Shown here: positions 1 to 24,000 of the stretch, piece by piece | How the letters are laid out: each line of letters starts with the position of its first letter | Numbering within the stretch: position 1 is the stretch's first letter | The notes under the pieces: model-generated | Told to the model about the DNA's origin: nothing | The model's database searches: none | The model's input: the letters and a program-made list of their open reading frames with translations, nothing else | Assembly: GCF_019880245.1 (NCBI RefSeq) | Contig: NZ_CP082286.1 | Coordinates: 676,521 to 700,520 of the forward strand | DNA from: Halobaculum roseum | Lineage (GTDB): Archaea > Halobacteriota > Halobacteria > Halobacteriales > Haloferacaceae | DNA: 24,000 nt | Direction: 5' to 3' | Translations under genes and position numbers: made by a program

Positions 1-587
1 GTGAAACCCTAAGACGAACCGATAATCTGCCACTGGTGTTTACTCCGTACGTTGACTCCCCCAAGAAGCAAGATACACTGGATATCACCTACGTCAAAGA
101 TGACGAGAAGGGTGTGGACGGAGGCTGAGCGTCCTCAAACATGCCGGAGTATATAGTTTGACATAAATTCTACAATAAATGACGATTCCTCGTTCATGCA
201 TTCTTCCGACGACTGTTATCCCAGTTATGAAGAGCAAGCAGACGAAGAACAGACTTCTGATGCACCCATCATACATTAAGCACAAAACGTGAGCGGGAAC
301 TGGACTTCGCACTCGCGATTTTTCCTCCCGCCCATTAACCGGGGTGAAACATGGAGATGTTGTCCGGATACACGTGATGAATGTTCCAGTTGATCACACA
401 TCGATACAGTTCGAACGTCGCTACCGTAACGGTCATTAATAATTTCACTCCGTGAGTGAGAAGTACTGATCGGGAGGTGCAGTAAAACAATGAGATCTGG
501 CTTTGTCTACCGGGTTACTATAGCACGTTAGATATATATGAGTGTGGTTCTGACCAAGATAACAAGTTAGTCTAGCATCTTTATAAA

Positions 588-2432
588 ATGAATTTCTTAT
601 TACAAACGGCAACAATCGTCCAGAGATCATGGGAGCGTCTACTGTTACTGCTAGGGGAAATATTCCTTATTGCATCAATTCTGTCAATCAGACATTCTAT
701 TGCCAACGAGTATATGTTATCAGTATACCAAGAAGCATCTTCACATTCAATTGGGCTGTTGGTGGCGGCCTCATTCATTTTTATTACGGTGATGTTTCTT
801 TCTGAATCTAAATTCAGCCGTTATTTATCTGCAGCATCATTGTCTTTAGTAACAATCTGTATAGTCAGCTTTCCAATTATAATGGGATACAACTTTATGG
901 GGGTGGGTGATCCACTCACCCATCTAGGATACACTAGGGATATAATCGCCGGGGTTCCTGATCTAATACCGAGTTATCTATTATATCCAGGGTTGCACAT
1001 ATTTGCAGCTACCATACACTTTATTATTGGATCACAATTGGAACACACTTTTTTATTAATCCCAATCCTATTCATAGTCTGTTTTATAGTTCATGTTGTT
1101 GTCTTAATTAGAGCAATTACTAATAGACGTGAAGTGATAGTTATAGCAGTTTTCTCAAGCTCTTTACTATTGCCAGTCAATAACTTCGGGATCCATCTTC
1201 TATCACAACCTGGGAGTGTAGCTGTGTGGTTTTCGCCTGTTTTACTGTATGCTTTGGTTAAGTATGTCAGTACTCCGGAAGTGAGATTTAAAATGATGTT
1301 CATAATTGCTTATACCGCACTTGTCTTAATTCATCCAAGACAGGCACTTTACGTATTAGTTTTCTATATTCCGTTTATAATCTCAGTCCAATATATAAAC
1401 AAACAAAAATCTAGTAGCTTATTGCCGTCTATGAGCCTGCATAACATGGTAGGAGATATATTAACGATATTGATTATTTGGTTGTCGTGGAATATTCACA
1501 CCCGTACATTCATAACTCAGGGGGCGTCAAGGCTCATCGAGCTTGTTTATATTTCCGATGTGGAAGGTGCTAATAAAATATCGGGTGCCGCTACATCACT
1601 GGATAATTACGGATCTAGTATTTTTGAGTTGTTTCTCAAACTGTTCTTTGTAGACCTGTTATTTGTTTTGGCATCAACTGCCTTGATGCTATTAACGGTT
1701 AGGAGATTTTACCTAGAACATATGAGATCCAAAACCAACACATTAAGTCCAAGAGAAATAATTGTGATAGGATTTATCCCCGGATTGGGTGGTATAACCT
1801 TGCTATTTTTGATCTACTTAATGCTAAGTCCGGGAGCCTACTTTCGAATTCAAGGATTTGCTATGGTACTTGTAACAATAATTGGAACCTTAGCGATCCA
1901 TACGATATGGGAAGGGACTAACCTACAAGTCGATAAAAGGAACATGAGAATAATAGTCGTGGGCGTACTGATATTTATGTATCTCTTATCTATTCCGATT
2001 ATGCATTCATCACCATATATATACAAATCAAATCAAAAAGTTTCAGAATCCTCGATCACAGGACATGAGTTTTCATTCACAAATAGCAATGACGACATAC
2101 AATTTGTCGGGGATGCACCTCCGGACCGCTATCGAAATGCAATATTCGGCACAATAAAGAGTAGCCGGGGACTGGGCGTTGCTAAAAATATCCAGGTTAT
2201 CGACTACGAGTATAATAGAGGTAGAGTACCATTCCATTTTGCAAACCAATCTTTGAATTCCCATTACAATAGTGAAAGATATCTAACAATCCAAGAGAGA
2301 GAAATAAAAAAGAATACGCAGTTATACGAAGGATCGGGGTACTCGAAGAGTGACTACAAATACCTTAATAATAACAGGAAGATTGATAAAATATATGATA
2401 ATCGCGGATTTAGGCTCTATATAGTAGAATAA
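588..2432 (+). CDS. Polytopic integral membrane protein (many TM segments plus a ~150-aa hydrophilic C-terminal domain); candidate glycan polymerase or GT-C-like transferase of the adjacent sugar cluster
   Basis: 614-aa ATG ORF, by far the longest in its region. It has repeated 18-25 aa hydrophobic stretches (LLLLLGEIFLIASILSI, VAASFIFITVMFL, FIVCFIVHVVVLI, FVDLLFVLASTALMLL, IIVVGVLIFMYLLSIPI) followed by a polar tail. No family-diagnostic motif was recognised by eye, so the function is inferred from context only. Confidence 0.75.
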   Translation: MNFLLQTATIVQRSWERLLLLLGEIFLIASILSIRHSIANEYMLSVYQEASSHSIGLLVAASFIFITVMFLSESKFSRYLSAASLSLVTICIVSFPIIMGYNFMGVGDPLTHLGYTRDIIAGVPDLIPSYLLYPGLHIFAATIHFIIGSQLEHTFLLIPILFIVCFIVHVVVLIRAITNRREVIVIAVFSSSLLLPVNNFGIHLLSQPGSVAVWFSPVLLYALVKYVSTPEVRFKMMFIIAYTALVLIHPRQALYVLVFYIPFIISVQYINKQKSSSLLPSMSLHNMVGDILTILIIWLSWNIHTRTFITQGASRLIELVYISDVEGANKISGAATSLDNYGSSIFELFLKLFFVDLLFVLASTALMLLTVRRFYLEHMRSKTNTLSPREIIVIGFIPGLGGITLLFLIYLMLSPGAYFRIQGFAMVLVTIIGTLAIHTIWEGTNLQVDKRNMRIIVVGVLIFMYLLSIPIMHSSPYIYKSNQKVSESSITGHEFSFTNSNDDIQFVGDAPPDRYRNAIFGTIKSSRGLGVAKNIQVIDYEYNRGRVPFHFANQSLNSHYNSERYLTIQEREIKKNTQLYEGSGYSKSDYKYLNNNRKIDKIYDNRGFRLYIVE

Positions 2433-2852
2433 TATTGCCCCGCATTCTGATAGCGTTCGACTTGACATTCGAGGACATCTTGGTCGATAGAACCGTTCGC
2501 GTAGAAGTCAAGAACACCTAAGAGAAGTCTCATCCCGAAGTTATGACTTCCAACCGATCAAATATGTGCTTGATCCTGCCGTCCTTTCCAATGGAGAGAT
2601 GCGATTCAGCTCTAACTCTTGGATCATTTGGGAGATACCACTATAAACTGTGATACCCAGAGTCAGATAGCGTCTATTCTTCGGAAGTCCCGCTAGTGCA
2701 GCATCACGAATATCACGGTCTTAGGGAATACAGTAGAGTGAAACCCAGAATCGCTTAATCGACATCATTGCTATATTAATTCCGGAGAAACCGGATGTCT
2801 CTACTGAATTAATAGAGTAAAACTTATCATTACTGGTGTCCAGTTTTCTCAA

Positions 2853-2858
2853 GAGGAG
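2853..2858 (+). promoter_or_regulatory. Shine-Dalgarno-like GAGGAG 5 nt upstream of the kdsC-kdsB ATG
   Basis: Sequence aagAGGAGatcacATG. It is complementary to the conserved 16S 3' end motif, and the spacing is typical for an SD-led first gene of an operon. Confidence 0.4.
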
Positions 2859-2863
2859 ATCAC

Positions 2864-4057
2864 ATGGGCCAGTTAGTTTTTTCTGATGTAGATGGAGTCC
2901 TCACAAATTCGAAAATTAATATTGGCGACGATGGTGAGGCTTTCAAAACATTCGATGTGAAAGACGGATATAAAATCACACAATGGCTTGAACAAGACGG
3001 TTGCGACTTCGTAATTATTACTTCAAGGGAGTCTCAAGCTGTCACAAATCGAGCCTCCGAATTGGGAGTGGATGAAGTTCACCAAGGCGTGAATGATAAA
3101 AAAGAAAAAGTTAAATCAATCGCGTCTCGCCTCGGGTTCAGTCTGGAGAGCACAGTTTATATTGGCGATGATCTGACGGACGTAGACGCGATAGAAACTG
3201 TCGGAACGGGTTGTTGTCCTGCCGACGCAGTTCAGGAAGTCAAAAAGAAGTGTTCATACGTCAGCCGGTATGATGGTGGAAACGGAGCCGTTCGGAATAT
3301 TTTGAATTACATAATGGAAGTGTCTCAAACGACGGTTGGCATTATTCCAGCTCGTTATGGATCAACAAGACTCCCTGGTAAACCATTAATCGAAATCGCT
3401 GGTAAACCTATGATTCAGCACGTCTACGAGCGTGCGAACAACGCTGCGTCGCTCGACGACCTCATCGTCGCAACAGATGATGAACGTATTATTGAGGCAG
3501 TCGAGTCTATTGGCGGCTCTGTGATGATGACAGACCCTGATCATTTAACTGGAACAGATCGGGTGGCAGAGGTCGCAGCGAACGTCAAAGCTGACTTCAC
3601 AATCAATATCCAAGGCGACGAACCACTAATCGATCCGGTTGTCATCGACGATATTGTGATGGCGCTTCAAGATAACTCTCCGAAAGTCGCAACGCCAATT
3701 TCCCCGATCAAAGACGAATCGCTCCTTGAGGATGAGAACACGGTTAAGGTGGTAACCGATAATGATGGTAAAGCACTCTACTTTTCACGGTCGAAAATAC
3801 CGTCCGGCGGGGAAACAGGCACAACATATAAGCACATTGGATTATATGGTTACGAAACAGGAATGTTACTTGACTACATCGATATGGAGTCAGATCTTGA
3901 ATCAGCTGAAGACTTAGAACAGCTTCGACTACTCGAAAACGGATACGAGATACAGACCGTGGAGACCGGCTACGACTCAAAAGAGGTCAACGTTGAAAGC
4001 GATATACCTGTAGTGGAGAAACAACTACAGCAAGAACATAAAAATGAAAATCAGTGA
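2864..4057 (+). CDS. kdsB: Bifunctional Kdo-8-phosphate phosphatase (KdsC, HAD) / CMP-Kdo synthetase (KdsB, 3-deoxy-manno-octulosonate cytidylyltransferase) fusion
   Basis: The N-terminal ~150 aa carry HAD/KdsC motifs (FSDVDGVLTNSKI, FKTFDVKDGYKI, IITSRES, YIGDDLTDVDA, GGNGAVRNIL). The C-terminal ~240 aa align by eye along the whole length of E. coli KdsB (GIIPARYGSTRLPGKPL, GKPMIQHVYERA, VATDDERI, GTDRVAEV, NIQGDEPLIDP, LYFSRSKIP, HIGLYGY, LEQLRLLENGY). Confidence 0.93.
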   Translation: MGQLVFSDVDGVLTNSKINIGDDGEAFKTFDVKDGYKITQWLEQDGCDFVIITSRESQAVTNRASELGVDEVHQGVNDKKEKVKSIASRLGFSLESTVYIGDDLTDVDAIETVGTGCCPADAVQEVKKKCSYVSRYDGGNGAVRNILNYIMEVSQTTVGIIPARYGSTRLPGKPLIEIAGKPMIQHVYERANNAASLDDLIVATDDERIIEAVESIGGSVMMTDPDHLTGTDRVAEVAANVKADFTINIQGDEPLIDPVVIDDIVMALQDNSPKVATPISPIKDESLLEDENTVKVVTDNDGKALYFSRSKIPSGGETGTTYKHIGLYGYETGMLLDYIDMESDLESAEDLEQLRLLENGYEIQTVETGYDSKEVNVESDIPVVEKQLQQEHKNENQ

Positions 4058-4862
4058 TAATTTCATAGCCTCGAATGAGGGTTCGTTCTTCCTAATCGCA
4101 GGGCCATGTGTAATCGAATCAGAAGAACAGGTAATGGAAACAGCGCATAAACTGAGCAAAATCACGGACCGTCACGAAATTGACTTGATATTCAAGAGCT
4201 CGTTTGATAAAGCAAACCGGTCATCAATCAGTTCCTACCGCGGCCCTGGAATGGAACGAGGGCTGGAAATCCTTCAGCAGGTTAAAGATGAGTACGATCT
4301 TCCGGTAATAACAGATTTTCACGTTCCTGAACAAGCTGCACGGGTCGCAGAAGTGGTTGACGTTCTCCAAGTGCCTGCGTTCCTCTCACGACAAACCGAT
4401 ATGCTTACTGCTGCCGGAAAAACAGGTCTGCCGATCCATGTAAAAAAAGGGCAGTTCCTCTCAGCGGACGGAATGGATAATGTCATCAACAAAATAGAAT
4501 CCACAGGGAATGAACAGATCATGCTCTGTGAACGCGGTGAGATGTTCGGATACAACAATCTCGTCGTGGATATGCGGAATCTAGACATCATGAAAGAACT
4601 CGACAAGCCGGTCGTTTTTGATACGACACATTCGGTACAACGTCCGGGCGCACGCGGTGACTCCAGCGGCGGCGACCGTCGGTTTGCACCGACATTGGCT
4701 CGAGCAGCACTCAGTGCGGGAGTAGCAGGTATTTTCGCGGAGGTACATCCGAATCCACCGTCAGCGAAATGTGACGCCGCTACTCAGCTTCCCCTCAATG
4801 AATTTGAATCGCTTGTCAATCAGTGGAAAGCGATTGATGAAACGGTTAAAAATGGCAAGTAA
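4044..4862 (+). CDS. kdsA: 2-dehydro-3-deoxyphosphooctonate aldolase (Kdo-8-phosphate synthase), Cys-type (metal-dependent class)
   Basis: Near full-length by-eye alignment to KdsA: LIAGPCVIES, FKSSFDKANRSSISSYRGPG, ITDFHVPEQA, VDVLQVPAFLSRQTD, HVKKGQFLS, CERG..FGYNNLVVDMRNL, VFDTTHSVQRPG, SGGDRRF, GIFAEVHPNP..AKCDAATQLPL. The ATG overlaps the kdsC-kdsB stop by 14 nt. Confidence 0.95.
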   Translation: MKISDNFIASNEGSFFLIAGPCVIESEEQVMETAHKLSKITDRHEIDLIFKSSFDKANRSSISSYRGPGMERGLEILQQVKDEYDLPVITDFHVPEQAARVAEVVDVLQVPAFLSRQTDMLTAAGKTGLPIHVKKGQFLSADGMDNVINKIESTGNEQIMLCERGEMFGYNNLVVDMRNLDIMKELDKPVVFDTTHSVQRPGARGDSSGGDRRFAPTLARAALSAGVAGIFAEVHPNPPSAKCDAATQLPLNEFESLVNQWKAIDETVKNGK

Positions 4863-5844
4863 GGAGCAACAAGCAGGGGACGATGAGATTAGAGATGCTA
4901 TCTCCAAGGCCATTTTCGAGCAATCTAAATCTATCAAGACCCTCAACAATAAGGGAACAATTGAGCAGATCTGCCGTGTTGCCCTTGAAATAGACGATAC
5001 CGATGGTCGAATCGCTTTCTCAGGAATCGGTAAGTCCGGCGATGTCGGCAAGAAGATCGTTGACACATTCAACAGTATCGGAGTGACTTCACATTTCGTC
5101 CATCCTGTTGAGGCACTTCACGGGGATATTGGAGCGCTATCCTCGGGGGATGTGATGATACTTATCTCGAACAGCGGCAATACCGAAGAAATGGTGGAAT
5201 TATTAAAGTTTTCCGAGTATTTCGGGCCAACGACAGTTTCCATCACGTCTAATCCGGATTCTGAACTTGCACAACAATCAGAGTTCCATATCAATACAAA
5301 AGTGAGTAACGAAGGAGCCGTAGTTGACCTTGTTCCGATGGCAAGTGCCACAGTCACGATGGTTATTGGGGATTGTCTCGCAAATGCGCTGATGACGATG
5401 CAAGACTTCGACAAAACCCAGTATGGGCACTTCCATCCTAGCGGTACGATTGGCAAGCGGCTTTTATTAAATGTGAGTGACCTACTTTATAAAGATATTC
5501 CACGAACAAAGCCATCTGACACGCTAGGTAAAGCCATCGTTCACATGAGTGAGGGTGAGAAGGGGATCGCGGTCATTCGTGATGACCAAGATCTCGTCCA
5601 GGGAATTTTAACAGATGGAGATATACGACGTCTTGTTGAGTCTGGAACTGATTTTAACGGTGTGACCGCAGAGGAAGTCATGACCACTGACCCAGTTGCT
5701 GTATCACGTGATGATTCCGCTATCAAAGCCTTAGAAACTATCGAGAAACATGACATTACACAGGCTCTCGTTACAACCGACGAAGGGAGATTTGAGGGAG
5801 TAATACATTTACATGATATAATGGACGAAGGGCTATCTAACTAG
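4852..5844 (+). CDS. kdsD: Arabinose-5-phosphate isomerase (KdsD/KpsF type: SIS domain + tandem CBS)
   Basis: SIS motifs are present (FSGIGKSGDVGKKI, FVHPVEALHGDIG, ISNSGNTEE, GHFHPSGTIGKRLL), followed by two CBS repeats (GILTDGDIRR, GVIHLHDI). The listed ORF starts at 4771, but the ATG at 4852 (MASKEQQ...) overlaps the kdsA stop (aATGgcaagTAA), and homology begins after it, so 4852 is preferred. Confidence 0.92.
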   Translation: MASKEQQAGDDEIRDAISKAIFEQSKSIKTLNNKGTIEQICRVALEIDDTDGRIAFSGIGKSGDVGKKIVDTFNSIGVTSHFVHPVEALHGDIGALSSGDVMILISNSGNTEEMVELLKFSEYFGPTTVSITSNPDSELAQQSEFHINTKVSNEGAVVDLVPMASATVTMVIGDCLANALMTMQDFDKTQYGHFHPSGTIGKRLLLNVSDLLYKDIPRTKPSDTLGKAIVHMSEGEKGIAVIRDDQDLVQGILTDGDIRRLVESGTDFNGVTAEEVMTTDPVAVSRDDSAIKALETIEKHDITQALVTTDEGRFEGVIHLHDIMDEGLSN

Positions 5845-6026
5845 CTATTCCTATTAAATATTATAGTGATGGTTTATTCGACAAATCTTAAATATGCTGT
5901 GTTGGTTACCAAATTCGTGATAGGCTTGTGATTGTCGCTACGACTCTTTAACCGGTATGCGATATCTTCACCCGAGGCCTTTTATTGAACACAACATTTA
6001 TATATTAAACTTTACTTGATACAGCC

Positions 6027-6899
6027 ATGAGCAAATTTGAGCGTTTTATTCAAATTACAAGAGAAGAAGGTTTTTTTGAAGCACTAAACCGGGGCTTAAT
6101 ATTTGGTGCTAATCAGTTGCCTGGATGCATTTGGTCACCATTCATTATTTATTCATTATATAAAGATGGTAGAGAGATTCAAGACATAAAGTATTTGTTA
6201 GATAATAGCAGGGATCGGCATGATGCCTTAGTAGGTCCGAATCTATTATATTCTTATTCATCGTATCCAGGATTACGGACTCGAGCCCTGCATTACTATA
6301 GATACGTGTTAGCTACCAACTTACTCATCGGGACAGAACCGGACAGAGTTTTAGACATTGCTGCTGGAGTAAGCTATGGAACTCATATTTTGAAAGCAAA
6401 ATTAAATAGCGATTTTGAGTATATAGCAGGCGATATCTCAGCAGATGCGCTCGTCTACGGTCAAAAATATTATTCACCGGAGAGTAGCGTCCAAGCAGAC
6501 GCCCATCACTTACCACTTGATGGCGATTCAACAGACATAGTCCTATCTTTTGAGACAATGGAACACATTCCAAACGTAGACAAATATTTGACAGAGTTGA
6601 ATCGGATTGTTCGCCCCAATGGCGAGTTATTTATTAGCGTTCCAAATGATGAAGATATAGATTCAAAAGGAGATCACGACGTTAAAAAGTATCCGCATGT
6701 ACACGTGTTTGATTATGAAAAATTTCGAAATAAACTAAACAGCCATTTTCCCGAAAGGTCCCTGACCATATATGCACAAGAGCGGCCTGAGAGAGTGATA
6801 AGGCCGGGAGAGATTCTAGATTTACCTCCTGGATTTATAGAATTAGATGGTGAATGTGAAATTACAGAGCAAACAACCCTACTAGCACACGTCAACTAG
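6027..6899 (+). CDS. Class I SAM-dependent methyltransferase with a ~100-aa N-terminal extension of unknown function
   Basis: Motif I is RVLDIAAGVSYGTHIL, post-I is YIAGDISADAL, motif II is DIVLSFETMEHIPN, and motif III is LNRIVRPNGELFISVPN. Confidence 0.85.
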   Translation: MSKFERFIQITREEGFFEALNRGLIFGANQLPGCIWSPFIIYSLYKDGREIQDIKYLLDNSRDRHDALVGPNLLYSYSSYPGLRTRALHYYRYVLATNLLIGTEPDRVLDIAAGVSYGTHILKAKLNSDFEYIAGDISADALVYGQKYYSPESSVQADAHHLPLDGDSTDIVLSFETMEHIPNVDKYLTELNRIVRPNGELFISVPNDEDIDSKGDHDVKKYPHVHVFDYEKFRNKLNSHFPERSLTIYAQERPERVIRPGEILDLPPGFIELDGECEITEQTTLLAHVN

Positions 6900-7029
6900 G
6901 TCGAAGATCCTACCAAAATTACCTCTACCTCCCATATCAGCCGCGTGGTAGGGTCTCCGCAAAAATATAACCCCATCTACTAGTGACGATGGGTTGTTGT
7001 GCGGTTGTTCGAAAGCTAAAGAAGTAGTG

Positions 7030-7262
7030 CGAGCTGGATGGGTTCGATACAAAGAAAAATCACATCGTAAAGGTTCGGTTGTATACACCGATGTTGGCAC
7101 TGCTAGTAAGTCATTAGATGCTGGCGGTAGTGACGGAATATGCCGATGACCAGGCCAAAGCGCTAGGACCTTCCAGTCGCCGACCAAGCTCATCCCTACT
7201 ATCTGGATGAGTTCCCCGGCTACTCGCCACTGCCGCTGTTGGAGAACCTCATCAAGATATAG
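7030..7262 (+). pseudogene. Decayed C-terminal remnant of an IS1595-family-like transposase
   Basis: Two frames separated by stops and frameshifts read ...HRKGSVVYTDVGTASKSL... and ...ADQAHPYYLDEFPGYSPL...*. These resemble the conserved (G)xxVxTD and YLDEFxFR blocks of the IS1595 DDE C-terminus. There is no intact ORF. The 134-aa minus-strand ORF over this region looks non-coding. Confidence 0.35.
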
Positions 7263-7516
7263 AAATCCAAAGCCAACTGCCGACACTACAGGAAACCCTC
7301 AGTACCGCTACACAACCAGGGTTGGACTTTAATTAGAACGTACGACCTAAAGAATATCTGTCGATGCTGTCACCAACCGGTTTCGGTCGGTACCAGCGTT
7401 CGCATCGACTTCTGCAAGGGTAGCGTTCCGACATCCATGTGATACCCCGATGTTGGATACCAGGTTTTAGAACTTCAATAGAAAGAAATAGGTCTCTCTA
7501 ATATATTCCTATCAAC

Positions 7517-8851
7517 ATGAACTCCGTTGTGTTTTTAAGTGTAGACTGTCTTCGTGCTGACCATCTCGGCTGCTATAATTACGAGAGGCCGACTTCACCA
7601 AACATAGATGATTTCGCTAACTCCGCGACTATCTACAAGCATGGGTATGCAAACTGTCCAGGAACTCGATGGGCTTTCCAATCCCTCCACACGGGTGTTT
7701 ATACGCATCAAATTGATGGACTAGGAATCCCGGATAGGTATACACCGTTAGCAGCCCTTTTTTCGAACGCAGAATACGCAACTGGCGGATTCGCGGTGAA
7801 CGCTTTCGTGAGCCGGGAGTACAATTACAATAGGGGATTCGATACTTTCTACAGTGTTTCAGAAGCCACAGGCACGAAGCCGATCATCAAGCGTATCGGT
7901 AAGAAAATTAGTGATAAAGTAGACAACGAGCGGTTGGATGAGTGTGTTCTTAAACCGGTCAATAATATTCTCCGAAACCAGTCAACAGGAGATTCAAACG
8001 AATATAAACCGAGTCATACGGATAAAGATTCGGTTGATCAGGCACTTCATTTTATCGAACAACAACAAACTGCCGACAATGAGTTCTTCTGTTGGGTCCA
8101 TTTTATGGACGCCCATACCCCGTACGGCTACTGGCCAAAACATCTCGAAGCAATCCGGGGAAATAGCTCTATTGAGCACACAATTCAACCCGGCGAGGAA
8201 GGCAAAATTGCCGTCGGCGAAAATCCCCCAAAAGACGTAATCGATACCTACGATGCCTGTATCAGGAGTGTTGATGAACAAATTGGACGGGTCCTATCTG
8301 CAATCGACGAAAACACGACAGTGATACTGACCGGTGACCACGGCGAGGAGTTCGGTCAATACAACGACTTCCACAGTGCCTCGCTATACAGCAGCATGAC
8401 GCAAGTGCCAATCATCGTCCGCACCCCGTCAATTCCAACCGGTATCGTTGAGACCCCCGTCCAGCATTTAGATTTACCACCGACAATGTTAACAGCAGCG
8501 GGGATTTCAGTTCCAGATCACTTCGAAGGCGTGTCCCTCCAGACAATCAACCGTACCTCTACTGACCCGATTTTCTTCTCGTTGGGCAAAAATCAAATCG
8601 CCGTCCGGAAAGGGATCTATAAGTATATCGAGGAAAACGGCTCAACGGAACTCTATCGCGTTCCCCACTCGGGACAAGAAACCGACTCCGTACTCAACGA
8701 GAATAAGGAAATCGCCGAAAAATTACAGAAGCTTATTGAGGACCACCGACAGAGGCAGAGTATCGGCGAAGGCAAATTAGAATTGTCTAAGGGGCAAGAT
8801 GATCTCTCCGACGAGATTGAAAAGAACCTTGAAGACCTAGGCTACCTATGA
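7517..8851 (+). CDS. Sulfatase-fold (alkaline-phosphatase superfamily) hydrolase/transferase with a divergent active-site motif
   Basis: N-terminal VVFLSVDCLRADHLG (metal-binding Asp region), NCPGTRWAFQSLHTG at the position of the C/S-x-P-x-R signature, HFMDAHTPY, and TGDHGEEFG (GDHG block). Confidence 0.88.
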   Translation: MNSVVFLSVDCLRADHLGCYNYERPTSPNIDDFANSATIYKHGYANCPGTRWAFQSLHTGVYTHQIDGLGIPDRYTPLAALFSNAEYATGGFAVNAFVSREYNYNRGFDTFYSVSEATGTKPIIKRIGKKISDKVDNERLDECVLKPVNNILRNQSTGDSNEYKPSHTDKDSVDQALHFIEQQQTADNEFFCWVHFMDAHTPYGYWPKHLEAIRGNSSIEHTIQPGEEGKIAVGENPPKDVIDTYDACIRSVDEQIGRVLSAIDENTTVILTGDHGEEFGQYNDFHSASLYSSMTQVPIIVRTPSIPTGIVETPVQHLDLPPTMLTAAGISVPDHFEGVSLQTINRTSTDPIFFSLGKNQIAVRKGIYKYIEENGSTELYRVPHSGQETDSVLNENKEIAEKLQKLIEDHRQRQSIGEGKLELSKGQDDLSDEIEKNLEDLGYL

Positions 8852-8949
8852 ACACACCACTATAGTTCCGTTTCAGACCTAAATCGCCACTTCTCTGAAC
8901 AATATCAGGTGTCTCTCGAATACGATGTTTCGGTCATACACCGCTTATA

Positions 8950-8964
8950 GTAGTCATAGCGGAT
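8950..8964 (+). repeat. Upstream copy of an exact 15-nt direct repeat GTAGTCATAGCGGAT
   Basis: Identical 15-mer at 9136-9150. The flanks are also similar (cgcttata|GTAGTC... versus cgctaat|GTAGTC...). Confidence 0.8.
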
Positions 8965-9039
8965 TCATCTATATGAGGCAGTAATGCTAGTTCTGTCAGG
9001 ATAGGAAGATTATTCAGGGACGTAGTAATACACCTGCAT

Positions 9040-10056
9040 ATGTTAGATTGGGAAGACCAAACTGTCCTAGTGACGGGCGGAGCCGGGTTTATCGGTTGCT
9101 TTCTTACGGAGAAGCTTCTCGGCCGCGACGCTAATGTAGTCATAGCGGATAACTTCTCACGTGGCGACTTCAACAAAATATCTCATCTCGAAGACGAAAT
9201 CGAGATTCGTCCCGTCGATTTGACGACACACAAAGGCTGTGTCGAAGCTACCGAAGGGGTTGATCAAGTTTTCCATCTTGCCGCTTCAGTAGGTGGAATC
9301 CACTATATTCAGCGAGAGAATGTCCATGGTCTTACTCCATCGGTGCTCATGAACCAGCACATGCTGGAAGCCGCGAGGATTAACCATATTGAGAGCTTTA
9401 TGTTCGCCTCCTCTGCTTGTGTCTACCGGCAACAACATGACGGTCTGAATCGGTTTTCTGAGGAGCAAGCTATTCCAGCCAATCCTCACAGTACATACGG
9501 TTGGGCGAAGATTCTCGGTGAGGTCGCTTGTGATGCATATCACACAGACACAAGTGTCGATACTGGCGCTGTCCGTATCTTCAACTGTTACGGTCCACGC
9601 GAGAGCCTTAACCCTGACAGTAGCCATGTTATTCCCTCTCTGTGTCGTAAGGCTATCGAGGCCGAAGACGGGGATAGCATCGAGCTCTTCGGTGACGGCA
9701 GTCAAGAACGCGGGTTCATCTACGTTACCGACTTGGCTGAAGGCATGATTAGAGCGATGGAAGAGAAAACCGATGGCGAACCCATTAATCTCGGAAATGG
9801 CGACGAAGTCGTCTCTATCAATGAACTCGCAGAAACAATTGTTGATATCAGTGGTAAGGACCTCGAAATCGAACACGACCTCTCGAAGCCTACAGGGACA
9901 GACAAATATGCTATCGACGATACGAAAATGAAAAACGAACTCAATTGGGAACCAAGTATATCGCTCAAAGAAGGGCTCGAAAATGTATATGAGTGGGCAG
10001 AGTCTGAGCTCGAAGGAGCTAAGCAGAAAGCAGTCGCAAACGGAGGAAACCAATGA
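9040..10056 (+). CDS. NAD-dependent sugar-nucleotide epimerase/dehydratase (extended SDR), paralogue 1
   Basis: Rossmann motif VLVTGGAGFIG; catalytic SSACVY ... YGWAK (S...YxxxK); RIFNCYGPRE; 338 aa. Confidence 0.92.
   Translation: MLDWEDQTVLVTGGAGFIGCFLTEKLLGRDANVVIADNFSRGDFNKISHLEDEIEIRPVDLTTHKGCVEATEGVDQVFHLAASVGGIHYIQRENVHGLTPSVLMNQHMLEAARINHIESFMFASSACVYRQQHDGLNRFSEEQAIPANPHSTYGWAKILGEVACDAYHTDTSVDTGAVRIFNCYGPRESLNPDSSHVIPSLCRKAIEAEDGDSIELFGDGSQERGFIYVTDLAEGMIRAMEEKTDGEPINLGNGDEVVSINELAETIVDISGKDLEIEHDLSKPTGTDKYAIDDTKMKNELNWEPSISLKEGLENVYEWAESELEGAKQKAVANGGNQ
9136..9150 (+). repeat. In-gene copy of the exact 15-nt direct repeat GTAGTCATAGCGGAT (encodes VVIAD of epimerase 1)
   Basis: Identical to 8950-8964, 186 nt upstream. 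Confidence 0.8.
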
Positions 10057-11069
10057 GCTGGGACGGTGAACGCGTTCTCGTTACAGGCGGTGCCTCATTC
10101 ATTGGATCGCACTTAGTTGAAGATCTCGTCGCGGAAGGGGCGAACGTCCGTGTCGCGGATGACTTTTCTAGTGGAGAAACTGGAAACATCGAAGCTGTCG
10201 AGGACGAGATCGAAATCCTTCGTGGAAATCTAAAACACTGGGACTTCGCGGACGAGGCGACCGAAGACATAGATACGGTCTTCCATCTCGCAGCCGACCA
10301 CGGCGGGCGGGGATACATCTCTCAGTACCCCGCGAACTGCGCCACGAACATGGCGCTGGACAACATCGTCTACGAGGCCGCCGCGAAGAACGGAGTCGAC
10401 CGAATCAGTTTCGCCTCCAGCGCCTGTACGTATCCGACTGACATCCAGCAGGAGCGCCAGCGCCTCAGCGAGGACATGGTGAGCTTCGAGGAACGTGGAG
10501 GCGCCTACGCTGACGAGGTGTACGGCTGGGCGAAGCTCATGGGTGAACGCTCGCTCCAGGCGTACAACGAACAGTATGACATCGATACCAGCGCCGTTCG
10601 GATCTTCACGGCGTACGGCCCGCGTGAAAACGAAACCCACGCGATCGTCGCGTTCATGGCGAAAGCCTACGCCGGACAGGATCCTTTCCAGATCTGGGGT
10701 GACGGCGAGCAGACGCGGAACTTCACCTACGTGAAGGACATCACGCGCGCACTTCGCCTCGCCGCCGAGAATATCACTGACGGCACCCCGGTCAACGCCG
10801 GTATCAGTCGGTACGTGACGATGAACGAGGCCGTCGAGATCATCTTCGACTATCTCGACTGGGAGCCGGACGAGATCAACTACATGACGGACAAGCCGGT
10901 CGGGGTTCGCCATCGTGCGGCCGACACCACCCGTGCTGAGGAACTCCTCGGGTGGGAACCCGTGTACACCGTCGAGGAAGGGATCAAGAACACACTCGAT
11001 TGGTACGTCGAGAATCGCGACAAGGAGTACGTTCGGGAGAACCTCGAAACACTCCTCCACGAGCGCTAA
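10053..11069 (+). CDS. NAD-dependent sugar-nucleotide epimerase/dehydratase (extended SDR), paralogue 2
   Basis: VLVTGGASFIGSHLV, SSACTY ... YGWAKLMGE, RIFTAYGPRE. It is also 338 aa and roughly one-third identical to paralogue 1 by eye. It overlaps the upstream gene by ATGA. Confidence 0.92.
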   Translation: MSWDGERVLVTGGASFIGSHLVEDLVAEGANVRVADDFSSGETGNIEAVEDEIEILRGNLKHWDFADEATEDIDTVFHLAADHGGRGYISQYPANCATNMALDNIVYEAAAKNGVDRISFASSACTYPTDIQQERQRLSEDMVSFEERGGAYADEVYGWAKLMGERSLQAYNEQYDIDTSAVRIFTAYGPRENETHAIVAFMAKAYAGQDPFQIWGDGEQTRNFTYVKDITRALRLAAENITDGTPVNAGISRYVTMNEAVEIIFDYLDWEPDEINYMTDKPVGVRHRAADTTRAEELLGWEPVYTVEEGIKNTLDWYVENRDKEYVRENLETLLHER

Positions 11070-11090
11070 CGCGCGACGCGGATTTTCCTC

Positions 11091-12329
11091 ATGGCTGACG
11101 CAAACAAAGAATACGTACTCGTCACGGAGTATTTCCACCCGGACACGGCCTCGACCGGCCAGCTCATGACTGACCTCGCTGTCGGACTCCGAGAGCGGGG
11201 TCTGGATATGACCGTCCTCACCGGCCAGCCGAACTATCACAGCGGCGAGAACGAGAAGCAACCTCGCGTGTCCACGCATGGAGGGGTCCGGGTGAAGCGC
11301 ATTCGGGCACCCCAGGTTCGACAGTCCTCGATTCCACGGCGTCTGTTCAACTGGGGGATCTTCACCGTCTGGATGTTCGTTGTGATGCTCCTGAGCCGGA
11401 CCGAGAAGGAGCGCGAGGTGATCTTCGTCTCCAACCCTCCCTTCCTCCCTGTTGCGATGTGGCTCGTCTGTCGGATTCGTGGGTGGGACTACACCTATAT
11501 CGTCTATGACCTCTACCCCGACCAGCCAGTCGAACTCGACTACATTCCCGAAGGGAGTATTCCTCACCGGATCTGGGATTTCTTCAATCGCCGTTCCTTC
11601 CTCGCGGCGAACCACATCGTCGCGCTCGGCCCGGTGATGAAGAATCGCATCAGCCGGAACGCCGGCCCGAAGTTCGACGAGAGCAAGGTCGAAATCATCC
11701 ACAACTGGGAGGACGAGGACTTCATTCGACCCAAAGAGAAAGCGGAGAACTGGTTCAGCGAGGAACATGGCCTCGTCGACCAATTTACGATCCTCTACTC
11801 GGGGAACATCGGGGACTTCCACGACCTCGAAACCCTGGTTGAAGCTGCGGCGGAGTTCGAGAACGAGAACGTGGGCGTTCTCATCATCGGGGAGGGAGAT
11901 AACAAGTCAAACATCGTCTCGCTGGCCGAAGAACTCGGCATCAGAGGAGAGACGGTCGAGTTTCTCCCATACCAGCCGTGGGACGACCTCCCCTACAGCC
12001 TCACATCAGCGGACGTCTCCGTCGTTACGGTCAAGGAAGGGTTCGAGGGCATCTGTGTCTCCAGCAAACTCTACACCGCGATGGCCGCAGGCGACCCCGT
12101 GCTTACCATCGCTCAACCGGACGACGACGAGTCTCGAATCGTCGATCAGTTCGACGCCGGGATCCATGTGTCACAGGGGGACGTGGAAGGGATCGTTGAA
12201 GCCATCGAGCGTTGGCGATCGAAGCCGGAACTCGTCGAGGAACAAGGCGCCAATGCCCGGGAAGCGTTCGAAGAGAACTTCACCGCCGACGAGTCGATCG
12301 ACCACTACTATCGGATGCTGGCGGAGTAA
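11091..12329 (+). CDS. GT-B glycosyltransferase, family 4 (WbuB/WcaI-like)
   Basis: The N-terminus VLVTEYFHPDTASTGQLMTDLAVGLRERG...TGQPNY is typical of WcaI/WbuB-type GT4. The C-terminal half has the GT1-domain pattern (ILYSGNIG, GEGDNK, FLPYQP, VVTVKEG..G..VSSKLYTAMAAG.PVL). Confidence 0.88.
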   Translation: MADANKEYVLVTEYFHPDTASTGQLMTDLAVGLRERGLDMTVLTGQPNYHSGENEKQPRVSTHGGVRVKRIRAPQVRQSSIPRRLFNWGIFTVWMFVVMLLSRTEKEREVIFVSNPPFLPVAMWLVCRIRGWDYTYIVYDLYPDQPVELDYIPEGSIPHRIWDFFNRRSFLAANHIVALGPVMKNRISRNAGPKFDESKVEIIHNWEDEDFIRPKEKAENWFSEEHGLVDQFTILYSGNIGDFHDLETLVEAAAEFENENVGVLIIGEGDNKSNIVSLAEELGIRGETVEFLPYQPWDDLPYSLTSADVSVVTVKEGFEGICVSSKLYTAMAAGDPVLTIAQPDDDESRIVDQFDAGIHVSQGDVEGIVEAIERWRSKPELVEEQGANAREAFEENFTADESIDHYYRMLAE

Positions 12330-12332
12330 CCC

Positions 12333-12851
12333 TCAGAGCGTTCGAGCCCGCCGAATGATCTCCTCGTAGCCCGGTTCGATATCCTCGTCTTGCGTTTCGA
12401 AGGCGTTCATCTCCCAGAAGCGTGCAGCACCTGCATCCGATCCCGGCTCTGGGTGGCCGTCCGTCACACTTCGATCAACTCGATAGATAATGACTACTAC
12501 GTTCTCTCGCTGTCCCGCAGTCACGAACGCGGTATCGAATAATTCGAGATCCTCAGCGGAAGCACTCACTCCCGTTTCCTCTTCGAGTTCACGGACAGCT
12601 CCGGTTGCGGGAGGTTCATCGTATTCGAGAAATCCCGCCGGAACGCTCCACGTTCCAATACCTGGGGGCTGGGTTCGCTTCACGAGCAATACGCTTCCGT
12701 CGTCCACAACTAGGACGCCAGCGCAGGGCTTAGGATTCCGGTAGACTGGTTTCTCACACGAGGTGCAGTACGCTCGGGGACGGTCCTCGATCACTCGTGA
12801 AGTCAACGTATCGCCACAGTCGGGGCAGTACTGCGGCGCCTGTTCGTCCAT
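12333..12851 (-). CDS. Nudix hydrolase with N-terminal C4 zinc ribbon
   Basis: CPDCG...CTSCEKPVY zinc ribbon followed by the Nudix box GFLEYDEPPATGAVRELEEETGV. The listed ORF begins at a TTG (12881); the ATG at 12851 (MDEQAPQYCPDCG) is preferred. It is convergent with the GT4 gene with a 3-nt gap. Confidence 0.88.
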   Translation of the reverse strand: MDEQAPQYCPDCGDTLTSRVIEDRPRAYCTSCEKPVYRNPKPCAGVLVVDDGSVLLVKRTQPPGIGTWSVPAGFLEYDEPPATGAVRELEEETGVSASAEDLELFDTAFVTAGQRENVVVIIYRVDRSVTDGHPEPGSDAGAARFWEMNAFETQDEDIEPGYEEIIRRARTL

Positions 12852-12905
12852 ATGCTCACCAGCGGATACTCCGATAAGCAAGTTGCTGTCGGTCGGAATT
12901 CGATA

Positions 12906-13043
12906 CTACTTGTGCGCGTGTTCTTCGCAGTAGAACACGATACGCCCCCGAACGTCGATATCGTGGTATTCGGCGGGGTCATCACAGACGACACACTCAC
13001 GCTCACCCCCGTGCTTGGGCTTTTGTTCCAAGAGCTGAGACAC
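12906..13043 (-). CDS. Possible small zinc-finger protein (45 aa from GTG; 59 aa if TTG at 13085 is used)
   Basis: This frame is absent from the ORF track because it has no ATG and is under 60 aa. It reads (V)SQLLEQKPKHGGERECVVCDDPAEYHDIDVRGRIVFYCEEHAHK*. It has a CxxC...CxxH arrangement, acidic composition and mostly G/C third positions, and it lies in an otherwise unassigned 290-bp gap. The start codon is uncertain. Confidence 0.3.
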   Translation of the reverse strand: MSQLLEQKPKHGGERECVVCDDPAEYHDIDVRGRIVFYCEEHAHK

Positions 13044-13169
13044 AGGGTGGAGTCCGGTGGCAGACTCTTTGGTATAGACCGACAACCATCGAACAATCGG
13101 GACCTATATGAGCAGAAGTTATATCATTGAATCGCTCTCGACTTCGGATTCCTATCGATCAGAGTCACC

Positions 13170-13406
13170 TCACTCTTCCCGGGGATCGGTGACGAACCGG
13201 TACAGTCCCCGATTCACCTTCTCAACCCATCCCGCATCAACGAGTCCCCGCAACGATCGGTTGATGTATTGTCGGCGAATGTCTAATTGCTCCTCCATCC
13301 GTTTCGGGTTCGCATAGCCCCATGGACGTCCCTCTTCTCGTCCGTCTTTGAGAATATCGAGAATCGCCTCCTGGCGGTTATCGGGCTTGAACCCCTCGTT
13401 GACCAT
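13170..13406 (-). CDS. Small winged-helix DNA-binding protein (PhiH1-repressor-like / MarR-like wHTH)
   Basis: 78 aa. The pattern RQEAILDIL...YANPKRMEEQLDIRRQYINRSLRGLVDAGWVEKVNRGLYRFVTDP shows a recognition helix plus wing, typical of small haloarchaeal proviral or plasmid regulators. Confidence 0.8.
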   Translation of the reverse strand: MVNEGFKPDNRQEAILDILKDGREEGRPWGYANPKRMEEQLDIRRQYINRSLRGLVDAGWVEKVNRGLYRFVTDPREE

Positions 13407-13520
13407 AGTACCACGAGAAGAATCCCGGAGCCATTTACAGATTCGGGGATAGCACTCGGCTAGTTCTTTTAGAAGTTACAAAGTAACAGTTAAGCGAAGG
13501 TGAGGTTAACTGCAGTACGA

Positions 13521-13582
13521 GAAGCGCGGGATCCCGACTCAGAAGTGGGGTCGGTGCTGGAGACACCGGATCCCCGCGCTTC
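13521..13582. repeat. Imperfect inverted repeat / nested hairpin upstream of the LAGLIDADG gene
   Basis: GAAGCGCGGGATCC (13521-13534) pairs with GGATCCCCGCGCTTC (13568-13582; one extra C). An inner pair CCGAC/GTCGG lies in the intervening sequence. Confidence 0.6.
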
Positions 13583-13675
13583 GCCACCACGACGAAGCAT
13601 GACGAACACGGAGAGAACGCGGCAAGAACCCATCGAACAGATTTCCGACTACCACCAGCGACAGGGGAGGGTGAC

Positions 13676-14653
13676 ATGATGCGCTACGAGTGGCTCGATG
13701 AAAGCATAGACGAGCTCGCCGAGCGCTACGATGCTGGCCAGTCACTCCGAGAGATCGCAGACGAGTTCGGCGTCTCGACACCGACGATCCACAACCGGTT
13801 GAAGGACCACGACGTGTCGATGCGAAACGGCGGTCCGGAGTACGTCCGCTTGGAACACAGAACCGACGAACTCGTCGCCCAATACGTCGACCACGACCGC
13901 TCCGCCCAAGCGATCGCCGACGACTACAACACCTCTCGTGCGGCGATCCGGTATCACCTCGAACAGGCGGGTGTCGACTACACGCCACCCGCTTCGAAGA
14001 CGGCGGACCTCGATTTCAACCCGTATCAGGTCTCGCTCATTCAGGGCGAACTCCTCGGTGATGGGTGCCTCCACCGTCGAACGGACGAGGGGTGCTTCTT
14101 CCAGCTCTCGACGACAACGGAGTCACATGCGGTGCGACTTATCGAGAACCTTCCCGAGAGCCTCTTTCCGGACGGCCAGCCAAACAAGTTCACCCGGGAG
14201 AATCACTTCAACGGGGAGGACTACACGATGTGGACGGTCACGTCACGTCCTCAGTCGCGCTTCGAGCAGCTGTACGAGGATTGGTACGAAGTTCGGGAGG
14301 AGAACAACCGGAAGGTCGTCCCGGAGGCGTTCACTCTCGACAGGACCGCGCTCCTCCATTGGTATTGGGGCGACGGGAGTTGTTCGATTCGTGACCGCGG
14401 AGCACCCCGAGTCAGTTTCGCAACACACGGGTTCCCGGAGGCCTCCGTCGAACACCTCCGATCCGAACTGGATCGCCTGGGCTACGACAACTACGCCGTG
14501 GAACAGACGCACGTCGAGGACGGCTCCGGCCTGTTCATTCGCCTCCGAGACTACGACGCGCGCTCATTTCTGGAGGACTTCCGCCGGTTCAGTTCGCTCC
14601 CCGAGTACGACCACAAGTTCCCGGTTCCGATACGGGAGGACGAGTCCGTGTAG
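13676..14653 (+). CDS. Free-standing double-motif LAGLIDADG homing-endonuclease-like protein with two N-terminal HTH modules
   Basis: Two LAGLIDADG-type motifs are present, IQGELLGDGCL and LLHWYWGDGSCS, about 100 aa apart. The N-terminus has two sigma-70-region-4-like HTHs (GQSLREIADEFGVSTPTIHNRLKDH; RSAQAIADDYNTSRAAIRYHLEQAG). Confidence 0.85.
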   Translation: MMRYEWLDESIDELAERYDAGQSLREIADEFGVSTPTIHNRLKDHDVSMRNGGPEYVRLEHRTDELVAQYVDHDRSAQAIADDYNTSRAAIRYHLEQAGVDYTPPASKTADLDFNPYQVSLIQGELLGDGCLHRRTDEGCFFQLSTTTESHAVRLIENLPESLFPDGQPNKFTRENHFNGEDYTMWTVTSRPQSRFEQLYEDWYEVREENNRKVVPEAFTLDRTALLHWYWGDGSCSIRDRGAPRVSFATHGFPEASVEHLRSELDRLGYDNYAVEQTHVEDGSGLFIRLRDYDARSFLEDFRRFSSLPEYDHKFPVPIREDESV

Positions 14654-14693
14654 GGTTCTCAGTCACTGTCTGCGACTGTAACCACCGCCCCTA

Positions 14694-15212
14694 ATCACCT
14701 ACGCCCACCAGCGCGACCAGAACGGGCTCGCACACGCCCTCCTCACCGTCGAGGAGCACATCGACGACGACTTCATGCTCATCCTCGGCGACAACGTCTT
14801 CGAGGCGAACCTCCAGGACGTGGTTCGCCGACAGGCCGAGGACCGAGCGGACGCCGCGTTCCTCGTCGAGGAGGTCCCGATCGAAGACGCCTCACGCTAC
14901 GGCGTCTGTGACACCAACAAGTACGGCGAGATCGTCGACGTGGTCGAGAAGCCCGATGACCCGCCTTCCAACCTCGTGATGACCGGCTTCTACACCTTCA
15001 CCCCCGCCATCTTCCACGCCTGCCACCTGGTGCAGCCCAGCGACCGCGGGGAGTACGAGATCAGCGACGCGGTCGGATTGCTCCTAGAGAGCGGCCGGAC
15101 GATCGACGCGATCCCGCTGGACGGCTGGCGGCTGGACATCGGGTACCCCGAGGACCGCGACGAGGCAGAGCGTCGCCTGAGCGACGAGGTGGAGCCGGAA
15201 GCCGAAGCCTGA
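14694..15212 (+). pseudogene. 5'-truncated sugar-phosphate nucleotidyltransferase (RmlA/GalU-like); N-terminal ~75 aa including the GxGTRLxPxT loop are missing
   Basis: The frame is open from the stop at 14679 and reads ITYAHQRDQNGLAHALLTVEEHIDDDFMLILGDNVF...VEKPDDPPSNLVMTGFYTF...GEYEISDAV...DGWRLDIGYPEDR. This matches the central and C-terminal parts of the NTP_transferase fold. No N-terminal nucleotide-binding loop is present, and the only ATG is internal (14775). Confidence 0.8.
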
Positions 15213-15444
15213 GCGGTCACACGGCGGCAACACGGGACGGAGAGATTGCACGAGCGACCACAGGGGGGCGAGGACCCGAACCGACGCGAGCGCGCTCTCG
15301 GAGCCCTGACGGCTGGTGAGAGCCCACGCACACCCACACTTGTTTGGACGGGTACCTGTGGGTGCGTCTCGAAGACCGGTAGTCTGTGGATCAACTGGAG
15401 ACGTGTTCGGTGTACCACCAGGTGTCAGCGGGCGAGCTTCCCCA

Positions 15445-15915
15445 TCACGGAAGTCCAGACTGCGTGTTGAGGACCTGTTCGTCAGTTGCGGTGACAGCGG
15501 CCCACCACATCGTCAATACGGCGAGCGTGACCAACTCTGGAGGATGAGTCTCACTGATGCACGACTGCTCGTGTCGCGACAGCTCATCAGGCGGGTGGAA
15601 ATGGAGAACCGGATGGTCTGTGGCCTGGTTGGACGCTTCCCGCCCGAACCGGAACTCGAGTCCCTTCTCCCGGTAGTGGTTCGTGTAGTCGCCGTTCTCC
15701 CACCATTGGATATCGAAGTATCCACCATCCTGGTGGATTCCTGGAGCGACTGTCACTCTCGCCTCTCGAACCCTCCCTCGTTTCTCCGTGAATTCGTCGT
15801 GCTGCGTGTGGCGAAACCGAGGCGCACGGAAGCCTTCGTCGAGTTGGTTCGCGATCGTGTTGACGCTGGTGAGGATCGCGTCCGAATCGAGCGGTGATCC
15901 GTTTCCCATCACCAT
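15445..15915 (-). CDS. 156-aa protein, putative toxin/effector partner of the upstream wHTH protein; paralogue of 20091-20597; distant DUF6516/TumE-like signature
   Basis: YFDIQWWENGDY...LEFRFGREASNQATDHPVLHFHPPDE parallels FYVIQWIESDRD...LMLGWHQDETHMDLGECHLQIDHQGE in the 168-aa ORF. The start overlaps the stop of the upstream gene (ATGGTGATG). Confidence 0.75.
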   Translation of the reverse strand: MVMGNGSPLDSDAILTSVNTIANQLDEGFRAPRFRHTQHDEFTEKRGRVREARVTVAPGIHQDGGYFDIQWWENGDYTNHYREKGLEFRFGREASNQATDHPVLHFHPPDELSRHEQSCISETHPPELVTLAVLTMWWAAVTATDEQVLNTQSGLP

Positions 15916-16538
15916 TTCTGAACTCGCAGTTCGTCGGAAGCGCCCTCGAACTCATCCGCCGCAGGGGTGCGTCGCTTCGCCTGTTGGATACGGTACGCTG
16001 CACGGAGGTACTCGAAGTCCCGCATCGCTGTCCGCCAGTGCGACACGTCCGTCAGCTCTTGTTCGGAGAGTTCCCGGTCGGAAACGAGGAGTTCTTCGGG
16101 GGATTCGGTGTCGTACGCGTCCCGGTACTCGGCGATTTCGGCCTTCAGGTCCTGGATCTGTTCGACGACGTCACCGGCGGTCGCAAGCTGGTGAATCTGC
16201 TCGATGAGATGCCGGTCGGGGTCTCGTTGGTAGACGGTCCCGGAGTCGGTGTGTCGAGCACTCGCGACGCCTTCCTCCGCGAGCGCCTTGAGGGCAGTTC
16301 GGGCCTTGCTCTCGGAGACGGCTGCAATATCGGCGATCTCGTTCGCCGTCTTTGGTGTCACCGTCCGCTTGATCACCGCTCGGAGTCGCTCGTCCGCCGT
16401 GGTTGACTCCTTCCACTCCGCTCTCGCGAACTCGTTGATATCGTCGAACGCTGCTCCGTCCCCATCGAACGGCGAGATATCTTCGGGAGAGACCGGTTCC
16501 TCAGGGACGTCTTCGGCGCTGGGAAACTCGTCGGCCAT
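15909..16538 (-). CDS. wHTH + coiled-coil DNA-binding protein (putative antitoxin/regulator), paralogue of 19524-20081
   Basis: Acidic N-terminal tail, then TADERLRAVIKRTVTPKTANEIADIAAVSESKARTALKALAEEGV (wHTH), then a helical region (VEQIQDLKAEIAEYRDAYDTESPEEL). Colinear similarity to the 187-aa ORF (TARERVREI...; IASIQADIDEWKSRFDVESWDEL). Confidence 0.8.
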   Translation of the reverse strand: MADEFPSAEDVPEEPVSPEDISPFDGDGAAFDDINEFARAEWKESTTADERLRAVIKRTVTPKTANEIADIAAVSESKARTALKALAEEGVASARHTDSGTVYQRDPDRHLIEQIHQLATAGDVVEQIQDLKAEIAEYRDAYDTESPEELLVSDRELSEQELTDVSHWRTAMRDFEYLRAAYRIQQAKRRTPAADEFEGASDELRVQKW

Positions 16539-16680
16539 GTCATTCTCTTACATCTATCGCCACATATCTTCATAGTTCAGAAATGTGGTCTACAGGCTGA
16601 GCAGGCCCAGTGCCTCGGGGCTTGACCCCGAAGCGGTTCACCGAGAGAGAATTAAGTGAGTTAGTGCCAAACGAGTATCT

Positions 16681-16932
16681 ATGGCCGTCGACCTCACAGA
16701 ACGCGTACAGGAGATCGCGAAGGCACGTGATGTCTCCGAGTCGGAGGTGCTTGAGCAAGCCCTCGAGCGGGGCGTCGAAACCCTGTGGCAAGACCTCGTT
16801 CTCTCTCGATATCTGAACGATGAGATCCCGCGCGAAGAAGCGGTCGAACTCGCCGGAGTAGACCGCGTCAAACGCGCAGAGCGCGAGGCCGAAGCCGTCG
16901 AAGAGGATGTGCGGTGGGGCTTGAACGCGTGA
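16681..16932 (+). CDS. UPF0175-type antitoxin-like protein
   Basis: 83 aa. LVLSRYLNDEIPREEAVELAGVDRV matches the UPF0175 core (al.lY..g.is...Aaelag). The stop overlaps the GTG of the downstream PIN stub (GTGA). Confidence 0.72.
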   Translation: MAVDLTERVQEIAKARDVSESEVLEQALERGVETLWQDLVLSRYLNDEIPREEAVELAGVDRVKRAEREAEAVEEDVRWGLNA

Positions 16933-17108
16933 TCGTCGCCGTTGCTGACACCGGCCCACTCATTCACCTTGGCGAAATCGATTCTCTTGACCTCTGTTCG
17001 GTCGTCGACAAACTACTCATTCCAGAGACTGTCTATGAAGAACTTCAGGCCGGCGGACCTCCGTCCGAACTCGCCGACATTGAAATTGAGAATAACCGAC
17101 ACATATGA
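16929..17108 (+). pseudogene. Truncated PIN-domain (DUF3368/COG2405-like) toxin; only the first ~59 codons
   Basis: VIVAVADTGPLIHLGEIDSLDL...LLIPETVYEEL matches the N-terminal third of ~150-aa DUF3368-type PIN proteins, then stops. No continuation was found in other frames. Confidence 0.6.
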
Positions 17109-17218
17109 CAACTAACATCCGACGGGCTGTATCGAACATCACACAGCTACCAGCTCTCACTGTCCTGCTCGTGGGTGGCGGCATCATCTAAGTCTGTACT
17201 CAAACATGTATTACCTGC

Positions 17219-18088
17219 TCAGCGGCGTCGAACTGTATCTCCGTCGCGCTCGAGAATCTGCTTTGCGACTAGTCGATCAATTGCTTCATCGACGGTGTCT
17301 TTCTGGTCGTCCGAAAGTGCTCGCACATTCGCGAGAACTCTATTCCGAAGTACTTCGACGTTGTCGATCCCATCGTCAACAGCACCCAGAACGGTATATT
17401 CGACCTCGAACTCCGTCGCGAACTCTGCGATACGAGCGGTGAACTTGTTTGGGAGCCCCGACAGTGAGTTTACCGCTATCTCGATAGTGAACAGGGGATG
17501 CGAACGATCACGGATCTGCCGTGCTTCAGTCGTGCCGGTATTGAAGGGTCGCTGTTCGTCGATCTCAGTGAGGATTGATTCGTAGTCCAGCCCACGCTGG
17601 GCGTATTTCCGCATATCTTCGATGTCACGTCGACGGCCACTCGCTAGATCACCGCCGGAAACCGCTTTCAGCAGGAACATATCCTCATCCGAGAGGATGA
17701 ACGCTGTTACCAAACTCCCGGTCCAGAACTCTTCGGCCCGGTCGCGCATCCGGTCGGTGATCCAGACTTTCCCGACGATCTGCTGTTCGAAGATATCGAT
17801 TCGAAAACCGCGCTTGTCGTGATGCAGTTCGACGGTTTTTCCGACGCCCTCGAACGACTCCGTTGGTTCGTCGACAACCGTGAATCCCTGTGACGTGAGC
17901 GTCTGGTAGACGTGTTCGAACTCAGAAAGAACACCCACCGCAAGATCGATATCTTCGGTTTGGTCTTTCAACCCCCGGACCGTCATCGCAGATCCGCCGA
18001 GGAGATACACCGTCACGGACTCCGATAGCCAGGTATCGAACTCCTCGAGGAACTCTTTGACCGCCTCGCCACCTTTGAATACCGTCAT
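17219..18088 (-). CDS. Pol-beta-superfamily nucleotidyltransferase (AbiEii/MNT-like) with a ~110-aa extra C-terminal domain
   Basis: NTase signature LLGGSAMTVRGLKDQTEDIDLAV (hG[GS]x9-13DhD), with a downstream helical region ILSDEDMFLLKAVSG...RRRDIEDM. The C-terminal part ends in a wHTH-like DRLVAKQILERDGDTVRR. ATGA overlap with the upstream regulator gene. Confidence 0.85.
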   Translation of the reverse strand: MTVFKGGEAVKEFLEEFDTWLSESVTVYLLGGSAMTVRGLKDQTEDIDLAVGVLSEFEHVYQTLTSQGFTVVDEPTESFEGVGKTVELHHDKRGFRIDIFEQQIVGKVWITDRMRDRAEEFWTGSLVTAFILSDEDMFLLKAVSGGDLASGRRRDIEDMRKYAQRGLDYESILTEIDEQRPFNTGTTEARQIRDRSHPLFTIEIAVNSLSGLPNKFTARIAEFATEFEVEYTVLGAVDDGIDNVEVLRNRVLANVRALSDDQKDTVDEAIDRLVAKQILERDGDTVRRR

Positions 18089-19056
18089 ACTACACCGTAC
18101 TGCTCTTTGAGCGCCATAAATTCTGATTCACTTGGAAGGACGACAGGGATCTCGTCCGAGTCTTCGACCCCTTCCTGTGGTGCCTGGTACATCGCAGCGA
18201 CCGTGGTTTCCAGATCGTACCACGTTGCCGTTTCTGTGAGCGTCTCCTGGTCGATATCTAACGCCTCGATCAACAACATTGCATAGCTAACCCGGCGGGA
18301 GCCGCTATCGAGGGCAAGCGTGTGACACACCACTTCGCCCGGTGTGAGTTCCTCGTCGGGCGCGTACCAGAACGCGGGCTCACCTGCAAGGAAGAATTGT
18401 AGCCCGTAATCCTCGAATCGACCAAGCCCGGTCACCTGCCAATCTGGTGCGTCTAGTAGCGCGTCTGTATCTTCAGTGGTCTGCACGCGGACGAGTGTTC
18501 GTTTCGGGTCGCACCACTCGATAGTCGCACTCGGCGCGATATCCCGGGCTCGCGATCGGTGCTCGTGGGTCACGACGGCCTGCGCGAACGCCAGCAGCGG
18601 TGCGAGGTCCTCACTTACCGCGTAATCGGGGCCGGACGGGGACAGCATTGCCCGGTTTTTGAGCGGCGACAGCGCCTTGTGAACGCCTTGTCGAGTAATC
18701 CCGAGTCGCTTTGCAATCTCGGATACTCGACGGGGTTCGTCGAGAAACCAGCACACTTTGAGGGCGGCGGGCGAGAGGAGGTCAGCCCATTCAACGTGAT
18801 TGAGCTTCGACTGCAGCGTCCGGTACGCTTCAATGACCGGGTGGTCCGCGACACGGACTTTCCGCTGGTTGTTGGGCCTACGGCGTTCGATCAAGAGCCC
18901 CGCGTCCAGCAAGTCATCGAGCACCTCGTAGATGTGTGTCTGTGAATACCCGGTTTCAGTTGCGAGATCCACTGGCGTCGCTTCTCGGCCGGTACTCAGA
19001 GCGTCAATCACGGCGATTCCGGCCTTTGAAATCACTGTGTATACCCTAAACCCCAT
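18085..19056 (-). CDS. Double winged-helix transcriptional regulator with a ~170-aa C-terminal domain (AbiEi-like putative antitoxin)
   Basis: wHTH 1 is IAVIDALSTGREATPVDLATETGYSQTHIYEVLDDLLDAGLLIERRR. wHTH 2 is LKVCWFLDEPRRVSEIAKRLGITRQGVHKALSPLKNRAML. The start may instead be GTG at 19035 (see the promoter feature). Confidence 0.85.
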   Translation of the reverse strand: MGFRVYTVISKAGIAVIDALSTGREATPVDLATETGYSQTHIYEVLDDLLDAGLLIERRRPNNQRKVRVADHPVIEAYRTLQSKLNHVEWADLLSPAALKVCWFLDEPRRVSEIAKRLGITRQGVHKALSPLKNRAMLSPSGPDYAVSEDLAPLLAFAQAVVTHEHRSRARDIAPSATIEWCDPKRTLVRVQTTEDTDALLDAPDWQVTGLGRFEDYGLQFFLAGEPAFWYAPDEELTPGEVVCHTLALDSGSRRVSYAMLLIEALDIDQETLTETATWYDLETTVAAMYQAPQEGVEDSDEIPVVLPSESEFMALKEQYGVV

Positions 19057-19059
19057 TCG

Positions 19060-19067
19060 TATATAAA
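19060..19067 (-). promoter_or_regulatory. TATA box (TTTATATA on the minus strand) for the wHTH-NTase operon
   Basis: It lies only 4 nt upstream of ATG 19056 but about 28 nt upstream of the in-frame GTG at 19035. That geometry fits a leaderless haloarchaeal transcript starting at the GTG. Confidence 0.45.
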
Positions 19068-19127
19068 GGCTTCTGGATTTAGGTTGACAATCGAGTTATT
19101 CCGGTACGATGTCTGCGAGTGCGTTCT

Positions 19128-19382
19128 CTAGAGACCCGTGGAATTGCCAACTCGCCCGCTTGAACGCCCCGCGGTCTGGATGTCGAGTTCTTCACCGGAT
19201 TCGTCCACTTCCCAATTCAGGGTCCCGAAGCAATGTACTTCGCAGAGTTGGCGGACTGCCTGTGCATCGATTACGATTGCGCCGGTCGATGTCGTCCAAC
19301 GTATACCGTCGTCATTCAAATCCGGTGCGTTGGCACGCTCATCGACGTCGGTCTTCAGTTCATTGCCCGGTTCGTCCATCAT
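19128..19382 (-). CDS. Hypothetical small acidic protein (84 aa from the ATG-ATG)
   Basis: This is the only frame in the 19.06-19.52 kb gap with halophile-like acidic composition (MMDEPGNELKTDVDERANAPDLNDDG...). The competing plus-strand ORFs are Arg/Ser-rich off-frame products. No recognisable motif. Confidence 0.4.
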   Translation of the reverse strand: MMDEPGNELKTDVDERANAPDLNDDGIRWTTSTGAIVIDAQAVRQLCEVHCFGTLNWEVDESGEELDIQTAGRSSGRVGNSTGL

Positions 19383-19492
19383 CTCCCACAGCAGGCCGAC
19401 CACAGAACGGGTGCCAAACGACACGCCTCGTACGTGTCGTTCATCCCGTCTCGTCTATTACTCTATCTCGGATATCTGTGACCCATCCAAAG

Positions 19493-19500
19493 AAATAATA
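19493..19500 (+). promoter_or_regulatory. TATA-like box AAATAATA for the 19524 gene
   Basis: Centred about 27 nt upstream of ATG 19524, consistent with a leaderless mRNA. The listed ORF start 19518 is a GTG two codons earlier. Confidence 0.4.
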
Positions 19501-19523
19501 GAAGAAGCCGCGTATCGGTGAGT

Positions 19524-20081
19524 ATGACTGACCGTGGACTCGACTCGTGGACTGACGACCTCACTGCACGAGAGCGTGTACGAGAGATCGCGACGACGAT
19601 CACCGAACCGCGATCTGTCGACTGGGTCCGTGAAGAAGCGCAGGTGTCGTCGTGGCAAACTGCGAAAGACGAGCTGGAGATGCTGGTCGACTTCGGGCAA
19701 GTACAGGCTGTTGAAGGCGACGACGGAAACAGGAAGTACGCGCCGAACTACCAGCGTCGCTACTTCGACGAGGTGGCCGAGTTGATCAACACGCACACGC
19801 GAGCAGAACTTCGTGATGAGATCGCCTCCATTCAGGCAGACATCGACGAGTGGAAGAGCCGATTCGATGTCGAATCCTGGGATGAATTAGAAGCGACGCT
19901 CACTGATGACGCCCTCGACAGTGAGGGGATTCGAGAGCGCAACCGCATACTACGCCAGTGGGAACGATACGAGGACAACAAGCGTCTCCTCAAACATGCG
20001 CTTGAACTCTACGACGACGCCCGGGAGCTTCACCCGGGCCGGAACGATTCATCGAACGCTTCGACCCCAGTCTCGCAGTAA
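19524..20081 (+). CDS. wHTH + coiled-coil DNA-binding protein (putative antitoxin/regulator), paralogue of 15909-16538
   Basis: LTARERVREIATTITEPRSVDWVREEAQVSSWQTAKDELEMLVDFGQV (wHTH), then RAELRDEIASIQADIDEWKSRFDVESWDELE (helical). Colinear with the 209-aa ORF. Confidence 0.8.
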   Translation: MTDRGLDSWTDDLTARERVREIATTITEPRSVDWVREEAQVSSWQTAKDELEMLVDFGQVQAVEGDDGNRKYAPNYQRRYFDEVAELINTHTRAELRDEIASIQADIDEWKSRFDVESWDELEATLTDDALDSEGIRERNRILRQWERYEDNKRLLKHALELYDDARELHPGRNDSSNASTPVSQ

Positions 20082-20090
20082 GATCGCTTA

Positions 20091-20597
20091 ATGATCTTTC
20101 TCGCAAACCGCGCGAATCTCGACGCCCGAAGACTACTCAATCGAATTCACAACCAACTACAGACACAGGTTTCGAACGATACCTCTCCAGTTGAGCAGGT
20201 GTGGTATCATACGTCTACTGGGAACAAAATCGGGGTCCGGGCGACAGTCACACCAGACCGATTTCTCGGCACCTCATACCCTGTGGATGAAGCGGAATTG
20301 CAGGTCTCGTTTGACGTTCCGAAGACCCACCCATACGACTTCTACGTGATCCAGTGGATCGAATCGGATCGGGACCTCATGCTCGGATGGCATCAAGACG
20401 AGACGCATATGGATCTCGGTGAGTGCCACCTCCAAATCGATCACCAGGGTGAAACCGTACAGCGGGAGACAGCCGAGTTTCTCGATGCACATCCGTTGAA
20501 CGTGTTTGACCGGCGAATCGATGATCTCGTGGATGTTCTCGATGTGGTGACGTGGGAAGACGGCGTCCCTCACCTCCCGAACGAAGCAGTCCGTTGA
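20091..20597 (+). CDS. 168-aa protein, putative toxin/effector partner; paralogue of 15445-15915; distant DUF6516/TumE-like signature
   Basis: See 15445-15915. It starts 9 nt after the upstream gene. Its stop codon lies within a few nt of the right end of the IS element. Confidence 0.78.
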   Translation: MIFLANRANLDARRLLNRIHNQLQTQVSNDTSPVEQVWYHTSTGNKIGVRATVTPDRFLGTSYPVDEAELQVSFDVPKTHPYDFYVIQWIESDRDLMLGWHQDETHMDLGECHLQIDHQGETVQRETAEFLDAHPLNVFDRRIDDLVDVLDVVTWEDGVPHLPNEAVR

Positions 20598-20750
20598 CAT
20601 CCTCCCCGCGCTGAAGCGCGAGGATTCCCACGTTGGGATATTGTGGTTTACGACGTGACCTGCTTTCGCGGTGCGAAGCATCCGCTCTCTTGGTCGAACA
20701 GGTACGTCGATGGCTGTGCCAACCAGCCGTTACTCCTATCCTCTGACCGA
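20575..20750 (-). ncRNA. Predicted TnpB omega-RNA (reRNA): scaffold overlapping the tnpB 3' end and the right-end hairpin, plus a flanking guide (limits approximate)
   Basis: Established TnpB architecture places the guide RNA at the tnpB 3' end and the right end of the IS. A bulged hairpin at 20599-20625 (ATCCT-CCC-CGCGC TGAA GCGCG AGGAT) sits between the tnpB stop (20648) and the IS end. No transcript evidence is available. Confidence 0.4.
20599..20625 (-). repeat. Right-end sub-terminal hairpin of the IS
   Basis: 10 bp in two helices with a 3-nt bulge and a TGAA loop (plus-strand reading). Confidence 0.65.
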
Positions 20751-21922
20751 GGACTTGGAGATACTTTCTGCCGGATGTTCTCAGCAGCGTTCACGTCCGC
20801 GTTCGCCACCGCGTCGCACTCGTCGCACACGTACAACCCGCGCTCCACACGGTTCGCGTCCCGCTTCTTCCCACAGGACGAACACGACTTCGACGTATCA
20901 CGCTCGGACACCAGTTCGACCGTGATGCCTTCCATCTCGGCTTTGTACTCAAACATCGAGGTGAAGCGGTCGAACGCCCACGAGTGCAAGTCGAGATTCC
21001 CGTGCGTTCCCCAGTCTTTCGACTTGTCGTTCCCCTCGTCTTCGCGGATACCAGAAAGGTCGCCCACCACGACCGTTCCAACACCTTCCTCAACACACCG
21101 CTGGACGATATGCCTGGAGAGCGTGTGGAAGTAGTGGGTTCGACGCTCCGACTTCTTCTGGTTCAACCGCGAAGCTTGGCGGGAATCAGGGTCGTCACAC
21201 TGGGCGAGACGCTTGCTGAAGTAGTAGTCGTCCTGCTTCAGACAGTTCAACGGGTACAGTTCGCCGTGACCGTTTTCGTAGGCGAGCGCGGCAAAGTTGT
21301 TGATCCCGAGATCAACACCCATCGTCTTTTCACCGGGAGCTTCAGCGACGTCAATCTCGATCCTGCAGACGAACTGTAGTCCCCACTCGTCACCAGTCCA
21401 GACTGCCCGAACCTGTTGGACGCTCTCCACGGCGGAGAGGTCAACGTCCGGGCGGATCTGGTACTCGCAGAGAGTGAAGTCCGACCAATACTCCTTGAGA
21501 CTCGATCCTTTGGAGAGTCGGACTCTCTCATACTCGGTGTCGAGTTTGAAGCCAGCGGTCTTGAACGTGACCGTGCTTCGCGGGTGGTCGTCGCCGTGTT
21601 TGCGGTACTTCGGCGGGTTCGCTCTCGTGTCCCCGTTGCGTCGTTTACCGTACCAGCCGTTGAACGCTTCAGCGAGTTCCTGAAGGACTCGCTGACTTGA
21701 CTGAGAATGCAGGTCATCATAGCGTTCGTGCGACTTCAGGTACGAGGTGAGTTCGTTGTGACCAGGGATGTGGCCGATTTCAGCCCATACGCGGTCACAA
21801 ACCCACCGTCCGACATTCCAGAGTTTCGAGGCGGCGACTCCGAGCGAATTGAGGTCGTCGGACACCTGTTCTTGGTTCCGTATGGAAGCAGTGTAGGTGC
21901 GGGTGACGACCTGTTTCGCCAT
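20648..21922 (-). CDS. tnpB: TnpB (IS1341-type RNA-guided endonuclease, OrfB_IS605 + Zn ribbon)
   Basis: RuvC-I is MGVDLGINNFAA. The zinc ribbon is CSSCG...CDEC. RuvC-III is ANADVNAAENI. The WAFDRF...FEYKAEMEGITVELVSERDTSKSC block is present. 424 aa. Confidence 0.95.
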   Translation of the reverse strand: MAKQVVTRTYTASIRNQEQVSDDLNSLGVAASKLWNVGRWVCDRVWAEIGHIPGHNELTSYLKSHERYDDLHSQSSQRVLQELAEAFNGWYGKRRNGDTRANPPKYRKHGDDHPRSTVTFKTAGFKLDTEYERVRLSKGSSLKEYWSDFTLCEYQIRPDVDLSAVESVQQVRAVWTGDEWGLQFVCRIEIDVAEAPGEKTMGVDLGINNFAALAYENGHGELYPLNCLKQDDYYFSKRLAQCDDPDSRQASRLNQKKSERRTHYFHTLSRHIVQRCVEEGVGTVVVGDLSGIREDEGNDKSKDWGTHGNLDLHSWAFDRFTSMFEYKAEMEGITVELVSERDTSKSCSSCGKKRDANRVERGLYVCDECDAVANADVNAAENIRQKVSPSPRSEDRSNGWLAQPSTYLFDQESGCFAPRKQVTS

Positions 21923-22024
21923 ACGTAACCTGTGTCGGCAGTATTACTTGAAGATATTGATCACGAAACGAGGAATATCCATCAGTCTATCGGGGGGGTG
22001 AAGTCGTAGAATATTGTTGGATTC

Positions 22025-22044
22025 ATCCCCGCCCTGAAGAGCGG
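22025..22044 (-). repeat. Left-end sub-terminal hairpin of the IS
   Basis: CCCCGC / GCGGGG 6-bp stem with a CCTGAAGA loop, related to the right-end hairpin. Confidence 0.6.
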
Positions 22045-22269
22045 GGCTTTCTCCTCATATTTCCGTATTCGTCCCACAAGACAGCCCGCCGATGCTGACA
22101 CCCAGTAAGTGACGCATGGAACGTCTGCGTCTTGAACCCGTCGGGCTGCCCTCGGCCTGAAATCCTAACGCTCGGGATTCCCACGACTGTAGGCGTGGGA
22201 GAAGGTCAAGATGTAAAACCGAGACGAGTCGCCGAAATCATTGTACGCAATGCATACATTGCGAATAGT

Positions 22270-22560
22270 ATGGGAACGATCTCGGCACGCGTGCCCGATG
22301 AATTGGAAGCAGAACTCGAGGCATACCTCGAAGACGAAAACCTCGACCGAAGTACGGCTGTTCGAAAGCTTCTCTCGGAGGGGCTTGCTGAGTGGCAGCG
22401 CCAACGAGCACTCGACCAACTTGCAGCTGGAACCACCTCGTTCGGTAAAGCGGCCGAGCTGGCGGGGATGTCCGTCTGGGACTTTGCACAGCTCGCCAAC
22501 GAACACGATATCACCTGGGTGGCCGACGAGCATCTCGACTCGGACCTCGAGGCGCTGTGA
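22270..22560 (+). CDS. RHH + UPF0175-type antitoxin-like protein
   Basis: MGTISARVPDELEAELEAYLEDENLDRSTAVRKLL (ribbon-helix-helix-like), then LAAGTTSFGKAAELAGMSVWDFAQLANEHDI (UPF0175 core). The listed ORF starts at 22132, but homology and composition begin at ATG 22270. Confidence 0.75.
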   Translation: MGTISARVPDELEAELEAYLEDENLDRSTAVRKLLSEGLAEWQRQRALDQLAAGTTSFGKAAELAGMSVWDFAQLANEHDITWVADEHLDSDLEAL

Positions 22561-22683
22561 ATGTGGGTCTTCGACGCAACGCCCCTCAGCTACCTCGCGA
22601 AAGTCGATCGACTCACGCTCGTACAGCACCTCGAGGTGTCGTGTGGCATCCCCGAACCAGTCTACGTGGTGTATAGTCTATAG
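22561..22683 (+). pseudogene. Truncated PIN-domain (DUF3368-like) toxin; first ~40 codons only
   Basis: The ATG lies immediately after the antitoxin TGA. MWVFDATPLSYLAKVDRLTLVQHLEVSCGIPEPVY matches the PIN N-terminus (D.sPLi.LakidrL.lL....v.iP..V), then a stop follows. It is below the ORF-track size cut-off. Confidence 0.55.
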
Positions 22684-22868
22684 TGGGGGAGAGCAAGCAG
22701 CCACGTATCACTCGATTCGTCAGTAACGTTCGCACCAAGTTGTTTCGAAGAAGTTAGTCTATTACTGTACTGAGACACCAGGTGCGGGTACAGGGAGGTG
22801 GGCGAACCAGTTCCCACCATTGGGGAGGAGAGCAACACCTTTTGTGTTGGAGCCTGTAACAACGGTTG

Positions 22869-23210
22869 ATGCCGGGGGACGACGATGACGAGGCAACGCA
22901 GGTACTCGACGTCCGCGAGCGGTTTCCCGAAAACGCGACGTACGTGCAGATCAGTGCGTACCACGTCCCCCGCTCAGACCGCTACCCCGACGGCGTCAAG
23001 TATTCGATGCAGTACGGGCACACGAACGCTCCTGACGGCGAAGATGGCACGATCATCCGGTACGACAACTTTCCGGATCATCCTGGCGCACCGGTCCATC
23101 ACAAACATACAGAGGACGGAGAGATCGAGTCGATCGCGTTCGACGGCCTGCGCGAACTCTACCGCGAGTTCAAACACGAGGTGAGAGAAAATGACGAACC
23201 CTGGGACTGA
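22869..23210 (+). CDS. DUF6516 / TumE-like toxin-family protein
   Basis: VKYSMQYGH...DGTIIRYDNFPDHPGAPVHHKHTEDGEIESIAF matches, from memory, the RYDN...HHKH signature of that family. ATG at 22869 (the listed start 22866 is a TTG). Confidence 0.78.
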   Translation: MPGDDDDEATQVLDVRERFPENATYVQISAYHVPRSDRYPDGVKYSMQYGHTNAPDGEDGTIIRYDNFPDHPGAPVHHKHTEDGEIESIAFDGLRELYREFKHEVRENDEPWD

Positions 23211-23628
23211 CCCCGAAGAGACGACCGAGAACCGCATCATGCACATCCGGTTCGCCACGGGCAATGCTGACCGCGTCGAGGAGGCGCTGGCGGCACTCGA
23301 CCGTGGTGATGAGCCGGTTCCCTACCTCGAGCGCGTCTACCGTGACGTCGACAACCTCCACCGGGTGACGCGACCGAAGAATCTGGAGCTCCTCCGCGTC
23401 CTCGCGAGCGAACAACCGGAGAGCATCCGGGAGACAGCGCGCCTCGTCGACCGTGATGTCCGGCAGGTTCACCGGAACCTGGAAGAGCTGGAGGAGCTGG
23501 ACCTGATCAGTTTCGAGAGCGAGGGACCGGGGAAGCCGAAGCGGCCGCACGTGTGGTACGACGAGATCGCCGTCGAACTCCCGCTGACCGCCGGCGACGG
23601 AGCGAACGAAGACTCTGTCGAGGCGTAG
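23191..23628 (+). CDS. wHTH DNA-binding protein (TumA-like / MarR-ArsR-like putative antitoxin)
   Basis: RPKNLELLRVLASEQPESIRETARLVDRDVRQVHRNLEELEELDLISFE...GKPKRPHVWYDEIAVEL. It overlaps the upstream gene by 20 nt. Confidence 0.8.
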   Translation: MTNPGTDPEETTENRIMHIRFATGNADRVEEALAALDRGDEPVPYLERVYRDVDNLHRVTRPKNLELLRVLASEQPESIRETARLVDRDVRQVHRNLEELEELDLISFESEGPGKPKRPHVWYDEIAVELPLTAGDGANEDSVEA

Positions 23629-23701
23629 GCTACGCCGGCGGCCGCCAGTCGTCGAGTTCATCGAGCGTGCAGTCCATGCACAGCCGGTACTCGGTCAACT
23701 A

Positions 23702-23738
23702 CCCCACCCTAAACGCCTTCGGCGTTTTGAGGGTGGGG
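23702..23738 (-). ncRNA. Long hairpin at the tnpB stop codon, probable omega-RNA scaffold element
   Basis: CCCCACCCT-AAACGCC-TTC-GGCGTTT-tg-AGGGTGGGG: about 16 bp with one 2-nt bulge. It spans the last codons and the stop of the partial tnpB. Confidence 0.5.
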
Positions 23739-23999
23739 CTTGTCCGTGAACTCGGCGTCGAACCCTTTCGGGTGGGCGGTGAATCCGCCACTCGGCGTCA
23801 CTGTTCCAGACTTCAGGGCGAGCTGACTGTCGCCCGTCCGCCGAGACGACTGTTGACCTCGACGGACATACCGCATCCCGATGTTCTTTGCCGCGTTGTA
23901 ATCCGCGTTCGCCTCTGACTCGCACTTCACGCAACGGAAGTCAGTGCGAGTCGGGCGATTCTCGTCTACTGTGAACCCACACTCGGCGCACCGTTTCGA
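23709..23999 (-). CDS. tnpB: TnpB, C-terminal fragment (continues beyond the window end)
   Basis: The frame is open to the window edge: SKRCAECGFTVDENRPTRTDFRCVKCESEANADYNAAKNIG..., i.e. the zinc ribbon plus the RuvC-III motif. Confidence 0.85.
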   Translation of the reverse strand, partial: SKRCAECGFTVDENRPTRTDFRCVKCESEANADYNAAKNIGMRYVRRGQQSSRRTGDSQLALKSGTVTPSGGFTAHPKGFDAEFTDKPHPQNAEGV

Positions 24000-24000
24000 C

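Follow-up and report, generated by a model that had tools for sequence, protein, structure and literature searches.

A predicted CMP-Kdo biosynthesis cassette of bacterial ancestry in Halobaculum roseum and other haloarchaea

Kdo is a signature sugar of lipopolysaccharide (LPS) in the outer membrane and of capsules of Gram-negative bacteria, and of RG-II in the plant cell wall. Bacteria make its activated form, CMP-Kdo, for the LPS inner core with four enzyme families: KdsD, KdsA, KdsC and KdsB. To our knowledge, legionaminic acid is the sole ulosonic acid shown so far in a haloarchaeal N-glycan. Its bacterial-type pathway is encoded in Halorubrum sp. PV6 (PMC6137143), and the glycan is reported to be established by experiment. 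Halanaerobiales carry kdsABCD in an LPS cluster (PMC5007114), and in CapsuleFinder (2017) no capsule system of the ABC-dependent type was reported for archaea (PMC5542703). We found no report of archaeal Kdo in the literature searched, which included a 2024 review of N-glycosylation in archaea; this agrees with the statement of a first-pass annotation of this DNA that no archaeal Kdo glycoconjugate has been characterised.

Here we analyse a locus of the haloarchaeon Halobaculum roseum (a genome that the first-pass annotation had rightly called haloarchaeal in type) that encodes the four enzyme families of the bacterial LPS pathway. Unlike the bacterial system, it resides in a host without an outer membrane, and no Pfam or NCBIfam match to lpx genes or WaaA (GT30) was found among the window proteins and the inspected upstream genes. 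The locus resembles the PV6 legionaminic acid pathway in specifying a bacterial-type, CMP-activated ulosonic acid within a haloarchaeal surface-glycan cluster. It differs in that the predicted sugar has eight rather than nine carbons and would be built from arabinose-5-phosphate by a KdsA of the DAHP_synth_1 family instead of by NeuB-type enzymes; moreover, the PV6 glycan was established by experiment, whereas Kdo is predicted here from genes. The pathway is canonical, but in a new domain, and its genes are already auto-annotated in databases, yet unstudied. We consider it probable that the locus is a functional CMP-Kdo cassette of bacterial ancestry, long resident and mobile in Halobacteria, inside a variable low-GC surface-glycan island.

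Gene layout

The cassette comprises three consecutive genes on the plus strand, at positions 2864–5844 of the window (the whole stretch of DNA analysed, 24,000 nucleotides) (Table 1). Their overlapping ends had been described correctly in the first-pass annotation; the order that it listed (KdsD, KdsA, KdsC/B) was wrong, as the 5′ to 3′ order is kdsC::kdsB fusion, kdsA and kdsD/kpsF. The overlaps measure 14 nucleotides between kdsCB and kdsA (4044–4057) and 11 nucleotides between kdsA and kdsD (4852–4862), and all three open reading frames are intact and translationally coupled. Although the kdsD frame is open from a GTG codon at 4771, a start at ATG 4852 is favoured by the public annotation and by homologues, whose alignments begin there with residue 1.

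Table 1 Features of the Kdo locus in the H. roseum window
Feature	Position	Strand	Length (aa)	Domains and remarks
Polytopic membrane protein	588–2432	+	614	Candidate GT-C fold (STT3/PglB/AftA-like); Foldseek on predicted model
kdsC::kdsB fusion	2864–4057	+	397	N-terminal HAD-IIIA Kdo-8-P phosphatase domain; C-terminal CMP-Kdo synthetase domain
kdsA, Kdo-8-phosphate synthase	4044–4862	+	272	
kdsD/kpsF, arabinose-5-phosphate isomerase	4852–5844	+	330	SIS and two CBS
Class I SAM-dependent methyltransferase	6027–6899	+	290	Pfam Methyltransf_11/23/25/31
Soluble sulfatase-fold protein (alkaline-phosphatase superfamily)	7517–8851	+	444	Pfam Sulfatase, 143 bits
SDR1, extended short-chain dehydrogenase/epimerase	9040–10056	+	338	Pfam Epimerase, 168 bits
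SDR2, SDR1 paralogue (40% identity)	10053–11069	+		Native-like composition, GC3 0.75
GT4-family WcaI-like glycosyltransferase	11091–12329	+	412	Pfam Glycos_transf_1, Glyco_trans_4_4

Predicted CMP-Kdo pathway

The four activities that had been proposed for these genes all score above curated NCBIfam cut-offs; Pfam agrees, the nearest structures are KDO8P synthase, CMP-Kdo synthetase and KdsC, and every Kds motif quoted earlier is present in the translations. KdsA passes two equivalog models (NF003543, 404 bits versus a cut-off of 242; TIGR01362, 394 bits versus 314), whereas its best score against DAHP synthase models is 145 bits, under the cut-off of 335. The 40 best PDB matches are exclusively KDO8P synthases (223–290 bits), with DAHP synthases at 107 bits or less, and on this split in both models and structures we rejected KdsA as a DAHP synthase. 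The protein carries the Cys-type GPC motif of the metal-dependent class, and its GPC22VIES, FDTTHSVQ, FAEVHPNP and AKCDAATQ motifs align to the same residues of solved KDO8P synthases. The active-site and metal-site residues of this class, as defined in the A. aeolicus enzyme, are the Cys of GPC, the His of THSVQ, the Glu of E-x-HP and the Asp of K-x-D.

In the fusion protein (Pfam Hydrolase_3 and CTP_transf_3), the KdsC domain spans approximately residues 3–153 and the CMP-Kdo synthetase domain approximately residues 156–391. The KdsB domain passes NF003952 (287 bits versus 193) and TIGR00466 (189 bits versus 155), its best 13 PDB matches are without exception CMP-Kdo synthetases, and its PARYxSxRxPGKPL (P-loop-like) and QGDEPL motifs are invariant across 14 aligned sequences. 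The KdsC domain exceeds TIGR01670 (130 bits versus 107) and falls below the E. coli-type equivalog NF007019 (125 bits versus 208); the model of the related KDN-9-P phosphatase scores lower (102 bits versus 180). Searched for the HAD motifs DxDGV, T/S, K and GDxxxD, the domain shows SDVDGVLT, ITSR and GDDLTD. The best PDB matches of the fusion are the CMP-Kdo synthetase 1GQ9 (187 bits), which we take to be the capsule-specific enzyme KpsU, and KdsC 3N07 (100 bits). Full-length haloarchaeal relatives share 52–81% identity. A KdsC–KdsB fusion with the same domain order occurs in Aliivibrio fischeri ES114 (35% identity over residues 3–363), flanked there by kdsA and kdsD in the order A-CB-D as opposed to the haloarchaeal CB-A-D; the fusions of Pseudomonas and Halomonas (425–428 amino acids) instead have the reverse order, KdsB–KdsC.

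KdsD, with SIS and two CBS stretches in Pfam, belongs to the KpsF/GutQ subfamily (TIGR00393, 254 bits versus 204) and scores under the enterobacterial equivalogs KdsD (231 bits versus 505) and GutQ (210 bits versus 481). KdsC and KdsD therefore pass subfamily rather than equivalog cut-offs, whereas KdsA and KdsB pass equivalog ones. The locus encodes the enzymes for CMP-Kdo, with their catalysis predicted from sequence: KdsD would isomerise ribulose-5-phosphate to arabinose-5-phosphate, which the Cys/metal-type KdsA would condense with PEP to give Kdo-8-phosphate; the KdsC domain would dephosphorylate this to Kdo, and the fused KdsB domain would convert Kdo and CTP to CMP-Kdo.

Distribution and ancestry

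The kdsCB–kdsA–kdsD cassette recurs in the same order at no fewer than nine other haloarchaeal loci in six genera, with hosts that include Halopenitus, Halobaculum magnesiiphilum, four Halorubrum species, Halomicrobium, Haloferax chudinovii and two metagenomic contigs. Haloarchaeal-type homologues form around 70–80 clusters at 90% identity. In a neighbour-joining tree, haloarchaeal KdsA sequences make up one deep clade (98.5% bootstrap), separate from bacterial proteins; sampling was limited and the bacterial sister group is not settled by this tree. By identity, the nearest bacterial KdsA proteins come from a Lysobacterales metagenome-assembled genome (MAG; 60.6%) and from Halanaerobium (59.5%), and the best bacterial match of the KdsB domain is from Natroniella (55%), which makes the Halanaerobiales the source of the closest named bacterial homologues. 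Natroniella and related MAGs have operons of the order kdsB–kdsA–kdsD–kdsC, a B-A-D arrangement that these Halanaerobiales and diderm Bacillota operons share with the haloarchaeal cassette; unlike them, the cassette has kdsC at its 5′ end, fused to kdsB. Sequence comparison indicates that the haloarchaeal order is the bacterial order with kdsC moved and fused, and that the cassette is of bacterial ancestry.

Against other haloarchaeal copies, dN/dS is 0.03–0.12 for the kds genes (0.03–0.07 for kdsA) and dS is saturated; the import is therefore old and the genes have been maintained. Together with the deep KdsA clade and the acidity of KdsCB and KdsD, these values bear out the earlier reading that the genes were not freshly imported. 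The acid-rich composition attributed to all three proteins applies to two of them: KdsCB (pI 4.3) and KdsD (pI 4.6) are acid-shifted relative to bacterial Kds proteins, but the pI of KdsA (5.15) is not below that of its Halanaerobium homologue (5.05).

A low-GC surface-glycan island

The cassette lies within an island of low GC content (46% versus 57–63%), at least 18 kb long, that ends between SDR1 and SDR2. All of the neighbours named in the first-pass annotation—a GT4, two SDRs, a methyltransferase and a sulfatase-fold protein—are present; however, because the island stops between the two SDRs, SDR2 and the GT4 gene (GC3 0.77) belong to a different compositional block from the cassette. SDR1, the final gene of the island (GC3 0.50), has GDP-mannose 3,5-epimerase as its best PDB match (185 bits) and overlaps SDR2 by 4 nucleotides. 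The GT4 protein scores 129 bits against the NCBIfam WcaI subfamily, below the cut-off of 276.

Homologues of the methyltransferase (36–64% identity) are found in three further Kdo loci (L084, where the gene is directly 3′ of kdsD, L090 and L093). A methyltransferase follows kdsD in H. roseum and Hrr. xinjiangense and is present in half of the ten Kdo loci; the H. roseum protein is a recurrent companion of the cassette and a candidate glycan methylase. The sulfatase-fold protein has distant relatives (23–26% identity) in loci L086, L088, L093 and L094.

Upstream, glycosyltransferases and a Wzx-like flippase are encoded within 11 kb, the flippase gene just outside the window; fragments of IS1595 and IS240 lie between these glycan genes, and a truncated NTP_transferase gene neighbours the cassette. 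No aglB gene is in view in the window plus 11 kb upstream. Flanking genes encode the haloarchaea-specific families HVO_2833_C, HVO_A0114 and DUF7342. The island is a variable locus for surface glycans, which haloarchaea exchange with one another.

Candidate Kdo transferases and export

Comparison with the group 2 capsule system of E. coli (kps: KpsF, KpsU, KpsC, KpsS and KpsMT) extends beyond the subfamily of KdsD and the 1GQ9 match of the KdsB domain. Seven of the ten Kdo loci with enough context encode a PF05159 (Capsule_synth, KpsC/KpsS-like) protein above the Pfam gathering score, and we propose these proteins as candidate β-Kdo transferases on the basis of their sequences. For one of them, the alignment to the KpsC structure 6MGD brings the QxxxD and HP motifs into register, and five haloarchaeal members share an invariant K-x-HP; all are far from KpsS (46 bits versus a cut-off of 600). 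At L093, the PF05159 gene ends, with overlap, a five-gene run that starts with kdsCB. An ABC exporter is encoded at five of the ten loci but, unlike KpsM/KpsT, is a fused MsbA/HepA/PglK-type half-transporter. At three loci, kdsD is translationally coupled to a pyruvyl-transferase-like gene, and in Hfx. chudinovii aglB lies 7.6 kb from the cassette.

H. roseum departs from this pattern. Neither KpsM/KpsT nor another ABC exporter is encoded in the window, Pfam finds no PF05159 among the window proteins, and tblastn with five haloarchaeal PF05159 proteins gave no match in the window plus 11 kb upstream. Over the stretch from 11 kb before to 18 kb after the cassette, PF05159 and PS_pyruv_trans-like genes are both absent, which makes this the sole locus of the ten with neither in view.

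We infer both the Kdo glycoconjugate itself and, from gene context, the steps downstream of CMP-Kdo. A cytoplasmic glycosyltransferase would add Kdo from CMP-Kdo to a lipid-linked glycan, the KpsC/KpsS-like protein being the candidate in most related haloarchaeal loci. In H. roseum, the Wzx-like protein would flip this glycan, and the GT-C-fold protein (588–2432) or AglB could then transfer or polymerise it outside the cell, onto the S-layer glycoprotein, archaellins or exopolysaccharide, possibly with methylation by the adjacent methyltransferase. More broadly, we lean slightly towards the view that cassette-bearing haloarchaea display Kdo on an S-layer or archaellin N- or O-glycan or on a lipid-anchored, capsule-like polymer, with KpsC/KpsS-like β-Kdo transferases and two interchangeable export routes (either an ABC exporter or Wzx together with a new GT-C enzyme specific to haloarchaea), and that a single acquisition of the cassette from halophilic diderm bacteria was followed by its shuffling between genera as a module that varies the cell surface, for instance to evade viruses.

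If so, Archaea would gain their first known Kdo glycoconjugate and their first Kps-like chemistry. With a CMP-Kdo cassette that is maintained and widely shared in Halobacteria, the known archaeal sugars would come to include an eight-carbon ulosonic acid, and KpsC/KpsS-type chemistry would reach organisms without an outer membrane. The cassette is also a clear case of bacterial genes for surface glycans that were domesticated and then traded between archaeal genera in a hypervariable island; such trade is relevant to halovirus receptor diversity and cell–cell recognition. Because the cassette recurs in many haloarchaea, the presence of a Kdo-containing surface glycan, never reported in archaea, can be tested directly: H. 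roseum, Haloferax chudinovii and several Halorubrum species are in culture, and Haloferax and Halorubrum are genetically tractable.

With no transferase in view and insertion-sequence scars upstream, the H. roseum cassette could be an orphan that still makes CMP-Kdo after its transferase was lost through insertion-sequence-mediated rearrangement of the island, leaving the strain with no Kdo glycoconjugate. The truncated NTP_transferase gene points the same way, but we think this unlikely, as all three kds genes retain intact frames, conserved catalytic motifs and low dN/dS, the inspected stretch is around 30 kb of a 3-Mb genome, and two uncharacterised GT4-type transferases are nearby. Somewhat more doubtful is a product other than Kdo, either another octulosonic acid or a derivative (methylated or otherwise modified Kdo, Ko or 8-substituted Kdo). 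The recurrent methyltransferase, the coupled pyruvyl-transferase-like gene and the subfamily-level scores of KdsC and KdsD would fit such a sugar; by contrast, KdsA and KdsB pass the cut-offs of the canonical enzymes, the C5 substrate is set by the arabinose-5-phosphate isomerase that the operon encodes, and modification is as likely after transfer as on the free sugar. That kdsA encodes a DAHP synthase for aromatic amino acids, or that bacterial DNA has contaminated the assembly here, is very improbable: the DAHP_synth_1 domain is common to KdsA and type I-beta DAHP synthases and the GC content is lower than is typical of haloarchaea, but the model scores and PDB matches separate the two enzymes, H. 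roseum contigs (0.5 and 2.98 Mb) encode an identical protein, the flanks carry haloarchaea-specific families, and the cassette is found at nine other haloarchaeal loci.

A candidate GT-C-fold family of haloarchaea

The membrane protein upstream of the cassette belongs to a family with 17 homologues, all haloarchaeal or from hypersaline metagenomes and lacking a defining Pfam domain; Pfam and NCBIfam profiles gave no match to the H. roseum protein. Homologues adjoin the Kdo cassette in Halomicrobium (609 amino acids, E = 3 × 10−49) and Hrr. halophilum (595 amino acids). We assessed the assignment by fold similarity to STT3, PglB, AftA and Emb and by a conserved acidic residue in the first external loop. 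The AlphaFold2 model (pLDDT 74.5, pTM 0.75) retrieves only GT-C enzymes among its top 20 Foldseek matches in the PDB (best E = 1 × 10−5), at the TM scores of 0.35–0.44 (around 0.42 for the best match) of a medium-confidence model, and D108 is invariant in a G-x-x-D-x-L-T-H-L-G block. On this modelled fold, the protein is a candidate transferase or polymerase for a lipid-linked glycan, and its haloarchaea-only family, unannotated until now, may be a new archaeal type of such enzymes. Public annotation covers just the final 151 amino acids of the protein.

A CMP-Kdo cassette in Halobaculum roseum

Judged by its predicted proteins, the H. roseum locus encodes the canonical pathway to CMP-Kdo, in a domain of life that is new for it. 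It comprises a KdsC–KdsB fusion (KdsCB), KdsA and KdsD, the genes of which overlap by 14 nt (kdsCB/kdsA) and 11 nt (kdsA/kdsD). The positions, motifs and neighbouring genes described in the first-pass annotation were all recovered; the gene order that it gave (D, A, C/B) was wrong, the actual order from 5′ to 3′ being C::B, A, D. The start chosen for kdsD agrees with the public gene call, and the alignments of homologues begin there. The same KdsA protein (100% identical) is present on BAAABK010000015.1 (GCA_039520945.1, H. roseum) and on a 2.98-Mb contig.

Enzyme identity was judged against curated NCBIfam cut-offs, and each of the four activities originally proposed exceeded one: KdsA with NF003543 (404 bits, cut-off 242) and TIGR01362 (394 bits, cut-off 314), the KdsB domain with NF003952 (287 bits, cut-off 193) and TIGR00466 (189 bits, cut-off 155), the KdsC domain with TIGR01670 (130 bits, cut-off 107) and KdsD with the KpsF/GutQ model TIGR00393 (254 bits, cut-off 204). 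Pfam assignments agree. The models passed by KdsC and KdsD are subfamily models; the enterobacterial equivalog models were not reached. Among solved structures, the fusion protein best matches CMP-Kdo synthetases (top match 1GQ9, 187 bits) and KdsC phosphatases. KdsA does not belong with the DAHP synthases, an alternative raised at the outset, because the best such model, with a cut-off of 335 bits, gives a score of only 145; its best 40 structural matches are likewise all KDO8P synthases (223–290 bits), with DAHP synthases at ≤107 bits. It has the Cys of the GPC motif and the conserved His, Glu and Asp, a set that we take, from the A. aeolicus enzyme, to mark the metal-dependent class.

Full-text searches of open-access papers yielded no account of Kdo, or of kds genes, from archaea, and Kdo is absent from a 2024 review of archaeal N-glycosylation, in line with the initial statement that no Kdo-containing archaeal glycoconjugate is known to have been characterised. 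Across 159 archaeal genomes, the capsule systems that CapsuleFinder detected were all of the synthase or PGA type (PMC5542703). The kds genes themselves are conventional and already annotated automatically, the names KdsB and KdsA having been given to these haloarchaeal proteins by NCBI’s pipeline; a Kdo pathway in archaea is unreported, surprising to glycobiologists and immediately testable in cultured strains.

Features of the H. roseum window and of the compared haloarchaeal loci
Sequence	Feature	Positions	Strand	Details
Window	GT-C-like membrane protein	588-2432	+	614 aa, intact, many transmembrane helices
Window	KdsC-KdsB fusion	2864-4057	+	397 aa
Window	KdsA	4044-4862	+	272 aa
Window	KdsD	4852-5844	+	330 aa from ATG 4852; ORF open from 4771
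Window	Methyltransferase	6027-6899		
Window	SDR1	9040-10056		
Window	SDR2	10053-11069		
Window	LAGLIDADG/HTH endonuclease ORF	13676-14653		
Window	NTP_transferase gene	14694-15212		
Window	DUF7342 gene	15445-16538	-	
Window	DUF7342 gene	19518-20597	+	
Window	IS605-type TnpB gene	20648-21922	-	OrfB_IS605 and Cas12f1-like TNB
Window	UPF0175 antitoxin-like ORF	22132-22560		
Window	TnpB-like stretch	23877-23933		57 nt
L092 (upstream of window)	~300-aa family	3497-4429		
L083	~300-aa family	13086-14024		
L083	~300-aa family	16028-16855		
L086	~300-aa family	6591-7331		
L088	~300-aa family	17301-18197		
L090	~300-aa family	5434-6387		
L090	~300-aa family	15834-16847		
L093	~300-aa family	377-919		
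L082	MptE-like protein	14877-15806		
L093	MptE-like protein	17197-18123		

Distribution among haloarchaea

Full-length homologues of the fusion (52–81% identity) fall into about 70 clusters, with carriers that include Halopenitus persicus, Halobaculum magnesiiphilum, Halorubrum ezzemoulense, Hrr. halophilum, Hrr. terrestre, Hrr. xinjiangense, Halomicrobium sp. IBSBa, Natronosalvus and Haloferax chudinovii; in Halodesulfurarchaeum, KdsB is unfused. The spread of KdsA parallels that of the fusion. As to synteny, a check suggested in the first-pass annotation, kdsCB–kdsA–kdsD have the same order, with genes overlapping or abutting, in every further locus retrieved (at least nine: L082–L086, L088, L090, L091, L093 and L094; L087 and L089 duplicate L086 and L088). 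When 72,556 plasmids were searched with KdsA (tblastn), the cassette was found on no known haloarchaeal plasmid, and the matches were bacterial only, at <60% identity.

Ancestry and age of the cassette

In a neighbour-joining tree of KdsA (44 sequences, 200 bootstraps), all haloarchaeal sequences and two metagenomic sequences form one clade (98.5%), for which no bacterial sister is supported. By identity, the closest bacterial sequences come from a Lysobacterales MAG (60.6%) and from Halanaerobium (59.5%). Synonymous sites are saturated between haloarchaeal copies of the cassette and dN/dS is 0.03–0.12 where calculable; the cassette is therefore old and under purifying selection. The first-pass interpretation is supported as to enzymology, host and cassette age.

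Branching inside the clade departs from taxonomy, with H. roseum KdsA grouping with that of Hrr. halophilum. The kdsD gene of H. roseum is 74–78% identical to the copies of Hrr. xinjiangense (78%) and Hrr. halophilum, and ~60% identical to those of loci whose kdsA and kdsCB show 76–88% identity (L082–L091 compared). This mosaic kdsD and the non-taxonomic grouping indicate lateral exchange and recombination among haloarchaea, and the mosaic implies recombination inside the cassette as well.

A pattern search of genome contigs based on the haloarchaeal KdsCB alignment (NIQGDEPL, KSFDVKDG) gave matches that, among those listed, were all bacterial, and these loci fed the operon-order comparison and the KdsA tree. 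Natroniella sulfidigena (Halanaerobiales) provides the best bacterial match to the KdsB domain among those listed (55%). Natroniella and related Bacillota and Omnitrophota MAGs, which have the nearest bacterial operons, carry kdsB–kdsA–kdsD–kdsC as four separate genes (bacterial loci L002, L003, L004, L010 and L039); the haloarchaeal form is therefore their B–A–D core with kdsC relocated to its 5′ end as a fusion partner of kdsB. Pseudomonas and Halomonas have the reverse fusion, KdsB–KdsC, whereas that of haloarchaea is KdsC–KdsB; Aliivibrio fischeri (L025) shares the haloarchaeal domain order but has the arrangement kdsA–kdsC::kdsB–kdsD. These differing fusions argue for more than one origin of the fusion. 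As halophiles that have LPS and possess kdsABCD (PMC5007114), the Halanaerobiales are plausible donors.

Composition and edges of the glycan island

The cassette (46% GC) lies in a low-GC block (37–54%) that reaches 8 kb or more beyond the upstream end of the window and stops at about position 10,050, after which GC content is 55–63%; the cassette and its surroundings are low in GC in other haloarchaeal genomes too. The right edge of the block is the exact junction of SDR1 and SDR2, paralogues that overlap by 4 nt and share 40% identity, with a GC3 of 0.50 in SDR1 versus 0.75 in SDR2. For each of them the best-matching solved structure is GDP-mannose 3,5-epimerase, a hint of an L-sugar nucleotide. 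Scans for tRNA genes and repeats found neither a tRNA gene nor a long flanking repeat marking the island, and a scan for sigma-70 promoters, a model not applicable to archaea, gave fewer matches than shuffled sequence.

The acid-rich proteins had been read as halophile-adapted rather than freshly imported. Overall this view stands, given the saturated synonymous sites, the dN/dS values and the single KdsA clade, and KdsCB (pI 4.32) and KdsD (pI 4.60) match native haloarchaeal proteins in acidity and exceed the bacterial fusions (pI 4.8–6.0). The acidity of KdsA (pI 5.15 versus 5.05 in Halanaerobium KdsA) had to be dropped as a sign of halophilic adaptation.

The NTP_transferase gene of the window is without its first 72 codons, and the LAGLIDADG/HTH endonuclease ORF occupies the site of the 5′ part. 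In five other haloarchaeal genomes the Kdo island has an intact orthologue (78–85% identity) at its flank, suggesting a chromosomal hotspot of glycan-island replacement that these genomes share.

Candidate Kdo transferases and companion genes

Pfam and NCBIfam searches detected no known Kdo transferase family in the window. Sufficient context for a comparison was available at ten loci (the window, L082–L086, L088, L090, L093 and L094), seven of which encode a PF05159 (Capsule_synth, KpsC/KpsS family) protein above the Pfam gathering score. The Halomicrobium protein matches the KpsC structure 6MGD (E = 5.5e-5) in an alignment that pairs the QxxxD and HP motifs, and K-x-HP is invariant in five PF05159 proteins of Kdo loci. 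In the metagenomic locus L093, kdsCB, kdsA, kdsD, a pyruvyl-transferase-like gene and the PF05159 gene form one overlapping run. H. roseum alone among the ten lacks both a PF05159 gene and a PS_pyruv_trans-like one in the interval from −11 kb to +18 kb, and tblastn found no remnants of PF05159, ABC exporter or PS_pyruv_trans genes in the window or upstream; IS fragments lie upstream of the cassette. We infer, with good motivation, that cassette carriers may bear a Kdo-containing glycan: the KpsC/KpsS-like genes of sister loci strengthen this reading, and the missing transferase weakens it for H. roseum itself.

The PS_pyruv_trans-like gene (three of ten loci) was considered as an alternative Kdo transferase but not adopted as such, as it occurs together with PF05159 in L093. 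Weak matches to MptE-like proteins (PF01973, Maf-type) were seen in proteins of 308–309 aa in L082 and L093. Maf-type proteins are linked to nonulosonic acid transfer onto flagellins, and the L082 and L093 proteins could be alternative ulosonic-acid transferases.

An MsbA/HepA/PglK-like ABC exporter is encoded in five of the ten loci, and also in L091. A Wzx-like flippase is found in four and never alongside the exporter, so that the two look mutually exclusive among Kdo loci. The methyltransferase family of the window recurs in half of the loci and sulfatase-fold proteins in six, as does a ~300-aa family with weak similarity to the sulfatase/alkaline-phosphatase superfamily, often adjoining the PF05159 gene. 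The aglB gene of Hfx. chudinovii lies 7.6 kb from the cassette.

A GT-C-like protein beside the cassette

The membrane protein encoded ahead of the cassette has no Pfam or NCBIfam match, and the public annotation keeps only its last 151 aa. Its 17 full-length homologues are all haloarchaeal or hypersaline-metagenomic and define a haloarchaea-only family for which Pfam has no model; those of Halomicrobium and Hrr. halophilum adjoin the Kdo cassette. The top 20 PDB matches of an AlphaFold2 model (pLDDT 74.5, pTM 0.75) are all GT-C enzymes, including STT3, PglB, AglB, AftA, DPY19 and Emb (best E 1e-5, TM about 0.42), and the family has an invariant Asp in a conserved early loop. Among Kdo loci, the gene is restricted to those without an ABC exporter. 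Together with an upstream Wzx-like gene, this context suggests that in H. roseum, Hrr. halophilum and Halomicrobium the glycan would be flipped and then transferred or polymerised outside by the GT-C-like protein; the other loci would take an ABC-exporter route instead.

Other elements in the window

Each of the two DUF7342 genes adjoins a ~160-aa ORF of no assigned family; these ORFs are not recognizable as paralogues, with no similarity detectable by BLASTP. DUF7342 pairs of a like kind flank the Hrr. ezzemoulense locus (L091). The window also contains HVO_2833_C/HVO_A0114 regulators and the UPF0175 antitoxin-like ORF. At its right end, a short stretch with 74% identity to part of the TnpB gene is probably a second TnpB copy that crosses the window edge.

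Follow-up and report, generated by a model that had tools for sequence, protein, structure and literature searches.

A free-standing LAGLIDADG endonuclease module adjoining a truncated aglF gene in a glycosylation region of Halobaculum roseum

Introduction

In haloarchaea, surface glycan clusters show a variation comparable to that of bacterial serotypes, and they affect both virus sensitivity and mating. Among the proteins with a LAGLIDADG scaffold, I-SceI, encoded by a mitochondrial group I intron, carries no N-terminal helix-turn-helix (HTH) domains, and WhiA is a bacterial LAGLIDADG-derived transcription factor with a C-terminal HTH and without catalytic acidic residues. A free-standing LAGLIDADG_2 gene has been reported in alternative glycosylation clusters of Haloferax by Shalev et al. 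(2018, Genes 9:172; PMC5867893), who also speculated on the transfer of islands, possibly driven by the free-standing endonuclease. Two other arrangements are cited in that article, the 'intronless homing' of SegF in T-even phages (Belle et al. 2002) and fractured genes with free-standing endonucleases (Dassa et al. 2009).

The endonuclease gene of Halobaculum roseum described here is a new copy in this already known family. It shares with the Haloferax endonuclease (PMC5867893) the protein and Pfam family, the glycosylation-cluster setting and the location outside an intron or intein, but it is present in another genus, has lost the canonical neighbours and adjoins a truncated aglF gene. The account of 2018 includes neither the winged-HTH (wHTH) partner, the leader RNA, the upstream ORF and the sulfatase/GT4 site, nor the empty sites and co-conversion tracts considered below. 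A sequence-only reading of this DNA had taken the free-standing gene for an unusual archaeal footprint, a view that does not hold because the family was already known from Haloferax glycosylation clusters (PMC5867893).

Results

Genomic context of the endonuclease gene

The window analysed, a 24-kb stretch of H. roseum DNA, holds glycosylation-type genes around the endonuclease gene (GT4, two epimerases, a sulfatase, Kdo-type genes and aglF). The features of the region are the following:

13170..13406, minus strand: small wHTH gene, 78 aa, divergent from the endonuclease gene and making up the left half of the module
13475..13494, plus strand: divergent control region with predicted operator and promoter (read from the sequence and a 17-locus alignment)
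13521..13598, plus strand: structured 5' leader RNA with a predicted three-helix junction (covariation, 17 loci)
13599..13679, plus strand: small upstream ORF, 26 aa, MTNTERTRQEPIEQISDYHQRQGRVT (translation; homologous ORFs in 17 loci)
13676..14653, plus strand: LAGLIDADG endonuclease gene, 325 aa, with tandem N-terminal HTHs (Pfam, fold, homologues)
14654..14693, plus strand: 40-nt spacer with the junction (alignments, sequence)
14694..15212, plus strand: aglF 3' fragment from codon 73 to the stop, pseudogene (AglF orthologue alignments)
15445..15915, minus strand: 156-aa ORF, found after aglF in Halobaculum rarum too and marking the right flank as ancestral synteny

The GC content of the glycosylation island on the left of the endonuclease module is 37-60%, versus 63-67% in the aglF remnant on the right, and the module sits exactly at the border between this low-GC island and the remnant with its ancestral synteny. 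Such synteny around the aglF fragment is confined to the right flank, where the region of the 156-aa ORF (window 15586-15916) is 86% identical by blastn to positions 10809-11139 of the related locus L010 (77% identity by tblastn). Searches for tRNA and Rfam families in the endonuclease region gave no real match, and cmscan of 12800-15400 at E<=5 returned a spurious miRNA elsewhere.

The endonuclease protein

The ORF at 13676-14653 is, by sequence and predicted fold, an I-SceI-like single-chain LAGLIDADG endonuclease with two N-terminal HTHs. A match to the Pfam family LAGLIDADG_2 (PF03161, E 2e-13) covers residues 121-267, Pfam HTH families match the N-terminus at about residues 9-53 and 63-98, and the two LAGLIDADG motifs, LLGDGCL (125-131) and YWGDGSC (229-235), are found in one chain. 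Residues D128 and D232 are invariant in 32 of the 32 aligned sequences (alignment A1) and, from their position in the motifs, would be the counterparts of D44 and D145 of I-SceI. An alternative start at a second ATG (13679) gives a protein of 324 aa, which corresponds to P0001. The AF2 model (pLDDT 85.8) places two three-helix bundles ahead of an I-SceI-like core with a predicted pseudo-dimeric alpha-beta-beta-alpha-beta-beta-alpha fold; this model and the Pfam matches confirmed the two-motif ORF of 325 aa with two N-terminal HTHs that had been read from the DNA alone.

A PDB search by sequence provided nothing useful and a fold search was needed, in which the best Foldseek matches in PDB were I-SceI and I-WcaI (E 2e-10, TM on target 0.72-0.77), followed by I-DmoI. 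Residues about 113-320 share the fold of I-SceI (1r7m) and I-WcaI (6x1j), including two LAGLIDADG helices each ending in Asp, but sequence identity is only 16-21%, and the H. roseum protein adds about 110 residues with two HTH bundles, whereas I-SceI has no N-terminal HTH. In Foldseek these bundles bear a weak resemblance to the bipartite DNA-binding domain of mariner-type transposases. WhiA (8dy7 chain I) was also matched structurally (E 1e-5), a LAGLIDADG scaffold and an HTH being present in both proteins; however, WhiA has a C-terminal HTH and has lost the catalytic acidic residues, whereas the H. roseum protein has N-terminal HTHs and has kept both aspartates.

The protein showed a 100% match to a Halobaculum roseum protein and 41-76% identity to about 40 haloarchaeal homologue clusters, with 50-68% identity to the homologues of Haloferax (gibbonsii, denitrificans, volcanii and Atlit isolates). 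A search for close relatives in plasmids, phages and IMG/VR found none, the matches there being 22-34% identical. Intact endonuclease copies are under purifying selection (dN/dS 0.10-0.11, with 0.11 for the H. roseum copy versus L012), as calculated without L004/L019 and without the dS of L003/L018, which presented frame problems or saturation.

With a start and a stop codon of its own, the endonuclease gene is free-standing, outside other ORFs. Neither a Hint nor an intein domain was among the Pfam matches listed for the endonuclease and the aglF fragment, and no intron family was found in Rfam. An intron- or intein-encoded endonuclease was rejected on these grounds, flanking host-gene halves also being absent, and the location outside an intron or intein, next to a 5'-truncated nucleotidyltransferase gene, was thus borne out as first described. 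A defence-system reading was also discarded, since PADLOC returned only the generic 'homing endonuclease' model and weak AbiEi-like matches for the wHTH protein. The name 'I-EndH', used in some databases, did not occur in the literature searched.

The aglF fragment and its junction

AglF orthologues align from residue 73 onwards at window position 14694, 40 nt past the endonuclease TAG (14651-14653). The nucleotidyltransferase frame that had been seen to start abruptly about 40 nt after the endonuclease stop is therefore aglF from codon 73, and its match to the Pfam family NTP_transferase (PF00483) starts at profile position 75 of 245. Amino-acid identity from residue 73 is 95-97.5% with the four closest Halobaculum AglF proteins and 88% with that of H. 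limi, and proteins annotated as AglF are 81-97.5% identical from residue 73 to the C-terminus. Across the haloarchaeal AglF orthologues listed, amino-acid identity is 83-96%. At the nucleotide level, the match to H. rarum (90.8% identity) begins exactly at 14694. The intact aglF sequence around codons 65-80 is GGCGTCCCCATCACGTATGCCCACCAGCG.

The fragment has no residues 1-72, hence no G-x-G-T-R(-x-x-P-x-T) nucleotide-binding loop, and its frame is closed by TAA at 14679-14681, the first possible start being the ATG at 14775, from which at most 145 aa would be produced. Compared to AglF from the N-glycosylation pathway of Haloferax volcanii, both the first 72 residues and a usable start codon are missing. 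As judged from these alignments, the fragment is a pseudogene, the remnant of a UTP-glucose-1-phosphate uridylyltransferase gene. No trace of residues 1-72 was found in the 24-kb window by tblastn with six intact AglF proteins (E<=10). A three-taxon count has revealed 15 synonymous and 4 non-synonymous lineage-specific changes in the fragment, with no stops or frameshifts. These are the same counts as in one intact sister lineage, so relaxed selection was not detected by this count, and the lack of a decay signal (15 vs 4 changes, open frame) indicates that the truncation is recent.

The first ~20 nt of the 40-nt spacer loosely resemble the 3' flank of Haloferax endonuclease copies, and a possible microhomology (CCCC..A.TCAC) was noted between window 14688-14698 and aglF codons 71-73. 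The H. roseum fragment has no aglM beside it, although this gene adjoins aglF in sister species. The endonuclease-aglF junction was found in no other related locus.

Control elements upstream of the endonuclease

The wHTH gene is head-to-head with the endonuclease gene in nearly all related loci (tblastn). Its product matched HVO_A0261_N, TrmB and MarR_2 in Pfam, though weakly and below threshold, and shares 83% identity with its L012 counterpart (dN/dS 0.08). The control region includes a palindrome, GTTAC-AAA-GTAAC (13475-13487), and a TATA-like element, TTAAG (13490-13494), about 27 nt before the leader. Both are kept in the 17-locus alignment or replaced by ATTTTGC-TAA-GCAAAAT followed by ATAAG, and they would act as operator (palindrome) and promoter (TTAAG), transcription being predicted to begin near 13517-13521.

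The leader is predicted to form helices P1 (13521-13530 with 13573-13582), P2 (13537-13540 with 13547-13550) and P3 (13552-13556 with 13564-13568), and a possible alternative hairpin P4 (GCTTCG 13578-13583 with CGAAGC 13593-13598) ends at the ATG of the upstream ORF. In the leader alignment (A4, 17 loci), 97.8% of cells pair versus 38-51% in slid controls, and seven pairs show compensatory changes, a number reached in none of 500 shuffles. RNAalifold independently gave essentially identical helices, and the G-U pairs are compatible with the plus strand only. When folded as a single sequence, the leader region was no better than shuffles (z = 0.18), and the structure only emerges from the multi-locus alignment; cmscan retrieved no Rfam family matching 13521-13598. 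A covariance model (R1) found one leader per module locus that retains the upstream region and none in the empty-site loci. Plasmid- or provirus-like contigs also carry the three-helix leader of roughly 60 nt, again adjacent to a wHTH gene.

The TGA of the upstream ORF overlaps the ATG of the endonuclease gene, which suggests translational coupling, and in L012 (P0003) the two are fused in frame. The upstream ORFs of 17 loci have a common N-terminus, M-T-N-S-E-R-x-x-Q-E-P-V-E-Q, and the nine intact ones also have ECPVCGAVGLPERIxNHDC in common. The ORF of H. roseum is an internally deleted form of this C-x2-C...H-D-C peptide of roughly 50 aa. The leader RNA and this zinc-knuckle micro-ORF probably control a chromosomal nuclease, and both the leader RNA and the module architecture appear to be undescribed so far. 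Strong purifying selection, kept synteny and elaborate regulation are features that would also be expected of a domesticated regulator.

These elements account for the signs of an insertion that the sequence-only reading had listed upstream of the endonuclease gene, which it considered inserted into the nucleotidyltransferase gene between a short duplication. The 9-mer CCACCAGCG does have two occurrences in the window, at 13652-13660 and 14705-14713, and no others, but this is not above chance: two 251-nt segments share at least one 9-mer in 18% of shuffles, and the proportion is 30% among real segment pairs of the window. Its upstream copy lies inside the upstream ORF of the module, and a partial match, ACCACCAG, is found at about the same place in the upstream ORF of L002, a locus with no aglF within 6 kb; the 9-mer therefore fails as an insertion footprint. 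The peptides 'ISDYHQRQG' and 'GAGDTGSPRFATTTK' (13553-13597) are real translations, but the first belongs to the conserved upstream ORF (13599-13679) and not to aglF, and the second is an out-of-frame reading of leader helices P3 and P1. What had been proposed as a remnant of the 5' part of the nucleotidyltransferase gene, the upstream 250 bp, is the promoter region, leader and upstream ORF of the endonuclease, and leader and upstream ORF also precede homologous endonuclease genes in about 20 loci without an adjacent aglF.

The two flanks do not derive from one gene either, since in the orthologue alignment only residues 73 to the end of AglF were recovered and the upstream 250 bp were unrelated, and the other copies of the endonuclease gene are located at a different, recurrent site between sulfatase and GT4 genes. 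In L004 and L005 the endonuclease coexists with an intact aglF 1.3-4.5 kb away, which makes aglF an unlikely target. As far as the aligned loci indicate, there was no insertion of the endonuclease into aglF, and the supposed footprints are functional parts of the endonuclease module.

The module at its usual site

The module is a two-gene unit of roughly 1.5 kb composed of the small wHTH gene, the leader RNA, the upstream ORF and the endonuclease gene. Its limits are given by the comparison of window 13174-14640 with L012 9260-10710 (74.6% identity), beyond which the flanks are unrelated. In about 20 loci the canonical order is sulfatase(-) / wHTH(-) / endonuclease(+) / GT4(+), and in the empty sites L112, L113 and L116 the sulfatase gene is directly beside GT4 and the leader is missing. 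The spread is patchy, with about 41 endonuclease clusters versus more than 1300 GT4 homologues. Frameshifted endonuclease copies are present in L022-L025 and L031, and L115, selected as a close 'empty' allele, holds a 108-nt 3' remnant of the endonuclease gene, a pattern of decay characteristic of selfish genes.

Between L004 and L022, nucleotide identity is 83-98% (mostly 85-98%) from ~160 nt inside the sulfatase gene to ~50 nt inside GT4, and 55-80% beyond this tract, with a dS of 0.19-0.47 for the module versus about 1.4 for the flanks. The pair L003 and L018 shows the reverse mosaic. When occupied and empty sites were compared (L004 versus L112/L113, L005 versus L116), the intergenic DNA was too diverged for exact insertion boundaries. 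By these comparisons the module has been shown to be mobile, being present or absent at the sulfatase/GT4 site and having moved between lineages, together with short stretches of both flanking genes, more recently than its flanks diverged, and this evidence applies to the family and not to the H. roseum copy, the context of which is non-canonical.

Several lineages have independently lost part of the gene just 3' of the endonuclease. GT4 begins at about codon 35 in L012, is reduced to its last 50 codons in L001/L002/L016/L021 and is rearranged from about codon 12 in L017. The junctions are 0-130 nt from the endonuclease stop, with no single fixed position, and ascertainment explains part of the apparent concentration of deletions on the 3' side, as the loci were gathered by endonuclease similarity and deletions removing the endonuclease are unsampled. 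In L031, unrelated RAMP genes occupy the endonuclease slot.

Discussion

In H. roseum both usual neighbours of the module are gone and its 3' edge is joined to aglF codon 73. We consider it probable that this locus is a copy of the module in which aglF is the collateral damage of a deletion or illegitimate recombination at a rearrangement-prone edge, and not a homing target. The putative endonuclease would cut empty sulfatase/GT4 sites and repair would copy the module in, as in phage 'intronless homing', and the wHTH protein, leader RNA and upstream ORF may hold nuclease expression low. A deletion or an illegitimate recombination, possibly mediated by microhomology, inside the glycosylation region would then have made the junction, and the same event would have removed everything between the endonuclease and aglF codon 72, aglM included, leaving a recent aglF pseudogene at the 3' edge of the module. 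In L005 the order is endonuclease(+), GT4(+) and, 4.5 kb downstream on the same strand, aglF(+), and a simple deletion in such an order would reproduce the H. roseum arrangement.

It is the comparative patterns among loci that suggest homing of the module. Like the T-even phage endonuclease genes, it is intergenic, shows presence and absence at a fixed site between conserved genes and is accompanied by co-conversion of the flanks. In contrast, the phage enzymes are GIY-YIG or HNH proteins that act in co-infection, whereas here a LAGLIDADG protein with putative cleavage activity is encoded in an archaeal chromosome; transfer presumably takes place during cell fusion or mating.

Two other explanations give aglF itself a part in the event. 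Homing of the endonuclease into aglF at the conserved ITYAHQREQNG, leaving a target-site duplication and a degraded 5' remnant, would be in keeping with the strong conservation that makes aglF a typical homing target, with the break at the start of the conserved motif and with the 9-mer common to both flanks. It is nevertheless highly improbable, given that residues 1-72 are nowhere in the window, that the upstream 'remnants' are a leader and an upstream ORF that loci lacking aglF have as well, that the 9-mer is at chance level, that all other endonuclease copies are at a different site with this junction in no other locus, and that L004 and L005 have an intact aglF alongside the endonuclease. 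To our knowledge, moreover, LAGLIDADG homing makes no target-site duplications. A split or 'fractured' aglF, with the N-terminal half elsewhere and the halves assembled or trans-spliced, is still harder to accept and can practically be dismissed: a free-standing endonuclease beside a well-preserved gene fragment does resemble the arrangements of Dassa et al. (2009), but after the TAA at 14679-14681 no start codon precedes the ATG at 14775, neither the endonuclease nor the fragment gave an intein or Hint signal in Pfam, no N-terminal half is present within the 24 kb, and a recent truncation accounts for the preservation of the fragment.

The remaining explanations differ in the role of the protein. 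The left-hand island may have been replaced through recombination instead of a deletion, with one crossover inside aglF. A special case of our preferred explanation makes the endonuclease itself the cause: its break would have triggered gene conversion, the low-GC island replacing aglM-aglF with a crossover inside aglF. The module located exactly at the 37-60% / 63-67% GC boundary, the missing aglM, the co-conversion tract in L004 versus L022 and the island transfer proposed by Shalev et al. (PMC5867893) agree with such a swap, which we nonetheless regard as unlikely, since nothing ties a break to the endonuclease, the left end of the replaced segment is outside the window and the usual flanks of the module were lost; a homologous crossover inside aglF would also leave the gene intact, so that the junction must be illegitimate. 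Somewhat less likely still is that the protein is a domesticated, WhiA-like regulator of glycosylation that works with the wHTH protein, the aglF truncation being an unrelated deletion. The family is kept across genera with dN/dS of about 0.1, always in glycosylation clusters beside the GT4 promoter, the protein has two extra HTHs, its gene is paired with a wHTH gene of regulator type and preceded by a structured leader and an upstream ORF, and WhiA is among the structural matches (E 1e-5). However, none of the 32 aligned sequences has lost either catalytic aspartate, and I-SceI and I-WcaI, both active nucleases, head the structural matches. Most clusters that share the sulfatase and GT4 genes have no endonuclease gene, copies with frameshifts or reduced to remnants are common, the history of the module differs from that of its flanks, and in L031 unrelated RAMP genes occupy the endonuclease slot.

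A broader proposal builds on the collateral-damage explanation that we favour: an actively homing, self-regulated module would invade the sulfatase/GT4 site, mis-repair at its 3' edge and co-conversion would exchange and erode glycan genes, and the leader would represent a new class of cis-regulatory RNA. This proposal is advanced as a tentative one, which may well prove wrong.

Conclusions

The main value of this analysis is corrective, as the endonuclease gene is not inserted into aglF, as judged from the alignments, and the apparent 'footprints' belong to the endonuclease module. How glycan clusters are exchanged is the wider question, and here the idea of Shalev et al. (2018) gains concrete and testable content: the relatives of the module supply a defined mobile unit, a usual site, empty alleles such as those of Haloterrigena alkaliphila, Natronolimnobius AArcel1 and Hfx. 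larsenii as candidate substrates, and a co-conversion tract, together with a 3' neighbour gene that has been damaged repeatedly, aglF being the one inactivated in H. roseum. The leader RNA and the micro-ORF provide a tractable example of selfish-gene regulation in archaea. If the homing and erosion proposal were true, the truncation of aglF in H. roseum would be a captured example of glycan-gene erosion.

LAGLIDADG endonuclease and its homologues

The sequence-only reading had accurately described a two-motif LAGLIDADG ORF with HTHs, followed about 40 nt past its stop by a nucleotidyltransferase frame whose 5' part is absent. A protein search has revealed that the 324-aa product of this ORF is 100% identical to a Halobaculum roseum NCBI protein. 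The features of this region are the following:

13521-13598, + strand: leader RNA, a three-helix junction of about 60-80 nt (17-locus alignment, covariation)
13599-13679, + strand: small upstream ORF (translation), with a stop that overlaps the endonuclease start
13676-14653, + strand: LAGLIDADG endonuclease ORF (Pfam LAGLIDADG_2, E 2e-13, residues 121-267; HTH families at about 9-53 and 63-98)
From 14694, + strand: aglF 3' fragment, 40 nt past the endonuclease TAG (Pfam NTP_transferase from profile position 75)

The AlphaFold model of the endonuclease, built on 32 homologues (pLDDT 85.8), displays an N-terminal pair of three-helix bundles and, after them, an alpha/beta core with two lobes, for which the top PDB matches were I-SceI and I-WcaI (E 2e-10, TM 0.72-0.77 on target) and the next ones the bI3 maturase, WhiA and I-DmoI. 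The aspartates closing both LAGLIDADG helices, D128 and D232, are invariant in the homologue alignment. The homologues form about 40 clusters (41-76% identity); every one with an organism name is haloarchaeal, and all loci with sufficient flanking DNA are located within glycosylation gene clusters. A free-standing LAGLIDADG_2 endonuclease was described in Haloferax alternative glycosylation clusters by Shalev et al. 2018 (PMC5867893), who suggested that it might initiate gene conversion of the glycosylation island, and the H. roseum gene is a new member of this published family. LAGLIDADG endonuclease genes are also found in Geobacillus strains without the flagellin glycosylation island, at the locus of that island (PMC5109656), and could be a bacterial parallel to the haloarchaeal ones.

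Leader RNA and upstream ORF

The leader consists of helices P1 (13521-13530 with 13573-13582), P2 and P3. In the 17-locus alignment 97.8% of the cells pair, versus 38-51% with slid partners; compensatory changes occur at 7 pairs, and the observed values were reached by 0 of 500 shuffles. Essentially the same helices were obtained independently with RNAalifold, and several G-U pairs fit the + strand only, which places the structure in RNA. It matched no Rfam family. The 3' strand of P1 (GCTTC) could instead pair with GAAGC directly before the next ATG, forming a candidate, almost invariant hairpin P4; this alternative hairpin beside the start codon of the upstream ORF would suggest a switch. 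A TATA-like TTAAG, preceded by a palindrome, is located about 27 nt 5' of P1, and the transcript probably begins with the leader.

The RNA, at the predicted 5' end of the endonuclease transcript, occurs in the window and in comparison loci L001-L004, L012-L020, L022-L025 and L028-L032. A covariance model of the leader (R1) found exactly one copy in each module locus where the DNA 5' of the endonuclease gene is still present, and none in loci without the module. A diverged copy (49 bits with R1) is present in two IMG/VR contigs, L117 (10228-10697) and L119 (2899-2990). In L117 it lies 5' of an unrelated operon and is oriented head-to-head with a small, distantly related wHTH gene; Orc1/Cdc6 and HerA-like genes are present on the same contig. 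The wHTH gene and the leader together thus resemble a portable cassette for regulation in haloarchaeal mobile elements.

Homologues of the upstream ORF were found in 17 loci, with the common N-terminus M-T-N-S-E-R-x-x-Q-E-P-V-E-Q. The intact form (L004 5840-5995 and L028 474-629, for example) has about 50 aa, a C-P-x-C...H-D-C zinc-knuckle motif and a stop that overlaps or abuts the endonuclease start, and nine intact ORFs share E-C-P-V-C-G-A-V-G-L-P-E-R-I-x-N-H-D-C. The ORF of the window is internally deleted, to 26 aa, as it also is in L001, L016 and L020; in L012 it is fused in frame to the endonuclease, and the zinc ligands are gone in L003, L015, L018 and L023.

Module architecture and mobility

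The gene order in about 20 loci is sulfatase (-), small wHTH (-), leader, upstream ORF, endonuclease (+) and the glycosyltransferase gene GT4 (+). Homology between window 13174-14640 and L012, the closest relative, is continuous at 74.6% identity and ends on both sides, so the unit is a two-gene module and not the endonuclease alone. The GT4 family has more than 1300 homologues versus about 41 endonuclease clusters. Sites that lack the wHTH gene, the leader, the upstream ORF and the endonuclease are present in Haloterrigena alkaliphila, Natronolimnobius sp. AArcel1 and Haloferax larsenii, where 80-200 nt separate the sulfatase gene from the directly adjacent GT4.

Nucleotide identity between L004 and L022 is mostly 85-98% (83-98% in all windows compared) from about 160 nt inside the sulfatase gene, across the module, to about 50 nt inside GT4, and only 55-80% in the rest of both genes; dS is 0.19-0.47 in the module and about 1.4 in the flanks. 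This pattern marks a tract that was transferred recently, together with short co-converted flanks. L003 and L018 display the opposite mosaic, with flanks, wHTH gene and leader 80-94% identical and upstream ORF and endonuclease 40-70%. Decay is shown by frameshifted endonuclease copies, with homology split over two reading frames, and by L115 (3808-4000), where only the last 108 nt or so of the gene are left upstream of an intact GT4. The frameshifted copies are the following:

L022 5001-5971
L023, L024 and L025 (L023 5001-5959, for example)
L031 1-637

The same frameshift is found in three separate metagenome contigs and therefore probably represents real decay. For intact copies dN/dS is 0.10-0.11, which indicates purifying selection. 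No close endonuclease relatives were found on plasmids, phages or IMG/VR contigs.

Together, these patterns fit a putative homing-type element with the sulfatase/GT4 intergenic region as its usual site. Conserved synteny, strong purifying selection and elaborate regulation could also be expected of a WhiA-like domesticated regulator, but this is an improbable role for a protein with invariant catalytic aspartates, a patchy distribution, decay products and an incongruent history.

A second module on metagenome contig L031 (1867-4935) combines the wHTH gene, the leader and an intact upstream ORF, but in place of the endonuclease it has three overlapping genes ahead of GT4; two of the three are RAMP-like (one Csm3/Cas7-like, one Cmr3-like). 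Genes other than the endonuclease can thus occupy the position 3' of the leader.

Other genes of the window

Positions 1-10000 are a glycosylation island of very low GC content (36-51%; up to about 67% elsewhere in the window). The genes 2864-5844 together resemble a pathway of the CMP-Kdo type or for a related ulosonic acid. Further genes of the island code for a methyltransferase, a sulfatase and two epimerases, and a 614-aa ORF (588-2432) matched no Pfam family. A putative 59-aa ORF with C-x2-C...C-x2-H spacing and no Pfam match lies between the NUDIX and wHTH genes (12906-13085, -), and a variable region extends to the right of aglF (15909-21922). In H. rarum, a DUF7342 pair is located on the opposite side of aglM-aglF.

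2864-4057: HAD-cytidylyltransferase fusion
4044-4862: KdsA-like DAHP_synth_1 protein
4771-5844: SIS+CBS sugar isomerase
15909-16538, - strand, and 19518-20081, + strand: DUF7342 genes, one followed by a small partner ORF
16681-17108: ribbon-helix-helix gene overlapping a short downstream ORF
18085-19056: HVO_2833-type regulator
20648-21922, - strand: TnpB/IS605 OrfB gene

Truncation of aglF

AglF is annotated in the orthologues as UTP-glucose-1-phosphate uridylyltransferase. From residue 73 onward the fragment shares 95-97.5% identity with its four nearest Halobaculum orthologues and 88% with that of H. limi, and DNA homology to H. rarum and Halobaculum sp. WSA2 begins exactly at 14694. Residues 1-72 had no match in the entire 24 kb (tblastn, six intact AglF proteins, E<=10). 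The frame is shut by TAA 14679-14681 and its earliest possible start is ATG 14775, giving a product of at most 145 residues without the nucleotide-binding N-terminus; the fragment is therefore a pseudogene. A split or 'fractured' aglF was excluded within the window, which has no start codon, intein signal or N-terminal half. The gene upstream of aglF in H. rarum and WSA2 is the divergently transcribed aglM (UDP-glucose dehydrogenase), and in H. rarum a small gene lies 3' of aglF. Only this small gene (15586-15916, 86% identical to 10809-11139 of the H. rarum locus, L010) is kept in the window among those neighbours, so the right flank is ancestral and all left of aglF codon 73 has been replaced. 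In the fragment the H. roseum lineage accumulated 15 synonymous and 4 non-synonymous codon changes and 0 stops, against 18/0 and 15/4 changes in the intact genes of H. rarum and WSA2, and the truncation is thus recent.

The sequence-only interpretation holds only in so far as the endonuclease module has taken over the position of the missing aglF 5' end; the supposed footprints of an insertion reflect either chance or functional sequence that had been misread. The 9-mer CCACCAGCG is indeed present at 13652-13660 and 14705-14713 and absent from the rest of the window; such sharing is at chance level, at least one common 9-mer being found between two 251-nt segments in 18% of shuffles and 30% of real window segment pairs, and L002, with no aglF within 6 kb, has the partial match ACCACCAG at a similar position of its own upstream ORF. 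Both peptides read as aglF remnants lie in sequence conserved upstream of homologous endonuclease genes without adjacent aglF: 'GAGDTGSPRFATTTK' (13553-13597) is the structured RNA read out of frame, and 'ISDYHQRQG' belongs to the upstream ORF. Insertion into aglF is thus contradicted both by the upstream flank, which is not derived from aglF, and by endonuclease copies at unrelated sites.

In the window the module is flanked by neither of its usual neighbours, sulfatase and GT4. Damage to the gene directly 3' of the endonuclease has arisen independently in several lineages. GT4 starts at about codon 35, right after the endonuclease stop, in L012 (10720-11772), is rearranged from about codon 12 in L017 (1931-2391), and is reduced to its last 50 codons, 100-130 nt past the stop, in four loci:

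L001 about 7050-7200
L002 6321-6470
L016 5223-5372
L021 937-1086

Part of this 3'-side clustering of junctions reflects ascertainment, since similarity to the endonuclease was the criterion by which the loci were chosen. In Haloferax sp. S1W (L005), aglF is on the same strand 4.5 kb downstream of the endonuclease, a gene order from which a simple deletion would produce precisely the structure of the window; possible microhomology is present at the junction (window CCCCTAATCAC, aglF TCCCCATCAC). The truncation is concluded to be, most likely, the junction of a deletion or of an illegitimate recombination at the module's 3' edge, which is prone to rearrangement, with the endonuclease as one possible cause of the break. 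It is unlikely that aglF was the target, because intact aglF coexists within 1.3-4.5 kb of the endonuclease in L004 and L005, the endonuclease-aglF junction occurs in no other comparison locus and LAGLIDADG homing is not known to create duplications.

What appears to be new is the module architecture, its usual site, the evidence of transfer and the leader RNA, all of which merit modest follow-up.

Follow-up and report, generated by a model that had tools for sequence, protein, structure and literature searches.

The closest described toxin-antitoxin (TA) system is TumE-TumA, for which toxicity, neutralisation and inhibition of translation have been shown for bacterial members (Durairaj et al., Nature 2023; PMC10584680). 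The experimentally tested members are six gammaproteobacterial pairs, none of them archaeal, and RNase activity itself is unproven; in most clusters the toxin gene follows that of a DNA-binding partner, which is diverse, and the TumE fold is alpha+beta, an antiparallel sheet of seven strands with two helices packed on it and no PDB homologue (PMC10584680). The haloarchaeal DUF6516 + HVO_A0114 pairs, such as HVO_RS02390/HVO_RS02385 on pHV4 of H. volcanii, resemble the modules described here in host clade, in plasmid or island habitat, in having a wHTH partner and in the overlap of the two genes. They differ in that the toxin gene comes first, that the partner belongs to another wHTH family than DUF7342, and that the toxin is shorter and has a significant match to the Pfam TumE model.

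The window, by which we mean the whole stretch of 24,000 nucleotides of Halobaculum roseum DNA that was analysed, carries two bicistronic modules, A and B, in which, as in TumE-TumA, a small alpha+beta protein (A2 or B2) is encoded downstream of a DNA-binding partner:

15909-16538, minus strand: A1, DUF7342 protein of 209 aa, which in module A would act as TumA-type antitoxin and autorepressor
15445-15915, minus strand: A2, A-type TumE-like protein of 156 aa, presumed toxin of module A
19524-20081 (ATG) or 19518-20081 (GTG), plus strand: B1, DUF7342 protein, which in module B would act as antitoxin and autorepressor
20091-20597, plus strand: B2, B-type TumE-like protein of 168 aa, presumed toxin of module B

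All four ORFs were found where the first-pass annotation had placed them, and both gene junctions that it described were seen: the TGA stop of A1 overlaps the start of A2 at AAATGGTGATGG, while the TAA stop of B1 is followed by a gap of 9 nt and the ATG of B2. B1 would be 187 aa long from GTG 19518 and 185 aa from ATG 19524; the ATG is the more likely start, being favoured by the promoter spacing and by the deposited gene call of 185 aa. The sequence of A2 is 100% identical to that of a protein from Halobaculum roseum.

Both first genes encode members of Pfam DUF7342 (PF24033), well above the gathering score of 31.6 bits (A1, E 2.8e-23, 83 bits; B1, E 5e-56, 189.3 bits, with the model covered over its full length). 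Both combine a winged HTH with a coiled coil; in A1 these come after an acidic N-terminal tail, the coiled coil being C-terminal, and further sub-threshold TrmB/GntR/HTH matches fall at residues 60-97. The DUF7342 profile gives weak matches to wHTH regulators in the PDB. By BLASTP, A1 and B1 share 26% identity over 114 aa (E 3e-8); this, with the common DUF7342 assignment, confirms their proposed homology, and the two A1/B1 alignments given earlier as examples agree with the BLASTP alignment.

A2 and B2 had likewise been called clearly homologous, and here the homology stands but not the adverb. No significant match is found between them by BLASTP (E 0.5), and hhalign with narrow families gives a probability of 0.8%, whereas the A family matches a broadened B profile at 91% (E 9.8e-7). 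A bridging subfamily located on 143 haloarchaeal plasmids, the D-type, connects the two over nearly full length (to A, 97%, E 1.1e-10; to B, 96.8%, E 2.4e-10), and a merged A+D profile matches B at 96%. Besides, H. volcanii HVO_RS03615 is intermediate between A and D (A HMM, 6.6e-22; D HMM, 2.8e-20), and an ORF of locus L059 is matched by both the A and the B HMMs. Judged from these profiles, the homology of A2 and B2 is remote, visible only with broad profiles and firm only through the D-type intermediate. With DUF7342 first genes and profile-linked second genes, the homology of the four proteins is directly supported, and modules A and B are paralogous as had been proposed.

The one example alignment given for A2 and B2, YFDIQWWENGDY/FYVIQWIESDRD, proved to be out of register, as it joins neighbouring, non-homologous beta-strands of the two proteins; the profile register pairs A2 YTNHYREKGLEFRFGRE with B2 FYVIQWIESDRDLMLGWHQD. 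The suggested correspondence of the His blocks (A2, ...HYRE..LEFRFGRE...HFHPP; B2, GWHQDETH..LGECHLQ) does hold in register, with A2 H105-F-H107 against B2 H113-L-Q115, and the first of these positions (A2 H105, B2 H113) is the one His invariant across the A, B, C and D subtypes. The AF2 models present their secondary-structure elements in the same order, with an N-terminal helix, about 6 strands in A2 (pLDDT 91) or 7 in B2 (pLDDT 79), and a long C-terminal helix; both thus comprise two long helices and a 6-7-stranded antiparallel sheet, broadly in line with the published description of TumE, and, like TumE, neither has a significant match in the PDB (Foldseek, all E > 0.1, TM-scores 0.37 or less). 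B2 is matched by no model in Pfam, NCBIfam, PADLOC or PHROGs; its relatives number 303, and 68 representative clusters were counted.

The likeness of the second genes to DUF6516/TumE (PF20126) is upheld by matches in the A family and by a constant motif register. Precomputed PF20126.5 matches are present in 90 of the 96 A2 relatives listed; that of A2 is marked as weak (<=1e-3), and that of a distant A-family member (P0214) is unmarked, which denotes a strong match (<=1e-5). The local model, PF20126.4, matches neither A2 nor B2 even at E<=10; the D-type reaches E 0.0043 and 17.5 bits with it, below the cutoff of 23.4, with three of its seven members matched. The B-type has no Pfam match on record and differs from TumE in being invisible to the Pfam TumE model. 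When the A, B, D and A+D profiles were compared by hhalign with 15-60 canonical haloarchaeal TumE sequences, none of the similarities was significant (P 0.01-0.15, probabilities of no more than 4%), and every comparison fell in the same register, which sets RWDRHPNDH..HFH (D-type), FRFGRE..HFH (A2) and GWHQDETH..CHLQ (B2) against the canonical RYDNFPDH..HHKH. The motif is recognisable in the D-type (RWDRHPNxH…HFH) and in HVO_RS03615 (RFDRHPNTH..HFH), and the aromatic/His positions of A2 and B2 share its register, but in A2 and B2 the canonical RYDNxPxH..HHKH is degenerate. Since one His alone is invariant across the four subtypes, a catalytic site common to them is not assured. Canonical haloarchaeal TumE has about 100 aa; A2 and B2 exceed this by 40-60 aa, with a predicted extra N-terminal helix and strands, and their partner is a DUF7342 protein, as opposed to RelB-like or HVO_A0114. 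Taken together, the sequence comparisons suggest that the DUF7342-linked pairs belong to the published TumE-TumA superfamily as a divergent branch, and are not an unplaced family; for the B-type, we infer membership through transitive links. The first-pass annotation had been unable to assign either protein to a family, a statement superseded by the DUF7342 assignment of the first genes and by the match of the A-type second gene to the current Pfam TumE model.

The association of the two genes was followed in a survey of the B/C-type, which comprised 65 ORFs in 60 loci, all from Halobacteria. An upstream DUF7342 partner accompanies 62 of the 65 ORFs (58 by an automatic rule and 4 on inspection), and the three unpaired ORFs are gene fragments; A-type genes are paired with DUF7342 in 3/3 loci and D-type genes in 7/7. 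In nearly all cases the paired genes overlap or sit no more than 20 nt apart. The TA-like organisation recognised at the outset, with the DUF7342 gene first, is therefore conserved, and the module is widespread in haloarchaea. The partners also co-diverge: HVO_RS01990, partner of a B-type gene, is closest to B1 (E 1e-44), and HVO_RS03610, partner of an A/D-type gene, matches A1 (E 6e-25). Copies of the module occur in plasmid records (143, 52 and 45), many of them on megaplasmids; no relative turned up among IMG/VR viral contigs or phage records. Loci with more than one module are L003, L022, L025, L038, L050 and L066; in three of them (L025, L038, L050) a C-type gene overlaps a DUF7342 gene. 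The subtypes number four or more (A, B, C, D), several of them per genome and per locus. The earlier suggestion of an expanding family holds. In L016, an IS element splits the DUF7342 gene and leaves the B-type gene intact, which argues against strict addiction; polarity of the insertion on transcription would also account for it, as would a second intact module, L018, in the same genome.

The surroundings of the modules in the window contain the following features:

16681-16932, plus strand: RHH (CopG-like) protein, 83 aa (RHH_1, E 7.6e-5)
16914-17108, plus strand: DUF3368/PIN-like stub, 64 aa, overlapping the RHH gene (precomputed PF11848 DUF3368)
17219-18088, minus strand: 289-aa protein with a nucleotidyltransferase-like GGSx13DID motif, overlapping the 323-aa gene
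18085-19056, minus strand: double-wHTH + HVO_2833_C protein, 323 aa (HVO_2833_C, E 7.7e-53)
19347-19424, minus strand: remnant of a C-type gene (fourth TumE-like subtype), 26 codons similar to the C-terminal end of C-type proteins of 190 aa
20603-20766, minus strand: 3' overlapping RNA of TnpB (Rfam sot0042, RF02656; 135 bits, gathering score 88)
20648-21922, minus strand: TnpB (OrfB_IS605 + Cas12f-like TNB; Pfam E 6.8e-22 and 1.9e-20)
22866-23210, plus strand: canonical TumE, RYDNFPDH..VHHKH (PF20126.4, E 1.2e-14, 54.5 bits, cutoff 23.4)
23191-23628, plus strand: HVO_A0114 wHTH regulator, overlapping the canonical TumE gene (E 4.8e-27)

The canonical TumE/HVO_A0114 pair has its toxin gene first and lies 2.3 kb from module B; the same pair, in this order, is found on 8 haloarchaeal plasmids, annotated as "DUF6516 family protein" and "transcriptional regulator". 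The C-type remnant was recovered by tblastn against the window (69% identity over 26 aa, E 1e-6), and C-type proteins elsewhere come after DUF7342. The DUF3368/PIN-like stub appears to be a truncated toxin, its PDC-S70 matches reaching profile positions 1-55 of about 160 only, and the TnpB element (20603-21922) ends 6 nt past the stop codon of B2. The TumE/HVO_A0114 pair, the C-type remnant, the RHH/PIN stub and TnpB mark the window as a toxin-antitoxin and mobile-element patch. The pair at 17219-19056 had been labelled AbiE-like. Like AbiE, it joins a wHTH protein to a second, overlapping gene of about 290 aa that carries the GGSx13DID motif, but its upstream protein is a member of the HVO_2833_C family; no AbiE, DUF1814 or PADLOC model matches either protein, and the label is a tentative one drawn from the motif. 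The 289-aa protein itself is matched by no Pfam, NCBIfam or PADLOC model at E<=1 and has no sequence relative in the PDB. A low-GC surface-glycan island lies beside the modules, the TA-like cassettes and TnpB, and the A-type module of L007 is also situated within a glycosyltransferase cluster.

Modules A and B do bracket this core in inverted orientation, as described before, but the arrangement is peculiar to this genome, with an A-type module within 3 kb of the B-type in 0/60 loci. No inverted repeat common to the two modules, flanks included, was found at the DNA level, and they are therefore not a recent inverted duplication; the bracketing seems to have arisen by accretion within a variable island and does not look like a functional unit.

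Two candidate regulatory regions lie upstream of the modules:

16560-16588, minus strand: inverted repeat CCACAT-N17-ATGTGG ahead of A1, a candidate for the operator of module A, around its promoter
19466-19502, plus strand: upstream footprint of the B-type, candidate operator and promoter of a leaderless bicistronic mRNA

The footprint was obtained by aligning 130 nt upstream of DUF7342 at 8 loci from at least 5 genera. Since L004 is nearly the same as L003, and L006 and L015 repeat L005, these amount to 6 distinct sequences. Two blocks only are conserved, between flanks that cannot be aligned: a dyad-like element, TCTCGGATATCTGTGA, at 19466-19481, and a BRE/TATA-like element, AAAGAAATAATAGA, at 19489-19502, with its TATA-like box about 27 nt before ATG 19524. 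For the A-type, where 2-3 loci were compared and the signal is weak, L002 has CACATAT-N14-ATATGTG at the equivalent site. A wHTH in A1 and B1 and, for the B-type, a dyad-like element with a TATA box upstream would be compatible with an autoregulated operon.

We regard it as probable, with moderate confidence, that A and B are anciently diverged copies of one haloarchaeal module of DUF7342 and TumE-like genes, forming a type II TA system of the TumE-TumA kind. A TATA box about 27 nt before the first ATG would drive a leaderless bicistronic mRNA of the pair, with translation of the second gene coupled to that of the DUF7342 gene. DUF7342 would dimerise through its coiled coil, bind the dyad-like operator beside the promoter with its winged HTH and thereby repress transcription, while its helical C-terminal part would sequester the downstream protein. 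Upon loss or degradation of DUF7342, free TumE-like protein would block translation, probably as an RNase using the conserved aromatic/His motif with its invariant His. We infer the toxicity, neutralisation, autoregulation and cellular target of modules A and B by analogy with the described pairs.

The pair might instead be regulatory and non-toxic, DUF7342 being a transcription factor and its partner a ligand-binding or modulatory protein, for example a helix-grip/START-like sensor, with no growth arrest. The best Foldseek matches in the PDB point that way (START, PYR/PYL, Bet v 1, CalU16 and p32, all helix-grip or p32-like), but all of them are non-significant. The replacement of most of the canonical His motif in A2 and B2, the intact partner beside the disrupted DUF7342 gene in L016 and the lack of any PADLOC or defence HMM match would also suit such a pair. 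The many paralogues per genome, the megaplasmids, the IS and TnpB neighbours, the remnants and the tight coupling are, however, typical of TA modules and not of a housekeeping regulator, and the current Pfam TumE model does match A-family proteins; we find this reading unlikely.

An anti-virus abortive-infection or defence module, which would sense infection and shut down translation, and whose subtypes would be driven by an arms race with haloviruses, appears rather improbable. The radiation into at least four subtypes, with several per genome and locus, would suit it, as would the clustering with TA-like cassettes, TnpB and the low-GC surface-glycan island, such islands being typical variable or virus-interaction regions, and the position of the L007 module inside a glycosyltransferase cluster; yet PADLOC gives no match, relatives are absent from the viral and phage records searched, and the inspected loci show no neighbouring gene of a recognised defence system such as CRISPR or restriction-modification. 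Finally, A2 and B2 could be unrelated small proteins that merely follow DUF7342 genes, with a His-block similarity due to chance. The BLASTP and narrow-family results and the out-of-register example would be expected in that case, but over 90-120 columns, and always in the same register, the broadened profiles and the D-type hub reach probabilities of 91-97% with E between 1e-6 and 1e-10, HVO_RS03615 and the L059 ORF are intermediates, and the order of secondary-structure elements matches in both models, which makes chance a very poor explanation.

To our knowledge, Pfam assigns no function to DUF7342, and no mention of the family was found in the literature searched; what the present analysis adds is its near-obligatory pairing with a TumE-like gene. 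It is conceivable, if doubtful, that subtypes A-D are not ordinary addiction toxins but Halobacteria-specific, fast-diversifying effectors that retain no more than the TumE scaffold, each co-evolving with its own DUF7342 sensor/repressor, and that they make up a new abortive-infection or inter-strain conflict system. Were this so, the B and C types, in which the canonical His motif is missing, could differ from TumE in biochemical activity.

Modules A and B each consist of a DUF7342 gene (A1, B1) followed by a second gene (A2, B2), and they lie in inverted orientation. The four ORFs are positioned exactly as the first-pass annotation gave them:

15909–16538, minus strand: A1, 209 aa
15445–15915, minus strand: A2, 156 aa
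19518–20081, plus strand: B1, 187 aa
20091–20597, plus strand: B2, 168 aa

The stop codon of A1 overlaps the start of A2 (AAATGGTGATGG) and 9 nt separate B1 from B2, as also described there. A2 is 100% identical to a Halobaculum roseum protein, and the gene order in GCA_039520945.1 is the same as in the window. The homology claimed for the first proteins is borne out, since A1 and B1 share 26% identity across 114 residues (BLASTP, E 3e-8) and both match Pfam DUF7342 (83 bits for A1 and 189 bits for B1; cutoff 31.6). Sub-threshold matches of A1/B1 to TrmB, GntR and ArsR, together with weak PDB profile matches to winged helix-turn-helix (HTH) regulators, place a predicted winged HTH at about residues 20–100 of DUF7342 proteins, followed by a helical coiled-coil part. 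The DUF7342 proteins co-diverge with their partner proteins; no mention of DUF7342 was found in the literature searched.

The second proteins had likewise been called clearly homologous; the homology stands, while the adverb does not. BLASTP returns E 0.5 for A2 against B2, hhalign gives their narrow families a probability of 0.8%, and A2, B2 and distant B-type representatives were assigned to no family in Pfam, NCBIfam, PADLOC and PHROGs scans. Both families are confined to Halobacteria (96 clusters for A, 303 for B). A search with the B profile over 1.84 billion representatives yielded 68 clusters and exposed a wider B superfamily, characterised by GWHQD..H..LG.(C)HFQ; the A–B alignment needed such broad profiles, and with them it reached 91% probability (hhalign, E 9.8e-7). 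Two further subtypes were met downstream of DUF7342 genes in the B-type locus census: a C-type of 190 aa (GFHCEPNPH..LHYQ) and a D-type of 145 aa (RWDRHPNDHNTREHFHPPPD), the latter present on 143 haloarchaeal plasmid records. The D-type matches both A (97%, E 1.1e-10, 117 columns) and B (96.8%, E 2.4e-10, 122 columns), a joint A+D profile matches B at 96%, and the Haloferax volcanii protein HVO_RS03615 is an A/D intermediate. From these profile comparisons we take the D-type to be a newly identified hub subfamily bridging A and B, and A2 and B2 to be homologous, but only remotely; that their resemblance arose by chance is very improbable. In the consistent profile register A2 YTNHYREKGLEFRFGRE aligns with B2 FYVIQWIESDRDLMLGWHQD, so that the pairing YFDIQWWENGDY/FYVIQWIESDRD proposed in the first-pass annotation is off by one beta-strand, while its correspondence of the His blocks holds (A2 H105-F-H107 with B2 H113-L-Q115). 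The first His of this block (A2 H105, B2 H113) is the sole residue invariant across all subtypes.

In the TumE-TumA superfamily, defined in 2023 and validated in E. coli with six pairs, from gammaproteobacteria only, the toxin is TumE (DUF6516, PF20126). It inhibits translation, with an RNase activity proposed but unproven, its fold of two helices on a seven-stranded sheet has no PDB match, and in most clusters its gene follows that of a DNA-binding partner, which varies (PMC10584680). In the literature searched, TumE in archaea appears, beyond the original study and preprint, only as a single passing mention in each of two unrelated papers. Precomputed PF20126.5 matches cover the A family, weakly for A2 and strongly for a distant member (P0214); our own Pfam scan gave no such match because it used the older PF20126.4 model. 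Against PF20126.4 the D-type scores E 0.004, under the gathering score, and its RWDRHPNDH..HFH mirrors the canonical TumE RYDNFPDH..HHKH; the B-type has no Pfam match on record. When the A, B and D profiles were aligned by hhalign with three successively broader canonical haloarchaeal TumE profiles, the same motif register was obtained in every alignment, though none was significant (P 0.01–0.15). AF2 models of A2 (pLDDT 91) and B2 (pLDDT 79) display an N-terminal helix, 6–7 antiparallel strands and a long C-terminal helix. Foldseek returned nothing under E 0.1 for either model against PDB or for A2 against BFVD, and PDB sequence-profile searches with A, B and canonical TumE gave no match. We consider it likely, though not proven, that the DUF7342-linked proteins belong to the TumE superfamily. 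Halobacteria hold at least four subtypes of these TumE-like proteins, two of them escaping Pfam TumE.

The locus census was centred on the B-type: species genomes of GTDB were scanned by motif with a B-type alignment as query, which recovered 60 loci, all from Halobacteria or halophile MAGs. The first-pass annotation had named conserved pairing of the two genes across genomes as a check, and it is found in 62 of 65 B/C-type ORFs: 58 have a same-strand DUF7342 ORF ending no more than about 20 nt upstream (local HMMs), inspection added four more pairs (in three C-types the genes overlap by 4 nt, in the other case a gap of 63 nt separates them), and the last three are gene fragments. A-type and D-type modules have the same arrangement of DUF7342 gene then TumE-like gene. 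Loci with several modules are common (L003, L022, L025, L038, L050 and L066), mixing subtypes within a few kb in tandem or inverted order; in Natrinema sp. CBA1119 (L003) a TnpB gene and a canonical pair of TumE and HVO_A0114 are present as well. None of the other B-type loci among the 60 has an A-type module nearby, and the bracketing A+B arrangement therefore looks like an accretion in a variable island and not a conserved unit; clustering of modules is recurrent, though this particular combination is not. At the DNA level modules A and B have in common only short, chance-level inverted or direct repeats. We therefore reject the idea that they are the ends of a composite element or a recent inverted duplication; their relationship is one of ancient paralogy. 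No tRNA gene that could mark an integration site was found. In one B-type locus, that of Halopenitus malekzadehii (L016, 1481–3507), an IS element whose transposase (278 aa) is encoded on the opposite strand splits the DUF7342 gene and leaves the 168-aa B-type gene downstream intact; that genome also carries another module, which is intact (L018).

In B-type modules spanning at least five genera, conservation of the upstream DNA is limited to two blocks, and module A has a candidate repeat of its own:

19466–19481, upstream of B1: dyad-like TCTCGTATATnTGnGA, conserved block
19489–19502, about 27 nt before the ATG at 19524: BRE/TATA-like AAAGAaATAATAGA, conserved block
16560–16588, module A: inverted repeat CCACAT-N17-ATGTGG, candidate

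The spacing from the TATA-like block to ATG 19524 indicates that B1 would be 185 aa long and that module B has a putative leaderless bicistronic transcript and a candidate operator. For the module A repeat, on weaker evidence, a similar repeat occurs at another locus (L002). Between A1 and the divergently oriented RHH gene, in an intergenic region of 142 bp, lies a perfect GC-rich hairpin (CGGGG-TCAAG-CCCCG, 16616–16630), which may serve as an operator or have a structural role.

Several other toxin-antitoxin-like and mobile genes surround the modules:

13676–15212, plus strand: 325-aa protein (tandem HTH motifs, LAGLIDADG_2 endonuclease domain) and 145-aa NTP_transferase fragment
19347–19424, minus strand: C-type remnant of 26 codons (VSFGTRSVVGLLWEMMDEPGNELKTD), inside an annotated 98-aa ORF (19128–19424)
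20603–20766, minus strand: Rfam sot0042, 135 bits
20648–21922, minus strand: TnpB (OrfB_IS605 and Cas12f-like TNB)
22132–22560, plus strand: ORF ending in a UPF0175 domain (E 1.3e-7), its N-terminal part weakly DUF6290/RHH-like
22866–23628, plus strand: third TumE-type module, canonical TumE and HVO_A0114 winged HTH regulator
23709–23930, minus strand: second TnpB C-terminal fragment

The core between modules A and B contains two cassettes. In one, a truncated DUF3368/PIN stub comes after an RHH protein, and in the other a 289-aa protein comes after an HTH+HVO_2833_C protein; the latter pair had been labelled AbiE-like, for which there is no HMM support. With 69% identity to the very C-terminal end of the C-type proteins (190 aa), the 26-codon stretch appears to be what is left of a fourth module, interrupted just ahead of the B1 promoter. 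The third module encodes a 114-aa TumE (RYDNFPDH..VHHKH; PF20126.4, E 1.2e-14) and, downstream with a 20-nt overlap, a 145-aa HVO_A0114-family regulator. Its toxin gene comes first, opposite to modules A and B, and such pairs, annotated 'DUF6516 family protein | transcriptional regulator', recur across many plasmids of haloarchaea, H. volcanii pHV4 among them. The UPF0175 ORF may be an orphan antitoxin, as no recognisable toxin gene adjoins it. The sot0042 match overlaps the TnpB 3' end, ends 6 nt past the B2 stop and probably represents both the guide RNA of TnpB and the element's right end; TnpB genes adjoin TumE modules in two other loci as well (L003 and L077). Window positions 1–10000 have a GC content of 0.44 (range 0.37–0.48) against 0.55–0.65 elsewhere in the window and carry sugar/glycan genes (a cytidylyltransferase/HAD fusion, a DAHP/KDO8P-synthase-like enzyme, a SIS+CBS isomerase, a methyltransferase and a sulfatase, then epimerases and a GT4 glycosyltransferase). 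This block is probably a surface-glycan island gained by horizontal transfer. Another A-type module (L007) also lies within a glycosyltransferase cluster. The NTP_transferase fragment lacks its N-terminal part and directly follows the LAGLIDADG_2 protein, an arrangement that may have arisen when a homing endonuclease inserted in or next to a gene for a sugar nucleotidyltransferase.

We favour, with some reserve, the reading that modules A and B are type II toxin-antitoxin systems of the TumE-TumA kind, in which DUF7342 would double as repressor and antitoxin, against a TumE-like toxin that would block translation. A non-toxic regulator/sensor pair, which we regard as unlikely, draws support from the motif's degeneracy, from weak fold matches of helix-grip-like type and from the intact partner beside the IS-split DUF7342 gene of H. 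malekzadehii, though a polar transcription effect or the second module of that genome could also account for the last of these. A role in defence or abortive infection seems to us a still weaker prospect; no relatives were found on viral contigs (A and B families) or in phage records (B1).

The proposed kind of system is already known; new are the assignment of DUF7342 as the partner family, the subtypes B and C that Pfam does not see, the bridging D-type and the native modules on H. volcanii pHV4. The DS2 plasmid carries two pairs, all annotated hypothetical (L082 and L083): HVO_RS01990 (DUF7342) with HVO_RS21440 (B-type), and HVO_RS03610 (DUF7342) with HVO_RS03615 (RFDRHPNTH..HFHPPPE). The second pair adjoins genes for a death-on-curing (Doc) family toxin and a SWIM zinc-finger protein, and the canonical DUF6516/HVO_A0114 pair lies on the same plasmid. 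These native modules make the hypothesis directly testable in a genetically tractable archaeon, and natural motif variation points to the sole invariant His and an aromatic residue as first mutagenesis targets. Altogether, the modules reveal a hidden radiation of TumE-like proteins in Halobacteria, and they would assign Pfam DUF7342, a family without assigned function until now, the part of TumA-type partner gene. Should toxicity be confirmed, they would join VapBC and RelBE in the small group of archaeal toxin-antitoxin families with experimental grounding.
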